A stretch of DNA of 64,000 nucleotides from an uncultured Acidobacteriota bacterium (GTDB taxonomy: Bacteria; Acidobacteriota; Blastocatellia; RBC074). The notes below the pieces were generated by a model, which was given only the letters and a program-made list of their open reading frames with translations, was not told the DNA's origin and searched no databases. The position numbers and the translations under genes were made by a program. Below, in pieces: positions 1 to 64,000 of this stretch. Location: contig CAWCKY010000007.1 in assembly GCA_963796275.1 (NCBI GenBank), forward strand, positions 1,007,383 through 1,071,382, given 5' to 3'. Numbering within the stretch: position 1 is the stretch's first letter; each line of letters opens with the position of its first letter.

Positions 1-5
1 AAGAG

Positions 6-1371
6 TTGCTGGAATCCGAAACGAAGCTGCAACAGGCAGCCTCCCAGACCGATGAAGCCGAGCAGTCGCGAGCCGATGCTGAAAAGGTCGTCGAAGTCGC
101 TCAGGCGGAGATCGCTGAACTTCGCCGGGATGCCGAGCAACGCTTACAGGAACTATCGCGGCGCCGCGCTGAATTTGCCGCGAAAACCGAGCGCCGTAGA
201 GGCGTCCAGAACGACATCCGCAGGCTCGAGTCCGAGGCGAACGATCTGGAAAATCGATTGGCGCGTTCGCGCATGGAGGCCGTCGAGGCTGACGATCAAA
301 CGAACGCGATACAGTCGTCTATTCACAACATGGCCGAGCAGATGCAGAAGCTGATGGCTGATCAGCAGCTCCAGGCCGCAGAGCTGGAACAGCGCGGCGC
401 GGCTTTGGCCGCGGCTCGCGAAAGCCTCGAATCGATCGATCTCGCCTTGCGCTCCGCCCGCGAGGCTGCAACTCAATCCCGCGAGGAGCGCGCGCAGAGG
501 GAGATCGAGATGACTCGCTTGTCCAGCAATCTCGAGCACCTCATGCATTCCTGCCAGATGGAATTGGGCGAGAATATCGCCGAGGTATCTGAACGACTGG
601 AAGCAGGTACTGACGAGCAGATGCCCGAGACGGCTCAATTCCCTGCCGGCGATGCAGATCAGGAAGACCAGGAAGATGTGGGAGAGATATCGGTCTCTTT
701 CTGGAACGTTCCGGAAGACTTCAACCTCGAGGAAGCAAAGGCGCGGCTTGATGAGTTGCGTTCAAAGATCGATGGACTGGGACCAGTCAATATGATGGCT
801 CTCGAGGAACTGACTGAGGTCGAAGAGCGCTACCTTTTCCTCATCACACAAAAAGAGGACATAGAGAAAGCGATTTCCGACACACAAGCTGCCATTGCGG
901 AGATCAAACGCCGGTCGCGGGAAAAATTTGTGGAGGCCTTCCACGCGATCAATGAGTACTTCAAACGAATGTTTGAGGAACTATTCGGCGGCGGGCATGG
1001 CGAGATGCGACTGATCGACGAGACCGATGTCCTCGAAAGCGGGATCGAGATAATCGCGCAGCCGCCCGGGAAGCGGCTGCAGAATGTCCTTCTGCTATCC
1101 GGCGGAGAAAAAGCGATGGCCGCGCTCTCACTGGTGATGGCGATTTTCAAGTATCGCCCTAGCCCGTTCTGCCTGCTCGATGAGGTCGATGCGCCACTCG
1201 ATGACATGAATATTGGGCGGTTCGCCGACAAGATACTCGAGATGAGCACAAATACTCAGTTTATGGTCATCACCCACAGCAAGAGGACTATGGAAGCGGC
1301 GAAGGTTCTTTATGGCGTAACGATGGAAGATACCTGGTGTGTCAAAACTGATATCGGTAAAGTTGACTTGA
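6..1371 (+). CDS. smc: Chromosome segregation protein SMC, C-terminal part (coiled coil + C-terminal ATPase half); 5' end lies outside the window
   Basis: GPVNMMALEE, LLSGGEKAM signature, FCLLDEVDAPLD Walker B/D-loop, VITH. An extra A at ~1332 shifts the conserved end MED-PGVSKLISVKLT*, whose true stop TGA is at 1369-1371. The ORF track reads through to 1478. Confidence 0.95.
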
Positions 1372-2638
1372 GGTCGATCTTGTTTGAGAAGGAAGATCGA
1401 TCTTCTACCACGTTCTCCAGAATCAGGACCTTGTACAGCAGCCTGCCGAATTCCTTAGCGACGATCGAACGCAGGTGAACGCCGCGCAGCAGCTCGGCTC
1501 CCGGTTTCGCCGGTATACGGCCGATCAGATGCTTCCGATACCTGAGCCGGACGCTCTCCGGCCGATTCTCGTCGAGTAATCTTTCAGCAGCCTCCAACCC
1601 ATCGTATAGGTCTATTTCAACTTCGCCCCTTCCCGCATTCGCCTTTGTCGATCCGCGCGCCTGAAATCCACTCAACTCCTGTTTCGTCTTCAATTCGCTG
1701 GCCACACCGACCCAATAAAAATAATCGAGCACGATGTCTACCAACGATCGCCAGCGATATCGCCGGCGCGCCAGTTTTAGCAATCTCAGATGCAGACGGA
1801 GGATGAAGACGATGGTACGGGCGGCTCTGGGGCTCTGGAATACTAAGGGCCGCAGGATGCGCGTCAGATTTGAGAAAGGCAGGTTGTAATGGATCAAGGG
1901 GAGTGCGGGGATAATTTCGGGGTGGCGGATGCCGAGCAGGACGTCCCCTCTTCCCTCGTCCTGTTTACGCCTGAATGAGCCATTGAGGTCACGGCATTCG
2001 TAATGGTCGGCCATAGCATCGGCGGCGAATATTAACTCGGCGCCCGCTTTGATGAGGCGCACGCCCAATTCGTAATCTTCATGCGCGTGGCTTGCGGAGA
2101 ATCCTGTGTCAAATCCGCCGGTGCTTGCAAAGAGTTCGGCCCGGATTGAGAAGTTGCCGCTCAGAAAGTCGCGAAATGTGAAGCGATGGCCCTGTTCGCA
2201 CATACGATAGAACATGCCCATCCACCATCTCCGCAGCTCTATCCAATATAAATCAGTGTGATCAGGGATAACCGGACGTGAGTATCCAACCACAACTCGA
2301 TCCGGTTTCTGAAGACGCTCGTGAGCTCTTATGAAACCGGGCGCGGGCACGATATCGTCATCGATGAAGATGAGCAGTCGGCCTTCAGCTCCGGCTGCTC
2401 CAAAGTTGCGTGCGTCGGCCGCCCCCCTCCCAGGCACCTCAAAAACTTTCATCTTGAATGGAGCTGTGTAGTCCTGAGCCATAGCGATGGTATCATCGAT
2501 ACAACGGTCAGCCGCTACAATAACTTCCAGCTGATGCATCGGATAGTCTTGAGAGCATAAGGCGTCGAGCGTGCGCTTCAAGGCATCGCTCCGGTTATGG
2601 GTGGGAATGATGATGCTGATTTTTGGACTGTGTGTCAT
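1310..2638 (-). CDS. Glycosyltransferase family 2 protein
   Basis: ISIIIPTHNR, AARNFG-like, LIFIDDD (DxD), GGFD, HEDYELGVRL motifs. Confidence 0.9.
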   Translation of the reverse strand: MTHSPKISIIIPTHNRSDALKRTLDALCSQDYPMHQLEVIVAADRCIDDTIAMAQDYTAPFKMKVFEVPGRGAADARNFGAAGAEGRLLIFIDDDIVPAPGFIRAHERLQKPDRVVVGYSRPVIPDHTDLYWIELRRWWMGMFYRMCEQGHRFTFRDFLSGNFSIRAELFASTGGFDTGFSASHAHEDYELGVRLIKAGAELIFAADAMADHYECRDLNGSFRRKQDEGRGDVLLGIRHPEIIPALPLIHYNLPFSNLTRILRPLVFQSPRAARTIVFILRLHLRLLKLARRRYRWRSLVDIVLDYFYWVGVASELKTKQELSGFQARGSTKANAGRGEVEIDLYDGLEAAERLLDENRPESVRLRYRKHLIGRIPAKPGAELLRGVHLRSIVAKEFGRLLYKVLILENVVEDRSSFSNKIDLKSTLPISVLTHQVSSIVTP

Positions 2639-2657
2639 AAGAATATAGAGGAAATCG

Positions 2658-3866
2658 TTATTTCCTCCGCCTTTCTTCTCTCGAGCGGCGGATCCGCGAT
2701 ATGAAATAAGCCCATGGACCGAAGAGACAACCGCGCAACTCGGCCAGAATCAGATCGGGCGGCAATCCCCCGGGGCGTCCCAGCAGCGAGCGAATGAGGG
2801 TCGCAAGCTGTTGGTGGCGAAACCATGCCCACGGCCCCTTCATCACATCTATTTCACCCTCGCGCATTATGCTGCGCGTCCAGGCTGCATATGCTCCGAC
2901 TCCGTATCCGTAATATGTTCTGCGCAGTTCTTCCAAGGTTCGGCGGTGGCGATGCCAGCTCAGGGCGGCAGGTTCGTATACGATACGAAACCCCCGGCCA
3001 AGGATGCGCGCAATGTATTCGGTGTCTCCTCCCGAACAGGTCAGTGTCCCGGCGTCTAGCGCCTCGTCAAAGTCCCCGATATGCTCCAGCGCGCTTCGCC
3101 GCAGCGACATATTGGCTCCGGCGCCTGCTCGGCCTGCCTCCCACGGGCAAAGATTGCAATTGTCAAAAACCACTCGCTTGAATCCTCGACCGAATGGGCT
3201 GTAGCGCTCGAATATTTCCTGAGCCTCGGTCTCCAACTCGAGCGGCATGGTCAAACCGGTAACGCACATCACCATGGGATCGTCGAAATTCCTGAGATGC
3301 GCTCTGAGCCAATACCGATCAGGGGAGGCGTCGTCATCGCAGAAGACAACGATTTCACCGTTGGCTTCGCGCAGCGCTCGGTTGCGAGCGATGTTCAGAC
3401 CCGGGCGCTCCTCGTAGATGTAGCGTATCCGCCTGTGTAACTTCACCAGATCGAATGTATCGGTAGTGGAGGGACAGTTATCGATGATGAGTATCTCCTG
3501 CTGGTCATCCGGAAGCTCGCGGATAGCTTGAATGCATCGTCGCAGATCCTCTGTACGATCGCGCGTGCAAATTGCAATGGTTGATGTGCTCGACGGCTTG
3601 TCATCCAACGATGGCAGTTCATCCCATCCCAAATAATCTTTTATCCAGTTATCCCACAGATGCTGTTCGGAGACGGTTCTGAGGACCGCGCTATGGAGCA
3701 TCACGGGGTCCAGGTGGCCGTCGATGACCGGCAACGTGAATTTGTCTATCGGTTGCCGGCGCCAGCGAATCAGAATGAGAGCCTTGTCGTAATTGTCGAG
3801 CCCGTTGATCTCATAAGGTAGCTGCTGAAGATCAAAGTCTAAAACCGCAGTGGCCATATGATCCAC
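2658..3866 (-). CDS. Glycosyltransferase family 2 protein with N-terminal extension (start may be the ATG at 3857)
   Basis: IAICTRDR, IIDNCP, ARNRAL, VFCDDD, GAGANM, GGDTE motifs. Confidence 0.9.
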   Translation of the reverse strand: MDHMATAVLDFDLQQLPYEINGLDNYDKALILIRWRRQPIDKFTLPVIDGHLDPVMLHSAVLRTVSEQHLWDNWIKDYLGWDELPSLDDKPSSTSTIAICTRDRTEDLRRCIQAIRELPDDQQEILIIDNCPSTTDTFDLVKLHRRIRYIYEERPGLNIARNRALREANGEIVVFCDDDASPDRYWLRAHLRNFDDPMVMCVTGLTMPLELETEAQEIFERYSPFGRGFKRVVFDNCNLCPWEAGRAGAGANMSLRRSALEHIGDFDEALDAGTLTCSGGDTEYIARILGRGFRIVYEPAALSWHRHRRTLEELRRTYYGYGVGAYAAWTRSIMREGEIDVMKGPWAWFRHQQLATLIRSLLGRPGGLPPDLILAELRGCLFGPWAYFISRIRRSREERRRK

Positions 3867-3960
3867 TTCTCTGCCCTTCAGAGGAGATGGAGGTTATGTT
3901 TGGAATGGAGTTGGATTCTCGATCCGGTTGGGGTTATATTCTAGCTGAAAATCCTCCAAT

Positions 3961-4908
3961 ATGAAATTTTCAATGATCGAGAGGCGAGAAAATCCATATA
4001 ATTCCGCATTGGTATCGATTGTAATCCCCTGTTATAAGCAAGGGCATTTTCTAGCCGAATCGATCGAGAGCATCCTCTCGCAGACATACCAGAACTACGA
4101 AATCATAGTCATCGACGACGGCTCTCCGGACAATACCGCGCAAGTCGCATCACGCTATGCCGAGGTGAGGGTCATACGCCAGGAGAACCAAGGCCTTTCT
4201 GCCGCGCGCAATAAAGGAATCAGTGAGAGTCATGGGGAGTTTCTGGTCTGTCTGGACGCGGATGATCGTCTGTTGCCGGGAGCGCTTGAATCGGGTTTGG
4301 TCTGTATGGCACGGAGCCCTGAATCGGAATTCGTCTTTGGCCGCTACCGGGGGATCAAAATAGATGGTGCACCGACAGGTGTAATTTCGAAATTGAGCGA
4401 CGAGAACATCTATTTGGGGCTTCTGGCCAGAAACTGTATTGGCCCTTTGGCCCCGGTGATGTTCCGTCGACGCGTCTTCGACAAAGTAGGAGGGTTCGAT
4501 ACGAGCATAAATTCTGCATCGGACTATGACATATATCTGCGGATATCGAGCAGCTTTCCTACTCACAGATATGATGAAATTGTTGCCGAATACCGCGTAT
4601 ATGATTCGAGTATGTCCGCGGATATGGGATTGATGCTGCGTTCTGTCATCATTTCATTGCGATTGCAACAAAGATACGTGAAGGGTGAAGTTGAGCGCGA
4701 ACGAGCATATAAGATGGGTTTGAAGTTCTGGCGGGAATTATATGGCGAGCCTCTTTATAATCAAACATCGAGAAGACTGCGGGATATCGGGAACTGGAGA
4801 CGAACAATCCGCGATTTGTGCTATCTGATTCGTTATTATCCACAATCGATCACACTGCACGGTTCCAGTAGAATCTCAAAACTAATTGCCCACCTGAAGG
4901 GAGCTTGA
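3961..4908 (+). CDS. Glycosyltransferase family 2 protein
   Basis: VSIVIPCY, VIDDGSPD, GLSAARNKG, LDADD, GGFD, SDYD motifs. Confidence 0.92.
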   Translation: MKFSMIERRENPYNSALVSIVIPCYKQGHFLAESIESILSQTYQNYEIIVIDDGSPDNTAQVASRYAEVRVIRQENQGLSAARNKGISESHGEFLVCLDADDRLLPGALESGLVCMARSPESEFVFGRYRGIKIDGAPTGVISKLSDENIYLGLLARNCIGPLAPVMFRRRVFDKVGGFDTSINSASDYDIYLRISSSFPTHRYDEIVAEYRVYDSSMSADMGLMLRSVIISLRLQQRYVKGEVERERAYKMGLKFWRELYGEPLYNQTSRRLRDIGNWRRTIRDLCYLIRYYPQSITLHGSSRISKLIAHLKGA

Positions 4909-4944
4909 CAGATTTACGGCTGGTTCATATAGTGGGACAACTTT

Positions 4945-4986
4945 TGGGAGGTCGTCTAAGGTAAGACTGCGGACTCTGGATCCGCC
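4945..4986 (+). pseudogene. 5' half of a tRNA-Gln(CTG), truncated just after the anticodon stem (putative att junction)
   Basis: TGGGAGG-TC-GTCTAAGGTAAGAC-T-GCGGA-CTCTGGA-TCCGC gives the acceptor 5' strand, D arm and a CTG anticodon arm. No T arm or CCTCCCA 3' strand follows. Confidence 0.85.
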
Positions 4987-5081
4987 TGATAAGGCCGCAG
5001 GCATGGCTGCAAGTTGAATTTGAAGGACTTACAGGTGTAGTGGTGATAACGACAACTCAAATAGAGTGCATTCTGTGTGTA

Positions 5082-5123
5082 AGTGATGTAGGAGTGATGT
5101 AGGATGTGTGCAAATGATGTAGA
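5082..5123 (+). repeat. Three short direct repeats (AGTGATGTAGG x2, ATGATGTAGA) resembling tyrosine-integrase arm-type sites
   Basis: Repeats seen directly, about 100 bp from the broken tRNA. The function is inferred. Confidence 0.55.
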
Positions 5124-5157
5124 ATGCCGCAGTAATTTTGAGTGGGATTTTTGATAT

Positions 5158-5230
5158 TCCGGGATGGTGTAATTGGCAACACGCTCGGCTCTGAACCGAG
5201 AGAGTCTAGGTTCGACCCCTAGTCCCGGAG
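5158..5230 (+). tRNA. tRNA-Gln(CTG), intact, CCA not encoded
   Basis: Acceptor TCCGGGA/TCCCGGA+G, D arm GTGT..ACAC, anticodon arm CTCGG-CTCTGAA-CCGAG, T arm CTAGG-TTCGACC-CCTAG. Confidence 0.93.
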
Positions 5231-5235
5231 CTGAT

Positions 5236-5284
5236 AAAAAGAGGCGCTTTGGTAAATTAACTACCTGAGCGCCTCTTTTGTTTT
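5236..5284. terminator. Intrinsic terminator, probably bidirectional
   Basis: AAAAGAGGCGCT...AGCGCCTCTTTT inverted repeat with A/T tails, between the tRNA and a convergent ORF. Confidence 0.8.
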
Positions 5285-5302
5285 AGTGACTGCCATCGTG
5301 TT

Positions 5303-5581
5303 CTACTCTGTGATGCTGTCGGCACTGGAAAGTGCTTTTCCAGAACTCCTCTTTAGCCCCCAACTCTTCTTCAGCCTGCTGACCTTTGCAAGCATATCTG
5401 TAGCAGAAATAACAAATGGATCGAGATATTGAATCCGTTTCTTTTCACGCTCCCGCTCTCTTTCGGCGAGTTGTTCGTACTCCAAACGTTTGATTTGAGA
5501 ACGCGTTGTGATCAATGCGGTTACAAGAGCCACCGATGCAGCTATTCCGGCAGATATAACAACTCCAACCGATTGTTCCAT
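5303..5581 (-). CDS. Small hypothetical protein with N-terminal TM helix and coiled coil; cassette-like, probably 3'-truncated
   Basis: Hydrophobic N-terminus followed by an E/R-rich helix. Starts ~30 nt after the attC core site GTTATGC. Confidence 0.55.
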   Translation of the reverse strand: MEQSVGVVISAGIAASVALVTALITTRSQIKRLEYEQLAEREREREKKRIQYLDPFVISATDMLAKVSRLKKSWGLKRSSGKALSSADSITE

Positions 5582-5611
5582 TGGACGGTATCCTATAGTG
5601 GATGTTTTGCA

Positions 5612-5672
5612 GCATAACGGTTCGCGTCAGCGGCGCCCGCAAGCGGGCTTCTGCTGCACGCGAATGTTTGGC
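5612..5672 (-). other. Integron-type attC recombination site (61 bp)
   Basis: Minus strand reads GCCAAAC (R'') ... TTCGCGT-G-CAGC ... GCTG-ACGCGAA ... GTTATGC (R'). It is an imperfect palindrome with one unpaired base in the L box and an inner GCCCGC/GCGGGC stem, 5 nt after a stop codon. Confidence 0.78.
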
Positions 5673-5677
5673 AAAGA

Positions 5678-5875
5678 CTACTCAACTGTCTGGAACCAGT
5701 TACAATTAGGGGATGTTTGCCAACGTGTCCAGATTGCGTTGTCGGTGCCCCGAGCGAAGACGTTAATCGGATAGCGCCGAGCCAGCCGATTGACCCACGT
5801 CTCAACATTGCTGGCTGATGTCCCAACTCCTGCCGGACCACCCCCACGAGAAATTGAAGTCTGCGACCACCATCT
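5678..5875 (-). pseudogene. 3' fragment of a PLL-like / Trp-rich beta-propeller lectin repeat gene (cassette remnant)
   Basis: Translates INVFARGTDNAIWTRWQTSPNCNWFQTVE*, ending just before attC. Confidence 0.55.
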
Positions 5876-5877
5876 GA

Positions 5878-6351
5878 TTACAACAAACGAATCACCGTGA
5901 AGCCTTCGGCTTCCGCGGCATCCGAGAGATTTCCATCAGCGCCAATGAAATGGCGTCCGCGCGGTCGGTCAGAACACCAAATCAATGCCGCAGCCAATTG
6001 AAGCGCATCCGCGGCCCGTAGTTTATGTCTCCCCAACAGTCGCTCCGCCTTCTCTCGCACTTCTTCCGACGGTTGGACTTCATTCCAGCGACGGCGCAGG
6101 TGATCCAGCCGAGCGCAGGCCTGTTTGCCGTCTCGGCCTGTGATATAACCTTCACGAATCAGCCGATTGAAAGAACTGATCGCTTCGATCGGGGCTGCCC
6201 ACCAAACTACTTGCCGAGCATAAAGGCGAGCAGCTTGTCTAGCCTGCGTAGTTTGCGACTGAAAACAACACAAAGGTGTAATCCCGCTCGTATCCCAGAA
6301 AGCCGTTAGAATGGCCACAGAAGCAGATTGTCGTTTCTTTTTAGTCTTCAT
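5878..6351 (-). CDS. vapC: PIN-domain toxin (VapC family)
   Basis: AFWDTSG, E helix, LRAADALQLAAA, FIGADGNL PIN motifs. Overlaps the upstream antitoxin; exact start uncertain. Confidence 0.88.
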   Translation of the reverse strand: MKTKKKRQSASVAILTAFWDTSGITPLCCFQSQTTQARQAARLYARQVVWWAAPIEAISSFNRLIREGYITGRDGKQACARLDHLRRRWNEVQPSEEVREKAERLLGRHKLRAADALQLAAALIWCSDRPRGRHFIGADGNLSDAAEAEGFTVIRLL

Positions 6352-6628
6352 CGCGCTCTTGTTCTATGGTCCGGTGTAGAGCTTCAGATGAGATGCGCGG
6401 TGCAGGCAAGTCCCAGAATGATTCATCGAGTTCCCCTTCACCAAGGCGCAACTTTCCTTGTGCTGCCAATGCGAGCAGCTCTGCGTCTTGATCATGAACG
6501 AGTTGCAGAGGCACGATGCGAGCAATAGGCAGATTGCGATCACGGACCAAGATTTCCTCTCCGGCCCTGACCTCATTGAGATACCAACTCAGGCGATTTT
6601 TGAGTTCAGCAATGTTTACGCTCTTCAT
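6341..6628 (-). CDS. Phd/YefM (prevent-host-death) antitoxin
   Basis: MKSVNIAELKNRLSWYLNEVRAGEEILVRDRNLPIARIVP is a canonical Phd N-terminus. The true start is the ATG at 6628. Confidence 0.9.
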   Translation of the reverse strand: MKSVNIAELKNRLSWYLNEVRAGEEILVRDRNLPIARIVPLQLVHDQDAELLALAAQGKLRLGEGELDESFWDLPAPRISSEALHRTIEQERDED

Positions 6629-7122
6629 CAGAAACCTCAAAAGGATACCCCATCCATAGCAGCCATCCTGGGCGGCTTGGATGGGGAGGAATTTTGAGAT
6701 CGTGCGCTAGCACAATTAATTCCATAGCCATCAGCCTTATGAATCACCCGGCAGTATCGATGGCTGATCCCCTGGATCAGGCCCGCAGCGCCAGAGGTTT
6801 TTTGTTTTTATCGATGACTGCTACTTGCATTGTGAGAATGGCCCTTTCGAGCCGCTGGCATTGCTGCCGTTAAGTTAGCCTCGACAATGATGTCTGAGCT
6901 TCTTAGTTCAACGCACTGGCGATTACCCGTAACCGCTGTTTAACGCTAAACGACAGTGGCCACGAACTGGCTATCGCATCCGTGGGTGTCTCGGTTTAAA
7001 CCTAACTCAAACATCGTAGCTGCAAGCCTTTTGCCCCCAGCTTAGTCTGGTCAACCGGGCTCATCGGTTACCCGACAAGCCCCCACTATAGTTGCAAAGC
7101 AACTTAGTGGCGGGTGAGTGAC
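6629..7122 (-). mobile_element. Non-autonomous, internally deleted IS200/IS605 IscB (OMEGA) element, 494 bp
   Basis: Left end GTCACTCACCC and omegaRNA, then the iscB start MQVAVIDKNKKPLA (PLMP domain) joined directly to the C-terminal IQGISHRYCRVIHKADGYG. A right-end hairpin CCCCATCC...GGATGGGG is followed by ATGA. Confidence 0.85.
6835..7122 (-). ncRNA. omegaRNA / HEARO-type RNA
   Basis: Conserved blocks in order directly upstream of the iscB ATG (6830): GTCA..CACCC, GTTGACCAGACT, CTACG, ACACC..GGATGC, CCAGT..CTGT, CATTGTCGAGGC. Confidence 0.82.
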
Positions 7123-7181
7123 AACCTCTTTATCCAAGCATCCATAATCTTTGCGGCTATCATAGTCATACATACATAGCT

Positions 7182-7209
7182 ATTATAGCCATATCTTCTT
7201 AAGATTCAA
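7182..7209 (-). promoter_or_regulatory. Putative sigma70 promoter of the phd-vapC operon with an overlapping operator-like palindrome
   Basis: TTGAAT-16 nt-TATAAT. The imperfect inverted repeat GGCTATAATAGCT overlaps the -10 box. Confidence 0.55.
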
Positions 7210-7249
7210 GTGTTGATTGACCGGCGTGATCTCGTAGCAAGAGACTTTC

Positions 7250-7427
7250 GGAGATATCCAGTTCATAGATAAAAGACTAGGGTTCTGCGCGCCATCTCAG
7301 CCAAACGCTGCCAGAGGTAATTATCGCCGTCACGAATTGACGTGCTGCCTTTTTGGGTGTACTCATCGAAGCTCGACATAATCAGGCATCTTTTGACTTC
7401 ACGATAGGGGTGAGGCTTAAGCGGCAC
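7250..7427 (-). pseudogene. hicA: HicA-family toxin, degraded
   Basis: MPLKPHPYREVKRCL...YTQKGSHV, then broken. The GTG start overlaps the hicB stop. Confidence 0.65.
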
Positions 7428-7627
7428 GCACTTCAATCTCTAGTTTGTGAATCGTCGGTGTGACGGTAGCGACAGGTGGTTCGAAATGCAATATTCAAGT
7501 GCTTCACGTAAATTGTTTAATGCCTCTTCTTCACTATGTCCCTGACTGGCTATATCTACTTCGAGACATTGGCAACAAACCAATCACCTTCCAGTGAGAC
7601 ACTAGCTGTAAATTCTAATCGGTTCAT
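7417..7627 (-). pseudogene. hicB: Short HicB-family antitoxin, frameshifted
   Basis: MNRLEFTASVSLEGDWFVA/CLEVDIASQGHSEEEALNNLREAL/LHFEPP read across two indels. Confidence 0.75.
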
Positions 7628-8031
7628 AATCCTCCAACTGACCGAACTCTACAAAAGAAAGTATACAGTTTAGAGTATACTCGTCAAAATATGCTAAGGT
7701 CAGGCCAGAGTATTTATGGGTTCAATAATCTTCAGGCCGGGCGTACCAATTATTTCCTTCGGTAAGCGAGATAATAGGTTGTAAGTCCGGTTTGGCGCTT
7801 ACTCGGGAACAAAGTTTCATTAGCTCCAAGATACAGTACACTTAGGAACGCTATAGGGGTTGGCCGTACTTGCATTTTGGTAACATCCTCTATGTTTTGC
7901 TGCAAGAATAAGCGGTATCCGGCGCTTCCTCAGGTGGCAATCCGGTGCCGTCGCGCGGGCTCATTGGACCTGGCGTTCGGCAGCAGCGGTGGAGAATTTG
8001 GATACCGGCAGCGTAGTAAGAGGGAAACCAC

Positions 8032-8412
8032 ATGGGCCGTATCTTATGTTCCAAGCATGGCGAATCAGGCATTGCCTTCGTATGTTCGCACGTAAGAAGA
8101 GCCGTGATCTCCAATGAGGCAATCTCGGAAATTCAATATTGGCACTTCGAATTTACGGGTGGGATTGGAATTGAACTATATTTCTGCCCGAATTGCACTA
8201 ATGAACTCCAAATGCATGACCTACCGCGCTCGGGAGAAAAGTCATCAAGTGAACAAGAGGACGATCGCGTTGAGGCGATCATCGCAAAGGTCTGGGATGG
8301 TTCCGATGTGGTATGCTCCAGCTGCCTCTATGACGCAGCTGGAGTTCCGATTCAGACGGCAAGCATATCCGACGTGGAGCAAGGTAACGAACTCTACGGT
8401 GCTCGGAAGTAA
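8032..8412 (+). CDS. Hypothetical Cys/His-rich (putative Zn-binding) protein
   Basis: CSKHG, CSH, CPNC, CSSC motifs; good RBS (AAGAGGG). Confidence 0.7.
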   Translation: MGRILCSKHGESGIAFVCSHVRRAVISNEAISEIQYWHFEFTGGIGIELYFCPNCTNELQMHDLPRSGEKSSSEQEDDRVEAIIAKVWDGSDVVCSSCLYDAAGVPIQTASISDVEQGNELYGARK

Positions 8413-8437
8413 ACGCCACAGCTGCCATAACGACATA

Positions 8438-9174
8438 GAGCGTTATCGGTGGGAGCGACCTGGGTGGCAAGCAAACCTGGAGGCCTGAACATCAAGAAAT
8501 GTCTGCCGCTCCGAAATAGAGTTCCCGTGCTGAAGTCGCCGCATGGATAGTGGTTGGGAAAGCCGACATAGCCTAACGTAGGGAAGGCCGATGACTGGCG
8601 GGAAGAAACGGGTAAGTGCACCGCCAGACCCGCCGGGGTAGAAGACCAAGCATCCGGGGAAGGATTCGCAGAGATAAGGTCGGGAAGGTCCTGGTGACCA
8701 GCCGCGGGTGGTCCAAGCGGCAAAGACTTGATCAATAGCCGAAAAGCGAAGTGATCGAGAGGCAACAGGACTGGCACATGAGGCCGTAGTAGCGATGAAG
8801 GGAAGGCAACGCTTCCTGAGCGAAGGGCCTCTGGGTACGTAGCTACTACTTTAACGAACCAGAGACTGGACACAGAGCCAGACAATCTCAGGGAGACGGA
8901 AGTTAGAAAGGCTGTGAGCAAACCTCACAGGGAAGAGGGAATGTTGACCACAACTAAAGCTCAACTCGATGGGGGAAGGCTCACAGGTGAAGGGGGAATA
9001 GGGTACCTCGGCTGCGACTTGAAACTGGACTCGGGAAAACCGACCGTCCGGGATTATAGGGGGGCTCTGGGAAACATAGACTATGGAGGAATTAGGTTCC
9101 CGTTCCACAGATCGAAAGAGTGGAGATCGGTCACTCCCCTCCTAAGGTGCTATGCGCCCAGTTTCTATCCCAAT
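8438..9174 (+). ncRNA. ORF-less group II intron (boundaries approximate)
   Basis: 5' GAGCG, domain III-like GTAGTAGCGATGAAG...GAGCGAAGGG, domain V AACTGGACTCGG-GAAA-ACCGACCGTCCGGG at ~9023-9055, domain VI ending CTATCCCAAT. No RT ORF. Confidence 0.8.
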
Positions 9175-9652
9175 CGTCATACCGTATTTCCACTGTTGCG
9201 CCCGCCTCACGCAACGCTTTTTCTAACGCAGCAAATTGCATTGGCCAACCTTGAGCTATTTGAAACACGTTTTGATTTAACAAATCTTGAACGGCACTTG
9301 GGGCCGCATTAGTTGAAGCCCGTATAACCGCAAACACTTTTGCTCTATTGGGGCCCACATTTGTAACCCAGAGCGTTGGATCTGTGACGAGACCATACTC
9401 ACGGTGCGACAGAACTACATTCAGTTTCGTACGAAGAGCCCCTACAGCCTGATCGAGTGTCATGCCTTTACATAATTTGGCTTCCTTAGCGTGCTGAGCG
9501 CAGAACCACCCAGCCCCCCGAGGATGACCACCTACCATATTCTCCGGCAGTGGCTCGTAGTCCGAAAATAAAATGAGTTCCCCACCCTTGTTGGTATGGA
9601 AGTGCTCCGACCTGAAGTCTTTCCCGCAAAGTTCGCAAATTGGTGGTTTCAT
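9131..9652 (-). CDS. Hypothetical protein: N-terminal CxxC...CxxH motif plus C-terminal ribosomal L7/L12-CTD-like domain; the 3' end reads into the intron
   Basis: ICELCG, WFCAQH; VGPNRAKVFAVIR...ALEKALREAGATVEIR resembles the L7/L12 CTD. GTTAGGC lies 11 nt upstream of the ATG. Confidence 0.7.
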   Translation of the reverse strand: MKPPICELCGKDFRSEHFHTNKGGELILFSDYEPLPENMVGGHPRGAGWFCAQHAKEAKLCKGMTLDQAVGALRTKLNVVLSHREYGLVTDPTLWVTNVGPNRAKVFAVIRASTNAAPSAVQDLLNQNVFQIAQGWPMQFAALEKALREAGATVEIRYDDWDRNWAHSTLGGE

Positions 9653-9729
9653 ATTTTCTTAGCGCCTAACTCACAATACTGTTAACACCTTTTGACTTGG
9701 CATTGCAATAAAACGGGCCGTTTAGCAGG

Positions 9730-10010
9730 ATGGGGTTGTGGCAACAACTCCGTTTTCTAACCGCACGACCCGTGACGATTGTCACGGCAACCTTAAATCA
9801 GCTGTCGGCGATCTCCAAGCCGCAACGCAAATTCGTCGCCGCGCTGTTGGCCACGATTCTGGCCCTGAGTGAGCGCTTCAATTATCGTAATCTGGCGCGT
9901 TACGGTAGCTATTCAGAGCGCACTCTGGTATGCCAACTACAAATACATTGACGTTGTTCTCAGGGGCGGCTTCCACGTGGTTTCCAAATTGAGATCAGAC
10001 GCCAATTCAT
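9730..10010 (+). pseudogene. DDE transposase remnant (IS4/IS701-like)
   Basis: KPQRKF...RFNYRNLARYGSYSERT and GFHVVSKLRSDAN in different frames, with a large internal deletion. Confidence 0.6.
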
Positions 10011-10156
10011 TATCTATCTTCAGCAAGTCGTCAAGCGTTTCCTGGCGGTTGAGCTGGTCACGCGCTAGAATCGGCCTTCACATTTGCCCACTGTTGTTGC
10101 GTTTTCTTGAAGGGGCGAATCCTCTGGCACCTCCTCAAACCGGGCATCTCACGCGA

Positions 10157-11356
10157 CTATTCTTTGAAAGTCGGGGACAACCGGAGCCGCAACAACAACA
10201 CGGCGGCTACCAGCATGACCACAAGAAAAAGAGAGAATGCCAGTCGATAGGAATGAGTTCGACCAAGCCACAACAGCACTGGGGCGAGCACGCTACCTAA
10301 TCGCGTAGTGAAGAATAGATAGCCATAAATCTCTCCGAAAGAGCGTATACCAAAAAAGAGGCATATGAGATATGGCACCGCGCTCATAATGGCGCCGTAA
10401 CTGAAACCGATCAGCGCGGCAGCAAGGCAGGCGCTCACGCTGGTCACACCAACGAGAAGTAGGGCAACCCCCAGTGTTACCGCAGCGAATGTGAGGCCCA
10501 CCACGCGAATCGCTGGAAATAGGTCTAGCAACCACCCCGTAACTAAACACCCGATCAGGCCCGCTGGCACCAGCAAGGAGAGAGCAAATTCAGCGGTCTG
10601 AGCCGAGATACCATGATCCGTCATTAAGTATTCCAGGTAGAACATGCAGGACCGTATTATGGCTGAAACCAGGATAAAGGCGAACATCATAAGCCAAAAG
10701 GTCCCACTAAGAAGGGCTTCGCGGCGGCCGATTCCTGAGGTTCGGTCCTTTATCGATGAGGCTTCCTGCGGAGGGGGCTCTTTGAGAAAGTACAGCAAGA
10801 CCGGTATTGCAACCAGCAGCACAGCGCCGCCGAGCAGCGCATATGAGATTCGCCAGTCGAATCTGTCGATCAGGCCGTGCACTACTATCGGCCAGACAAT
10901 TCCTCCGATTCCCGTAGCGCATAATATGACACCAAGTGCTAGCCCGCGCCGTGTAGTAAACCAGCGGGATATCAGGCTGGCATGCGGCACAGCTGAAGTT
11001 CCCGCGCCGAGCAACCCGAGAATGACGAGGAGAAGATAAAGAACCCAGAGATGGTGTGTGAACAATGAAAGCGCCGCGAAGAGCGTGCCGTAAAGCGACA
11101 TAGAGATAATGATCAGCCGCTGCGCTCCGAAGTGATCGGTTAACCGGCCAACCACCAGCATGCCGCAGATCGTCCCCAGGCTGCCCATCGAGAATGCCAG
11201 TGTGACTTGTATATTTGTCCAACTGAATTGCTCACTCAGCGGCACGATAAACATGCGGTTGGTAACTACCAGCAACGATCCATAACTGAAAAACAGTCCA
11301 ATAACCGAGGCCGCCACTACAGGCCAGGCCTTTCTATTTAGATGGGTACTTTCCAT
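10157..11356 (-). CDS. MFS transporter
   Basis: About 12 hydrophobic segments, motif A GRLTDHFGAQR and GWLLDLF, WFTTRRGLALG. Confidence 0.92.
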   Translation of the reverse strand: MESTHLNRKAWPVVAASVIGLFFSYGSLLVVTNRMFIVPLSEQFSWTNIQVTLAFSMGSLGTICGMLVVGRLTDHFGAQRLIIISMSLYGTLFAALSLFTHHLWVLYLLLVILGLLGAGTSAVPHASLISRWFTTRRGLALGVILCATGIGGIVWPIVVHGLIDRFDWRISYALLGGAVLLVAIPVLLYFLKEPPPQEASSIKDRTSGIGRREALLSGTFWLMMFAFILVSAIIRSCMFYLEYLMTDHGISAQTAEFALSLLVPAGLIGCLVTGWLLDLFPAIRVVGLTFAAVTLGVALLLVGVTSVSACLAAALIGFSYGAIMSAVPYLICLFFGIRSFGEIYGYLFFTTRLGSVLAPVLLWLGRTHSYRLAFSLFLVVMLVAAVLLLRLRLSPTFKE

Positions 11357-11510
11357 TTCGGATTATTGCATCCTTCGAATCTAAATCGTACTGCGATCTG
11401 GAATGCATGCGGAGCATCGTGTCCCTGCTGTGAAGAAGCTTGTCTCGGCACTTCGGTATCTTGATTGCTCTCTGGTTGGGAGCCTCACCTACGCCCCTTT
11501 CGGAGGCTGT

Positions 11511-11562
11511 GTGAGCCTTCGGTGCGCTGGTACCTTGTCGTACCAACGCACCGAAAGCTCAC
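11511..11562 (-). other. 23-bp RNA hairpin upstream of the MFS gene
   Basis: GTGAGCTTTCGGTGCGTTGGTAC-gacaag-GTACCAGCGCACCGAAGGCTCAC. Both mismatches are G-U pairs on the minus strand. Confidence 0.6.
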
Positions 11563-12043
11563 GATTGATCTGCGGCACCTATAACCATGGCAACACTACC
11601 TACAGTACCGGAGCTTGTTCCGCTATCACTCTCCCGCATGCAGCGAAAGCCGTAGATATCGAATCGTCAACCGCCACCTGTAAGCCGTAACGCATGGACG
11701 CTATTCTCGGGTCATTCGCCACACGATCGAAAGGGTGAGCGCGGGTTGGACGTACCTCAAATTTCGCGCTTCAATCCACCGCGCGGAGGAATATTCGATC
11801 ACCCACTTTTCTTGCATGCAGAACATCAACCCTTCAGCCTCCCTAAGAATGAATATGGCGAACTTCGGAACAGGCTCATGTCCGCGTTCGGCGGCCCCCG
11901 CTACTATGAAATCCAGTCAGCTAGCCGTTGCGGGAGAGACGAGCGGTCGAACGCGACGGCTGACCGCAGGATATCGCACTGCACTTCGTATCGCGTAGCG
12001 TGTTTTCGATAAGATTTACTCGTCGCATATCGCGGCATTCTTT

Positions 12044-13040
12044 TTATTTGGCCTTCGGCCATAGCAGATGGCCCGTTATATTCAGGCGGATGCGAAACAG
12101 CGTCTTTCCCGCCGTGATGTAGAGTGTTTTCAAGTCCGGATCGCCGAATGTGCAGTTGGTTACCATATCTTCCGGGACGGGAATTACGCCGATCTGCCTC
12201 CCTGCGGGAGAAAATATGTAGACGCCTGCCTTGGCCAGCCCGCTCTCCGATGGAGGATTCGGCGTATTGAGCCCGGCGGTCACATAGAGATTCCCACGGC
12301 TGTCGAGACACATCCCATCACCGCCGCGACTCACACCAAAGTCGTGAATGACACGGCGTTTGCCTGTTGAGCCATCGGCGCTCAATTCATAAGCAATGAC
12401 TTGGCGCGAGCCACCCGCCAGGTTGTTGTTGTCTATCACATAGAGCGTCTTCTGATCAGGGGAGACAGCGATCCCGTTCGGACGTTCTAGGTCATCGATC
12501 ACCCGGTTTATCTTTCCATCCGGATCAATGCGGTAAACCGCTTCCTTATCCATCTCCATTCCCGACCTATCGCCATAGCGTGGGTCGGTGAAGTAGAGCC
12601 GGCCCTGAGCATCCACATCAATATCATTGGGGCTGTTGAATGGCTTGCCCTGGTACGAGGCTGCCAACACGGTGAGACTGCCGTTATGCTCCGTTCGCGT
12701 AACTCTGCGGCTACCTCCTTCGCAAGCCACGAGTCGCCCTTCGAGATCGAAGACCAATCCGTTGGCGCGACCTGAAGGCTGGCGATAGACCTCAATCAGT
12801 CGACGGGGGACGGGGTCCGGGCCCGGCGCCGAGCGCATAATTCGATTATTGCTGACATCGGTAAAATAGACGCTGCCATCCGCGTGATACACCGGCCCTT
12901 CCGTGAAGGCTACTGTTGAAACCACCTCAAGTTTCGGCTTCTGTTGGCAAGACAGGAACCTGTGCCTGAATGCCAGCTGACAGTATCATCAGAAATAGAG
13001 TCGTTATCGATCTTTGGATTCGCTGAATCAAATTATCCAT
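12044..13040 (-). CDS. SMP-30/gluconolactonase family protein, secreted; frameshift at ~12940 between the signal peptide and the propeller
   Basis: FTEGP, ANGL, FNSPND, YFTDP, PNGIAVSPD, GDGM, TNCTFG. Upstream frame MDNLIQR...LFLMILSAGIQAQ. Confidence 0.88.
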
Positions 13041-13073
13041 AATCTTAGTGCTCGGATCCTTGCCATAAATCAT

Positions 13074-13540
13074 CTAAAAACCTCAAAAAGATACCCCATC
13101 CATAGCGAACATCTGGGTGAGCTTGGAGGGAGAAAGAATTTTGAGATCGTGCTCCAGTACGATTAATTCTGTAGCCGTTCGCCTTCTACAACACCCGGCA
13201 GTATCGATGGCTGATCCCCTGGACTGTGCTGCCCCAGTTACCACATTGAATGAGCCGCTGCTACGTACTGCGACTCGCCCTACATAACAGCCGATCTTTT
13301 GGCCAGATCTGACGATTGCCTTAATGATATCTCCGGTTCTGAAGCCTTTGACAGTACGCGGTCCTTTGGCTGATGTGCGCGGAAACCCGTACTTGTCCAT
13401 CCGACACATCTGGCGAGTGTTATGCCCTGTCGCCTTGATCTCAAATGGGATAACTCCGTCGACAGCGACCTGTGCGGCGTAGACTTCCCGACGCAGGCTG
13501 CGTCGGTCCAGTGGGCCTTGGGTAGTTCTCGCACAGTCCG
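13074..13540 (-). pseudogene. iscB: IscB C-terminal remnant with right end, same family as 6629-7122
   Basis: LPKAHWTDAACVG, CRMDKYGFPR, GFRTGDIIKA, GRVAVRSSGSF. Right end is homologous to 6629-6775 and again followed by ATGA. Confidence 0.85.
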
Positions 13541-13541
13541 G

Positions 13542-13762
13542 TTATATTTGGTCAGTCCGCCTGGCTGATGAGACCGACATCACCAAAACATTTCTCCCCA
13601 TACTTGGCGTCATACGATTGCGACTGAACTCCTCGACGCTGGTGCGCCGCTCTCCAAAGTATCCAACCTTCTTGGGCACAGCGACACGAAGATCACAGCA
13701 AAAACTTACTACTCGGACCCTGAGGGCCTGAACGTCGAAGATTACATCGAGAAGGATAACTG
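13542..13762 (+). pseudogene. Tyrosine recombinase C-terminal fragment
   Basis: Plus frame not in the ORF track: ISPHTWRHTIATELLDAGAPLSKVSNLLGHSDTKIT (HxxR, LLGH). Confidence 0.8.
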
Positions 13763-13839
13763 ACAAAACTGGTGTTTCGCTCTAACTCGGGCTCGTCAGC
13801 AGTTCTTGATTCCGGATTGGAGCCTATGGGCGTGCTCGA

Positions 13840-14850
13840 CTAATCATTGCGTTTAAGAGTCGGCCGCTCTGTTTGCAGCTGTGTGGAATTGATGCTATCG
13901 GTGGCCGGAGCTGGACGACGCTTGAGCGTCGGGCGTTCGCGCTCGTTCTGTACGCTCTCCGAACGCCGTGACGTGTTGATCGCGACCAGCCGTGCCTTGA
14001 CGGTGCTGAAATCGGAAGAGCTGACCTCATACTCATTCCTCTCCGGGAAACGGATGACAAGCTCGCTCACTTCTTTGATCCGATCACCGGTCAGCGGATG
14101 AGTGCTGAAGAGCTTGGAGATAGTGCCCGGTTTCTTCTTCTCTTTGGCCTCAAGCTTTTCGAAGAAGCTGACCATCGCCTGCGGATCATATCCGGTAGCC
14201 CACATATATTGAGCACCAAGCCGGTCGGCCTCTTCCTCGGCGCCGCGCGAGAATTTGAGAAAGCCCAGCGGAATCGCCAATCCGGCGGCCTGCTGAATCG
14301 CGTAACCACCGATCCCGCCCAGGAAGATCAGCGGAAGCGAGGCATAATTGATCAGGCTGCTTTTGGATGCCTGCTCGACACCATGACGTGCTGCCACGTG
14401 CGCGGTCTCGTGCGCGATCACCCCAGCCAGCTCAGCTTCATTGTCGGCGGCTTCGAGAACACCGCGGTTGATATAGAGAAAGCCGCCCGGCAGCGCGAAG
14501 GCATTGATCTCGTTAGAATCGATCACCTTGATTGCGAACGGTACTTTGGAGTCTGAGTGGAGGGCTATGTTCTGCCCGACGCGGTTAACATACTCAGTCA
14601 CCAGAGGGTCGGTGACGAACTTTGATTCCCGGTCGATCTCTGCGGCGAGCTGCCGACCGAGGGTGACCTCTTTATCGATCGAGTAAAAATCGATCTGACC
14701 CTTGTTGATATTCCGCTTGCCGATCAAGAGCGGATTTTCTTTGTCTTCCAGCGGCTTCTGTTTCGTTTGCGCGAGTCCTGGCGCCACCGCCAGCAATAGT
14801 GACATTACGAGCAAGCTTACTTTGGGCAGAAATATGGTGTTCATCTTCAT
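13840..14850 (-). CDS. M48 family Zn metallopeptidase (BepA/YfgC-like), secreted
   Basis: Signal peptide, INAFALPGG, HETAH, EEEAD, STHP. Confidence 0.93.
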   Translation of the reverse strand: MKMNTIFLPKVSLLVMSLLLAVAPGLAQTKQKPLEDKENPLLIGKRNINKGQIDFYSIDKEVTLGRQLAAEIDRESKFVTDPLVTEYVNRVGQNIALHSDSKVPFAIKVIDSNEINAFALPGGFLYINRGVLEAADNEAELAGVIAHETAHVAARHGVEQASKSSLINYASLPLIFLGGIGGYAIQQAAGLAIPLGFLKFSRGAEEEADRLGAQYMWATGYDPQAMVSFFEKLEAKEKKKPGTISKLFSTHPLTGDRIKEVSELVIRFPERNEYEVSSSDFSTVKARLVAINTSRRSESVQNERERPTLKRRPAPATDSINSTQLQTERPTLKRND

Positions 14851-14938
14851 CCTCCGGTAACATTGTCTTCACCTTTCGTTACGAGAGAGCTTTCCCATCA
14901 GATTTGCTATCTATTCAAACTCAATTATTTTCACACGG

Positions 14939-15466
14939 CTACCTTTCCATCCACGAGAGTAAGAGCGAATGCGATGGGATATAGATTTCACCTCTCCCCA
15001 AACCCATCGCCCGTTTTTTCTCCCGCACGTAGCGGCGCACAGTCGATTCACCGATCTCCACTTTTAGTTCCTGATCGATCCCGACATAGATTCGATGTGC
15101 CGCGTGCGGTTGTTTCCGTGGCGCTCTGCGATCACTCTCCAATATCTCATCGATGAAGGCTTGTACCGGACCAAGAATTGGGCGATTGCGGACTGGGTTC
15201 TTGCGCTCCGGCGGCAAGGCATCCTGGAGCGCTTGCCGGACCATCCGTCGATGCACTCCGAATTTCTCTGCAACACCTTTAATGGTTCCTATTCCGTACT
15301 GATATTCGCGGCGTATTGCTTCGAATAGTTCCACTTTGGCTCTCCTATCCATCCCATCCTCCCCTTGTTGGACGTATCTAAATCCAACACAGGATAGATG
15401 GGTTGTGGCTTAAGGGGTGGGCCAAATGAGATGATCGAAGTGGGCCGATTTAGAGTATCGGAATCA
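14939..15466 (-). mobile_element. istA: IS21-family element, left end plus truncated istA
   Basis: [11 protein letters not shown]...[11 protein letters not shown]...[11 protein letters not shown]. The left end TGATTCC carries repeated GGCCCAC motifs. Confidence 0.8.
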
Positions 15467-15895
15467 ATCTTCTGGGTTTCTTGTGCTCTGGTTTCTGCCG
15501 CACGTCGCAGTTCATCATCTCCACTACTATTTCCTGTGGTGTAAGAAACAACGTAAATATCTTCTCCATAGGGATCAACATATTTCAGCGGATTGTTCCA
15601 GACATAGGTATATCGGTTCCAGTTTTGTGGTTGGCTTAAGTATTCTTCAAAATCATCTTCATTATCTATTGAAAGGGATCTGGACTCGTGAAGCTTCCCT
15701 GAAATGAAGCAAAATAACGTGCCTGAGCGAAATCGAGCCCCGTCTCATCATCTCTCTCATACCCGGTAAACTTCTGCCGCACCGAATTGTCGCCATAACC
15801 GAGCTCTGCGCTTCTGAGCTCAACTCCGTTTCCGAGCTGTTCGCCGAAGGGTAAAAAATCGTTCCGTCTTACTTCTCCCAGGCTACCTGAAGAAG
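15467..15895 (-). pseudogene. RHS repeat-associated core fragment with the start of a toxin tip, cut by IS21
   Basis: RQKFTGYERDDETGLDFAQARY...FTSPDP, then PQNWNRYTYVWNNPLKYVDPYG. Confidence 0.82.
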
Positions 15896-16163
15896 GCTTA
15901 CATGTCGCGCGCATTCGATATTGAAACTATAGATTTGGCAAAGCATTCTCAGTCAGGAGGCCAGTTCTTCGATATATCGAGCGCGACGCGCCGGGGAGTC
16001 AGGCATGAAAGTGCAACGACCTGCAATCTCACCAACCCCGCGCCAATCGAAGACTGCCGCACTTGCCCCGATCCAGGTAATTTCGATTTGGATCAGACGC
16101 CAGCTCTTCCTTCGACGCACTCAATCAGAGTATACTCGGCGCTCCCCAGTCCTAGAGGTGTAT

Positions 16164-16664
16164 ATGATAAAAACTCGAGTCTCACTCCTTCTTTTTGCTG
16201 TGTTCGGTTTGTCCGTTGAAGCTTCCGTCATTGCACAGGTAACTCCGAATCCGCAGACGCAGCCCGAAACAGGCGCCTGCAAAGGCTATAAGATGCCGAT
16301 CATCAAGCCGGATGAAAGCATCGACTATAAGACGCCGGTTCGGAAACCTCCCGAGGGGATCGATTATAAAATGATCGTCATTAATCCTTGCCCAATGGAT
16401 ACGCTCGCTGGAAATTTGACGCCGCCGCCGAATCGTGGCTTTGGTCTGAATCCACGTCTGACAACGCCAGGAATCGGGCCAGGGACTCGTTCTTTCGAAC
16501 CGAGGTTTCCGTCTCCGCAGTGGACGCCGCCGTCGGGTGGATCAGGTACGTTGCAACCAAAGCTTCCATTCCAATTACAATCGAGTGAGGGCGCCGAAAA
16601 AAGCAAATCTCCCTCCGACCTTCTCCGGAAATTTGCGACGCCCGTCGAAGGGAAAAAGCCCTGA
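16164..16664 (+). CDS. Secreted Pro-rich hypothetical protein
   Basis: RBS GAGGTG, signal peptide MIKTRVSLLLFAVFGLSVEA, repeated (YKM/YKT)P..KP...ID units, terminator downstream. Confidence 0.65.
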   Translation: MIKTRVSLLLFAVFGLSVEASVIAQVTPNPQTQPETGACKGYKMPIIKPDESIDYKTPVRKPPEGIDYKMIVINPCPMDTLAGNLTPPPNRGFGLNPRLTTPGIGPGTRSFEPRFPSPQWTPPSGGSGTLQPKLPFQLQSSEGAEKSKSPSDLLRKFATPVEGKKP

Positions 16665-16688
16665 CAAAACAAGCGACAAGTTCAAAAC

Positions 16689-16738
16689 AAAAGCGAGGCC
16701 GGCGAAAATCCTGAACTTTCGCCGGCCTCGCTCTTTTT
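16689..16738 (+). terminator. Intrinsic terminator
   Basis: AGCGAGGCCGGCGAAA...TTTCGCCGGCCTCGCT followed by CTTTTT. Confidence 0.8.
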
Positions 16739-16819
16739 GCTGGTTCTTATGCTTTTTCCTATCTCCTCATCGATTTTGAGCTTCGATTGTGACCATGCTG
16801 ATCATCCGTAAGCTTTCGG

Positions 16820-16970
16820 CATTCACGCGTCAAACGATGGCAAGATCATGATTTTCGCTGGCGGCATCCCGCTGAAGCGCGAGGGCAAAGTAGTAGGTGC
16901 AATTGGTGTCAGCGGTGGTAGCGGCGATCAGGACCTTGCCGTCGCGACAGCTGGCGCAGCTGCATTTTAA
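16820..16970 (+). pseudogene. GlcG/HbpS heme-binding protein, C-terminal fragment
   Basis: IMIFAGGIPLKREGKVVGAIGVSGGSGDQD...AF*. Confidence 0.75.
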
Positions 16971-17014
16971 TGATGTCACAATGGCCGGACACTGACCGAC
17001 GATGAGGTGTAAGG

Positions 17015-17165
17015 ATGACTTGGAATCGAAATCGACTGACTGAAAAACTCGGCATCGACTACCCGATCATTCAAACGGGAGGAGCGATTGTCGCTTATCA
17101 ATCCAACTTTGGCGGATTGGGATATTTCGGAGCGCTTAGTCTGTCACCGGAAGAAATTAAGAAGG
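17015..17165 (+). pseudogene. Nitronate monooxygenase-like N-terminal fragment
   Basis: RLTEKLGIDYPIIQ...SNFGGLG.FGA..LSPEEI. Confidence 0.6.
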
Positions 17166-17347
17166 AACCGACAATGTTTGTTAAATCAGATCAGAAGACT
17201 TTCCTTCACCGCCAAGGACACGCACATATATCCACCGTATGTTTAACGGCTAACCCAGATCAGATAATGCCTGCTCGATTATTGGCTGGATCATTATTGA
17301 TTACACGTTTCAAAAGAGCTTTGGCTTTTACCTGTTGACCAGTTTCC

Positions 17348-17878
17348 TTAAGGAATCTTTAACGTGAGGTAAAACGGCCACAGGCCGAGCACAAACCGAA
17401 CAATAAGGTTACGCCGCGGCTCATTATAGATTCCCACGCCGATGCTCAGAACTTTGATTTGCTCTTTTGGGATTTTGTAGGCGTGTACTGCTGCATCTGC
17501 GATGGCAAACAGAGTGGGGTTGTTGGCCACGAAACCGCCATCAATCACCTCTTGTCTTCTCTGGTTCACCGTATCAACGTGCTGTCTTTTGAAGAATGGA
17601 AAAGCCGCAGTGGATGCCATTAGAGCATCGGTAATCGTGCAGCCGAAACCAGGGACAAACGTGCTCTTAAGGCCATGCGCCTGTGCCACTGAGGATTTGA
17701 AAATCATCGGTTTTTCAAGCACCAGGCTTGTTGCTACAATTCCGATATTGGTCTTGAATTCATCGAATTTTTTATCTTTCAAGACTGCTCCTGCGTTTCT
17801 CCTGAGGGCCTGACTCCTTCCATGTGCTGACTTGTGCCCCATCACATCGGAAATCAGTTTGAAGTATATGCTGGTCAT
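17348..17878 (-). pseudogene. Patatin-like phospholipase fragment (N-terminal GxSxG half missing)
   Basis: ASTAAFPFF, DGGFVANNP, VLSIGVG. Confidence 0.75.
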
Positions 17879-18174
17879 CTACCAACGTTCCACGGCGTTT
17901 CACGATTCAAGGTTTATGTCCAGAAGGCCACCCGAAATAGCTCTCTTGAAAGATGTAAGGTCAGCGTTCCACGATGTTTCACAGCAGGTGATTTTGGCAT
18001 TCTGAATATGGACCATTTCGGGAGAAGCTGTCCGGTAGACTCGGCCGCAACGTACTGCGTGATCCAAAGCCACCTTCTGAGAGGATCACCGAGATTCCGA
18101 TTTGCCTGATTGATTGACAGCCTTCTGTCATTCACCTATGGACATTGCAATGAGAGAGGGGTATCTTCCTTGGT

Positions 18175-18518
18175 ATGTCCAAAGGGAAAACTACAGAGAA
18201 ATCGGAAGTTCTCCAGGGTACGCTCAACCTGATGGTCCTGAAAGTTCTCGATGCGCTCGGTTCGCAGATGTGTATGGCATCGCCCGCCGGATCGAGCAAG
18301 TGAGCGAGCAGGTTCTGCAATTGAATGAAGGAACGGTCTACACCACGCTCTTGCGGCTCCAACAGCGGGGATGGATCGCTTCAGACTGGGGACGATCGCA
18401 GGCGAAATACTATTCGATCACAAAGAACGGCCGAAAACAGCTTGCGAGAGAGACGGAGAATTGGGAGCGGATCGCAGGAGTGATCAGGCACCTATTGAGG
18501 CTGGAAGGCCAGGAGTAA
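18175..18518 (+). CDS. PadR-family transcriptional regulator (acidobacterial type), frameshift at ~18270
   Basis: EVLQGTLNLMVLKVL / YGIARRIEQVS...GTVYTTLLRL...AKYYSITKNGRKQL. Confidence 0.85.
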
Positions 18519-18520
18519 AG

Positions 18521-21175
18521 ATGACCCATTACTTGCGCACTCTATTGACGAGACTGCGAGGATTGTTCGGATATCGAGGAACGGAGCGAGAACTCAACGA
18601 CGAGATCGAAACGCACATGCGCCTGCTCGCTGAGCGGTATGTCCGCCAGGGGATGAGTGAGGCCGAGGCCGCCCAAGCCGCCCGCCGCCAGTTCGGAAAC
18701 GTAACCTTGCTAAAGGAGGTCAATCGCGAGATGCGTGGAATCAGATTCATAGAGACGATCTTTCAGGATGTTCGGTACGTACTCTGGATGCTGAGGAGGA
18801 ATCCCGGATTCACTTGCGTCGCCGTACTCACCCTGGCGCTGGGCGTCGGGGCGAACACGGCGATCTTCAGTCTCGTCAATGCTGCTCTAATCCGGCCGCT
18901 GCCAGTCGTACGTGAGCCTAATCAACTTGTAGAAGTCTTCACTAGGGACGCCACCACTTCATATCCCGATTACGTTGATTATAGGAATCAAAACCAGGTG
19001 CTCTCCGGACTCTTCGCTCACGCTCCGGTGCAATTAATTCTGAATACTGACGGCTCAAGTGAGATGATCCTGGGTGAACTCGTTACCGGCAACTATTTTC
19101 AGGTATTAGGTGTGAACGCAGCCATTGGTCGGACCTTACTACCCGAAGATGACCAGACTCCTGGCGGAAGCCCGGTGGCAGTTATCAATTACGATCTTTG
19201 GCAGAATCGCTTCGGCTCCGATCCAAACATAACTGGAAGGTCAATTTCTCTCAACGGGCGCTCCTTTAATATTGTTGGAGTTGCTCCGAAAGGCTTCGTC
19301 GGCATAAATCTTGGATTCACTCGGCAACTTTGGGTTCCAATGATGATGCAGGAGCAGGCGCTGCCCGGAAGCAAGGTTTTGGAACATCGTGGCGCGAACT
19401 GGCTCAGAGTAACGGGACGTCTCAAGCCCGGCACAACTCTCGAGCAGGCGCAGTCTAATTTGGCATTCCTTGCGAATCAATTGACGCAAGCCTATCCCAA
19501 AACTAACAAGGGGAAGGTTGTCACTCTGGCGCCATCCGATAGCGCTGGAATTCCACCGGCAAGTCGGGCGGCGTTTCTTAAAAGCGTGAGAATCGCCATG
19601 GGCGTAGTGGCCCTGGTGTTGCTCATCGCCTGCGCAAATGTAGCGAGCTTACTACTATCACGATCCATCGCGCGTCGGAAAGAGATCGCAATCAGGTCGG
19701 CAATGGGTGCTGGTTCCGCTCGCCTTGTGCGACAGTTGCTCACTGAAAGCATCATGATCTCGTTAATCGGTGGCTCCCTGGGTCTGTTGCTGGCGCTCTG
19801 GCTCAGCAAGATATTGCTGACCTTCCCTCTTCCTTACTTCAATCCTAACACGTTCGACGTAGGATTGGATTGGAGAGTGTTTACCTTTTCATTAGTTATT
19901 TCGATTGTGAGCGGCATAATCTTTGGGTTAGCTCCAGCACTGCAATTCATGCACCCAGATGTGGTAACCGCGCTTAAAGATGATGTGCAAATACGCCATA
20001 TAGGCAAATATCGTCTCAACACCTTAATCGTAGCTTTCCAGATCGCACTTTCATTAGTCTTGCTGATTGCAGCCGGTTTATTTGTCAGAAGCTTTCGCCA
20101 CGCGCAAGCTATCATACTCGGCTTCGATACAGAAAAAGTGACAGTCATACCACTTGAGCTCCGCCTGAACGGATATGCTCCTGACGAGGGCAAACTGCTC
20201 TATCGGCGAATGGTAGAGCGCCTGGAGTCTCTGCCTGGCGTAGAATCTTTGAGCCTTGCCAGCATTGTTCCACTTAGCGGAAGCGGGAGTCAGTCCGGCA
20301 TACTTGTTCCAGGCGTTACTCCACCTCAGGGCAAGGACTACTTTACAATCGAGAACGTGATTGTAGGGCCGAAGTATTTTCAGACGATGGGCATACCTCT
20401 GCTCAAAGGGCGTGATTTCACCTTACAAGACGTACAAGACACTCCGCTGGTGGTCATTATTAATCAGGCAATGGCCCGTAGTTTTTGGCCCCATGAAGAT
20501 CCGATCGGTAAGGAATTCACCACCATCCGAGGAACTAGATATCGGATCGTCGGGTTAGCAAGTGACAGCAAGTATCGCTATCTCTGGACAGACCCTCAAC
20601 CCCTGTATTATGTGCCGTTTCTCCAACTCTACAGCTCCAGGATGAATTTCCTTGTGCGCACGAGTGGTGACCCGAGGCATACTCTGACTGTATTGGCGCG
20701 AGAAGTTCATGAGTTTGATAAGAATGTGCCGTTGGCGAAGGCTACGGAACTAAAAGAGGAGATTGCCAAATTGCTCGAGCCTCAACGGACGGCGGCGATA
20801 TTCTCAACCGGTTTTAGTCTCCTGGCGTTGCTATTAGCAATACTGGGACTCTACGGTGTGATGTCCTATTCGGTAAATCAGCGCGAACGTGAGATCGGCA
20901 TCCGCATGGCCCTCGGCGCGAATAAGCGCGAGGTGATCAGTTTAATTATCAAACGGGGAATGGGGACGGTATTGATTGGTATTACCCTCGGTGTGGTTGC
21001 TGCGTTGCTCATGACTCGTTTTCTCAAGACCCTGCTTTACGATATCAGTGTCACTGACCCGGTAACGTTCGTAGTTAGTTCAGTAGGATTGATTGTAGTA
21101 GCGCTATTCGCTAGCTATATACCTGCCCGGAGAGCAGCGAAAGTTGATCCGATAGCTACATTGCGGCGCGAGTAG
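18521..21175 (+). CDS. ADOP-family duplicated ABC permease (MacB/FtsX-type)
   Basis: Permease prefix (ELNDEIETH...ARRQFG), LALGVGANTAIFS, LLIACANVA, EIGIRMALGA, PARRAAKVDP; directly after PadR. Confidence 0.93.
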   Translation: MTHYLRTLLTRLRGLFGYRGTERELNDEIETHMRLLAERYVRQGMSEAEAAQAARRQFGNVTLLKEVNREMRGIRFIETIFQDVRYVLWMLRRNPGFTCVAVLTLALGVGANTAIFSLVNAALIRPLPVVREPNQLVEVFTRDATTSYPDYVDYRNQNQVLSGLFAHAPVQLILNTDGSSEMILGELVTGNYFQVLGVNAAIGRTLLPEDDQTPGGSPVAVINYDLWQNRFGSDPNITGRSISLNGRSFNIVGVAPKGFVGINLGFTRQLWVPMMMQEQALPGSKVLEHRGANWLRVTGRLKPGTTLEQAQSNLAFLANQLTQAYPKTNKGKVVTLAPSDSAGIPPASRAAFLKSVRIAMGVVALVLLIACANVASLLLSRSIARRKEIAIRSAMGAGSARLVRQLLTESIMISLIGGSLGLLLALWLSKILLTFPLPYFNPNTFDVGLDWRVFTFSLVISIVSGIIFGLAPALQFMHPDVVTALKDDVQIRHIGKYRLNTLIVAFQIALSLVLLIAAGLFVRSFRHAQAIILGFDTEKVTVIPLELRLNGYAPDEGKLLYRRMVERLESLPGVESLSLASIVPLSGSGSQSGILVPGVTPPQGKDYFTIENVIVGPKYFQTMGIPLLKGRDFTLQDVQDTPLVVIINQAMARSFWPHEDPIGKEFTTIRGTRYRIVGLASDSKYRYLWTDPQPLYYVPFLQLYSSRMNFLVRTSGDPRHTLTVLAREVHEFDKNVPLAKATELKEEIAKLLEPQRTAAIFSTGFSLLALLLAILGLYGVMSYSVNQREREIGIRMALGANKREVISLIIKRGMGTVLIGITLGVVAALLMTRFLKTLLYDISVTDPVTFVVSSVGLIVVALFASYIPARRAAKVDPIATLRRE

Positions 21176-21411
21176 GACCACCTTCTTCGTAGCTCTAACC
21201 AAGCTGAAAACTCGATTTGGAAGTTATTCACTTTACGACTCCGGTGAGGCGGTCTACCGTTCCGTTGGTCCAGGTTTTCTATCGCTTTTCTTAGGGTTTC
21301 TGAAGTCTCGAATCAATGTAGTCTTCAGATAGTTCATCGAAGTCTCCTTCCGCAATTTTTAGTCCATCTATCGATATCCGCTAATCGGCTCGACCGCCAA
21401 CGGAGTCGCGT

Positions 21412-21610
21412 TTATCTCTTCAAACGTCTGGCGATCTCCTTACCGAACTTGTCGCGCCTGACGGCGATCCGTTGCACGTATACGCGCGTCGTCGCCGCGT
21501 GCTTGTGGCCGAGCGCCTCCTGTGTCTCGCTCAAGCTGCCGCTGCCCTCCGCCACCATGCGCGCGAAGGAATGGCGCAATTGATGCAAAATGGATGTCGC
21601 CGATCTTCGG
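21412..21610 (-). pseudogene. Tyrosine recombinase C-terminal fragment
   Basis: Minus frame: LHQLRHSFARMVAEGSGSLSETQEALGHKHAATTRVYVQR...LKR*. Confidence 0.8.
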
Positions 21611-21649
21611 GTTCGAGAACGATTCGCCTAAAAATTCTCCACTTCTCTA

Positions 21650-22560
21650 ATCTCGAAGAGATCCATATGGAGTGGGAAGCTTACGACGGTTCCGGGGCTC
21701 GCCATCGACATATCGCCCGAATTCGCGAATATCTCGGGGTGAAGAAGTTCGATGAAACAGCGCACTCGATTTTATCGGCGACTGTGCGCCAAGCCGCACT
21801 GTTACGCGAAGATCTCGTTGATATCATCAATATTGTTATTGAGGAGCTTGTGCGTCGCCGTTACGAGTTGCCGCCTTTCCCCACCCTGCAGGCGTAATCG
21901 CAAAGAGCACGGACGGCGACCAATCGCGAATTTTTCGAGCGAGTCTCTCAATCCTTGGGAATAGATCGATGCCAGACAATCGATCGGTTGGCCGAAGTGG
22001 ATGGGGTCGAGAGAAGATCATTATGGCAATCATTGAAAGCGGATCCGGGCGCGCCGACACTCAAACAAATACGTGGGTGGGTGAAGCGGCTTTCCTGGCT
22101 CAAGTCTTTGGATATGCATTCGGCAAAATTCTTTGCCGGCGTTCCCGCCGTCAGAATGCAATCATTTGCTTTGGAAGCCCGCAGTTTGAACGCCGCGCGA
22201 ATGCTCGAAATGGAATCGCACAAGCGTTATACGTTGGCGGCGGCATTGGTGTCCCGACAGATTGCGCAATGTCTCGACGATCTTGGGGAGATGCTGATCA
22301 GAAGGTTCGTAAGATGCACCGCCAGGCGCATGAAGAATTTCAGCAGGCGTTGCTCGAGCGACAGACGCAGACCGATCAACTCATCAGCGCCTTTTCCAGG
22401 TCCTCTCGGTTTGGGTGGAGGGGACCTCCGTTAACCAAAAGCATACGGCTTTGGAATCGATTCTCAATCACCAGGCCGAGTCATTGATCGAGCTTTGCCG
22501 TCTGCATGAAGCCCTGACCAGGCACAACTATCTCGGTTTTTTGTGGAAGAACTATCTGAC
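21650..22560 (+). pseudogene. tnpA: Tn3-family transposase N-terminal remnant (DUF4158 region)
   Basis: RHRHIARIREYLG, DIINIVIEELVRRRYELPPFPTL, FALEARSLNAA, KRYTLAAAL, DDLGEM; multiple frameshifts. Confidence 0.75.
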
Positions 22561-23065
22561 ATTGGGGAAAGCGATCGTCATCCTCGACCCGGCGTCCGCA
22601 CAGGCGATTCCCGACGAGCTTCTCACGCTCGTGGATTACATCACTCCCAACGAGACAGATCTCGCGATGCTGAATGGTGTCACACGCGAGGGCAGTCTCG
22701 ATTGCAATGATGCTTCGCAGATGGCTCGCCGATCGTTATCACGAGGCGCGAAGCGAGTGATCGTCAAATTGGGGTCACAGGGCGCTCTGCTGGTAGGAGA
22801 AGACTACGAGCACTTTTGGCCGGCCGTGTCAGTCGTAGCGGTCGATACGGCAGCTGCCGGAGACGCGTTCAACGCCGCTTTAGCCGTCGCCTTGGCCGCC
22901 GGGAAATCTGAGATCGAGGCGGGAGAGTTTGCCGCAGTGGCAGCGGCATATTCAGTCACGCGCAAAGGCGCGCAGCCGAGCATGCCGACCTTGCAGGAGA
23001 TTGAGAATCTGCTTCGGAAAGAATCACTACAAAAATCACAAACGGAACAAAAGGCGCAAAGTTGA
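22560..23065 (+). pseudogene. Ribokinase (PfkB) C-terminal fragment fused to the transposase remnant
   Basis: ILDPAS, ITPNETD, VIVKLGSQGA, DTAAAGDAF, GAQPSMP. Confidence 0.8.
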
Positions 23066-23111
23066 CTTCTTTGTACCTTTTATTCCTTTTATCTTCTGTT
23101 TTTTTGTGACG

Positions 23112-24951
23112 TCAGTAACCTACGGCACACCCGTTAAGCCCTGAGGGCGCGGCCCCGATCCGTTTACCCGTCTTCGGATCGATTTGAATCGCAACCCAAT
23201 AACCGAGCTGGGCCCTCGCCTCTGTCTTCGAGAGAAGCTTAATGGCCTGTCCTTTGGCGATGACAGCTCCGACCAATTTTTCCGAAAAGTCGCCCTCCGC
23301 CATCGCCTCCCGGTAGGCTTGCGGAGTTGTTGACCCGCCAGCGGGGTCTATTTCTAAAAACGGTCCCCTGAAATTGGGAGTATCGATTGACCTTTTCAGG
23401 ATCCATGTCGAAATCGAGCACATTGACTAGGTTATTCAGCATCGTTGTGTGTAGTGCCGGGCCGCCAATACAGCTTGAAACCAGGTAAGGCTTGTTGTTT
23501 TTCAGCACAATCACTGGGTTGGTCGTTTCAGCCAATCGGTCGCCCGGTTTGAGTTTGGCGATCGCTGATTGCTGAAACGTGGCCGAATCGGGGATCGAGA
23601 TCCCATCGACGAATATCCCGGTGGCCCCCCAATTAATTGTGTTTATCGAATGGAGAAGGGCGGCAACGTTGCCTTGTGCATCCATGGCAACGACTCCGGC
23701 TGAGTGGTTGTTGCCGGTCTTCGACTCTCTTGCCGATAACATCTTTTGCCAGGCCGATTCATTCATCTTCCGCCAGAGGAGCCGGGCGCTCTCCTTCTTC
23801 ACTCGGGACTCAGGTGAAGGATCGATCTCGGGCACATACGTCTTGATGAACGCCGGTTGCCAAAAAGAAAGTGCAATACCCGCACGACAGATCTGAATAA
23901 AGTGATACAACGATTCGGATGAGGTTGTGTAATGACCATGCCGTTTCAGATCAGCCGCCTCCAGCAGATTGAATGCCTCAATCGTTTGTACGCCGCCAAG
24001 ACTAGGAAGACCGAGTGAGTATACCTGATAGCCGTGATAGCTGGTTTGCACAGGTTCGGACCAAATGGCCCGATATGCCTTCAGGTCTGTGAGCGTAATC
24101 TTGCCACCCTCGCTCTGCACCGCGGCCACCAACTTCTTCGCCCATTCTCCCTGGTAGATATAATCAGCCCCTTTTGCGGCTACCTTTCGCAGTGTCTCCG
24201 CCAATTGCGGCTGTTTGAAAAGATCGCCCGTTTCGTAGAATTCGCCGTTCTCTTTGGTGAAGATCCGCATCGTCTCAGGCCGCCGGGTGATGACCTTCTT
24301 TTCCTGGCTGATGTAGTAACTAAGAAGGCGGTCCACAATGACGCCTTTTTCTGCCAGATAGATAGCCGGGTCGAACAGGCTGGTGAAAGGGAGCTTGCCG
24401 AAACGATCGTGCGCAGCCTGCACTCCGGCGAAAAATCCAGGCACGAGCGCGGTGCGTCCGCTCGACATACCTCCCCCCGGAATGGTGAGCGGGTCTTTCT
24501 CCTCCAGCAGCGTGTTGTAGCCGGCATTGAGCGAGTAGACCTTTTTGCTAGCTGCGTCATAGTAGACCATCGTCAGAATTCCGGCGTAGCTGATCGTGGC
24601 GCCCGCTTTCAGTGCCACCTGTGCGAGCGCGGTGGTCAATGCGGCATCGACTGCGCTGCCGCCCTGCTGCAGTGCTTCCAGCCCAACACGCGCGGCTAAT
24701 GCATCAGAGGTTACCGCGACCATCCCCTTGCTGCTTTCAGCCGCCGGATGCGGCTTCATGTAGATATTTTGTAATTGCCAATACTTTTCCAGCTCGCCTT
24801 GCGGCCAGGCATCGGGAGACAGCTTGACCTCGCCCGATTGGCGCAACTGTGCGGAAATATTGCCTGTCGGTGCTACCTGCAATAGAAGCGCCAGTAGAAC
24901 GAGAAAATAAAGGCTGAGAGAGATACTATTTTTCATAAAACAGCTCCTCAA
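23112..24951 (-). CDS. Gamma-glutamyltransferase-family (Ntn hydrolase) protein, secreted; frameshift at ~23390
   Basis: GGSAVDAA, VPG, FGKLP, LFKQPQLAETL, GGKITLTDL, VVAMDAQGN. The C-terminal part is in ORF 23112..23423. Confidence 0.85.
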
Positions 24952-25074
24952 TATAGTTGGTCGGATTCGGGATTTGAGATAGTAGTAATTCAGAATTCAG
25001 TGATGCATAAGTTTTCAATTTTTAGTATTAGTTTTCTTGATCCTGCCGGATTTGTGAATCAGGCAATCACGCAA

Positions 25075-25215
25075 GCATCAGAGGCGCCCAATGTTTATAG
25101 CTCTGGCAACAAAGTATCTCGCAAGCTCCGACGGAGCAACATATCAGTATAGATACGCCGCCCCGCTGGGGCTGCAGGGCTTTAACTATAAACATACCTC
25201 CCCTCCGGGATTGAC
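25075..25215. repeat. REP-like palindromic repeat cluster
   Basis: GCTCCGACGGAGC, GCCCCGCTGGGGC and an ATGTTTATAG/CTATAAACAT inverted pair. Confidence 0.5.
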
Positions 25216-25422
25216 TCACAAAATCCGATGCGGCCAGCAATTTTAGATTATCGGATTTAGGGAAGTGAGATAGATTCAGTGGCCGTCCTGATATTCCGTT
25301 GATGTATCGTACTCTTTGATCATCTCAAGTTCCCGCGCTTTGTTCTGATGATCTCGCATAATATATTGCATTCTCCAGCTCAATGTACCTCTCAATGTAC
25401 CTCTACGCCGGATTATAGTCCA

Positions 25423-25555
25423 AGTGAGCGCGACTGATCCGGCAACCTTCGTGGTCATTGCTTTGCTGCTGGTCGGTGTCGCGCTGATTGCCAGCTACAT
25501 TCCGGCGCGGCGCGCAACGAAGGTCGATCCGCTACAGGCTCTTCGACACGAATGA
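25423..25555 (+). pseudogene. C-terminal fragment of a second ADOP permease
   Basis: [43 protein letters not shown]. Confidence 0.75.
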
Positions 25556-25658
25556 TGCGGCTTCAGGGCGAGCTTGGATGGAGAGGCATTTTGAGACCGC
25601 GCGACTTAGCACGGTAAATCACTTCAAGTATAGAACGTATTGTAGTATCATTCGTTCC

Positions 25659-25745
25659 GTGAAATTGACGATAGGATTGAAATTGAATCCGACGAAAGAG
25701 CAAGCTCTCGCATTGAAAGAGACGCTTGAGCGAGCCAATACGGAT
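25659..25745 (+). pseudogene. tnpB: TnpB (IS200/IS605) N-terminal fragment
   Basis: MKLTIGLKLNPTKEQALALKETLERAN, truncated at the cbiA 3' end. Confidence 0.6.
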
Positions 25746-25757
25746 GACCTTAATGAT

Positions 25758-27059
25758 TCATGGCAAAAAGAGCATGGCGGCGGCCTCTGGATTTGAAGCG
25801 AAGTAGCAGTGAAGGTAACTCGCGGTCAGTCGCTCCAGTTGATAAATTCCTTCCCCTGGCGAGGTCTTGAACAAACGCTCACCGGATGCAATCGGGGAGA
25901 GCGGCGTATCGATCACGGAATGGTGAAAGGTGTGACTGCGCAAGGCACCGCCTGGCATCAACGCCGTTTGATAACCCAAGCCTTGGAGCCGCGATTTCAT
26001 GGCAGCACTCCCCGGCAACAGGCCGACCATCTCGCCGCGCGCTCCGGCCTGGTCGCTCAGCGACTCGAGCAGATAGAGCATCCCCCCGCATTCCGCATAG
26101 ATCGGTTTGCCGGCTCGAAAGTGATCTTGCAGCGCGGCCTTCAATGCTACGTTCTCCTGCAATTGCTGCAGATGCAACTCCGGATAGCCTCCCGGCAGGT
26201 AAAGACTGTCGACCGCCGGCAACTGTCGATCGATGAGCGGCGAAAAGAAGACCAGTTCGGCGCCCATCCCTCGCAATATATCCAGGTTGGCCGGATAGAT
26301 AAAAGAGAACGCCGGATCACGAGCGACACCGATCCGAATGCCACCCAGTAGCGGCGGTGCCGGCTCGGGAGCGGAGCAAATGAATTCGACGGCCTCCGGC
26401 AAAGCGGCCAGAGCGGTCGAGCCAATTGAAGCAGCGGCGGCCGACAACCGGGGTTCGAGATCGTTCACTTCCGCAGCCTGAACCAGACCCAGATGCCGCG
26501 ACGGCATAGCAAACTGAGTCGAACGCGGCAATCCGCCAAGATAACGAATGTCCGCGGGCACGCCCTTCGCGATCATTTCGGCATGGCGCGGACTCGCAAT
26601 CGAATTGGCCACTACACCGGCGAACGGCAGTTCGGAACGATAGTTGGCAAGTCCGAGCGCGATCGCGCCCAGAGTTTGCGCGGTGCCGCCTGCATCGATC
26701 ACTGCCAGCACTGGCACTCCCAGTTTTTCGGCCAGATCGGCGCTGCATGGATCGCCGTCGTAGAGGCCCATGACGCCCTCGATCAGAATCAGGTCCGCCT
26801 CTTGCGTGGCGTCATAGACCTGGCGCCGGCATTCGGCCTCGCCCGCCAGCCAGAGGTCGAGTTGGTAGACCGGCCTGCCGCAGGCACGCTCCAGGATCAT
26901 GGGATCGAGAAAATCCGGGCCGGTCTTGAAGACTCTGACCTTGCGGCTTCGATCGGCGTGGAAGCGAGCGAGCGCGGCCGTCACGGTCGTTTTACCATGA
27001 TCGGAACCGGGAGCGCTGATGAAGAGCGCCGGGCAGCGTCGCGTTGGTAGGTTTTGCAT
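25758..27059 (-). CDS. cbiA: Cobyrinate a,c-diamide synthase
   Basis: SDHGKTT, KTGPDFLDP, IEGVMGLYD, SRHLGL, AFSFIYP, LPGGYPE, AECGG. Confidence 0.95.
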   Translation of the reverse strand: MQNLPTRRCPALFISAPGSDHGKTTVTAALARFHADRSRKVRVFKTGPDFLDPMILERACGRPVYQLDLWLAGEAECRRQVYDATQEADLILIEGVMGLYDGDPCSADLAEKLGVPVLAVIDAGGTAQTLGAIALGLANYRSELPFAGVVANSIASPRHAEMIAKGVPADIRYLGGLPRSTQFAMPSRHLGLVQAAEVNDLEPRLSAAAASIGSTALAALPEAVEFICSAPEPAPPLLGGIRIGVARDPAFSFIYPANLDILRGMGAELVFFSPLIDRQLPAVDSLYLPGGYPELHLQQLQENVALKAALQDHFRAGKPIYAECGGMLYLLESLSDQAGARGEMVGLLPGSAAMKSRLQGLGYQTALMPGGALRSHTFHHSVIDTPLSPIASGERLFKTSPGEGIYQLERLTASYLHCYFASNPEAAAMLFLP

Positions 27060-27064
27060 GGCGA

Positions 27065-28207
27065 TCAGCTCCAGGGTGTGCCCGTCGATTCGGATAAGAG
27101 CGCCGCGACCCTGGCGCGGTTCGGATGATAGCCGATAAATACCAGCTCCGATCTGTTCACTGATACCTGAACGGCACGGTCGCCGATCGTCACGCGCGAG
27201 CGCACCCCCTGCACCAGCACCGGGCGTGCAAAATCGGTTGTGCAGACAAATCCCTTGATTCGCAAGATCGGGTGTTCTCCAGCTAATTCGACCAGCGCGG
27301 CCTTCAGTCGTTCAATAAGCTGCGGAGCATGGCTATGCAGAGTGAACGACATCCATCCCGGATCCTGCTCGTGGAAATGCTGGTGCGTGGCCAGACCATG
27401 ACCGTGCGCTCGCAGACCGGAATGCGCATGACCGTTCAAGCGGTCCTGATTGCCAGGTAACGGTGAGCCGGAATCCGGGATCGCCGCCGTTTGTGATTGA
27501 TCGTGATCCTGTACCGCCAGGGTCGGCTGGTGTAGCCGTAATCCCAGAGCGAGCCTCAGATCGAGCTGTGCGTGATAGGCGAGTTCAAGGAAGCGCACGT
27601 TCGAGGCGCGCTGACGGATCCGGGTCTCAGCCTGTAAGAGCGCGTCTTCATCGAGCCCGTCGATCTTGTTCAGCACCACGACGTCGGCGGATTCGAGCTG
27701 CCGCTCGAACAAGGCCGCCACGGAGTTCGAGGCCTCGATCTGCGTACCCTCGACTCCCCCGGCTCGGTCGAATTGATCGGCTAATAACAATGGAGTGTCC
27801 ACCACTGCCAGCGTGGCATCCAGAATAAAATCGGCGGCCAGTTCGGGTCCCTGGAGTCTCTCCATGACGGCTGTCGGCAAAGCCAGGCCCGAGGTCTCGA
27901 TCAGCACCTGGTCGACCTGGGAACGGCGCACGGCTATGGCCCGCATAGTCGGGATAAAAAGTTCATCATCGCCATAAGCGATCAGACCGTGCGGGAGATC
28001 GTGAATCCGGATCCGGCCATGATCTTCAGCCTGGCCGCGCAGCAACATGCCATCGATTGAGACTTCGCCGAATTCGTTGATCACGAGCGCGAGCCGGCGG
28101 GCCGGTTCGCGTTTGGTAGAGACAGGATTAATCAACCGGCTCAGCAAGGTGGTCTTACCCGAGCCCAAAAAACCGGTGACGATGGTGACCGGGATCAATT
28201 GATTCAT
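27065..28207 (-). CDS. cobW: CobW/COG0523 GTPase with His-rich insert, lacking the CxCC motif
   Basis: VTGFLGSGKTT, NEFGE, IETSGLA, NKID, LRIKG; HAHSGLRAHGHGLATHQHFH. Confidence 0.85.
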   Translation of the reverse strand: MNQLIPVTIVTGFLGSGKTTLLSRLINPVSTKREPARRLALVINEFGEVSIDGMLLRGQAEDHGRIRIHDLPHGLIAYGDDELFIPTMRAIAVRRSQVDQVLIETSGLALPTAVMERLQGPELAADFILDATLAVVDTPLLLADQFDRAGGVEGTQIEASNSVAALFERQLESADVVVLNKIDGLDEDALLQAETRIRQRASNVRFLELAYHAQLDLRLALGLRLHQPTLAVQDHDQSQTAAIPDSGSPLPGNQDRLNGHAHSGLRAHGHGLATHQHFHEQDPGWMSFTLHSHAPQLIERLKAALVELAGEHPILRIKGFVCTTDFARPVLVQGVRSRVTIGDRAVQVSVNRSELVFIGYHPNRARVAALLSESTGTPWS

Positions 28208-29748
28208 AATATCTCCCATTTTGTCAGTTGCTCTAAAACTGCATTGAAGGTCGAGACGACCATTGGATAAGCCAGCTTGGGCCGTTGAATCACCAGCAAT
28301 GGGATTCCGAGGGCCTGCGCCGCCGCCGCTTTGGCGCAATAGCCGCCGGCGTCGCCGGAGTCCTTGGTCACCACGCAGTCGATCTGCCAATCGCGCCACA
28401 TCGCTTCATTGAATGCCTGCGAGAACGGCCCCTGCATCGCGCAGAGATGACTGCGTGGCACGCCCAGATCGATCGCTCGTTGAACGAACGCTGGCTCTGG
28501 GGTGATCCGGACGAACCACTGCCGTTCGGCTGCTCCTGGCGCGTGCAGAAAAGTCGCCAGGTCCTTGGATCCCGTCGCCAAAAAAATACGCCGCCCGAGC
28601 GCAATGGCACGTTCAGCCGCCTGCTCCATCGATTCGCAGACCTCGCCGTGATCCGGGGCCAGCGCGCCGGGCCGTTCATAGCGCAAGTACGGAATGCCGA
28701 TCTCACGCGACAGACCGATTAATTGTTCGGAGATGATGGCAGCATAGGGATGAGTCGCATCGACCAGAACCCGCGCCCGACTGAGGGTCAGCGCCTCCCG
28801 GCGCGCATCGACACCTCGACATCCAGCCCAGACAGAAACGCCGGGGCAGTCTTTGACCGCCACCTCGCCGCCATATTCGGTCGCGGCGGAGATCACCACC
28901 TGAGCCCCTCGCGCCGCCAGCCTGCTCGCCAGCGCATTGCCATCGCCGGTGCCGGAGAAGACCCAGACCGCCCGCTCAGGCAGTGATTGATCGCCGACAG
29001 TCTCATCAGCCGGCCGCCAGCCGTGGTATCCCCGGGGCGTAAAGATGTAACCGCGCTTGCGCTGGGTGAATCGGTTACCGATCACGATCGTGGTGAGCAT
29101 ATCGAATCGCAGCGCCGGTAACTCTTCCAGGCGGTGGATGCCGATCTGCTGGCCAGGCCGATAAGCGTTCTTCACCACGCCGCACCAAGTCTGCGGCGCC
29201 TTGGATCGAAGCATAATGTTCAGTATCCGGTAGACGCCGGTTTGCCGTCCGGCGCTCTGCACGTTATACAAGACGCAGGCCAGATCGGCCTCGGCGATGC
29301 ACCGGGCGCGCTCCTCGATCCATTCCCATGGGCAGAGCAGATCGGACAAGCTGAGGGTGGCGAAATCGTGCGACAGCGGCGAGCCCAGCAATGAGGCGCA
29401 GGCGTTCGCCGAGGTGATGCCGGGCACCACGTTCACCTCATATGGCTCGTCTTCCTTCATCTCCTCGAAGGCCAGCGCCGCCATGGCATAGATGCCGATG
29501 TCTCCGCCGGAGATTAAGGCGACTTTGGCGCCATGGCGAGCGTGATCAATAGCCAGCCGGGCGCGTTCTCGCTCCTGCGTCAGTGGCGGCGTGTGAATCT
29601 CCTTGCCCGCGAGCCACGGCTCGATCCAATGCAAGTAGAACTTGTAGGCCACGATCACCTCACTCTCGCGCAGCGCCGCTTCGGCACGCGGAACGATCAG
29701 GTCGCTAAATCCAGGCCCGACTGAAACCAGGTTCAGAATTCCGCTCAT
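28204..29748 (-). CDS. cbiH: Fused cobalt-precorrin-3B C17-methyltransferase / cobalt-precorrin-6A reductase (CbiH-CbiJ)
   Basis: N-half VSVGPG, GDIGIYAMA, LSLSDLL, FTPRGY; C-half FSGTGDG, DATHPYA, AMQGPFS, VTKDSG. Confidence 0.92.
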   Translation of the reverse strand: MSGILNLVSVGPGFSDLIVPRAEAALRESEVIVAYKFYLHWIEPWLAGKEIHTPPLTQERERARLAIDHARHGAKVALISGGDIGIYAMAALAFEEMKEDEPYEVNVVPGITSANACASLLGSPLSHDFATLSLSDLLCPWEWIEERARCIAEADLACVLYNVQSAGRQTGVYRILNIMLRSKAPQTWCGVVKNAYRPGQQIGIHRLEELPALRFDMLTTIVIGNRFTQRKRGYIFTPRGYHGWRPADETVGDQSLPERAVWVFSGTGDGNALASRLAARGAQVVISAATEYGGEVAVKDCPGVSVWAGCRGVDARREALTLSRARVLVDATHPYAAIISEQLIGLSREIGIPYLRYERPGALAPDHGEVCESMEQAAERAIALGRRIFLATGSKDLATFLHAPGAAERQWFVRITPEPAFVQRAIDLGVPRSHLCAMQGPFSQAFNEAMWRDWQIDCVVTKDSGDAGGYCAKAAAAQALGIPLLVIQRPKLAYPMVVSTFNAVLEQLTKWEIL

Positions 29749-30515
29749 GCTTTCACCCAGATTAGATCTTCCACAACGGCCACGGCCACGCCGTTCAGGG
29801 CCGTCTTTGGTACCACAAGTTTTCCGCGCGGGCAGGCGATCAGGGCGCACGGTTCGCAGACACCAGCCAGCCCCACGTTCTGCCGAACCCATTCCGATGG
29901 CTGCGTCACCCAGGACCGCGCCGCCACGGTTTCACGCGCCACCCCACGCAACGGCAAGCCGTTCCGTTCACAAAATTCAATCAATCCCGCTTCTTCAGCC
30001 TTCAAGTCAATGGTCGCCACCTCCCGTACCTCGCTCAGAAGACGCCCGTTCAGGGCCTGGCTGACCGCCGCCTCGATCCGTTCGGCGGTCACTCCTTTGC
30101 GACAGCCGACCCCCATCACCAGCGGTTTCAGGGCCTCGGTGGCCGTAGTGATGACCGGGACCGCGCCGATAGCGTTGGCCACGCGATAAGCCAGGCGGTT
30201 GGCTCCGCCTTCGTGACCGGCCAACAGTGCCACGGCATAGCGGCCTGCCTCGTCGAGCACGACGACCGCCGGATCGTGATGCTTGTCCATCGTCAAACCG
30301 TCGAGAAAGCGCACCGCGATGCCGCTCGCCGCGATCATCACCCACTGTGAGTGCTCATGATAAGCTGCGGCAAACTGTTCTCGCTGCGAACCAGCCACCT
30401 GCAACCAGGGCCGATATCGCCGGCCGCCGAGTCGTGATTGCAGCCAATCCGCGAGAGCCTCGCTCTCCGCCCGCACCGACCAAATCCCGAGCGATTCATC
30501 CAGTGATTTGGTCAT
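29745..30515 (-). CDS. cbiG: Cobalt-precorrin-5A hydrolase CbiG (compact form)
   Basis: ASGIAVR, DKHHDPAVVVLDE, GHEGGAN, VITTAT, GVGCRKG, GVCEPCA. Confidence 0.92.
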   Translation of the reverse strand: MTKSLDESLGIWSVRAESEALADWLQSRLGGRRYRPWLQVAGSQREQFAAAYHEHSQWVMIAASGIAVRFLDGLTMDKHHDPAVVVLDEAGRYAVALLAGHEGGANRLAYRVANAIGAVPVITTATEALKPLVMGVGCRKGVTAERIEAAVSQALNGRLLSEVREVATIDLKAEEAGLIEFCERNGLPLRGVARETVAARSWVTQPSEWVRQNVGLAGVCEPCALIACPRGKLVVPKTALNGVAVAVVEDLIWVKA

Positions 30516-31294
30516 GCCTCCCTCTTTCGTTCGTTCGGCCTCACTCCGCGAAATAGATGCTTGAAGTCTTGAGCGTAGAGCCTCGATTCGGTCACCAGGT
30601 CGTGCCCCAACGCCGCGCCGACCAGCAGCATGGTCGTGAGATTCCAATCGTCGCGCCGGGTCTCCTGCAGCACGGTGCCCAGCGTCCCTTGATATATCCG
30701 TTGTTCGGGCCAACTAGCCCGGTAGACGAGCGTCAACGGCGTCTCTTCAGGGTAGTGCCGGGACAGGTCGGCGACGATCTTTTTCAGATGCGGCCCCGAT
30801 AAGAAGATGCACATGGTCGCACGGTGCTCAGCCAATTTGGCGAGGGCTTCCGCTTCCGGCACCGCCGAAGCTCGGCCCGAGACGCGGGTAAGGATAATGG
30901 TCTGCGACACTTCCGGCCTGGTCAGCTCAGTCTTGACCTCAGCGGCGGCGGCGCAGAATGATGAGACCCCGGGGACCACTTCATATTCGATGCCCAGCGC
31001 CGCGAGCCGCCGCATCTGCTCGGCCGTCGCGCCGTAGATCGCCGGGTCGCCCGAGTGCAGCCGAGCTACGTCGCGGTCGGCCGCCTGGGCGCTCCGGTAG
31101 CAGGCCTCTTGCTGTTCGAGGTCGAGCCCGGCGGTATCGATCAACTCGGCGCCCGGTCGGCAGTGCTGCAGCAGATCGGTCGGCACCAGCGAACCGGCAT
31201 ACAACACCAGGTCGACGCAGCCCAGTATCCGGGCGCCGCGAATCGTGATCAGGTCGGCCGCGCCGGGACCGGCGCCGATGAAATAGACCTTCAT
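30512..31294 (-). CDS. cbiF: Cobalt-precorrin-4 C11-methyltransferase
   Basis: FIGAGPGAADLIT, YAGSLV, RLHSGDP, SQTIILTR, YRASWPE. Confidence 0.95.
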   Translation of the reverse strand: MKVYFIGAGPGAADLITIRGARILGCVDLVLYAGSLVPTDLLQHCRPGAELIDTAGLDLEQQEACYRSAQAADRDVARLHSGDPAIYGATAEQMRRLAALGIEYEVVPGVSSFCAAAAEVKTELTRPEVSQTIILTRVSGRASAVPEAEALAKLAEHRATMCIFLSGPHLKKIVADLSRHYPEETPLTLVYRASWPEQRIYQGTLGTVLQETRRDDWNLTTMLLVGAALGHDLVTESRLYAQDFKHLFRGVRPNERKREA

Positions 31295-32031
31295 AAATGA
31301 CTCCTCCTCGGTGTCTTGCGAATCAGCAGTGTGGCGAGATAACCCATGGCCCCGGTCGCGGAGAGCGTTCCGACTTCGGCCGACAACAACTCACCCGGCA
31401 ACCCGATGCGGCGTGCGAACGCGCAATTTTCGGCAATCCCCATTTCGCACAGCAGATCGAGTATCCAGGGCAAGCGCGCGCCGACTTTCATCAAGACCAC
31501 GATGTCATGCGTCTCGATCTCACTCCGCAACGTCAGGGGATCGTCCGGGCAAGGCAGGATCAGCACTCGCTCCTTGCCCTCGCCCAACGGCCAGCTCAGA
31601 GCGGCGGCGGCGGCGGCGTAACTGGTAATCCCGGGAAAGGTCCGGTACCGCAATACCGGCAGTCGCTCGCGCAGCGCGGCCAGCACATAGCCATAGGTGG
31701 AGTAGGTCAGCGAATCGCCGATCGTCAGGTAGGCAACGTTGCGCCCGGCGCAGAGTTCGGCAGCGATCGTCCCGGCCAACTGCCCGTAATGCTCGCGCAA
31801 TACCGTTCGGTCCGGATCCATATTGAACTCGATCTCTCTTAATCGTTCCGGCGGAATGTCGATCCCTTCCAGACATTGCAGGGCAACCGAGGTCTCGGCG
31901 CCGCGCACACGAGGAGCGAATACCACCTCAGCTCGCCGCAAGACTTCAAGAGCCGCCAGCGGAAGATAACCGGCCGGCCCCGGGCCGACCCCAATTCCCC
32001 AGAACGTGCCAAGCGATGCCTGTTCCCTCAT
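31291..32031 (-). CDS. cbiL: Cobalt-precorrin-2 C20-methyltransferase
   Basis: GIGVGPG, TIGDSLTYST, PGITS, VVLMKV. Confidence 0.92.
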   Translation of the reverse strand: MREQASLGTFWGIGVGPGPAGYLPLAALEVLRRAEVVFAPRVRGAETSVALQCLEGIDIPPERLREIEFNMDPDRTVLREHYGQLAGTIAAELCAGRNVAYLTIGDSLTYSTYGYVLAALRERLPVLRYRTFPGITSYAAAAAALSWPLGEGKERVLILPCPDDPLTLRSEIETHDIVVLMKVGARLPWILDLLCEMGIAENCAFARRIGLPGELLSAEVGTLSATGAMGYLATLLIRKTPRRSHL

Positions 32032-33185
32032 GCGTCCTTCCTCAACAGATTACCGGATAGATCGAATAACCGGACTTCTACCCGCGCCACCGCCGGTACC
32101 CGATCGCACACTCGCTCCGCGATCCGCCGCTCAATTTCAATCCACAATTCCTGCCAGTCGGGGTCACTCTTCATTCGTTCGATCGCCGCTTCCACAGTGT
32201 TGGCGTTCTCGATCTCTTTCACCAGGCCTGGCGCGAATCCACACTCCGCCGCCACCCGCGCCACACCGACCATCGCCATTCCGCTCTTGCTCGAATGTGT
32301 GTCCCATACTCCGTCCAGCACCTTGGCCAGTTTACCGGGGTGCCCCAGGAGCCAGAGCACATCCAACCGACGTCCGTCTTCTTCCAGCGCCCGCTGCGTG
32401 AAGTCGAGCGCATCGCCCAGAAAGTTGGCAATCTGGACCATGCGCTCTTCGGGTAACCCCAGAACCTCTCGGACATAGTCACGGCCGATCTTGCCCGGCA
32501 GGTAGGCGACGCTTGGCGCTCCGCCGCCGAGCGCGACCCGGATATAGACTTCGACCGAAGCGATCCAGGCCGCCAGCGACATCGGCTCGACGATCCCGGT
32601 CGTCCCGAGGATCGAGATGCCGCCCAGGATACCGAGTCGAGGGTTGAAGGTCTTTCTAGCGATCACCTCGCCATTTTCACAACCGATGGTCAGATCGAAG
32701 CCCTCTTCACTAGTTTCAAATCCGATTGGTCTTCCTACCGCCAGCACTTCGGCGACCGCCTGCCGCATCATTCGGCGCGGCACCGGGTTGATCGCGGGCT
32801 CTCCCACCGCCACGCGCAACCCAGGCTTGGTCGCGATGCCGACACCGCTCCCGGCGATAAAACGAATCAGTCCCAGGTCATTCCGCCGGACCTCGGCGAA
32901 GATGGTTGCGCCATGCGTGCCGTCCGGATCATCGCCGCCGTCTTTGAGCACCTCAGCGCGGACCAAGCCACGATCGAGCCACCGCGCATCCTGAATCGGC
33001 ACCATTAGATATTGGGTGCCGTCCGGCAACGACACTGCCACACGTTCGGGTTGTTCGCCGCGCAACAGCAGACTGAGTGCGGTCTTGACCGCCGCCGTGG
33101 CGCAACTGCCGGTCGTGCGCCCGCGCCGCAGACCATTGGGCGCCAAAAGACCGAGATCGAATTCTGCGAGTTCAATCTTGCTCAT
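32028..33185 (-). CDS. cbiD: Cobalt-precorrin-5B C1-methyltransferase
   Basis: [53 protein letters not shown]. Confidence 0.96.
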
Positions 33186-34777
33186 ATTTCCGGATGCCCG
33201 GCCAGCCAGTTGACCGCCTCGATCATCAAGGCATTGACTACGCTCGCCGCCCATGGCGAACCGCCGCGGGTGCCGCGATTGGTAATGCGTGGTACTTGCA
33301 GACAGCGTCGCAGATCATCCTTGCTCTCCCGGGTCCCGACGAAACCGACGGGCAGTCCGATTACCAATTGCGGCCTCCAACCGTTTTCGCGGATCAGGCG
33401 AGTCGCTTCCGCCAAAGCGGTCGGCGCATCGCCGATCGCCAACACGATGTCGTTACCGAACTTCTCCCAGGCCCGCCGGATGCCTGCGGCCGAGCGAGTG
33501 ACCACATGCATTTGTGCCATGAGCTGCGTCTCGCGGTCGTGGACTCCGCACCAGGTTTCAATGCCAAGCTGTGTAAGCAGCGCACGTTTCAAGCCGGCCT
33601 GCACCATGGTGACATCGGTAACGATGCGCTTGCAGCGTAACAGCGCACGGAAGCCGGTCTCGACGGCTCCCGGCGACAGGTAGAGATCATCAACCGCATC
33701 GAGATCGCCGCTCGTGTGGACCAGCCGTTGTAATACTGAAAGGTGCGCGGCTGGGAAAGCCGACCAGTCGCGCCTGGCGGCGATCAGGCGGAAGCTCTCG
33801 GCCTCGATCGGATGCGGCTGGTAGGGCCTGAATTCAGGTTCGGGTTCGATCGGCCGCGCCTCGACAGTTCCCTCCTTTTCCAGCAATCCTCGCACTCGCA
33901 GATGATGCGCCCGCTGCGGCTCGCCGACCTGCTCCTCGAAACCGACGATCTGCACCCGGTATTTACATAACGAGCAGTTCATCGCCGCACGCCCGGCTAC
34001 CGCCTCGCGTGCACGTTCGATCATTACGTCGGCCACGTGCGGATGCACGCCGAGATAACCGGCTTTGAGGACCTCCAGTTCCGGTTCGCCTTCCTGCAAT
34101 AGATCGGCTGCCGCGTAAATCCGCTTGACCAGAACGCCGTCAAAGAGCATGAACGGCAAGACTATGAGTCGCGCAGATCCCAGTCGGGCGGCGGAGCGCA
34201 AACCGTCGGCGACCAGCGGTTTGGCGGTACCCGAATAACAGACGACGGCTCCGCCGAATCCCATTCCCTCCTCCAGCATCCGCGCCAGCTTGGCGATCTC
34301 GCCATTGGCGTCCGGGTCGCTGGTGCCGCGGCCGACCAGCACCAGACAGGTCTCGTCGCGCCTCACGATGCGCGGTGAGGTCGATTCGGCGGCGACGATC
34401 CGTTCCTGAGCGAGTTGCAATAGTTGCGGATGTAGATTGAGCGGGGTGCCGAAGTGAAAATCGATCCCGGGATGCTCGCGTGCCAGCGCCAGCAATTCGC
34501 TCGGCAGATCGTTCTTCGCATGGCGCGCCGCCAACAGCACACCCGGCACTACCGCCACCTGCCGCACACCGGCGGCGAGGTTCGCGGCGACCGCTTCGGC
34601 AATCGTCGGACTGGCGAACTCCAGATAGCCGTGGGTGACCACATGCTGTGGGGCACGCATCCGGATCAATTCGACCAGCGCCTCAAACTCCCGGACCCCG
34701 TCTGAATCCCGGCTCCCATGACCGGCAACCACGATTCCGAACTGTCCGAACTGATCAGCTTGAACAATCGGCATCAT
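33182..34777 (-). CDS. cbiX: Fused sirohydrochlorin cobaltochelatase CbiX (long form) / precorrin-8X methylmutase CbiC
   Basis: [30 protein letters not shown]; then [39 protein letters not shown]. Confidence 0.92.
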
Positions 34778-35485
34778 GCTCCCTCCGGCGGTTCGATCTG
34801 GCTCGGCATCGGATGACGGGTGCGGATCAGCATAATGCTCATCTTGCTGAACTCGCGTTGTCCCAGACACTCGGCCAGAGTGCCGCGCCAGGCCGCCTCG
34901 GCGCCGGTCAGATTCTCCCAGACCTCGGCCGGATGGTCGGGCGATATCTCGTTCTCGATCAAATAGGCAGCGATCTCATGCGGGCATGAACGAGCGTTCG
35001 GCATCCCATGGGCAAGGGATCACAATCGCATTCCGCCGGTCTTGCAGCACATGGACCAGATGACGTTTGAACGGCGTGAGATCGCCGCGTCGATGAAAGG
35101 TGATGAAGGTCGTCTCGTCGAAGCAGACTTTGCTCCGTGAAGCGAGAATCTGCGCCGAGGATATCCCCGGCAGACTCTCCACCGCATGGCCGCAGGCCCG
35201 TTCAACCCGCTCCAGATATTGAAAGCCGCTGAAATGGAGATCGCCCATGAAGACCACGACACAACGTTGACCGGCATGATGCGCCCGCGCCACTCGCGCC
35301 AGCTGGTCGACCTGATCGCGATATCCCATGGTCACCACCTCCGCCGTCGCTGGAATCAGATCGCGCACGATCTTAACCACGGCGTCGAACCCGGCCACTA
35401 CATCGGCCGAGCGAATCAACTCCGCGCCGCGCTGGGTTAGGTAACCGATGTCGCCCGGTCCAGCGCCGATACAAATGATCATCAT
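34774..35485 (-). CDS. cbiE: Cobalt-precorrin-7 C5-methyltransferase CbiE, frameshift at ~34985
   Basis: [29 protein letters not shown]; C-terminus VWENLT in the shifted frame. Confidence 0.85.
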
Positions 35486-36238
35486 TTTTCCTCGGTTGTT
35501 TTCATTGTGCTCGAAAAACCGGCGGCCAAACCCACCACGTCACCGACCACCACGATGGCCGGGCTGCCGAGCCCCTGCGCACTGACTGCCGCCGGCAACT
35601 CGACCAGGGTCGTCATGACGCTGCGCTGGTGGGGCAAGGTGCCATGCTGTATCGCCGCTGCAGGCCGGGTTGGCGATGCGCCTGCGGCCAATAATTCGGC
35701 GACGATCTGCGGCAGGTTGGCCATGCCCATATAGATCACCAGCGTCTCTCCAACCTCGGCCAACCTTCGCCAATTCACCGATCCATCCGGGCGGGAATGC
35801 CCGGTCACAAAGGTGATGCTGCGCGAGTAATCGCGATGCGACAGGGGAATGCCCAAGGCCGCGGGCACGGCCACACCGGCCGTCACTCCGCTGACAACCT
35901 CGACCGGCACCCCGGCTACCAGCAGGCACTGCATCTCTTCACCGCCCCGACCGAAGACGAATGGATCGCCCCCCTTGAGTCGCGCCACAATCTTGCCGTT
36001 AGTCGGCATGCTTGAGCATGAGTTCGTGAATCGTGATCTGTGAGGTCGATCGGCAGCCGCCGCGCTTGCCGACCTCCATGATCTGCGCATCGGGCCGGGC
36101 GAAACACAGGACTTCGCGACTGACCAGATCGTCGAGCAGCACGACATCCGCCTCCCCGAGAACCCTCACCGCTTTGAGCGTCAATAGCTCGATATCACCG
36201 GGACCGGCGCCGATCAAATAGACTTTCCCTGTTTTCAT
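35482..36238 (-). CDS. cobA: Uroporphyrinogen-III C-methyltransferase, frameshift at ~36000
   Basis: [24 protein letters not shown] / [28 protein letters not shown]. Confidence 0.92.
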
Positions 36239-36397
36239 ATGAGCTTAGACATCCGAGCCGCGTGGCACCGAATTCCCGGCCGACAATCGCATCTGAAGCG
36301 GGAAATTTAGAGTGGAGTGATTGCTGAAAAGCTGGAAAATAGAGACCCGAACCCAAGCCGCACTCTTAATCCCCGAAGAGTTCATCTGCACGACCGA

Positions 36398-36615
36398 ACT
36401 TCAGGTAGGTCTCCTGACTTAAGCCCCCGAAGTCGAAAGCAATTGAATGCTGGCGGCTTCTCTTTTCCTCGTCGCCTTCCCACGCGCTCGCGCAGTGGCA
36501 TAAAGTAGGAGAGGAAAAGTATCAAAGGGCCTTCACAGTGGCGGGACCGTGCGGGAGTTTCACCCGCTTCCCTATTCTCCCGTTACCATAGAAACGGCAA
36601 CAGGCACCTGAAGCC
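36398..36615 (-). promoter_or_regulatory. Cobalamin riboswitch upstream of cobA
   Basis: AGGTG...AATAGGGAA.CGGGTGAAACTCCCGCACGGTCCCGCCACTGT...GCCACTG..GGGAAGGC...AAGTCAGGAGACCT (B12 box). Confidence 0.93.
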
Positions 36616-36714
36616 AAAACTGTTAGATCAAAGCGTTGTTGAATATATGCCAGGGGATATTAATAACGCAAATTCAATCTCGCAATCGATCAAGACCGTC
36701 CATCTGGACCTCGT

Positions 36715-38370
36715 TCAGTTCGCCGGCGGTAACGCCGCTCGCCTGCCTTCCCGATCGGAGATGCTGACCGGCGACGGTTGGAGATCGATTTGACCGGGCA
36801 CAACCGCCAGGCGGGAAGCGCGCCGCCGTTTAAAGTTGCGCGCCGTTCGGCGCCAGGTCAACCAAACCGCCGTCAAACTCAAAGCGCATCCGCCCAGGCT
36901 CAAAGCGATCACCGTCAAGTCCCACGCCGGGCGGCTCTGATAAAGATAAGGGAAATCGAGGCTGTGGAGCCCGTTGTATAGCCAGCGTTCGATCCGGCTG
37001 CGAGCCTCTTCCTTCTGAACCACCGCGCCCAGTTGTGGGTCGAGATAGAGCCAGGTCTGTTGCGGGTCCTCGTATTTCACTCGCAGCACCGGAAGGCGGC
37101 GGCCTCGCGCCCGGTGATAATAGTAAGCGTCATACCGGTCGAGCCAGGCCGCGTCTCTAATTTCAACCCCGGGCATTGCTTCCCGGGCTGCAGCCATCAC
37201 CTCGTCGCGGGCGAACTCGTGCAGCCTCGTCTTCGTCTCGTCAGCCGCGATCAGCAGGTGCGGCAACGGCGCTTCGGCAGCGAGAATCGCCGACGAATCA
37301 GTGTTCGAACCGGTCTTCAGTTGATCCGGCGATTGAAGGGCAAGGTAATACGGCCACCCGCGAAATTGCGCGAGTTCGATCTCCTTTGGTTGAAACTCGG
37401 TCTGAAACTCGCGCAGGGCTTTGGCCGGGCTCAGGTTGAACAGCCGCGGATCGAGCGCCCCGCCCGCCACGGCGTTGACCTGGGCCTCGGTCGGACTGCT
37501 GCCGGGCGACCACTTGCCGGGATTCATCGAGAAGAGCCCGCTCAGAATCCAGGTGAACGTAATCAGCCCGAAGAACAGCCCGAAGTAATGATGCCAGCGC
37601 ATCATTCCCGCGTAGGGCGTGCCGCTCAGTTCGCCCCTGAGGCGGTACTGTTTTCTGAATCGGTACCGCCAGAGCCCGGCGATGATGCCGCTCAAACACA
37701 TGACGCAGCCGGCGCCCGAGCCGTACACGATCACGTCGTGCCAGAGGTCGGGACGCTGCCGCAGCGGGGTGAAGTAGATCCAGTGAATCACCGCCCCGAT
37801 CCAACCCCAGAAGCGGCTCGCGTGCGTCGTCTTCATGACGACTTCACCAGTCACCTGCGAGACATATAGATGCGTGCCCGGCTCGTCATCCAGTGCGAAC
37901 TTATGCAATGGCTTGAACGGCCGGAGCGCGCCGCTGAGCGTCCATTGATCGGCGATCTCGATCGTCTCGATGTACTTCACACCGCCGAGGTGTTCCGGCA
38001 CGAAAGCCCCGGCGAGCTCCAGCCCTTGCGCGGGGGTTACCGGTTCGAGTCGCCCGCCGTCGTCGGCAAAAATCGTCACCCAGCCTCGGTCCGAGAGGAA
38101 CCGATAGACCGGGCGCCCATTGACCATCCCCAGCCGGACTTTCCCCGGCGCATCGATCCAGCCGAGACGTTGATACGCCTGCTCCGGCGTCAGCGCGGCA
38201 CGTGAGAAGTCGAGGGCGGGCAAGCGCATCAATCGCTCTTCCGATGAGAGCCGGGGCATCCGCTTGTACATCATGATGACGCCCGAGATGAACCAGAGCG
38301 CGAACAGCAGGCAGAAGGCCAGGCCGAGGTAGCGATGCATGTATATCAAATATTTCTTCAGCTTTTGCAT
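36715..38370 (-). CDS. PepSY-associated TM domain protein
   Basis: HRYLG, IHWIYF, WHHYFG, WLYNGLHSLDF His-bearing TM segments; coupled to a TonB receptor. Confidence 0.88.
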   Translation of the reverse strand: MQKLKKYLIYMHRYLGLAFCLLFALWFISGVIMMYKRMPRLSSEERLMRLPALDFSRAALTPEQAYQRLGWIDAPGKVRLGMVNGRPVYRFLSDRGWVTIFADDGGRLEPVTPAQGLELAGAFVPEHLGGVKYIETIEIADQWTLSGALRPFKPLHKFALDDEPGTHLYVSQVTGEVVMKTTHASRFWGWIGAVIHWIYFTPLRQRPDLWHDVIVYGSGAGCVMCLSGIIAGLWRYRFRKQYRLRGELSGTPYAGMMRWHHYFGLFFGLITFTWILSGLFSMNPGKWSPGSSPTEAQVNAVAGGALDPRLFNLSPAKALREFQTEFQPKEIELAQFRGWPYYLALQSPDQLKTGSNTDSSAILAAEAPLPHLLIAADETKTRLHEFARDEVMAAAREAMPGVEIRDAAWLDRYDAYYYHRARGRRLPVLRVKYEDPQQTWLYLDPQLGAVVQKEEARSRIERWLYNGLHSLDFPYLYQSRPAWDLTVIALSLGGCALSLTAVWLTWRRTARNFKRRRASRLAVVPGQIDLQPSPVSISDREGRRAALPPAN

Positions 38371-38377
38371 GGAACCT

Positions 38378-40768
38378 CTATTTCGATCGAAAACGTAAGG
38401 TCATCAGCCAATTGAAAGGCTTGCCGGGATACAACTGCGTGCGGTAGATGCCGCCGACGAAGTACCTTTCTTTATTGAGCGCGTTATAAATATTGATATT
38501 GAACTCCCACCGCTCGCGCCGGTAACAAGCCGTCGCATCCCAGGTGGCATACCCGCCCAGGCGGATGTCGTTTTCGTTGCTCGTGAAGACGCTGCTGAGA
38601 TAGCGCCCGCCGACGCCTCCGCCGAAACCGTTCTTCCATTGATAGGTCGCCCACAGGTTGCCGACCTGGCGCGGGACGAAGTTCGGGACTTTACCCGTGT
38701 AGACGAAGTTGTTGCTCGGCGAAAAGTAGTCCAGAAATTTGGTGTCGGTGAAACCGTAATTCATCATAACCTGCAAATTCGGCAGACGTTTCAGAGGCTG
38801 CCCCATCAAGTCGAATTCAAAACCTCGTGAACGCTGCTTCGCGGCCTGCTCGTAGATATGTCCGGTGCCCTGTGATTGGCCGGTTTGAGGATCGATGATC
38901 GGGACGCTTCTCACGAAGACCGCCAGGTTCCGGCGTTCGATCTCATACCCGGCCATCGTCAAATTCATCCGCCCATTGAGGAGATCGAATCGCTGTCCGA
39001 TCTCGAACTGCCGGCCCTCCTCCGGCTGCAACGTGATCTGATTGAACGGGACGACATTGACCGGCGTGAACGAGGTCGCGAACGATCCATAGAGCGTCCA
39101 CCAATCGCTGGCCTGATAGACCGCACCGGCCCGGTAGGTCGGCGCATTCCTGGCGAGCTCGATTCGCTCTCCGGAGAATTGCACGCCGTTCGTGACCGGA
39201 TCGTTGCGGCTCCAACGGCGGTAGATGTCCATCCGCACCCCGAGCATCGTTTTCAGCCGCCGGGTCAGGTTCAATTGATCCTGGAAGTAAAAAGCATTGA
39301 ATGTGTTAGCGAAGTAGTCGATGCGGGAGAGCGGAAAGTCGCGATTGACGTGCGTCTCCACCGGATTGAAGAGGTCGATGGGAGTCGTCGCGGTGGATGC
39401 GGCGGCGCTGCGATTGGAAAAATTGAAGAACCGCTGGTACTCCCAGCCGCCGATGAGTTGATGCTGAAAGCCGGTGCTGAATCGCCAACTGGCCTCCGCC
39501 TGATTGAAGACCGGGCGGCGGTGATGCTTGAAATATAGGAACTGGCGATCGACTAGATTGAGGCTCTGCTGTTCAACGCTGAGCGTCTCCGCGCTGAAAT
39601 ACTCGTCGTTGAAATACCGGTAGGACAACGTGTTTCGCAGTTGGAGGTGGTCGGAGAAGAGATGGGTGTAATAGATCCGCCCGTTGTAATCCTCGGAGAG
39701 CGCGAAATCCTGCGGCGTATTGAAACGGCGATCGAGCGGGATGTTCGGCACCTGGTTATCAACCACGGGAATCCCGGCATCGGTCGCAAACCGGTCGCGG
39801 TTGATCGTCAGATGAAAATTGATCTGATCTCGGGGCGTGACCAGCCACAACACGGAAGGCGTGAAGTTGAATCGCCGCGCGAGATTGTGGCGCCAGCCCT
39901 CGGCGTCTTCAAAACCAAAATCGGCCCGGCCAAGCAGGTGTTCACTGAAGAGCTGGCCGGTCGCGCCGCCGGCGAAGCGCTTGGTGCCGAAACTGCCGCC
40001 GGCCAGGGTGAAATCATAAGCCGGATTGGATTGCGGTTTCTTACGCACCAGGTTGATCGCGCCCCCTATGGCACCGCCGCCATAGAGCACCGAAGCCGGC
40101 CCCTTGAGAACCTCGACCGACTCGATGCTGTTGAGTTGCGTGTTCATGCGGTTGCCTTCATTCCGCACGCCGTCGAGTAACTGGACGGCATCGGCAAAAC
40201 CGCGAACCCGGTAGTACTCATAGACCCCATAACCGGTATAAGAATTGAGGCTACTGACATTGCGCAGCGCGGAGACCAAATCGTTCTGTCCCTGCACCTC
40301 CAGCGTCTGACGGTCGATCCGGTTGAGCGAGATCGGTAGCTCACGTAAGGGCACATCGAGTTTGGAGGCCGTCAGCACTCCCGCATCGGCCACAATGTTG
40401 ACCGTTTCGCTGACTTCGCTGACGGCAAGTTTGAAGTCAAGAGACTCGCCCGAAGTCGAAGAGGAATGATTCAATTCGCGGGTGATCGATTGAAACCCGA
40501 CTTTTTCAACCGTCAGGCGATAGCTGCTCCATGGCAACTGACTGAACCGGTAAGAACCGTCGGTGTCGCTGACCACCCTTAGCGTGACGGCGGGGGTGCC
40601 CGCCCTGGAGATAATAGTCAATTCGGTGCCTGGAATAGCCGCGCCCTGAGAATCTGTAATCCGTCCGCTCAGGCTACCGGCGGTTTGTGCGAAAGCCGGT
40701 ATAGGCCCAACTCCCGGCCATGAGATGAAGGAAACGGCGAGGGCGATAATCGCCAGAAATCTACTCAT
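38378..40768 (-). CDS. TonB-dependent outer-membrane receptor (siderophore-receptor-like) with an N-terminal carboxypeptidase-regulatory-like domain
   Basis: Signal peptide from the ATG at 40768 (RBS GAGGAGG); plug RVRGF, IESVEVLKGPASVLYG, GGAINLV; beta-barrel ending LTLRFRSK. Confidence 0.93.
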   Translation of the reverse strand: MSRFLAIIALAVSFISWPGVGPIPAFAQTAGSLSGRITDSQGAAIPGTELTIISRAGTPAVTLRVVSDTDGSYRFSQLPWSSYRLTVEKVGFQSITRELNHSSSTSGESLDFKLAVSEVSETVNIVADAGVLTASKLDVPLRELPISLNRIDRQTLEVQGQNDLVSALRNVSSLNSYTGYGVYEYYRVRGFADAVQLLDGVRNEGNRMNTQLNSIESVEVLKGPASVLYGGGAIGGAINLVRKKPQSNPAYDFTLAGGSFGTKRFAGGATGQLFSEHLLGRADFGFEDAEGWRHNLARRFNFTPSVLWLVTPRDQINFHLTINRDRFATDAGIPVVDNQVPNIPLDRRFNTPQDFALSEDYNGRIYYTHLFSDHLQLRNTLSYRYFNDEYFSAETLSVEQQSLNLVDRQFLYFKHHRRPVFNQAEASWRFSTGFQHQLIGGWEYQRFFNFSNRSAAASTATTPIDLFNPVETHVNRDFPLSRIDYFANTFNAFYFQDQLNLTRRLKTMLGVRMDIYRRWSRNDPVTNGVQFSGERIELARNAPTYRAGAVYQASDWWTLYGSFATSFTPVNVVPFNQITLQPEEGRQFEIGQRFDLLNGRMNLTMAGYEIERRNLAVFVRSVPIIDPQTGQSQGTGHIYEQAAKQRSRGFEFDLMGQPLKRLPNLQVMMNYGFTDTKFLDYFSPSNNFVYTGKVPNFVPRQVGNLWATYQWKNGFGGGVGGRYLSSVFTSNENDIRLGGYATWDATACYRRERWEFNINIYNALNKERYFVGGIYRTQLYPGKPFNWLMTLRFRSK

Positions 40769-40809
40769 CGATAAAACCTCCTCTTTTTCCCATCGAAAGT
40801 CGGTGAGGC

Positions 40810-41000
40810 CAGTGCTCAAAATCGGTCTCCTGACTTGCGGTTTTCCGTCGATGACCGGTCGAAGATCGATCACCGACATCCCTTCCTCCGCGCCTTCCCG
40901 TTGGTGACGAACAGTGGCTGAATGCGGAGTCAGTCGCCGTTACAGTTGCGTGGGCAGTGGCGGATTTACACCGCGCTTCCCGTTCACTTTCAGCACTCGG
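40810..41000 (-). promoter_or_regulatory. Cobalamin riboswitch, proximal of the tandem pair
   Basis: AACGGGAAGCGCGGTGTAAATCCGCCACTGCCCACGCAACTGTAA...GCCACTG...GGGAAGGC...AAGTCAGGAGACC. Confidence 0.9.
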
Positions 41001-41226
41001 TGGTTAATGGTGAACCGGAGCCGGCTCCGGCATGAATGGTTCGGCGGCAGTTCCTCCTGAATCCGGTTTCGTTATTCAGGCCACGGGCGCTGCCGCTCGG
41101 GTTTTGAAGATCGGATGTGGATGAACTGAAATTTGGAGAGTGGAATGAGATATATACCGGCGGGAACACTTGAGTTGACACCAAAGCCGCACTCTCAATC
41201 CACGAAGAGTCCATCGATACCGACCG

Positions 41227-41435
41227 AACTTCAGGCAGGTCTCCTGACTTAAGCCTCGACGTCGATAACGAACGACGTCTCTTTTCCTTGGAAGCCTTCC
41301 CACGCTCTTGCGCAGTGGCAGAAAGTAGGCAAGGAAAAGAATCGAAGGCTTTCACAGTGGCGGGACCGTGCGGGAGTTTCACCCGCTTCCCTATTCTCCT
41401 GCTACCTGAGAAAAGGCAACAGGCACCTGAAGCCA
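41227..41435 (-). promoter_or_regulatory. Cobalamin riboswitch, distal of the tandem pair; near-copy of the cobA riboswitch
   Basis: Same core as 36398-36615, with an identical TTCACAGTGGCGGGACCGTGCGGGAGTTTCACCCGCTTCCCTATTCTCC block on the + strand. Confidence 0.92.
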
Positions 41436-41859
41436 AAACTGTTCTATCAAGACGTCGCCTAATATACACCGAACTATGTGTGAAAGAAATACTGAGGTAA
41501 TAGGGGTGTCGAGCCGGATCGGGGCAAAGCCAGTTCACTATATCTCGACAATCACGGTTTTTTCCTCGCACGGCGACGCGGAGACGATATCAGAGGGAGA
41601 CTAATCGATCAGGGGCATCTGCTGTTCATCATTGAAGGGAAGATCAAGTTTCAGTTGGGAGATAGTTCCAAGTTCTTAGCGAAACGTGGAAAGTGATGCG
41701 TGATATTGCTCCTTGTAACCGCAATGCGAATGTGTGCAGTACCTGTGATCGAGCCTAACCCACGTTGGATCCGAGCCGCGCGGAGCTAGCCTCTCATAAA
41801 CTTTTCGTGGCGGGATCTGATGAGCTTCTGCCTGCGTAGGATATGCACTTATGGAAGCA

Positions 41860-42110
41860 GGAGAAGAATGGGCACGGCTCACCCGACGGAAAGCGGCTTG
41901 CGACCGGGAGCGCCGATAGCACAGCCAGGTTGTTAGACACTGTCACCCACCAGGAACTCCTCACATTCAAGAGTCATTCGAATAGTGTCTTATCAGTGGC
42001 CTTCTCGCCTGACGGGAAGAGGCTGGCGACCGGATGTCGCGATAGCACAGTCAGGTTGTGGGATGCAATCACCTGTCAGGAACTGCTCAATTTCAAAGGG
42101 CATTCAGCCT
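41860..42110 (+). pseudogene. WD40-repeat fragment (about 2 repeats)
   Basis: SPDGKRLATGSADSTARL, HSNSVLSVAFSPDGKRLATG.RDSTVRLWD. Confidence 0.75.
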
Positions 42111-42495
42111 TATCGCACAAACGACGCAGTGATCCTACACGAATATCTACCGTTTGTCGGTTTGTAATTGACTCTGTGAATGGCTGATTCAGTCAGGAGC
42201 ATACCCTGCCTCTGGTGAGAGAAAATACCCGATCGCCCGGCTGATCGCCTGGCAGCATTCGCACACGGCGACTTCGAGCTCTTCTCAACTCAGGATATGC
42301 CCGCGCACATAGTGAATCAGTCCTCTACTCTGAAGTGCGCCCTGCAGCCAGGCTGACAGCGGGAAACTCAGAGCATCTATCTCAGTTTGTCATGTGTGAG
42401 AATCATCGAGTCGGAAGATGCAGGAAGAGACGCGATCCTGCGCGTTCAGCAGCCAGCGTGCCAAGCGCTTTTAAACAATTTGCCCGTCTCCTTCC

Positions 42496-45400
42496 TTATT
42501 CAGCATTGACACAAATACGGCGACAGTCTTCCTCAATTGGCTCTGTCAATACATTGGATTGGAGAACTAAGCTAAACCAAGTAGCTAATGCCTGAATATA
42601 TGGCGGTCTGAGAGCGCTCATATGATTACCGGGACCATGCCAAAAGGAGAGATTAGGCGCCCAGCGCCTCCATCCTGCGACGCGCTGTCCGTGTTGATTC
42701 CAGTTGGTTTCTTCATCGAGTTTCGGATCATCCAGGAGCACCAACCGAACGAGCTCTGGGTAAACCTTATCGGGCTGGTAATGAGTGCGCAAGCAAGCAG
42801 CGAAGGTACGCAATGGACCACCTAGGATTTCAGGCTCTGAGCGCCGGGGCAGAAGGCCAATCGCCACTAGACGCTCATGAATAAGCTCCCCTTGTGCCGC
42901 GGCATCGCAAGACTCGAGATCGCTTGAGGTGATTTCGAGCTGGCATCCGGCAACCTGCTCGTAAATTTCGATCAACTTCATGACCACTTCGGTGCGATTG
43001 TATTCCCGGACGAAAGTGTCATCAGTATCCGGGGCCTCGCTATCAAGAATGGTAAGCGACGCAATAACGCGTCCGGCTGCGCGCATCCGTTGGGCCATCT
43101 CGAATACTACCCAACCACCAAAAGAATGCCCCAATAGATGCACCGGACCTTGGGGATGTATCTCGTTGACCGTTTGCAGATATAATTTTGCGGCAGCGGA
43201 AACAGTCGAATGAGGAACAAGCACGCCGTCCAATCCACGCGGTTGAAGTCCGTAAATCAGCTGTATCTTATCCAGAGAGTGAGCCAATTGTGCAAAGCTG
43301 GACACACTATCACCAGCGCCAGGCACACAGAAGAGTGCTGTATCACTGCGTCGCTCGGTATGAAGCGTTACAAGGGGTGAATAGCTTCGCTCTTTCAAAC
43401 TTTGACTTTCCTCGCTCGCATTGCGGATGGCGTCTGATAGAGCTCTACCAAGTAGTTCGATGTTTGGGGGTTTCACCATTGATTGGTGGGTTCCTGGCAC
43501 TGGTATCACGCGGATTTGCTCCGTGGGCAAAACCGCGTCCCAGTGCCGCAGAGGATTGGCAATCTCCTCGCACTGTGCAGTAAAGAGATAGATTGGAATT
43601 GGAATTGGTTGCGCAATATACTGCAAATTTGCCAGATAGAACATTCGCTCACGACTCAAATAGTGAGCGACCTCCTCGGTCGTAAACCCCATGATATGTC
43701 GAGGTAATATCGACATATCATGGCACTTTCTCACTAAGGTCCCGAAATCCACCTCTAGCTCTAAGCACTTCAGTTCCTCGATCCTCGATTGCAAGCTCTC
43801 ATTTGAGCCCGATTCGAGATAGAGCCTGTGGAAAAGCCAATTCTTATCGTCTAGTGCTTGCTCGGGCATGAAAGCATCAGCGCAATATCCATAGTTCGTA
43901 TCGAAGAGTCCAAGGAACTGAACTATCTGATCCTCGCCAATGAGTTGCGTGGCGATTTCATAGGCTAGTGTCCCCCCAAAAGACCAACCGGCAATAAAGT
44001 AAGGCCCAATTGGCTGGACGGCACGGATCATTCGCACCATGCGCGCCGCCATTCCCTCAATAGTACGAAACTGAGCTTCGGCCAGTGGCTTCGGTGGCAA
44101 CCCATAAATGGGGATATCTGCATCTATATAGGGCGTGAGCTTAAGTGCGTACAGCAGCAAACCAGCACCCTCATGAATCAAGAATAGAGGTGGGCTCCCA
44201 CTTCCTGCTCGTATAGGTATCGCCATGTAATCCCAGGTCCCGCCGTCTTGCTGCAAGATTTGCTGTGCAAGAGACTCAATCGTCGGATGCATTAACACAT
44301 CCGCTATAGAAATGCAGATACCTATGCGCTTGAGAGAACTTACCAATTGCAAGGTAAGCAACGAATGCCCCCCGAGTTCGAAGAAGTTGTCGTGCCGGCC
44401 GATCCTCTCCACCTTCAGCACCTCCGACCAGATGCCCGCCAGCACACTCTCCATCTCGCCTTTGGGCGCAACATATCCGCGCACGGCATAGGCATCTGCT
44501 TCCGGTGCCGGCAGGGCCTTGCGGTCCAGCTTCCCATTCGGCGTCAGCGGCAACGACTCCAGCCGCACATACGCTGCCGGCACCATATAGTCAGGCAGGT
44601 TTGCCGCCAGATACGTCCGCAAGACCTCCGCGCCTACTGTGTCTTCACCCATTTCCGCACCGGTGTAGTAGGCCACGAGCCGTTGATCCCCAGGACTCTC
44701 CTCCCTGGCTACCACCACCCCCTCTCGTATCCCCGGGTGCCTTTCCAACTGTGCCTCGATCTCTCCCAGTTCGATCCGGAACCCTCGCACCTTCACCTGG
44801 TAGTCGTTGCGGCCCGCGAACTCAATCGTTCCATCCGGCAGCCATCTTCCAAGATCGCCGGTCCTATACATCCGACCTCCGCCCTCTCCAGCGAAGGGAT
44901 CAGCCACGAATCTCTCCGCCGTCAACTCCGGCCGGTTCAGATAGCCCAGCGCTACTCCCGCTCCTCCGATGTACAGTTCTCCCATCACTCCTATCGGCGC
45001 CGGCTCTCCATCGACATTCAAAATATAGATCCGTGTGTTGGTGATCGGACGACCTATTGGAATACTCCGCTCATCTCTCCTTATCTCACTGATTTCGTAG
45101 GTGGTAGCGAAAGTCGTCGTTTCGGTCGGTCCATACCCGTTGATCAGGTGTTTCGGCGGATTGCTGAGCAACACCCGCGCAATCACCTTCGGATCGACCA
45201 CATCTCCTCCGATAATCATGTAACGCAGGTTGACAATATCTTCGCTCAATTCGTCCGCATACTGATTGAATAATCCAACGGTCAACCATAAAACATTGAC
45301 CCCTTGCCGCCTCAGCATTTCCCTGAACCGTCGGGGCTCAAGCAATACCGCCTGCTCGATAACCACGATGCGGCCCCCATTGAGCAACGGCGCCCACACC

Positions 45401-48400
45401 TCCAACGTCGTGGCATCAAACGCCGGATTGGCTGCGAAAGCCACCGCGTCCTCAGCATTGAATTGCGCATACCCGTTGTTGATTACCACTCGCGCCACCG
45501 CTCGATGCGGTATCACCACTCCCTTCGGCTGGCCCGTCGAACCAGATGTGTACATGATGTAGGCCATTGCCCCACTATCGAGCGGCTGGTCCAGATTTTC
45601 CGCCACACCATCAATCAGCCTCTCCTCATCCAGATTGACTCTCTCTGTAGCAGGCATCTCGACCAGCTCCATACTCTCCATTGTGAGCACGATCCTGGCT
45701 CCGCTATCTCCGACAATGAATCGAATCCGCTCGCGGGGGAAGCTCGGATCGATCGGCACATAGGCAGCACCACACTTGAGAATGGCAAGTTCAGCGACCA
45801 CCAGCTCAATCGAGCGCTCCAGTAGAATCACCGCTCGGCCCCCCGGTCCTAGACCTCTCTCTCTCAGGTGGTGTGCTAGACAGTTGGCTCGGGCATTGAG
45901 CTCTCCATAACTCAGATGATTCCCTTCACAGACCACCGCCACTGCCTGCGGCGTCCTCTCCGCCTGTCTCTCAAACAGCTCGTGGATGCACTCTTCGCTC
46001 GGATACTCTGCTTCCGTCCGGTTCCATTCCTCCACCACCTGTCGCCGTTCACATTCCGACAACAACGGCAACCGGCCGATCATCTCTGTCTCGTCGGCCA
46101 CCATCCCTCTCAGCAGCGCGCGCCAATACCCCAGATAGCGTTCCACCGTGGAGCTTTCGAACAGCGAAGTGGCGTACTCAAGTCCACCAATGACCGTCTC
46201 TTCAGCTTCCTGCAGCACCAGCGTCAGATCAAATCTTGTAGTAACGTGAGGACTGGTACCCAGAGGAGCAACTTCCAGTCCGGGCAGTTTGAAGACATCT
46301 TTGGAGGCGCTCTGCCAGGCGAACATCGCCTGGAACAGTGGACTGTGAGCTAGACTGCGCACCGGCCCTACCATCTCCACTACCTGCTCAAATGGAATGT
46401 CTTGATGTTGTTGCGCCGCTACAACCTGCGCCTTTACCCTCTCCAGTACCTCACCCACACTGCGTGTACCCAAGACATCCAGCCGCAGCGCCAGCGTGTT
46501 GACGAAGAATCCAATCAGTCCTTCGATCTCTGTCCGCCCTCGATTGGCCACCGGAGTGCCGATCACCACCTCCTCCTGACCAGCCAGCCGCCCCAGCAAC
46601 GCCCCCCACCCCGCCAGCAGGGTCATAAACAGGGTCGTGCCATGGCGTTGGCTGAGGGCTTTTAGCCCCTCCGTCAATTCCGGCTCCAACTCGACTTTGA
46701 TCAAGGATCCGGCGTAGTCCTGCTCGGCAGGACGTTCCTGATCTGGCGCCAACTCCAGCAATGCCGGGGCTCCCTCCAGAGTTTCTCTCCAGTAATCGGC
46801 TTGCCGTTTCAGAATGTCCCCGCCCATCCAGCCCCGCTGCCACACGGCGTAATCGGCGTACTGCACCCTCAAGCTCGGTAAGGGATCAGCTTCTCCGTTC
46901 CGATATGCATCGTAGAGCACCCCCAATTCCCCCATCAACACACCTATCGACCATCCATCCGAAACGATGTGGTGCATGGTGATCAGTAGTGTGTATACAT
47001 CTTCCTCCTGCCGGATGAGTCGCCCCCGGATCAGCGGGCCCTGTTCCAGATCGAAAGTGGCCAGCGCTTCCTGACCAATCAAATGGCAGATTTCACCCTC
47101 AGCATCGGCCTTGTGCCGCAAGTCGTGTTCGAGCAGATGAAAGCGGCTCTCCTCCTCGGTGGCGATTCGCTGCACGGGTTGCCCATCGATTTGGCCGAAG
47201 GTGGTGCGTAAGATTTCGTGTCGGGCCACGATCCGATCCAGCGCCTTGCGGAGGGCGGTGCGATCAAGGTCTCCCACCAGTCGCAGGCCAATTGGAATGT
47301 GATAGGCTTTGCTGGCTCTTCCCAGTTGGGATATAAACCACAGGCGCTGTTGAGCGAATGAGAGGGCAAGCCGTTCCGGACCTTCGACAGGCGTGATCGA
47401 GGGCAGTTCAGTGTGTGCAGCGATCTCAAGGCCACTGGCGAAATCGGAGAGCACCGGATGGGCGAATAGGTCACCAAATGGGACTTCCACACTCAATGCA
47501 TCCCGCAGGCGTGAGATGACCTGCATCGCCAGCAGCGAATGGCCCCCCAGTTCAAAGAAGTTGTCGTGCCGGCCGATCCTCTCCACCTTCAACACCTCCG
47601 ACCATATATCCGCCAGCGCTCGCTCGACTTCTCCCACTGGTTGTTCATAGCTTCGCGTTGCGTAGGCGCCGGATTCTGGCGCCGGCAGTGCCCTGCGGTC
47701 CAGCTTCCCATTCGGCGTCAGCGGCAACGACTCCAGTCGCACATACGCTGCCGGCACCATATGCTCAGGCAGGCTCGCCGCCAAATACGTCCGCAAGACC
47801 TCCGCGCCTACTGTGTCTTCACCCATCTCCGCACCGGTGTAGTAGGCCACTAGCCGTTGATCCCCAGGACTCTCCTCCCTGGCTACCACCACCCCCTCTC
47901 GTATCCCCGGGTGCTTTTCCAACTGTGCCTCGATCTCTCCCAGTTCGATCCGGAACCCTCGCACCTTCACCTGGTAGTCGTTGCGGCCCGCGAACTCAAT
48001 CGTTCCATCCGGTAGCCATCTTCCAAGATCGCCAGTCCTATACATCCGACCTCCGCCCTCTCCAGCGAAGGGATCAGCCACGAATCTCTCCGCCGTCAAC
48101 TCCGGCCGGTTCCGATAACCGCGCCCAACCTGCACTCCGCCAATATGGATTTCGCCAGCCACACCAACGGGTGCTGGTCGTCCTGCTTCGTCGAGAATGT
48201 ATATCCGGGTGTTGGCGATCGGGCTTCCGATTGACACACTCACCTTTGACAACTCTGTGCGATACACCCCGGCGGTCACATCCACCGCTGCTTCCGTCGG
48301 TCCGTACAGGTTGTGAAGCCCTGCCCTCATTAACCGCTCTTGGAATCTTCGGGCGAGAGTGGCCTGTAGAGTCTCTCCACTGCAAATCACTCGCTCCAGG

Positions 48401-51400
48401 CTGGAGCACTTCCCGACCTCAAGAGGCTCAAGGAAGGCCTGCAGCATCGAGGGAACGAAATGGATAGTGCTGATTTTCTCTCGCTGGATGGTCTCGATAA
48501 GATAGGCTGGATCCTTCTGTCCTCCCGGTCGCGCCATCACCAGTCTGGCGCCGACCTGTAACGGCCAGAAGAATTCCCACACCGATACATCAAAGCTGAA
48601 CGGCGTCTTCTGCAACACCGAGTCCTGCTGATCGAGCCCATATGCGCGTTGCATCCAGGCAAGTCGATTGACCACACCACGATGCTCGTTCATTGCCCCC
48701 TTTGGCATCCCGGTGGAGCCTGAGGTATAGATCACATAGGCCAGATGCTCCGGCCTGAGTCCCACACTCCTGCGTTCAGGGTTGACTTCAGGCCTGTCTG
48801 CCCACTCGGGAGTCTCCGCCCCCAGCTTAATCACCTCCAGCTCAGTTCTTACTCCGGCAAACATTCCGGCTAGACTTTCCTCTGTCAGGAGGGTCGTCGG
48901 CGTGCTGTCCTCCAACATATACCTCAATCGCTCTGGCGGATAGGTCGGATCCAGCGGCACGTATGCTCCTCCTGCTTTCAAGATCGCCAGCAGTCCCACC
49001 ATCATCTCCAGCCCTCGCTCCGCGCAGATCGCCACACGGGCATCGGGTCTCACTCCCCTCTCCCTCAGGTAATGCGCCATCCGATTGGCTCGTTTATTCA
49101 ACTCTTGGTATGTAAGGCAATCATCTTCATAGACTACCGCCACTGCCTGCGGCGTCCTCTCCGCCTGTCTCTCAAACAGCTCGTGGATGCACTCTTCGCT
49201 CGGATACTCCGCTTCCGTCCGGTTCCATTCCTCCACCACCTGTCGTCGCTCCCACTCCGGCAGCACATCGATGCTTCTTATCGCCTTGCCGGGCTCTCTT
49301 TCCAGCGCTTCCACTAATCCCTCCACCGCTCTCTGCATAAAACCGCAGATCCGTCTCGGATCGATCGGAGCCTCCACCTGTGCCGTCAATACGAACTCTT
49401 CCCCCAGATCGTCTACCGACAAGGTCAGCGGATAGTTCGTCCGCTCTTCCCCGCGCAGCACCTCTATCCCTTCCCACACCCTCTCTTCCTCGACCGATCG
49501 AGTTTGCGCCAAATTCTGACTATGGCGGTAATTCAGCAGCGCCGTGAACAACGGCGCCGGAGCCGCCACTCCGCTGCATCGCTGCGCCAGGGCCAGCGAG
49601 GCGTGCTCATGCCGCATCAGCTCTCCCAGCTGCCCGTGCGTTCTCCTTACACTCTCCTCCGCTCCCTCCTCCCCCACACCGATCCTCACCGGCAGCGTGT
49701 TGATCAACAGTCCCATCACTCGATCTGCCCCTTCTCCTCCCTGCATCCTCCCAAACAGCACCGTCCCGAAGACCACATCCTCTCGCCCAGAGACTCGTCC
49801 CAGCACCTGTGCCCACGCCACGTGAAACACACTCGCAGCGCTCACTCCAAGCTTGCGTGCACGTTCTCTCACTCGCTGCGACAATCCCTCCTCCAACTCC
49901 AGCCTCGCCTCCTCGATCCCGCGCCCCTCTCCTCTCACCTCCAGCAGTCCGAACGGCGCCGTCGCCTCCTCGACCTCTCCCAGCAAGCGCCGGAAGTAGA
50001 CCTCGTGCTCTTCACGACTCACTCCCATCCGCGCCTGCCCCACAAAGTTGCGGAACGGCTGCGGCGCCGCCAGTCGATCGTTCTCTCCCTGCAGATGCGC
50101 TCGAATCTCCTCCTGCATCACCTCCACCGTGGTGTGATCTCCGGCCAGGTGATGCAGCAACAACAGCATCAACCATCGCCCTCTCGCCTCATCCCGCGCC
50201 AGGTACACTCGCATCAACGGCGCACGGCTCACCTCGATCCTCGTCTGTCGCGGATCGTAGCTTCGGTACAACTGTTCGGCCGGATCGCCCTTCGCCTCCT
50301 CCAGCCTCACCTCCTCCACAGGCAGACTCGCCTTCCGCCAGACCACCTGCACCGGCTCGCTCAGCCCTTCCCAGACCACCGCTGTGCGCAGAATGTCGTG
50401 CCGATCCACCACCGCCTGCAACGCGCTCACATACCTATCCAGCCTCTCCCGGCTATCGAAGCTATAGAGACACGACAGTAGGTAGGTATCTCCCTCGGAG
50501 GCCATAAGGTGATGAAAGAGAATCCCTTCCTGCAACGGCGTCAGCGGATAGATGTCCTGCACATTGGCTGCTCCTCCAGACACCACTCTCACGATCCTCT
50601 CGATCTCCGCCATCGACAGGTCGACCAGCGGCAGCATCTCGGGCCTGATCTCCCCGCAATCGAGCGGGATGCCATTTGGCGGCACCTCCACCCTTCCGGC
50701 GTCCCAGCTCACAACCTCGGCTAGCCCGGCCGGCGTCGGGCTGTTGAACAGCGCACGCACGTCAGCCTGCAGTCCTCTCCGCCGCATGCGCTCGATCAGT
50801 GTCACTGCCAGCAGCGAATGGCCCCCCAGCTCAAAGAAGTTGTCGTGCCGGCCGATCCTCTCCACCTTCAACACCTCCGACCAGATATCCGCCAGCGCTC
50901 GCTCGACTTCTCCCACTGGTTGTTCATAGCTTCGCGTTGCGTAGGCGCCGGATTCTGGCGCCGGCAGTGCCCTGCGGTCCAGCTTCCCATTCGGCGTCAG
51001 CGGCAACGACTCCAGTCGCACATACGCTGCCGGCACCATATGCTCAGGCAGGCTCGCCGCCAGATACGTCCGCAAGACCTCCGCGCCTACTGTGTCTTCA
51101 CCCATCTGCGCACCGGTGTAGTAGGCCACTAGCCGTTGATCCCCAGGACTCTCCTCCCTGGCTACCACCACCCCCTCTCGTATCCCCGGGTGCTTTTCCA
51201 ACTGTGCCTCGATCTCTCCCAGTTCGATCCGGAACCCTCGCACCTTCACCTGGTAGTCGTTGCGGCCCGCGAACTCAATCGTTCCATCCGGTAGCCATCT
51301 TCCAAGATCGCCAGTTCTATACATCCGACCTCCGCCCTCTCCAGCGAAGGGATCAGCCACGAACCTCTCCGCCGTCAACTCCGGCCGGTTCCGATAACCG

Positions 51401-54400
51401 CGCCCAACCTGCACTCCGCCAATATGGATTTCGCCAGCCACACCAACGGGTGCTGGTCGTCCTGCTTCGTCGAGAATGTATATCCAGGTGTTGGCGATCG
51501 GGCTTCCGATTGACACACTCACCTTTGACAACTCCGTGCGATACACCCCGGCGGTCACATCCACCGCTGCTTCCGTCGGTCCGTACAGGTTGTGAAGTCC
51601 TGCCCTCATTAACCGCTCTTGGAATCTTCGGGCGAGAGTGGCCTGTAGAGTCTCTCCACTGCAAATCACTCGCTCCAGGCTGGAGCACTTCCCGACCTCA
51701 AGAGGCTCAAGGAAGGCCTGCAGCATCGAGGGAACGAAATGGATAGTGCTGATTTTCTCTCGCTGGATGGTCTCGATAAGATAGGCTGGATCCTTCTGTC
51801 CTCCCGGTCGCGCCATCACCAGTCTGGCGCCGACCTGTAACGGCCAGAAGAATTCCCACACCGATACATCAAAGCTGAACGGCGTCTTCTGCAACACCGA
51901 GTCCTGCTGATCGAGCCCATATGCGCGTTGCATCCAGGCAAGTCGATTGACCACACCACGATGCTCGTTCATTGCCCCCTTTGGCATCCCGGTGGAGCCT
52001 GAGGTATAGATCACATAGGCCAGATGCTCCGGCCTGAGTCCCACACTCCTGCGTTCAGGGTTGACTTCAGGCCTGTCTGCCCACTCGGGAGTCTCCGCCC
52101 CCAGCTTAATCACCTCCAGCTCAGTTCTTACTCCGGCAAACATTCCGGCTAGACTTTCCTCTGTCAGGAGGGTCGTCGGCGTGCTGTCCTCCAACATATA
52201 CCTCAATCGCTCTGGCGGATAGGTCGGATCCAGCGGCACGTATGCTCCTCCTGCTTTCAAGATCGCCAGCAGTCCCACCATCATCTCCAGCCCTCGCTCC
52301 GCGCAGATCGCCACACGGGCATCGGGTCTCACTCCCCTCTCCCTCAGGTAATGCGCCATCCGATTGGCTCGTTTATTCAACTCTTGGTATGTAAGGCAAT
52401 CATCTTCATAGACTACCGCCACTGCCTGCGGCGTCCTCTCCGCCTGTCTCTCAAACAGCTCGTGGATGCACTCTTCGCTCGGATACTCCGCTTCCGTCCG
52501 GTTCCATTCCTCCACCACCTGTCGTCGCTCCCACTCCGGCAACACATCGATGCTTCTTATCGCCTTGCCGGGCTCTCTTTCCAGCGCTTCCACTAATCCC
52601 TCCACCGCTCTCTGCATAAAACCGCAGACCCGCCTCGGATCGATCGATGCCTCCACCTGTGCAGTCAGCACGAACCCTTCTCCCAGATCGTCCACCGACA
52701 ACGCCAGCGGATAGTTCGTCCTCTCTTCCCCGCGCAGCACCTCTATCCCTTCCCACGCACTCTCTTCCTCAACCGATCGAGTTTGCACCAAATTCTGACT
52801 ATGGCGGTAATTCAGTAGTGCCGTGAACAACGGCGCCGGAGCCGCCACTCCGCTGCCTCGCTGCGCCAGGGCCAGCGAGGCGTGCTCATGCCGCATCAGC
52901 TCTCCCAGCTGCCCGTGCGTCCTCCTTACACTCTCCTCCGCTCCCTCCTCCCCCATACCGATCCTCACCGGCAGCGTGTTGATCAACAGTCCCATCACTC
53001 GATCCGCCCCTTCTCCTCCCTGCATCCTCCCAAACAGCACCGTCCCGAAGACCACATCCTCTCGCCCAGAGGCTCGCCCCAGCACCTGTGCCCACGCCAC
53101 GTGAAACACACTCGCAGCGCTCACTCCAAGCTTGCGTGCACGTTCTCTCACTCGCTGCGACAATCCCTCCTCCAACTCCAGCCTCGCCTCCTCGATCCCG
53201 CGCCCCTCTCCTCTCACCTCCAGCAGTCCGAACGGCGCCGTCGCCTCCTCGACCTCTCCCAGCAAGCGCCGGAAGTAGACCTCGTGCTCTTCACGACTCA
53301 CTCCCATCCGCGCCTGCCCCACAAAGTTGCGGAACGGCTGCGGCGCCGCCAGTCGATCGCTCTCTCCCTGCAGATGCGCTCGAATCTCCTCCTGCATCAC
53401 CTCCACCGTGGTGTGATCTCCGGCCAGGTGATGCAGCAACAACAGCATCAACCATCGCCCTCTCGCCTCATCCCGCGCCAGGTACACTCGCATCAACGGC
53501 GCACGGCTCACCTCGATCCTCGTCTGTCGCGGATCGTAGCTTCGGTACAACTGTTCGGCCGGATCGCCCTTCGCCTCCTCCAGCCTCACCTCCTCCACAG
53601 GCAGACTCGCCTTCCGCCAGACCACCTGCACCGGCTCGCTCAGCCCTTCCCAGACCACCGCTGTGCGCAGAATGTCGTGCCGATCCACCACCGCCTGCAA
53701 CGCGCTCACATACCTATCCAGCCTCTCCCGGCTATCAAAGCTATAGAGACACGACAGTAGGTAGGTATCTCCCTCGGAGGCCATAAGGTGATGAAAGAGA
53801 ATCCCTTCCTGCAACGGCGTCAGCGGATAGATGTCCTGCACATTGGCTGCTCCTCCAGACACCACTCTCACGATCCTCTCGATCTCCGCCATCGACAGGT
53901 CGACCAGCGGCAGCATCTCGGGCCTGATCTCCCCGCAATCGAGCGGGATGCCATTTGGCGGCACCTCCACCCTTCCGGCGTCCCAGCTCACAACCTCGGC
54001 TAGCCCGGCCGGCGTCGGGCTGTTGAACAGCGCACGCACGTCAGCCTGCAGTCCTCTCCGCCGCATGCGCTCGATCAGCGTCACTGCCAGCAGCGAATGG
54101 CCCCCCAGCTCAAAGAAGTTGTCGTGCCGGCCGATCCTCTCCACCTTCAACACCTCCGACCATATCTCCGCCAGCACACTCTCCACCTCACTCTCGGGCG
54201 CGACATATCCGCGCACAGCATAGGCATCTGCTTCCGGTGCCGGCAGGGCCTTGCGGTCCAGCTTCCCATTCGGCGTCAGCGGCAACGACTCCAGTCGCAC
54301 ATACGCTGCCGGCACCATATGCTCAGGCAGGCTCGCCGCCAGATACATCCGCAAGACCTCCGCGCCTACTGTGTCTTCACCCATTTCCGCACCGGTGTAG

Positions 54401-55689
54401 TAGGCCACTAGCCGTTGATCCCCAGGACTCTCCTCCCTGGCTACCACCACCCCCTCTCGTATCCCCGGGTGCTTTTCCAACTGTGCCTCGATCTCTCCCA
54501 GTTCGATCCGGAACCCTCGCACCTTCACCTGGTAGTCATTGCGGCCCGCGAACTCAATCGTTCCATCCGGCAGCCATCTCCCAAGATCGCCAGTTCTATA
54601 CATCCGACCTCCGCCCTCTCCAGCGAAGGGATCAGCCACGAATCTCTCCGCCGTCAACTCCGGCCGGTTCCGATAACCGCGCCCAACCTGCACTCCGCCA
54701 ATATGGATTTCGCCAGCCACACCAACGGGTGCTGGTCGTCCTGCTTCGTCGAGAATGTATATCCGGGTGTTGGCGATCGGGCTTCCGATTGACACACTCA
54801 CCTTTGACAACTCCGTGCGATACACCCCGGCGGTCACATCCACCGCTGCTTCCGTCGGTCCGTACAGGTTGTGAAGCCCTGCCCTCATTAACCGCTCTTG
54901 GAATCTTCGGGCGAGAGTGGCCTGTAGAGTCTCTCCACTGCAAATCACTCGCTCCAGGCTGGAGCACTTCCCGACCTCAAGAGGCTCAAGGAAGGCCTGC
55001 AGCATCGAGGGAACGAAATGGATAGTGCTGATTTTCTCTCGCTGGATGGTCTCGATAAGATAGGCTGGATCCTTCTGTCCTCCCGGTCGCGCCATCACCA
55101 GTCTGGCGCCGACCTGTAACGGCCAGAAGAATTCCCACACCGATACATCAAAGCTGAACGGCGTCTTCTGCAACACCGAGTCCTGCTGATCGAGCCCATA
55201 TGCGCGTTGCATCCAGGCAAGTCGATTGACCACACCACGATGCTCGTTCATTGCCCCCTTTGGCATCCCGGTGGAGCCTGAGGTATAGATCACATAGGCC
55301 AGATGCTCCGGCCTGAGTCCCACACTCCTGCGTTCAGGGTTGACTTCAGGCCTGTCTGCCCACTCGGGAGTCTCCGCCCCCAGCTCAATCACCTCCAGCT
55401 CAGTTCTTACTCCGGCAAACATTCCGGCTAGACTTTCCTCTGTCAGGAGGGTCGTCGGCGTGCTGTCCTCCAACATATACCTCAATCGCTCTGGCGGATA
55501 GGTCGGATCCAGCGGCACGTATGCTCCTCCTGCTTTCAAGATCGCCAGCAGTCCCACCATCATCTCCAGCCCTCGCTCCGCGCAGATCGCCACACGGGTA
55601 TCGGGTCTCACTCCCCTCTCCCTCAGGTAATGCGCTATCCGATTGGCTCGTTTATTCAACTCTTGGTATGTAAGGTAATTCATCTTCAT
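42496..55689 (-). CDS. NRPS C-terminal segment: A(Ser)-T-E/C-A(Ser)-T-E/C-A(Ser)-T-C(LCL)-A(Val)-T-TE-TE
   Basis: YTSGSTG, YGPTE, LGGHSL, dual-domain [34 protein letters not shown] and GHSFGG. Codes read by eye: DVWHISLVDK and DALWIGGTFK. Confidence 0.95.
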   Translation of the reverse strand: MKMNYLTYQELNKRANRIAHYLRERGVRPDTRVAICAERGLEMMVGLLAILKAGGAYVPLDPTYPPERLRYMLEDSTPTTLLTEESLAGMFAGVRTELEVIELGAETPEWADRPEVNPERRSVGLRPEHLAYVIYTSGSTGMPKGAMNEHRGVVNRLAWMQRAYGLDQQDSVLQKTPFSFDVSVWEFFWPLQVGARLVMARPGGQKDPAYLIETIQREKISTIHFVPSMLQAFLEPLEVGKCSSLERVICSGETLQATLARRFQERLMRAGLHNLYGPTEAAVDVTAGVYRTELSKVSVSIGSPIANTRIYILDEAGRPAPVGVAGEIHIGGVQVGRGYRNRPELTAERFVADPFAGEGGGRMYRTGDLGRWLPDGTIEFAGRNDYQVKVRGFRIELGEIEAQLEKHPGIREGVVVAREESPGDQRLVAYYTGAEMGEDTVGAEVLRMYLAASLPEHMVPAAYVRLESLPLTPNGKLDRKALPAPEADAYAVRGYVAPESEVESVLAEIWSEVLKVERIGRHDNFFELGGHSLLAVTLIERMRRRGLQADVRALFNSPTPAGLAEVVSWDAGRVEVPPNGIPLDCGEIRPEMLPLVDLSMAEIERIVRVVSGGAANVQDIYPLTPLQEGILFHHLMASEGDTYLLSCLYSFDSRERLDRYVSALQAVVDRHDILRTAVVWEGLSEPVQVVWRKASLPVEEVRLEEAKGDPAEQLYRSYDPRQTRIEVSRAPLMRVYLARDEARGRWLMLLLLHHLAGDHTTVEVMQEEIRAHLQGESDRLAAPQPFRNFVGQARMGVSREEHEVYFRRLLGEVEEATAPFGLLEVRGEGRGIEEARLELEEGLSQRVRERARKLGVSAASVFHVAWAQVLGRASGREDVVFGTVLFGRMQGGEGADRVMGLLINTLPVRIGMGEEGAEESVRRTHGQLGELMRHEHASLALAQRGSGVAAPAPLFTALLNYRHSQNLVQTRSVEEESAWEGIEVLRGEERTNYPLALSVDDLGEGFVLTAQVEASIDPRRVCGFMQRAVEGLVEALEREPGKAIRSIDVLPEWERRQVVEEWNRTEAEYPSEECIHELFERQAERTPQAVAVVYEDDCLTYQELNKRANRMAHYLRERGVRPDARVAICAERGLEMMVGLLAILKAGGAYVPLDPTYPPERLRYMLEDSTPTTLLTEESLAGMFAGVRTELEVIKLGAETPEWADRPEVNPERRSVGLRPEHLAYVIYTSGSTGMPKGAMNEHRGVVNRLAWMQRAYGLDQQDSVLQKTPFSFDVSVWEFFWPLQVGARLVMARPGGQKDPAYLIETIQREKISTIHFVPSMLQAFLEPLEVGKCSSLERVICSGETLQATLARRFQERLMRAGLHNLYGPTEAAVDVTAGVYRTELSKVSVSIGSPIANTWIYILDEAGRPAPVGVAGEIHIGGVQVGRGYRNRPELTAERFVADPFAGEGGGRMYRTGDLGRWLPDGTIEFAGRNDYQVKVRGFRIELGEIEAQLEKHPGIREGVVVAREESPGDQRLVAYYTGAQMGEDTVGAEVLRTYLAASLPEHMVPAAYVRLESLPLTPNGKLDRRALPAPESGAYATRSYEQPVGEVERALADIWSEVLKVERIGRHDNFFELGGHSLLAVTLIERMRRRGLQADVRALFNSPTPAGLAEVVSWDAGRVEVPPNGIPLDCGEIRPEMLPLVDLSMAEIERIVRVVSGGAANVQDIYPLTPLQEGILFHHLMASEGDTYLLSCLYSFDSRERLDRYVSALQAVVDRHDILRTAVVWEGLSEPVQVVWRKASLPVEEVRLEEAKGDPAEQLYRSYDPRQTRIEVSRAPLMRVYLARDEARGRWLMLLLLHHLAGDHTTVEVMQEEIRAHLQGENDRLAAPQPFRNFVGQARMGVSREEHEVYFRRLLGEVEEATAPFGLLEVRGEGRGIEEARLELEEGLSQRVRERARKLGVSAASVFHVAWAQVLGRVSGREDVVFGTVLFGRMQGGEGADRVMGLLINTLPVRIGVGEEGAEESVRRTHGQLGELMRHEHASLALAQRCSGVAAPAPLFTALLNYRHSQNLAQTRSVEEERVWEGIEVLRGEERTNYPLTLSVDDLGEEFVLTAQVEAPIDPRRICGFMQRAVEGLVEALEREPGKAIRSIDVLPEWERRQVVEEWNRTEAEYPSEECIHELFERQAERTPQAVAVVYEDDCLTYQELNKRANRMAHYLRERGVRPDARVAICAERGLEMMVGLLAILKAGGAYVPLDPTYPPERLRYMLEDSTPTTLLTEESLAGMFAGVRTELEVIKLGAETPEWADRPEVNPERRSVGLRPEHLAYVIYTSGSTGMPKGAMNEHRGVVNRLAWMQRAYGLDQQDSVLQKTPFSFDVSVWEFFWPLQVGARLVMARPGGQKDPAYLIETIQREKISTIHFVPSMLQAFLEPLEVGKCSSLERVICSGETLQATLARRFQERLMRAGLHNLYGPTEAAVDVTAGVYRTELSKVSVSIGSPIANTRIYILDEAGRPAPVGVAGEIHIGGVQVGRGYRNRPELTAERFVADPFAGEGGGRMYRTGDLGRWLPDGTIEFAGRNDYQVKVRGFRIELGEIEAQLEKHPGIREGVVVAREESPGDQRLVAYYTGAEMGEDTVGAEVLRTYLAASLPEHMVPAAYVRLESLPLTPNGKLDRRALPAPESGAYATRSYEQPVGEVERALADIWSEVLKVERIGRHDNFFELGGHSLLAMQVISRLRDALSVEVPFGDLFAHPVLSDFASGLEIAAHTELPSITPVEGPERLALSFAQQRLWFISQLGRASKAYHIPIGLRLVGDLDRTALRKALDRIVARHEILRTTFGQIDGQPVQRIATEEESRFHLLEHDLRHKADAEGEICHLIGQEALATFDLEQGPLIRGRLIRQEEDVYTLLITMHHIVSDGWSIGVLMGELGVLYDAYRNGEADPLPSLRVQYADYAVWQRGWMGGDILKRQADYWRETLEGAPALLELAPDQERPAEQDYAGSLIKVELEPELTEGLKALSQRHGTTLFMTLLAGWGALLGRLAGQEEVVIGTPVANRGRTEIEGLIGFFVNTLALRLDVLGTRSVGEVLERVKAQVVAAQQHQDIPFEQVVEMVGPVRSLAHSPLFQAMFAWQSASKDVFKLPGLEVAPLGTSPHVTTRFDLTLVLQEAEETVIGGLEYATSLFESSTVERYLGYWRALLRGMVADETEMIGRLPLLSECERRQVVEEWNRTEAEYPSEECIHELFERQAERTPQAVAVVCEGNHLSYGELNARANCLAHHLRERGLGPGGRAVILLERSIELVVAELAILKCGAAYVPIDPSFPRERIRFIVGDSGARIVLTMESMELVEMPATERVNLDEERLIDGVAENLDQPLDSGAMAYIMYTSGSTGQPKGVVIPHRAVARVVINNGYAQFNAEDAVAFAANPAFDATTLEVWAPLLNGGRIVVIEQAVLLEPRRFREMLRRQGVNVLWLTVGLFNQYADELSEDIVNLRYMIIGGDVVDPKVIARVLLSNPPKHLINGYGPTETTTFATTYEISEIRRDERSIPIGRPITNTRIYILNVDGEPAPIGVMGELYIGGAGVALGYLNRPELTAERFVADPFAGEGGGRMYRTGDLGRWLPDGTIEFAGRNDYQVKVRGFRIELGEIEAQLERHPGIREGVVVAREESPGDQRLVAYYTGAEMGEDTVGAEVLRTYLAANLPDYMVPAAYVRLESLPLTPNGKLDRKALPAPEADAYAVRGYVAPKGEMESVLAGIWSEVLKVERIGRHDNFFELGGHSLLTLQLVSSLKRIGICISIADVLMHPTIESLAQQILQQDGGTWDYMAIPIRAGSGSPPLFLIHEGAGLLLYALKLTPYIDADIPIYGLPPKPLAEAQFRTIEGMAARMVRMIRAVQPIGPYFIAGWSFGGTLAYEIATQLIGEDQIVQFLGLFDTNYGYCADAFMPEQALDDKNWLFHRLYLESGSNESLQSRIEELKCLELEVDFGTLVRKCHDMSILPRHIMGFTTEEVAHYLSRERMFYLANLQYIAQPIPIPIYLFTAQCEEIANPLRHWDAVLPTEQIRVIPVPGTHQSMVKPPNIELLGRALSDAIRNASEESQSLKERSYSPLVTLHTERRSDTALFCVPGAGDSVSSFAQLAHSLDKIQLIYGLQPRGLDGVLVPHSTVSAAAKLYLQTVNEIHPQGPVHLLGHSFGGWVVFEMAQRMRAAGRVIASLTILDSEAPDTDDTFVREYNRTEVVMKLIEIYEQVAGCQLEITSSDLESCDAAAQGELIHERLVAIGLLPRRSEPEILGGPLRTFAACLRTHYQPDKVYPELVRLVLLDDPKLDEETNWNQHGQRVAGWRRWAPNLSFWHGPGNHMSALRPPYIQALATWFSLVLQSNVLTEPIEEDCRRICVNAE

Positions 55690-58600
55690 AGACTACCGCC
55701 ACTGCCTGCGGCGTCCTCTCCGCCTGTCTCTCAAACAGCTCGTGGATGCACTCTTCGCTCGGATACTCCGCTTCCGTCCGGTTCCATTCCTCCACCACCT
55801 GTCGCCGCTCCCATTCCGGCAGCACATCGATGCTTCTTATCGCCTTGCCGGGCTCTCTTTCCAGCGCTTCCACTAATCCCTCCACCGCTCTCTGCATAAA
55901 ACCGCAGATCCGTCTCGGATCGATCGGAGCCTCCACCTGTGCCGTCAATACGAACTCTTCCCCCAGATCGTCTACCGACAAGGTCAGCGGATAGTTCGTC
56001 CTCTCTTCCCCGCGCAGCACCTCTATCCCTTCCCACACCCTCTCTTCCTCAACCGATCGAGTTTGCGCCAAGTTCTGACTATGGCGGTAATTCAGCAGTG
56101 CCGTGAACAACGGCGCCGGAGCCGCCACTCCGCTGCATCGCTGCGCCAGGGCCAGCGAGGCGTGCTCATGCCGCATCAGCTCTCCCAGCTGCCCGTGCGT
56201 CCTCCTTACACTCTCCTCCGCTCCCTCCTCCCCCATACCGATCCTCACCGGCAGCGTGTTGATCAACAGTCCCATCACTCGATCTGCCCCTTCTCCTCCC
56301 TGCATCCTTCCAAACAACACCGTCCCGAAGACCACATCCTCTCGCCCAGAGACTCGTCCCAGCACCTGTGCCCACGCCACGTGAAACACACTCGCAGCGC
56401 TCACTCCAAGCTTGCGTGCACGTTCTCTCACTCGCTGCGACAATCCCTCCTCTAGTTGGAGACGAGATTCTCCTATGCCTCCTCCATCGCCCTGCACGTT
56501 GAGTAGCCCGAACGGCGCCGTCGCCTCCTCGACCTCTCCCAGCAAGCGCCGGAAGTAGACCTCGTGCTCTTCACGACTCACTCCCATCCGCGCCTGCCCC
56601 ACAAAGTTGCGGAACGGCTGCGGCGCCGCCAGTCGATCGCTCTCTCCCTGCAGATGCGCTCGAATCTCCTCCTGCATTACCTCCAGCGTGGTGTGATCTC
56701 CGGCCAGGTGATGCAGCAACAACAGCATCAACCATCGCCCTCTCGCCTCATCCCGCGCCAGGTACACTCGCATCAACGGCGCACGGCTCACCTCGATCCT
56801 CGTCTGTCGCGGATCGTAGCTTCGGTACAACTGTTCGGCCGGATCGCCCTTCGCCTCCTCCAGCCTCACCTCCTCCACAGGCAGACTCGCCTTCCGCCAG
56901 ACCACCTGCACCGGCTCGCTCAGCCCTTCCCAGACCACCGCTGTGCGCAGAATGTCGTGCCGATCCACCACCGCCTGCAACGCGCTCACATACCTATCCA
57001 GCCTCTCCCGGCTATCGAAGCTATAGAGACACGACAGTAGGTAGGTATCTCCCTCGGAGGCCATAAGGTGATGAAAGAGAATCCCTTCCTGCAACGGCGT
57101 CAGCGGATAGATGTCCTGCACATTGGCTGCTCCTCCAGACACCACTCTCACGATCCTCTCGATCTCCGCCATCGACAGGTCGACCAGCGGCAGCATCTCG
57201 GGCCTGATCTCCCCGCAATCGAGCGGGATGCCATTTGGCGGCACCTCCACCCTTCCGGCGTCCCAGCTCACAACCTCGGCTAGCCCGGCCGGCGTCGGGC
57301 TGTTGAACAGCGCACGCACGTCAACCTGCAGTCCTCTCCGCCGCATGCGCTCGATCAGCGTCACTGCCAGCAGCGAATGGCCCCCCAGCTCAAAGAAGTT
57401 GTCGTGCCGGCCGATCCTCTCCACCTTCAACACCTCCGACCATATCTCCGCCAGCACACTCTCCACCTCACTCTCGGGCGCGACATATCCGCGCATAGCA
57501 TAGGCATCTGCTTCCGGTATCGGCAGGGCCTTGCGGTCCAGCTTCCCATTCGGCGTCAGCGGCAACGACTCCAGCCGCACATACGCTGCCGGCACCATAT
57601 AGTCAGGCAGGTTTGCCGCCAAATACGTCCGCAGGACCTCCGCGCCTATTGTGTCTTCACCCATTTCCGCACCGGTGTAGTAGGCCACGAGCCGTTGATC
57701 CCCAGGACTCTCCTCCCTGGCTACCACCACCGCCTCTCGTATTCCCGGGTGACTTCCCAACTGTGCCTCGATCTCTCCCAGTTCGATCCGGAACCCTCGC
57801 ACCTTCACCTGGTAGTCGTTGCGGCCCACGAACTCGATTGTTCCATCCGGTAGCCATCTTCCAAGATCGCCGGTCCTATACATCCGACCTCCGCCCTCTC
57901 CAGCGAAGGAATCAGCCACGAATCTCTCCGCCGTCAACTCCGGCCGGTTCAGATAGCCCAGCGCTACTCCCGCTCCTCCGATGTACAACTCTCCCATCAC
58001 TCCTATCGGCGCCGGCTCTCCACAGGCATCCAAAATGTAGACCCGTGTGTTGGCGATTGAACGACCTATTGGAATACTCCGCTCATCTTCCCTTACCTCA
58101 CTGATTTCGTAGGTGGTAGCAAAGGTCGTCGTTTCGGTCGGCCCGTAACAGTGGATCAGATGTTTTGGCTCTCCATCTTTAAGCACTTGCTCGAAAGCGG
58201 CTGGATTACTCCTCTCACCACCGGTGAGCAGAAAGCGCAACCCGGCAAATATCCCTGGTTTGATCGCCGCACATTGATTAAAGACCGCTGTGGTGATGAA
58301 TAGCGTCGTGACACCTTCTCGCTCAAGAATTTCCTCAAGTAGTTCTGGATCGACCAGTACGGCCTGCTCGATAACCACGATGCGCCCCCCATTGAGCAAC
58401 GGCGCCCACACCTCCAACGTCGTGGCATCAAACGCCGGATTGGCCGCGAAAGCCACCGCGTCCTCAGCATTGAATTGCGCATACCCGTTGTTGATTACCA
58501 CTCGCGCCACCGCTCGATGCGGTATCACCACTCCCTTCGGCTGGCCCGTCGAACCAGATGTGTACATGATGTAGGCCATTGCCCCACTATCGAGCGGCTG

Positions 58601-61600
58601 GTCCAGATTTTCCGCCACACCATCAATCAGCCTCTCCTCATCCAGATTGACTCTCTCTGTGGCAGGCATCTCGACCAGCTCTACACTCTCGATTGTGAGC
58701 ACGATCCTGGCTCCGCTATCTCCGACAATGAATCGAATCCGCTCGCGGGGGAAGCTCGGATCGATCGGCACATAGGCAGCACCACACTTGAGAATGGCAA
58801 GTTCAGCGACCACCAGCTCAATCGAGCGCTCCAGTAGAATCACCGCTCGGCCCCCCGGTCCTAGACCTCTCTCTCTCAGGTAGTGTGCTACACGGTTAGC
58901 TCGGGCATTGAGCTCTCCATAACTCAGATGATTCCCTTCACAGACCACCGCCACTGCCTGCGGCGTCCTCTCCGCCTGTCTCTCAAACAGCTCGTGGATG
59001 CACTCTTCGCTCGGATACTCCGCTTCCGTCCGGTTCCATTCCTCCACCACCTGTCGTCGCTCCCATTCCGGCAGCACATCGATGCTTCTTATCGCCTTGC
59101 CGGGCTCTCTTTCCAGCGCTTCCACCAATCCCTCCACCGCTCTCTGCATAAAACCGCAGACCCGTCTCGGATCGATCGGAGCCTCCACCTGTGCCGTCAA
59201 CACGAACTCTTCTCCCAGATCGTCCACCGACAAGGCCAGCGGATAGTTCGTCCTCTCTTCCCCGCGCAGCACCTCTATCCCTTCCCACACCCTCTCTTCC
59301 TCAACCGATCGAGTTTGCACCAAATTCTGACTATGGCGGTAATTCAGTAGTGCCGTGAACAACGGCGCCGGAGCCGCCACTCCGCTGCATCGCTGCGCCA
59401 GGGCCAGCGAGGCGTGCTCATGCCGCATCAGCTCTCCCAGCTGCCCGTGCGTCCTCCTTACACTCTCCTCCGCTCCCTCCTCCCCCATACCGATCCTCAC
59501 CGGCAGCGTGTTGATCAACAGCCCCATCACTCGATCTGCCCCTTCTCCTCCCTGCATCCTCCCAAACAGCACCGTCCCGAAGACCACATCCTCTCGCCCA
59601 GAGACTCGTCCCAGCACCTGTGCCCACGCCACGTGAAACACACTCGCAGCGCTCACTCCAAGCTTGCGTGCACGTTCTCTCACTCGCTGCGACAATCCCT
59701 CCTCCAACTCCAGCCTCGCCTCCTCGATCCCGCGCCCCTCTCCTCTCACCTCCAGCAGTCCGAACGGCGCCGTCGCCTCCTCGACCTCTCCCAGCAAGCG
59801 CCGGAAGAAGACCTCGTGCTCTTCACGACTCACTCCCATCCGCGCCTGCCCCACAAAGTTGCGGAACGGCTGCGGCGCCGCCAGTCGATCGCTCTCTCCC
59901 TGCAGATGCGCTCGAATCTCCTCCTGCATCACCTCCACCGTGGTGTGATCTCCGGCCAGGTGATGCAGCAACAACAGCATCAACCATCGCCCTCTCGCCT
60001 CATCCCGCGCCAGGTACACTCGCATCAACGGCGCACGGCTCACCTCGATCCTCGTCTGTCGCGGATCGTAGCTTCGGTACAACTGTTCGGCCGGATCGCC
60101 CTTCGCCTCCTCCAGCCTCACCTCCTCCACAGGCAGACTCGCCTTCCGCCAGACCACCTGCACCGGCTCGCTCAGCCCTTCCCAGACCACCGCTGTGCGC
60201 AGAATGTCGTGCCGATCCACCACCGCCTGCAACGCGCTCACATACCTATCCAGCCTCTCCCGGCTATCGAAGCTATAGAGACACGACAGTAGGTAGGTAT
60301 CTCCCTCGGAGGCCATAAGGTGATGAAAGAGAATCCCTTCCTGCAACGGCGTCAGCGGATAGATGTCCTGCACATTGGCTGCTCCTCCAGACACCACTCT
60401 CACGATCCTCTCGATCTCCGCCATCGACAGGTCGACCAGCGGCAGCATCTCGGGCCTGATCTCCCCGCAATCGAGCGGGATGCCATTTGGCGGCACCTCC
60501 ACCCTTCCGGCGTCCCAGCTCACAACCTCGGCTAGCCCGGCCGGCGTCGGGCTGTTGAACAGCGCACGCACGTCAACCTGCAGTCCTCTCCGCCGCATGC
60601 GCTCGATCAGCGTCACTGCCAGCAGCGAATGGCCCCCCAGCTCAAAGAAGTTGTCGTGCCGGCCGATCCTCTCCACCTTCAACACCTCCGACCATATCTC
60701 CGCCAGCACACTCTCCACCTCACTCTCGGGCGCGACATATCCGCGCACAGCATAGGCATCTGCTTCCGGTATCGGCAGGGCCTTGCGGTCCAGCTTCCCA
60801 TTCGGCGTCAGCGGCAACGACTCCAGTCGCACATACGCTGCCGGCACCATATAGTCAGGCAGGTTTGCCGCCAGATACGTCCGCAGGACCTCCGCGCCTA
60901 CTGTGTCTTCACCCATTTCCGCACCGGTGTAGTAGGCCACTAGCCGTTGATTCCCAGGACTCTCCTCCCTGGCTACCACCACCCCCTCTCGTATCCCCGG
61001 GTGCCTTTCCAACTGTGCCTCGATCTCTCCCAGTTCGATCCGGAACCCTCGCACCTTCACCTGGCAGTCGTTGCGGCCCGCGAACTCAATCGTTCCATCC
61101 GGTAGCCATCTTCCAAGATCGCCAGTTCTATACATCCGACCTCCGCCCTCTCCAGCGAAGGAATCAGCCACGAATCTCTCCGCCGTCAACTCCGGCCGGT
61201 TCAGATAGCCCAGCGCTACTCCCGCTCCTCCGATGTACAGTTCTCCCATCACTCCTATCGGCGCCGGCTCCCCATCGACATTCAAAATGTAGACCCGAGT
61301 GTTGGCGATCGGACGGCCGATTGGAATACTCCGCTCATCTCTCCTTATCACACTGATTTCGTAGGTGGTAGCGAAAGTCGTCGTTTCGGTCGGTCCATAC
61401 CCGTTGATCAGGTGTTTCGGCGGATTGCTGAGCAACACCCGCGCAATCACCTTCGGATCGACCACATCTCCTCCGATAATCATGTAACGCAGGTTGACAA
61501 TATCTTCGCTCAATTCGTCCGCATACTGATTGAATAATCCAACGGTCAACCATAAAACATTGACCCCTTGCCGCCTCAGCATTTCCCTGAACCGTCGGGG

Positions 61601-61669
61601 CTCAAGCAATACCGCCTGCTCGATAACCACGATGCGGCCCCCATTGAGCAACGGCTCCCACACCTCCAC
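55652..61669 (-). CDS. NRPS middle segment: A(Val)-T-E/C-A(Ile)-T-E/C; joined to the downstream ORF by a 1-nt frameshift at ~55680
   Basis: Codes DALWIGGTFK and DALFLGCTFK. TAAGGTAATTCATC here versus TAAGGCAATCATC in the sister modules shows one extra T. Confidence 0.92.
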   Translation of the reverse strand: MEVWEPLLNGGRIVVIEQAVLLEPRRFREMLRRQGVNVLWLTVGLFNQYADELSEDIVNLRYMIIGGDVVDPKVIARVLLSNPPKHLINGYGPTETTTFATTYEISVIRRDERSIPIGRPIANTRVYILNVDGEPAPIGVMGELYIGGAGVALGYLNRPELTAERFVADSFAGEGGGRMYRTGDLGRWLPDGTIEFAGRNDCQVKVRGFRIELGEIEAQLERHPGIREGVVVAREESPGNQRLVAYYTGAEMGEDTVGAEVLRTYLAANLPDYMVPAAYVRLESLPLTPNGKLDRKALPIPEADAYAVRGYVAPESEVESVLAEIWSEVLKVERIGRHDNFFELGGHSLLAVTLIERMRRRGLQVDVRALFNSPTPAGLAEVVSWDAGRVEVPPNGIPLDCGEIRPEMLPLVDLSMAEIERIVRVVSGGAANVQDIYPLTPLQEGILFHHLMASEGDTYLLSCLYSFDSRERLDRYVSALQAVVDRHDILRTAVVWEGLSEPVQVVWRKASLPVEEVRLEEAKGDPAEQLYRSYDPRQTRIEVSRAPLMRVYLARDEARGRWLMLLLLHHLAGDHTTVEVMQEEIRAHLQGESDRLAAPQPFRNFVGQARMGVSREEHEVFFRRLLGEVEEATAPFGLLEVRGEGRGIEEARLELEEGLSQRVRERARKLGVSAASVFHVAWAQVLGRVSGREDVVFGTVLFGRMQGGEGADRVMGLLINTLPVRIGMGEEGAEESVRRTHGQLGELMRHEHASLALAQRCSGVAAPAPLFTALLNYRHSQNLVQTRSVEEERVWEGIEVLRGEERTNYPLALSVDDLGEEFVLTAQVEAPIDPRRVCGFMQRAVEGLVEALEREPGKAIRSIDVLPEWERRQVVEEWNRTEAEYPSEECIHELFERQAERTPQAVAVVCEGNHLSYGELNARANRVAHYLRERGLGPGGRAVILLERSIELVVAELAILKCGAAYVPIDPSFPRERIRFIVGDSGARIVLTIESVELVEMPATERVNLDEERLIDGVAENLDQPLDSGAMAYIMYTSGSTGQPKGVVIPHRAVARVVINNGYAQFNAEDAVAFAANPAFDATTLEVWAPLLNGGRIVVIEQAVLVDPELLEEILEREGVTTLFITTAVFNQCAAIKPGIFAGLRFLLTGGERSNPAAFEQVLKDGEPKHLIHCYGPTETTTFATTYEISEVREDERSIPIGRSIANTRVYILDACGEPAPIGVMGELYIGGAGVALGYLNRPELTAERFVADSFAGEGGGRMYRTGDLGRWLPDGTIEFVGRNDYQVKVRGFRIELGEIEAQLGSHPGIREAVVVAREESPGDQRLVAYYTGAEMGEDTIGAEVLRTYLAANLPDYMVPAAYVRLESLPLTPNGKLDRKALPIPEADAYAMRGYVAPESEVESVLAEIWSEVLKVERIGRHDNFFELGGHSLLAVTLIERMRRRGLQVDVRALFNSPTPAGLAEVVSWDAGRVEVPPNGIPLDCGEIRPEMLPLVDLSMAEIERIVRVVSGGAANVQDIYPLTPLQEGILFHHLMASEGDTYLLSCLYSFDSRERLDRYVSALQAVVDRHDILRTAVVWEGLSEPVQVVWRKASLPVEEVRLEEAKGDPAEQLYRSYDPRQTRIEVSRAPLMRVYLARDEARGRWLMLLLLHHLAGDHTTLEVMQEEIRAHLQGESDRLAAPQPFRNFVGQARMGVSREEHEVYFRRLLGEVEEATAPFGLLNVQGDGGGIGESRLQLEEGLSQRVRERARKLGVSAASVFHVAWAQVLGRVSGREDVVFGTVLFGRMQGGEGADRVMGLLINTLPVRIGMGEEGAEESVRRTHGQLGELMRHEHASLALAQRCSGVAAPAPLFTALLNYRHSQNLAQTRSVEEERVWEGIEVLRGEERTNYPLTLSVDDLGEEFVLTAQVEAPIDPRRICGFMQRAVEGLVEALEREPGKAIRSIDVLPEWERRQVVEEWNRTEAEYPSEECIHELFERQAERTPQAVAVVYEDELPYIPRVE

Positions 61670-64000
61670 GTCCTGGCATCAAACGCCGGATGGCTGCGAA
61701 AGCCACCGTGTCCTCAGCATTAATTGCACATATCCGTTGTGCTTACCATCGCGCCACCGCTCCGATGCTGTATCACCACTCCCTTCGGCTGCCCGGTGGA
61801 GCCTGAGGTGTAGATCACATAGGCCAGATGCTCCGGCCGAGTCTCACACTTCTGCGATCGGGTTGGCTTCAGGCCGGTCCGCCACACCAGAAGACTCCGC
61901 CGACAACTCAATCATCTCGATTTCCGAGTTCACTGCGGCAAACAATCCCGATCAGACTCTTTTGTGTCAGCAGAACCGATGGGGTGCTGTCTCCCAGCAT
62001 GTAACTCAATCTCGCAGGCGGAAGCAGGATCCAGCGGCACATATGCTCCTCCAGCCTTCAAGATCGCCAGTTCAGCCACCACCATCTCCGGCCCTCGCTC
62101 AAGCAGATGGCTGCTCGCGCGCCCGGCCCTGACTCCCTTCTCTCTCAGGTAGTGCGCTAGACGGTTGGCTCGGGCGTTGAGCTCTCCATAACTCAGATGA
62201 TTCCCTTCACAGACCACCGCCACTGCCTGCGGCGTCCTCTCCGCCTGCCTCTCAAACAGCTCGTGGATGCACTCTTCGCTCGGATACTCCGCTTCCGTCC
62301 GGTTCCATTCCTCCACCACCTGTCGCCGCTCCCATTCCGGCAGCACATCAATGCTTCTTATCGCCTTGCCGGGCTCTCTCTCCAGCGCTTCCACCAATCC
62401 CTCCACCGCTCTCTGCATAAAACCGCAGACCCGTCTCGGATCGATCGGAGCCTCCACCTGTGCAGTCAATACGAACTCTTCTCCCAGATCGTCCACCGAC
62501 AAGGTCAGCGGATAGTTCGTCCTCTCTTCCCCGCGCAGCACCTCTATCCCTTCCCACGCACTCTCTTCCTCAACCGATCGAGTTTGCACCAAATTCTGAC
62601 TATGGCGGTAATTCAGCAGTGCCGTGAACAACGGCGCCGGAGCCGCCACTCCGCTGCATCGCTGCGCCAGGGCCAGCGAGGCGTGCTCATGCCGCATCAG
62701 CTCTCCCAGCTGCCCGTGCGTCCTCCTTACACTCTCCTCCGCTCCCTCCTCCCCCACACCGATCCTCACCGGCAGCGTGTTGATCAACAGTCCCATCACT
62801 CGATCCGCCCCTTCTCCTCCCTGCATCCTCCCAAACAGCACCGTCCCGAAGACCACATCCTCTCGCCCAGAGGCTCGCCCCAGCACCTGTGCCCACGCCA
62901 CGTGAAACACACTCGCAGCGCTCACTCCAAGCTTGCGGGCCACGCTCTCTCACTCTCTGCTACAATCCCTCCTCCAACTCCAGCCTCGCCTCCTCGATCC
63001 CTCGCCCCTCTCCTCTCACCTCCAGCAGTCCGAACGGCGCCGTCGCCTCCTCGACCTCTCCCAGCAAGCGCCGGAAGTAGACCTCGTGCTCTTCACGACT
63101 CACTCCCATCCGCGCCTGCCCCACAAAGTTGCGGAACGGCTGCGGCGCCGCCAGTCGATCGCTCTCTCCCTGCAGATGCGCTCGAATCTCCTCCTGCATT
63201 ACCTCCAGCGTGGTGTGATCTCCGGCCAGGTGATGCAGCAACAACAGCATCAACCATCGCCCTCTCGCCTCATCCCGCGCCAGGTACACTCGCATCAACG
63301 GCGCACGGCTCACCTCGATCCTCGTCTGTCGCGGATCGTAGCTTCGGTACAACTGTTCGGCCGGATCGCCCTTCGCCTCCTCCAGCCTCACCTCCTCCAC
63401 AGGCAGACTCGCCTTCCGCCAGACCACCTGCACCGGCTCGCTCAGCCCTTCCCAGACCACCGCTGTGCGCAGAATGTCGTGCCGATCCACCACCGCCTGC
63501 AACGCGCTCACATACCTATCCAGCCTCTCCCGGCTATCGAAGCTATAGAGACACGACAGTAGGTAGGTATCTCCCTCGGAGGCCATAAGGTGATGAAAGA
63601 GAATCCCTTCCTGCAACGGCGTCAGCGGATAGATGTCCTGCACATTGGCTGCTCCTCCAGACACCACTCTCACGATCCTCTCGATCTCCGCCATCGACAG
63701 GTCGACCAGCGGCAGCATCTCGGGCCTGATCTCCCCGCAATCGAGCGGGATGCCATTTGGCGGCACCTCCACCCTTCCGGCGTCCCAGCTCACAACCTCG
63801 GCTAGCCCGGCCGGCGTCGGGCTGTTGAACAGCGCACGCACGTCAACCTGCAGTCCTCTCCGCCGCATGCGCTCGATCAGCGTCACTGCCAGCAGCGAAT
63901 GGCCCCCCAGCTCAAAGAAGTTGTCGTGCCGGCCGATCCTCTCCACCTTCAACACCTCCGACCATATCTCCGCCAGCACACTCTCCACCTCACTCTCGGG
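61670..64000 (-). CDS. NRPS upstream segment T-E/C-A(start), several frameshifts; continues beyond the window
   Basis: ORFs 62960..63988 and 61930..62943 are near-identical to the downstream modules. 61670-62130 is indel-rich. Confidence 0.85.

What the first reader, a model, noticed from the sequence alone, without database searches (positions are those of the whole stretch)
4945..5284. Broken tRNA-Gln(CTG) with a different, intact tRNA-Gln(CTG) 170 bp downstream: tRNA-replacement integration
Seen: a tRNA-Gln(CTG) 5' half stops right after the anticodon stem (4945-4986). Three short direct repeats follow, then a complete tRNA of very different sequence but the same anticodon (5158-5230) with its own terminator, then ~20 kb of mobile debris. 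Established: integrative elements normally rebuild the target tRNA's 3' half, while some actinobacteriophages instead carry a same-isotype tRNA next to attP. Inference: an element destroyed the host tRNA and supplied a replacement, making this end of the island hard to lose while the rest decays.
Basis: partly seen in the sequence, partly recalled or inferred. Interest (0 to 1): 0.8.

Follow-up and report, generated by a model that had tools for sequence, protein, structure and literature searches.

The report
Broken tRNA-Gln replaced by element-borne copy
A mobile element cut this soil bacterium's own glutamine tRNA gene in half and left behind a foreign, complete copy that is now the only one of its kind found in the genome, the same trick recently described for some phages of mycobacteria.

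Summary
Window 4945-4988 is the first 44 nt of the tRNA-Gln(CTG) that is native to this family (class Blastocatellia by one record title). Its promoter (4905-4933) is intact, and the gene is cut just after the anticodon stem. At 5158-5230 lies a complete tRNA-Gln(CTG), only 63-66% identical to the native type, with a terminator hairpin. It is the only Gln(CTG) gene found in the 9.46-Mb assembly.

The same junction, a homologous spacer and a homologous terminator occur in another genus (G077) and on a metagenome contig (L056). There the cassette holds a third tRNA-Gln(CTG) type, and on L056 an intact tyrosine integrase converges on it. Related integrases (47-50% identity) sit beside the intact native tRNA in G060, flanked by repeats running from the anticodon loop to the 3' end. 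That is the canonical, tRNA-rebuilding form.

So the window holds the attL relic of an element that broke the tRNA and brought its own. This works like tRNA-dependent lysogeny (Guerrero-Bustamante and Hatfull 2024).

No integrase of this clade, attR or 3' half was found in the genome. The replacement tRNA resembles those in long tRNA arrays of related genomes. The core length, the promoter that drives the new tRNA and whether the cell needs it remain untested.

The parts
3..1478 (+). 3' part of smc, the conserved gene that precedes tRNA-Gln(CTG) in relatives (the anchor of the locus)
   Evidence: Pfam SMC_N, E 2.3e-28. Homologues in 78 of 86 other family genomes. A native tRNA-Gln(CTG) lies within 400 nt downstream in 24 of them (coordinates).
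1310..4908 (.). Three family-2 glycosyltransferase genes lying between smc and the tRNA promoter. Absent from this position in the relatives where smc and the tRNA are adjacent.
   Evidence: Pfam Glycos_transf_2, E 3e-24, 4e-20 and 3e-35. Locus comparison.
4905..4933 (+). Native tRNA promoter (TTGACA, 17 nt, TATAGT), kept intact
   Evidence: the only promoter-like site on the + strand in 4600-5700. Same layout upstream of native genes in relatives.
4945..4988 (+). Relic of the native tRNA-Gln(CTG): acceptor 5' strand, D arm (one base lost), whole anticodon stem-loop and 2 nt of the variable loop. Proposed attL core side.
4989..5157 (+). Element-derived spacer. Blocks shared with G077 and L056: junction block 4989-5014, block 5066-5084 and block 5146-5155. 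Three direct repeats at 5074-5122 are private to the window. Possible -10 hexamer TAGAAT at 5120-5125.
   Evidence: Alignments; repeats. RNA-library contigs start at 5129 and 5131 (weak).
5158..5230 (+). Complete foreign tRNA-Gln(CTG) ('type B'), with U1-A72 and discriminator G73. The only Gln(CTG) gene in the assembly.
   Evidence: Identity matrix: 63-66% to native type, 80-84% to array tRNAs.
5237..5287 (+). Terminator hairpin (18-nt arms, 7-nt loop) and T run, homologous to the terminator of the G077 and L056 cassettes
5288..25700 (.). Lower-GC stretch behind the cassette. Its right border is not defined by any att repeat. It holds a mix of intact cargo-like genes and broken mobile genes. 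No integrase of the L056 clade.
   Evidence: GC profile; Pfam; tblastn with L056 Int.
5878..6640 (-). Phd/YefM antitoxin and PIN-like toxin pair
   Evidence: Pfam: PhdYeFM_antitox E 1.5e-8; PIN E 9.6e-4, below the curated cut-off.
13572..13760 (+). 63-aa C-terminal fragment of a tyrosine integrase
   Evidence: 50% identity over 40 aa to the integrase beside tRNA-Gln(CTG) in G205. The catalytic-motif region alone cannot place it.
21415..21627 (-). 71-aa C-terminal fragment of a second tyrosine integrase

Best explanation
Window 4945-5287 is the fossil left junction (attL) of a tyrosine-integrase element that integrated at the anticodon arm of the native tRNA-Gln(CTG), which lies downstream of smc.

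Canonical relatives carry the tRNA's 3' part and rebuild the gene. In this lineage the similarity to the tRNA stops right after the anticodon stem. The gene is therefore left as a promoter plus a 44-nt 5' stump.

The element carries, 170 nt further on and in the same orientation, a complete tRNA-Gln(CTG) with its own terminator. This makes up for the loss. In the intact form (L056) the integrase gene converges on that terminator.

In this genome the integrase and the far end were later lost or overwritten. The foreign tRNA stayed, because CAG is the commoner glutamine codon and no other CUG-anticodon tRNA is present.

Shown: the stump, the breakpoint, the foreign tRNA, the shared junction and cassette frame in three assemblies, the adjoining integrase on L056, and the canonical relatives.

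Inferred: site-specific integration in this genome's ancestor, a short common core, complementation, and later decay.
For: - Native status of the stump's type: full length at 90% identity or more in 62 of 86 other family genomes, and 85-88% in 6 more. It lies directly behind smc in 24 of the 86, in six genera.
- Breakpoint: every relative's match ends at window 4987/4988.
- Recurrence: G077 (another genus) and metagenome contig L056 have the native 5' part ending at the same place (within 2 nt). It is followed by a homologous junction block, a shared 19-nt block, a shared 10-nt block just before the tRNA, and a homologous terminator. The tRNA body differs: type C, 60% identical to the window's.
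- Integrase: L056 has a 452-aa ORF with Pfam Phage_integrase (E 3.6e-16) converging on the cassette terminator.
- Canonical kin: homologues at 47-50% identity sit beside the intact native tRNA-Gln(CTG) behind smc in G060. Two further partial repeats there run from the anticodon loop to the 3' end. Of the 30 best integrase loci, 14 hold a tRNA gene.
- Sole copy: 1 Gln(CTG) among 47 tRNA genes, and no 3' half.
- Foreign origin: 63-66% identity to the native type, against 80-84% to tRNA-Gln genes inside arrays of 12 to 34 tRNA genes in other families of the class, and 74% to a 635-kb uncultured phage.
- Demand: CAG made up 20,927 of 31,150 Gln codons (67%) in 2,765 long open frames.
- Precedent: tRNA-dependent lysogeny (PMC10865867; abstract and sections 5, 6, 10, 11 read).
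Against: - No integrase of the L056 clade, no attR and no 3' half of the tRNA is in this genome. The event itself is reconstructed from other genomes.
- attP and attR of the L056-type element were never seen, so a short core is not shown. The 65 nt to the left of the 5' part on L056 carry no recognisable promoter and match nothing in 87 family genomes. L056 could therefore be an attP-like site that carries the whole 5' half (rival 1).
- The cassette frame is shared between the window and G077/L056, but the tRNA inside is not. This needs an extra swap event.
- The closest relative, G001 (same genus), has a type-B-like tRNA behind smc without any stump. Replacement does not always leave this signature.
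- The assembly is incomplete: 94.7%, with tRNA-Arg(TCT) and one CAT tRNA missing.
Confidence: 0.72

Rival explanations
1. Mirror-image rebuilding. The element's attP carries the whole 5' half of the tRNA. Integration would then leave the stump at attL but rebuild a complete native tRNA at the far junction (attR). The element's own tRNA was a spare, or made up for a rebuilt copy without a promoter. The rebuilt copy was later deleted together with the distal part of the island.
For: On L056 the complete 5' part, from nucleotide 1, is preceded by 65 nt without a TTGACA/TATAAT-type promoter. All smc-linked native genes have such a promoter. That flank matches no family genome, so it could be element DNA.
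Against: - In canonical kin (G060, G079) the element-borne repeats begin at the anticodon loop and never include the 5' half.
- Some native copies also lack the consensus promoter, for example G023. L056 may simply be attL in another host.
- No rebuilt copy is present in G000 or G077.
- A same-anticodon tRNA in the arm is hard to explain if the native gene survives.
Confidence: 0.13
2. No site-specific event. A foreign tRNA-Gln(CTG) arrived by some other route, and the native gene, now redundant, lost its 3' half through an ordinary deletion or an IS-mediated rearrangement.
For: IS-like and integrase debris lies nearby. G001 and G019 carry only type-B tRNAs, with no stump.
Against: A random deletion would not produce the same breakpoint, followed by homologous sequence, in a second genus and on a metagenome contig next to an integrase. 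The break also coincides with the edge of the anticodon stem-loop, where the canonical relatives cross over.
Confidence: 0.06
3. Assembly artefact or chimeric contig at 4988.
For: No sequencing run holding the whole stretch was found. The best run shares 0.16 of the sampled words.
Against: Three independent assemblies show the same junction. Contigs from other soil runs cover 5019-5305.
Confidence: 0.02
4. The stump plus spacer is a functional leader or small RNA, for example a processing or regulatory element for the downstream tRNA, and not a scar.
For: Blocks of the spacer are conserved between genera. The strong native promoter would transcribe through it.
Against: The window's stump has already lost a D-loop base. 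The middle of the spacer is not conserved, and the three repeats are private to the window. Only three sequences, two of them near-identical, are available, so covariation cannot be tested.
Confidence: 0.04

Closest known systems
tRNA-dependent lysogeny of actinobacteriophages (Fionnbharth, LeBron, Gaia and others; Guerrero-Bustamante and Hatfull, mBio 2024, PMC10865867; abstract and sections 5, 6, 10, 11 read)
   Same: A tyrosine-integrase element targets an attB inside a tRNA gene. The tRNA is not rebuilt at the junction. [quoted passage not shown] Close relatives with related integrases use the same site and do rebuild the tRNA, as Boilgate versus Fionnbharth there and G060 versus L056/G077/window here.
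   Different: - The host is from the class Blastocatellia (Acidobacteriota), not Actinobacteria.
- The tRNA sits 150-170 nt behind the crossover, between core and int, co-oriented with the broken gene and downstream of its promoter. In Fionnbharth it lies elsewhere, overlapping gene 37, with its own demonstrated promoter (section 6).
- Whether the element is a phage is unknown.
- The core length is unmeasured: at most about 14-16 nt if it starts at the anticodon loop, against 8-17 bp in their Table 2.
- The window shows the fossil end state: element gone, tRNA fixed.
- No experiment exists for this case.
Canonical tRNA-gene integration with crossover in the anticodon loop, the element carrying the 3' part (general knowledge, recalled; seen here in G060 and G079)
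   Same: Same target gene, same place in the gene, a related integrase clade (47-50% identity), and the integrase converging on the tRNA's 3' side with a terminator between them.
   Different: The 28-nt 3' part is replaced by a spacer plus a whole tRNA gene, so the native gene is not restored.
Long tRNA gene arrays spread by horizontal transfer (L-arrays; Santamaria-Gomez et al., NAR 2021, PMC8421152; abstract and matched passages read)
   Same: The window's tRNA is most similar (80-84%) to tRNA-Gln genes inside arrays of 12-34 tRNA genes in genomes of the same class. It has the same acceptor stem and D arm as two of them.
   Different: Here it is a single gene in an integration cassette, not part of an array.
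Lj965 prophage of Lactobacillus johnsonii and Lo5R7ANS-like prophages of rhizobia (known to me only through the discussion of PMC10865867 and a passage of PMC12429752)
   Same: Reported as prophages that fail to rebuild the target tRNA and encode a cognate tRNA.
   Different: I did not read the primary papers. Different phyla. No statement can be made on cassette position.

Membership tests
tRNA-dependent lysogeny / tRNA-dependent integration | Integration by a tyrosine integrase at an attB that overlaps a host tRNA gene | tested here: inconclusive
   The break lies inside the native tRNA gene. No integrase of the clade is left in the window. The homologous cassette on L056 adjoins an intact Phage_integrase ORF.
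tRNA-dependent lysogeny / tRNA-dependent integration | [quoted passage not shown] | tested here: met
   At attL only nt 1-44 remain in the window, G077 and L056. ARAGORN and Rfam call no tRNA at 4945-5000. attR was not seen in any of the three.
tRNA-dependent lysogeny / tRNA-dependent integration | [quoted passage not shown] | not testable with these tools
   No attP or attR of this element type was found. The upper bound of about 14-16 nt rests on the crossover position in canonical kin.
tRNA-dependent lysogeny / tRNA-dependent integration | The element encodes a tRNA with the same isotype and anticodon as the disrupted one | tested here: met
   tRNA-Gln(CTG) at 5158-5230. Type C tRNA-Gln(CTG) in G077 and L056.
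tRNA-dependent lysogeny / tRNA-dependent integration | The disrupted host tRNA is single-copy and needed, so the element's tRNA is required for survival | tested here: inconclusive
   One Gln(CTG) among 47 tRNA genes, and CAG is 67% of Gln codons. A tRNA-Gln(TTG) exists, the assembly is 94.7% complete, and essentiality needs genetics.
tRNA-dependent lysogeny / tRNA-dependent integration | The element is a temperate phage | tested here: inconclusive
   No phage structural gene appeared among the ORFs scanned with Pfam in 1-27 kb. Pattern and protein scans of viral contigs found nothing. L056 covers only int and small ORFs, so the element type is unknown.
Canonical tRNA-rebuilding integrative element | The element carries the tRNA's 3' portion, so the gene is restored at attL | tested here: not met
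   Similarity to the native tRNA ends at 4988. The feature is met in G060.
Long tRNA gene array (L-array) | Many tRNA genes of different isotypes clustered head to tail | tested here: not met
   One tRNA gene in the whole 64-kb window. Only its nearest sequence relatives lie in arrays.

The most novel reading that the evidence does not exclude
Blastocatellia host a lineage of tRNA-Gln(CTG)-targeting integrative elements that turned the usual 3' tRNA patch into a plug-in cassette of core, spacer, whole tRNA and terminator. The cassette sits so that the broken gene's own strong promoter reads into it. It can hold different tRNA bodies: an array-type one in the window and a third type in G077/L056. 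This would free the element from matching each host's acceptor stem. When the element decays, its tRNA stays as the cell's only CUG-anticodon tRNA. That would be a concrete route for the turnover of tRNA-Gln(CTG) types seen across this family (types A, B and C; G001 and G019 hold type B only). It would also be a way for tRNAs of horizontally spread arrays to enter the core translation set.
Probability: 0.4. Interest if true: 0.65.

Novelty: new member of a known kind. Interest (0 to 1): 0.55.

Why it matters
The authors of tRNA-dependent lysogeny worked on actinobacteriophages and asked how common it is elsewhere. Here is a case in an Acidobacteriota class, found from sequence alone, with both the canonical and the tRNA-breaking form of one integrase clade at the same smc-linked tRNA.

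It also shows the long-term outcome. The element is gone, but the host's translation now depends on a horizontally acquired tRNA. This is direct evidence for how a core tRNA gene gets replaced.

The cassette sits right behind the crossover and downstream of the host promoter. That suggests expression that depends on integration, which would be a new detail if confirmed.

For annotation, a 5' tRNA stump next to a same-anticodon tRNA is a usable signature of such events.

Tried and rejected
- Search for the orphan 3' half. A regex and blastn-short over the whole assembly gave only an 18-nt hit (C4:293868) and a 15-nt hit (C7:995516). Both lie inside ORFs and were taken as chance.\n- A 14-mer of the anticodon arm occurs four times in the genome. 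All four copies belong to one repeated element unrelated to tRNA.\n- Right border of the island. Synteny downstream of the tRNA is not conserved between genera, and the same-genus contigs end too early. No border was obtained.\n- More junctions. Two pattern scans of genome contigs found only the G077 contig, plus four records from other taxa by their titles that I did not examine. Two scans of viral contigs found nothing. The single metagenome scan gave L056 and L057.\n- Close relatives of the L056 integrase. Only the G077 fragment in genome contigs, none in viral contigs.\n- L056 left flank. No significant match in 87 family genomes.\n- A hidden stump in G001's leader. Local alignment scores were no better than shuffles: 71, 86 and 287 of 300 shuffles reached the score.\n- Integrase relic directly behind the window's terminator. 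None; ORFs 5303-5581 and 5593-5847 have no Pfam match.\n- Sequencing runs. No run holds the stretch as a whole; the best share was 0.16. No laid contig covered 4700-4915 or beyond 5320, and none joined the stump to the spacer, so the runs say nothing about the junction.\n- In G077 and L057 the integrase ORF is cut about 20 codons before its end. The claim that an insertion sequence did this rests only on a weak HTH_21 match (E 0.003, below cut-off).\n- Earlier notes of this scan: none for this genome.\n- Literature searches for 'replacement tRNA' with attP, and for 'disrupts the tRNA' with prophage, returned no paper.

Full report
WHAT IS THERE

The window is the last 64 kb of contig C7 of a 9.46-Mb, 7-contig assembly (54% GC, 94.7% complete). 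ARAGORN finds one tRNA gene in the window, tRNA-Gln(CTG) at 5158-5231. Rfam's tRNA model gives 63.5 bits at 5158-5230.

Upstream, 4945-4988 reads as the acceptor 5' strand, D arm and complete anticodon stem-loop (anticodon CTG) of another tRNA-Gln. It then runs into unrelated sequence. A near-consensus promoter (TTGACA, 17 nt, TATAGT; 11 of 12) lies at 4905-4933. It is the only promoter-like site on the + strand in 4600-5700.

Between the stump and the full gene lie three direct repeats (5074-5122). After the full gene comes an 18-nt-arm hairpin with a T run (5237-5287).

THE STUMP IS THE FAMILY'S NATIVE GENE

A search of 87 family genomes (G000 included) with a full native gene from a relative gave these results among the 86 others:
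- full-length matches at 90% identity or more in 62;
- full-length matches at 85-88% in 6 more;
- a 5'-only match in G077 (and in G000 itself);
- a 3'-only match in G079;
- weak matches in G057, G059 and G076, which turned out to be tRNA-Gln genes inside arrays;
- no match in 13, among them both other genomes of the window's genus (G001, G002) and G019.

In every relative the match to the window stops at 4987/4988. Relative to the native gene the stump has lost one D-loop base.

The gene at window 3-1478 is the 3' part of smc. Comparing the coordinates, a native tRNA-Gln(CTG) lies within 400 nt downstream of smc in 24 of the 86 genomes, in six genera. One search shows eight of these directly. 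So smc followed by tRNA-Gln(CTG) type A is the ancestral layout. In the window three glycosyltransferase genes (1310-4908) have come between smc and the tRNA promoter.

The one hit of a junction pattern in genome contigs carries a title naming a Blastocatellia MAG. I use this only for class-level taxonomy.

THE FULL GENE IS FOREIGN AND IS THE ONLY ONE

Genome-wide, ARAGORN finds 47 tRNA genes, with one Gln(CTG) (this one) and one Gln(TTG) of native-like sequence.

The window's tRNA ('type B') shows these identities:
- 63-66% to type A;
- 78% to the type-B genes of G001 and G019;
- 60% to 'type C' of G077 and L056;
- 80-84% to tRNA-Gln genes that lie inside long arrays of tRNA genes in other families of the class;
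- 74% to a tRNA in a 635-kb uncultured phage.

The arrays hold 34 genes in G033, 24 in G029, and 12 in each of the held stretches of G037 and G030. The window's tRNA shares its acceptor stem and D arm with two of the array genes.

It has U1-A72 and G73, as the native genes do (read).

CAG is 67% of Gln codons: 20,927 of 31,150 in the last 300 codons of 2,765 long open frames, a mechanical count.

No 3' half of type A is in the assembly. The two short hits lie in ORFs. One caveat applies: the assembly lacks tRNA-Arg(TCT) and one CAT tRNA, so a missing tRNA could hide in the gaps.

THE SAME SCAR ELSEWHERE, WITH AN INTEGRASE

G077, of another genus, has behind smc the native promoter and the native 5' part ending at the same position (within 2 nt). 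After it come:
- a junction block homologous to window 4989-5014;
- a shared 19-nt block (window 5066-5084);
- a shared 10-nt block just before the tRNA (5146-5155);
- a complete tRNA-Gln(CTG) of a third type;
- a terminator homologous to window 5237-5287.

The one metagenome scan, with the terminator as pattern, returned two contigs. L056 (3,375 nt) has the same stump, spacer, type-C tRNA and terminator. Converging on the terminator is an intact 452-aa ORF with a Phage_integrase domain (E 3.6e-16) and the usual C-terminal motif. In G077 and L057 this ORF is cut about 20 codons before its end.

Two genome-wide pattern scans of about 185,000 species genomes found the junction only in the G077 contig. 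The window's own genome is left out by the tool.

CANONICAL RELATIVES AT THE SAME SITE

Homologues of the L056 integrase (E 1e-25 or better) occur in 127 of 401 genomes of the class. Of the 30 best loci, 14 hold a tRNA gene: Phe 6, Gln(CTG) 2, Met 2, Thr 2, Lys 2.

In G060 an integrase (47% identity) converges on the intact native tRNA-Gln(CTG) just behind smc. A second integrase (50% identity) lies 21 kb away, beside a partial repeat of the tRNA. A third repeat lies 9 kb further on. Both repeats begin at the anticodon loop and run to the 3' end. This is the ordinary arrangement: crossover in the anticodon loop, with the element supplying the 3' part.

The window, G077 and L056 differ in one respect. 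Similarity to the tRNA ends right after the anticodon stem, and a spacer plus a whole tRNA gene stands where the 28-nt 3' part would be.

MECHANISM

I read 4945-5287 as the attL relic of such an element. The anticodon stem-loop is kept because it is the integrase's core site. The rest of the patch has been replaced, so integration kills the native gene and the element's tRNA takes over.

This is how tRNA-dependent lysogeny works in actinobacteriophages (PMC10865867; abstract and sections 5, 6, 10, 11 read). There, cores of 8-17 bp fail to rebuild tRNA-Lys, tRNA-Ile2 or tRNA-Leu, and a phage tRNA of the same anticodon is required. Closely related phages with related integrases rebuild the tRNA instead, as G060 does here.

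In the window the integrase and the distal junction are gone. tblastn with the L056 integrase finds nothing significant in the window. The two integrase C-terminal fragments at 13572-13760 and 21415-21627 are too short to place. Homology to the G077/L056 cassette ends at the terminator. So what remains of the element is 300 nt that the cell presumably cannot afford to lose. That last step is an inference.

WHICH PROMOTER DRIVES THE NEW tRNA IS OPEN

The native promoter would read through stump and spacer. There is also a TAGAAT hexamer at 5120-5125.

Two contigs from RNA libraries of one soil study are identical to the window over 5129-5282 and 5131-5266. Contigs cannot show RNA ends, and DNA can be present in such libraries, so this is only a lead. 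Other contigs in the same runs, 5-10% different, cover 5019-5151, 5019-5305 and 5059-5160. Related cassettes therefore exist in other soils.

WHAT IS NOT SETTLED

- The core length, because attP and attR were never seen.
- Whether L056 is attL in an unknown host or an attP-like site carrying the whole 5' half. Its 65-nt left flank has no consensus promoter and matches nothing in the family. This is rival 1.
- Why the same cassette frame holds type B in the window but type C in G077 and L056.
- Whether the element is a phage.
- Whether G001's and G019's type-B genes arrived the same way. No stump is detectable in G001, and G019's gene lies between conserved chromosomal genes.

UNPUBLISHED GENOMES

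G004, G296 and G373 are unpublished. They enter only the tallies, and no specific claim rests on them.

VERDICT

It is a new, fossilised member of a recently described kind (tRNA-dependent integration) in a new phylum. The tRNA is placed right behind the crossover, a layout that deserves a test. Interest is moderate.

Noticed in passing
L102 (G033:C53:6540-11440), L099 (G029:C3), L100, L101, L015, L111-L113: Long arrays of tRNA genes occur in several Blastocatellia-class genomes: 34 genes in 4.9 kb in G033 and 24 in G029. Others are in G037, G030, G071, G059, G057 and G076. A passage of PMC8421152 lists Acidobacteria among phyla whose arrays fit simple accretion, so these long arrays may be unreported for the phylum.
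   Followed up: partly
window 6869-7122 (-): HEARO RNA (Rfam RF02033, 117 bits) with no HNH/IscB-type ORF downstream on its strand. The next genes there are the Phd/PIN pair (6640-5878).
   Followed up: no
window 36387-36626, 40803-41006, 41217-41445 (-): Three cobalamin riboswitches within 5 kb, two of them only about 210 nt apart. They lie in the GC-rich block that starts with a CobB/CobQ-like gene at 25758-27056.
   Followed up: no
window 44000-64000: A 20-kb stretch with strongly negative GC skew (-0.2 to -0.38) at about 60% GC, running to the contig end. It may be one or more very long genes on the - strand. Not examined.
   Followed up: no
L110 (G023:C20), tRNAs at 3090-3163 and 12824-12897 (-): Two complete native-type tRNA-Gln(CTG) genes lie 9.7 kb apart on one contig. 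The copy whose sequence I read has an encoded CCA end and no consensus promoter upstream. This may be another kind of element at this tRNA.
   Followed up: partly
L114 (G079:C348), 3010-3356 (- strand view): An integrase C-terminus, 74% identical to L056 Int over 39 aa, points in the same direction as the anticodon-loop-to-3' part of the native tRNA and lies about 180 nt upstream of it. A terminator and a repeated 7-nt motif follow, as in G060. It looks like a junction between tandem elements, with the integrase at the opposite end.
   Followed up: partly
G000 C4:521944, C3:1675671, C1:103246, C1:1317426: A four-copy repeated sequence (over 130 nt alike) contains a 14-mer identical to the native tRNA's anticodon arm. 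It is probably a multicopy gene or an insertion sequence.
   Followed up: no
whole genome G000: The tRNA set (47 genes) has no tRNA-Arg(TCT), only two CAT tRNAs, three tRNA-Cys(GCA) and a tRNA-SeC. Some of this probably reflects the assembly gaps.
   Followed up: no
run X1, record 1 laid on window 4942-4982: A 151-nt contig from a soil RNA library carries the native 5' part, with the D-loop base the window lacks, joined after the position matching 4982 to sequence unlike either the native tRNA or the window's spacer. It may be another non-rebuilding junction or a chimera (depth 2).
   Followed up: no
window 9730-9951 (+), 17348-17878 (-), 22415-23065 (+): Short or truncated genes in the low-GC stretch. 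One is an ORF whose start resembles, from memory, an IS4/IS701-type transposase N-terminus (no Pfam hit). The others are the C-terminal part of a patatin and the C-terminal half of a PfkB kinase.
   Followed up: partly
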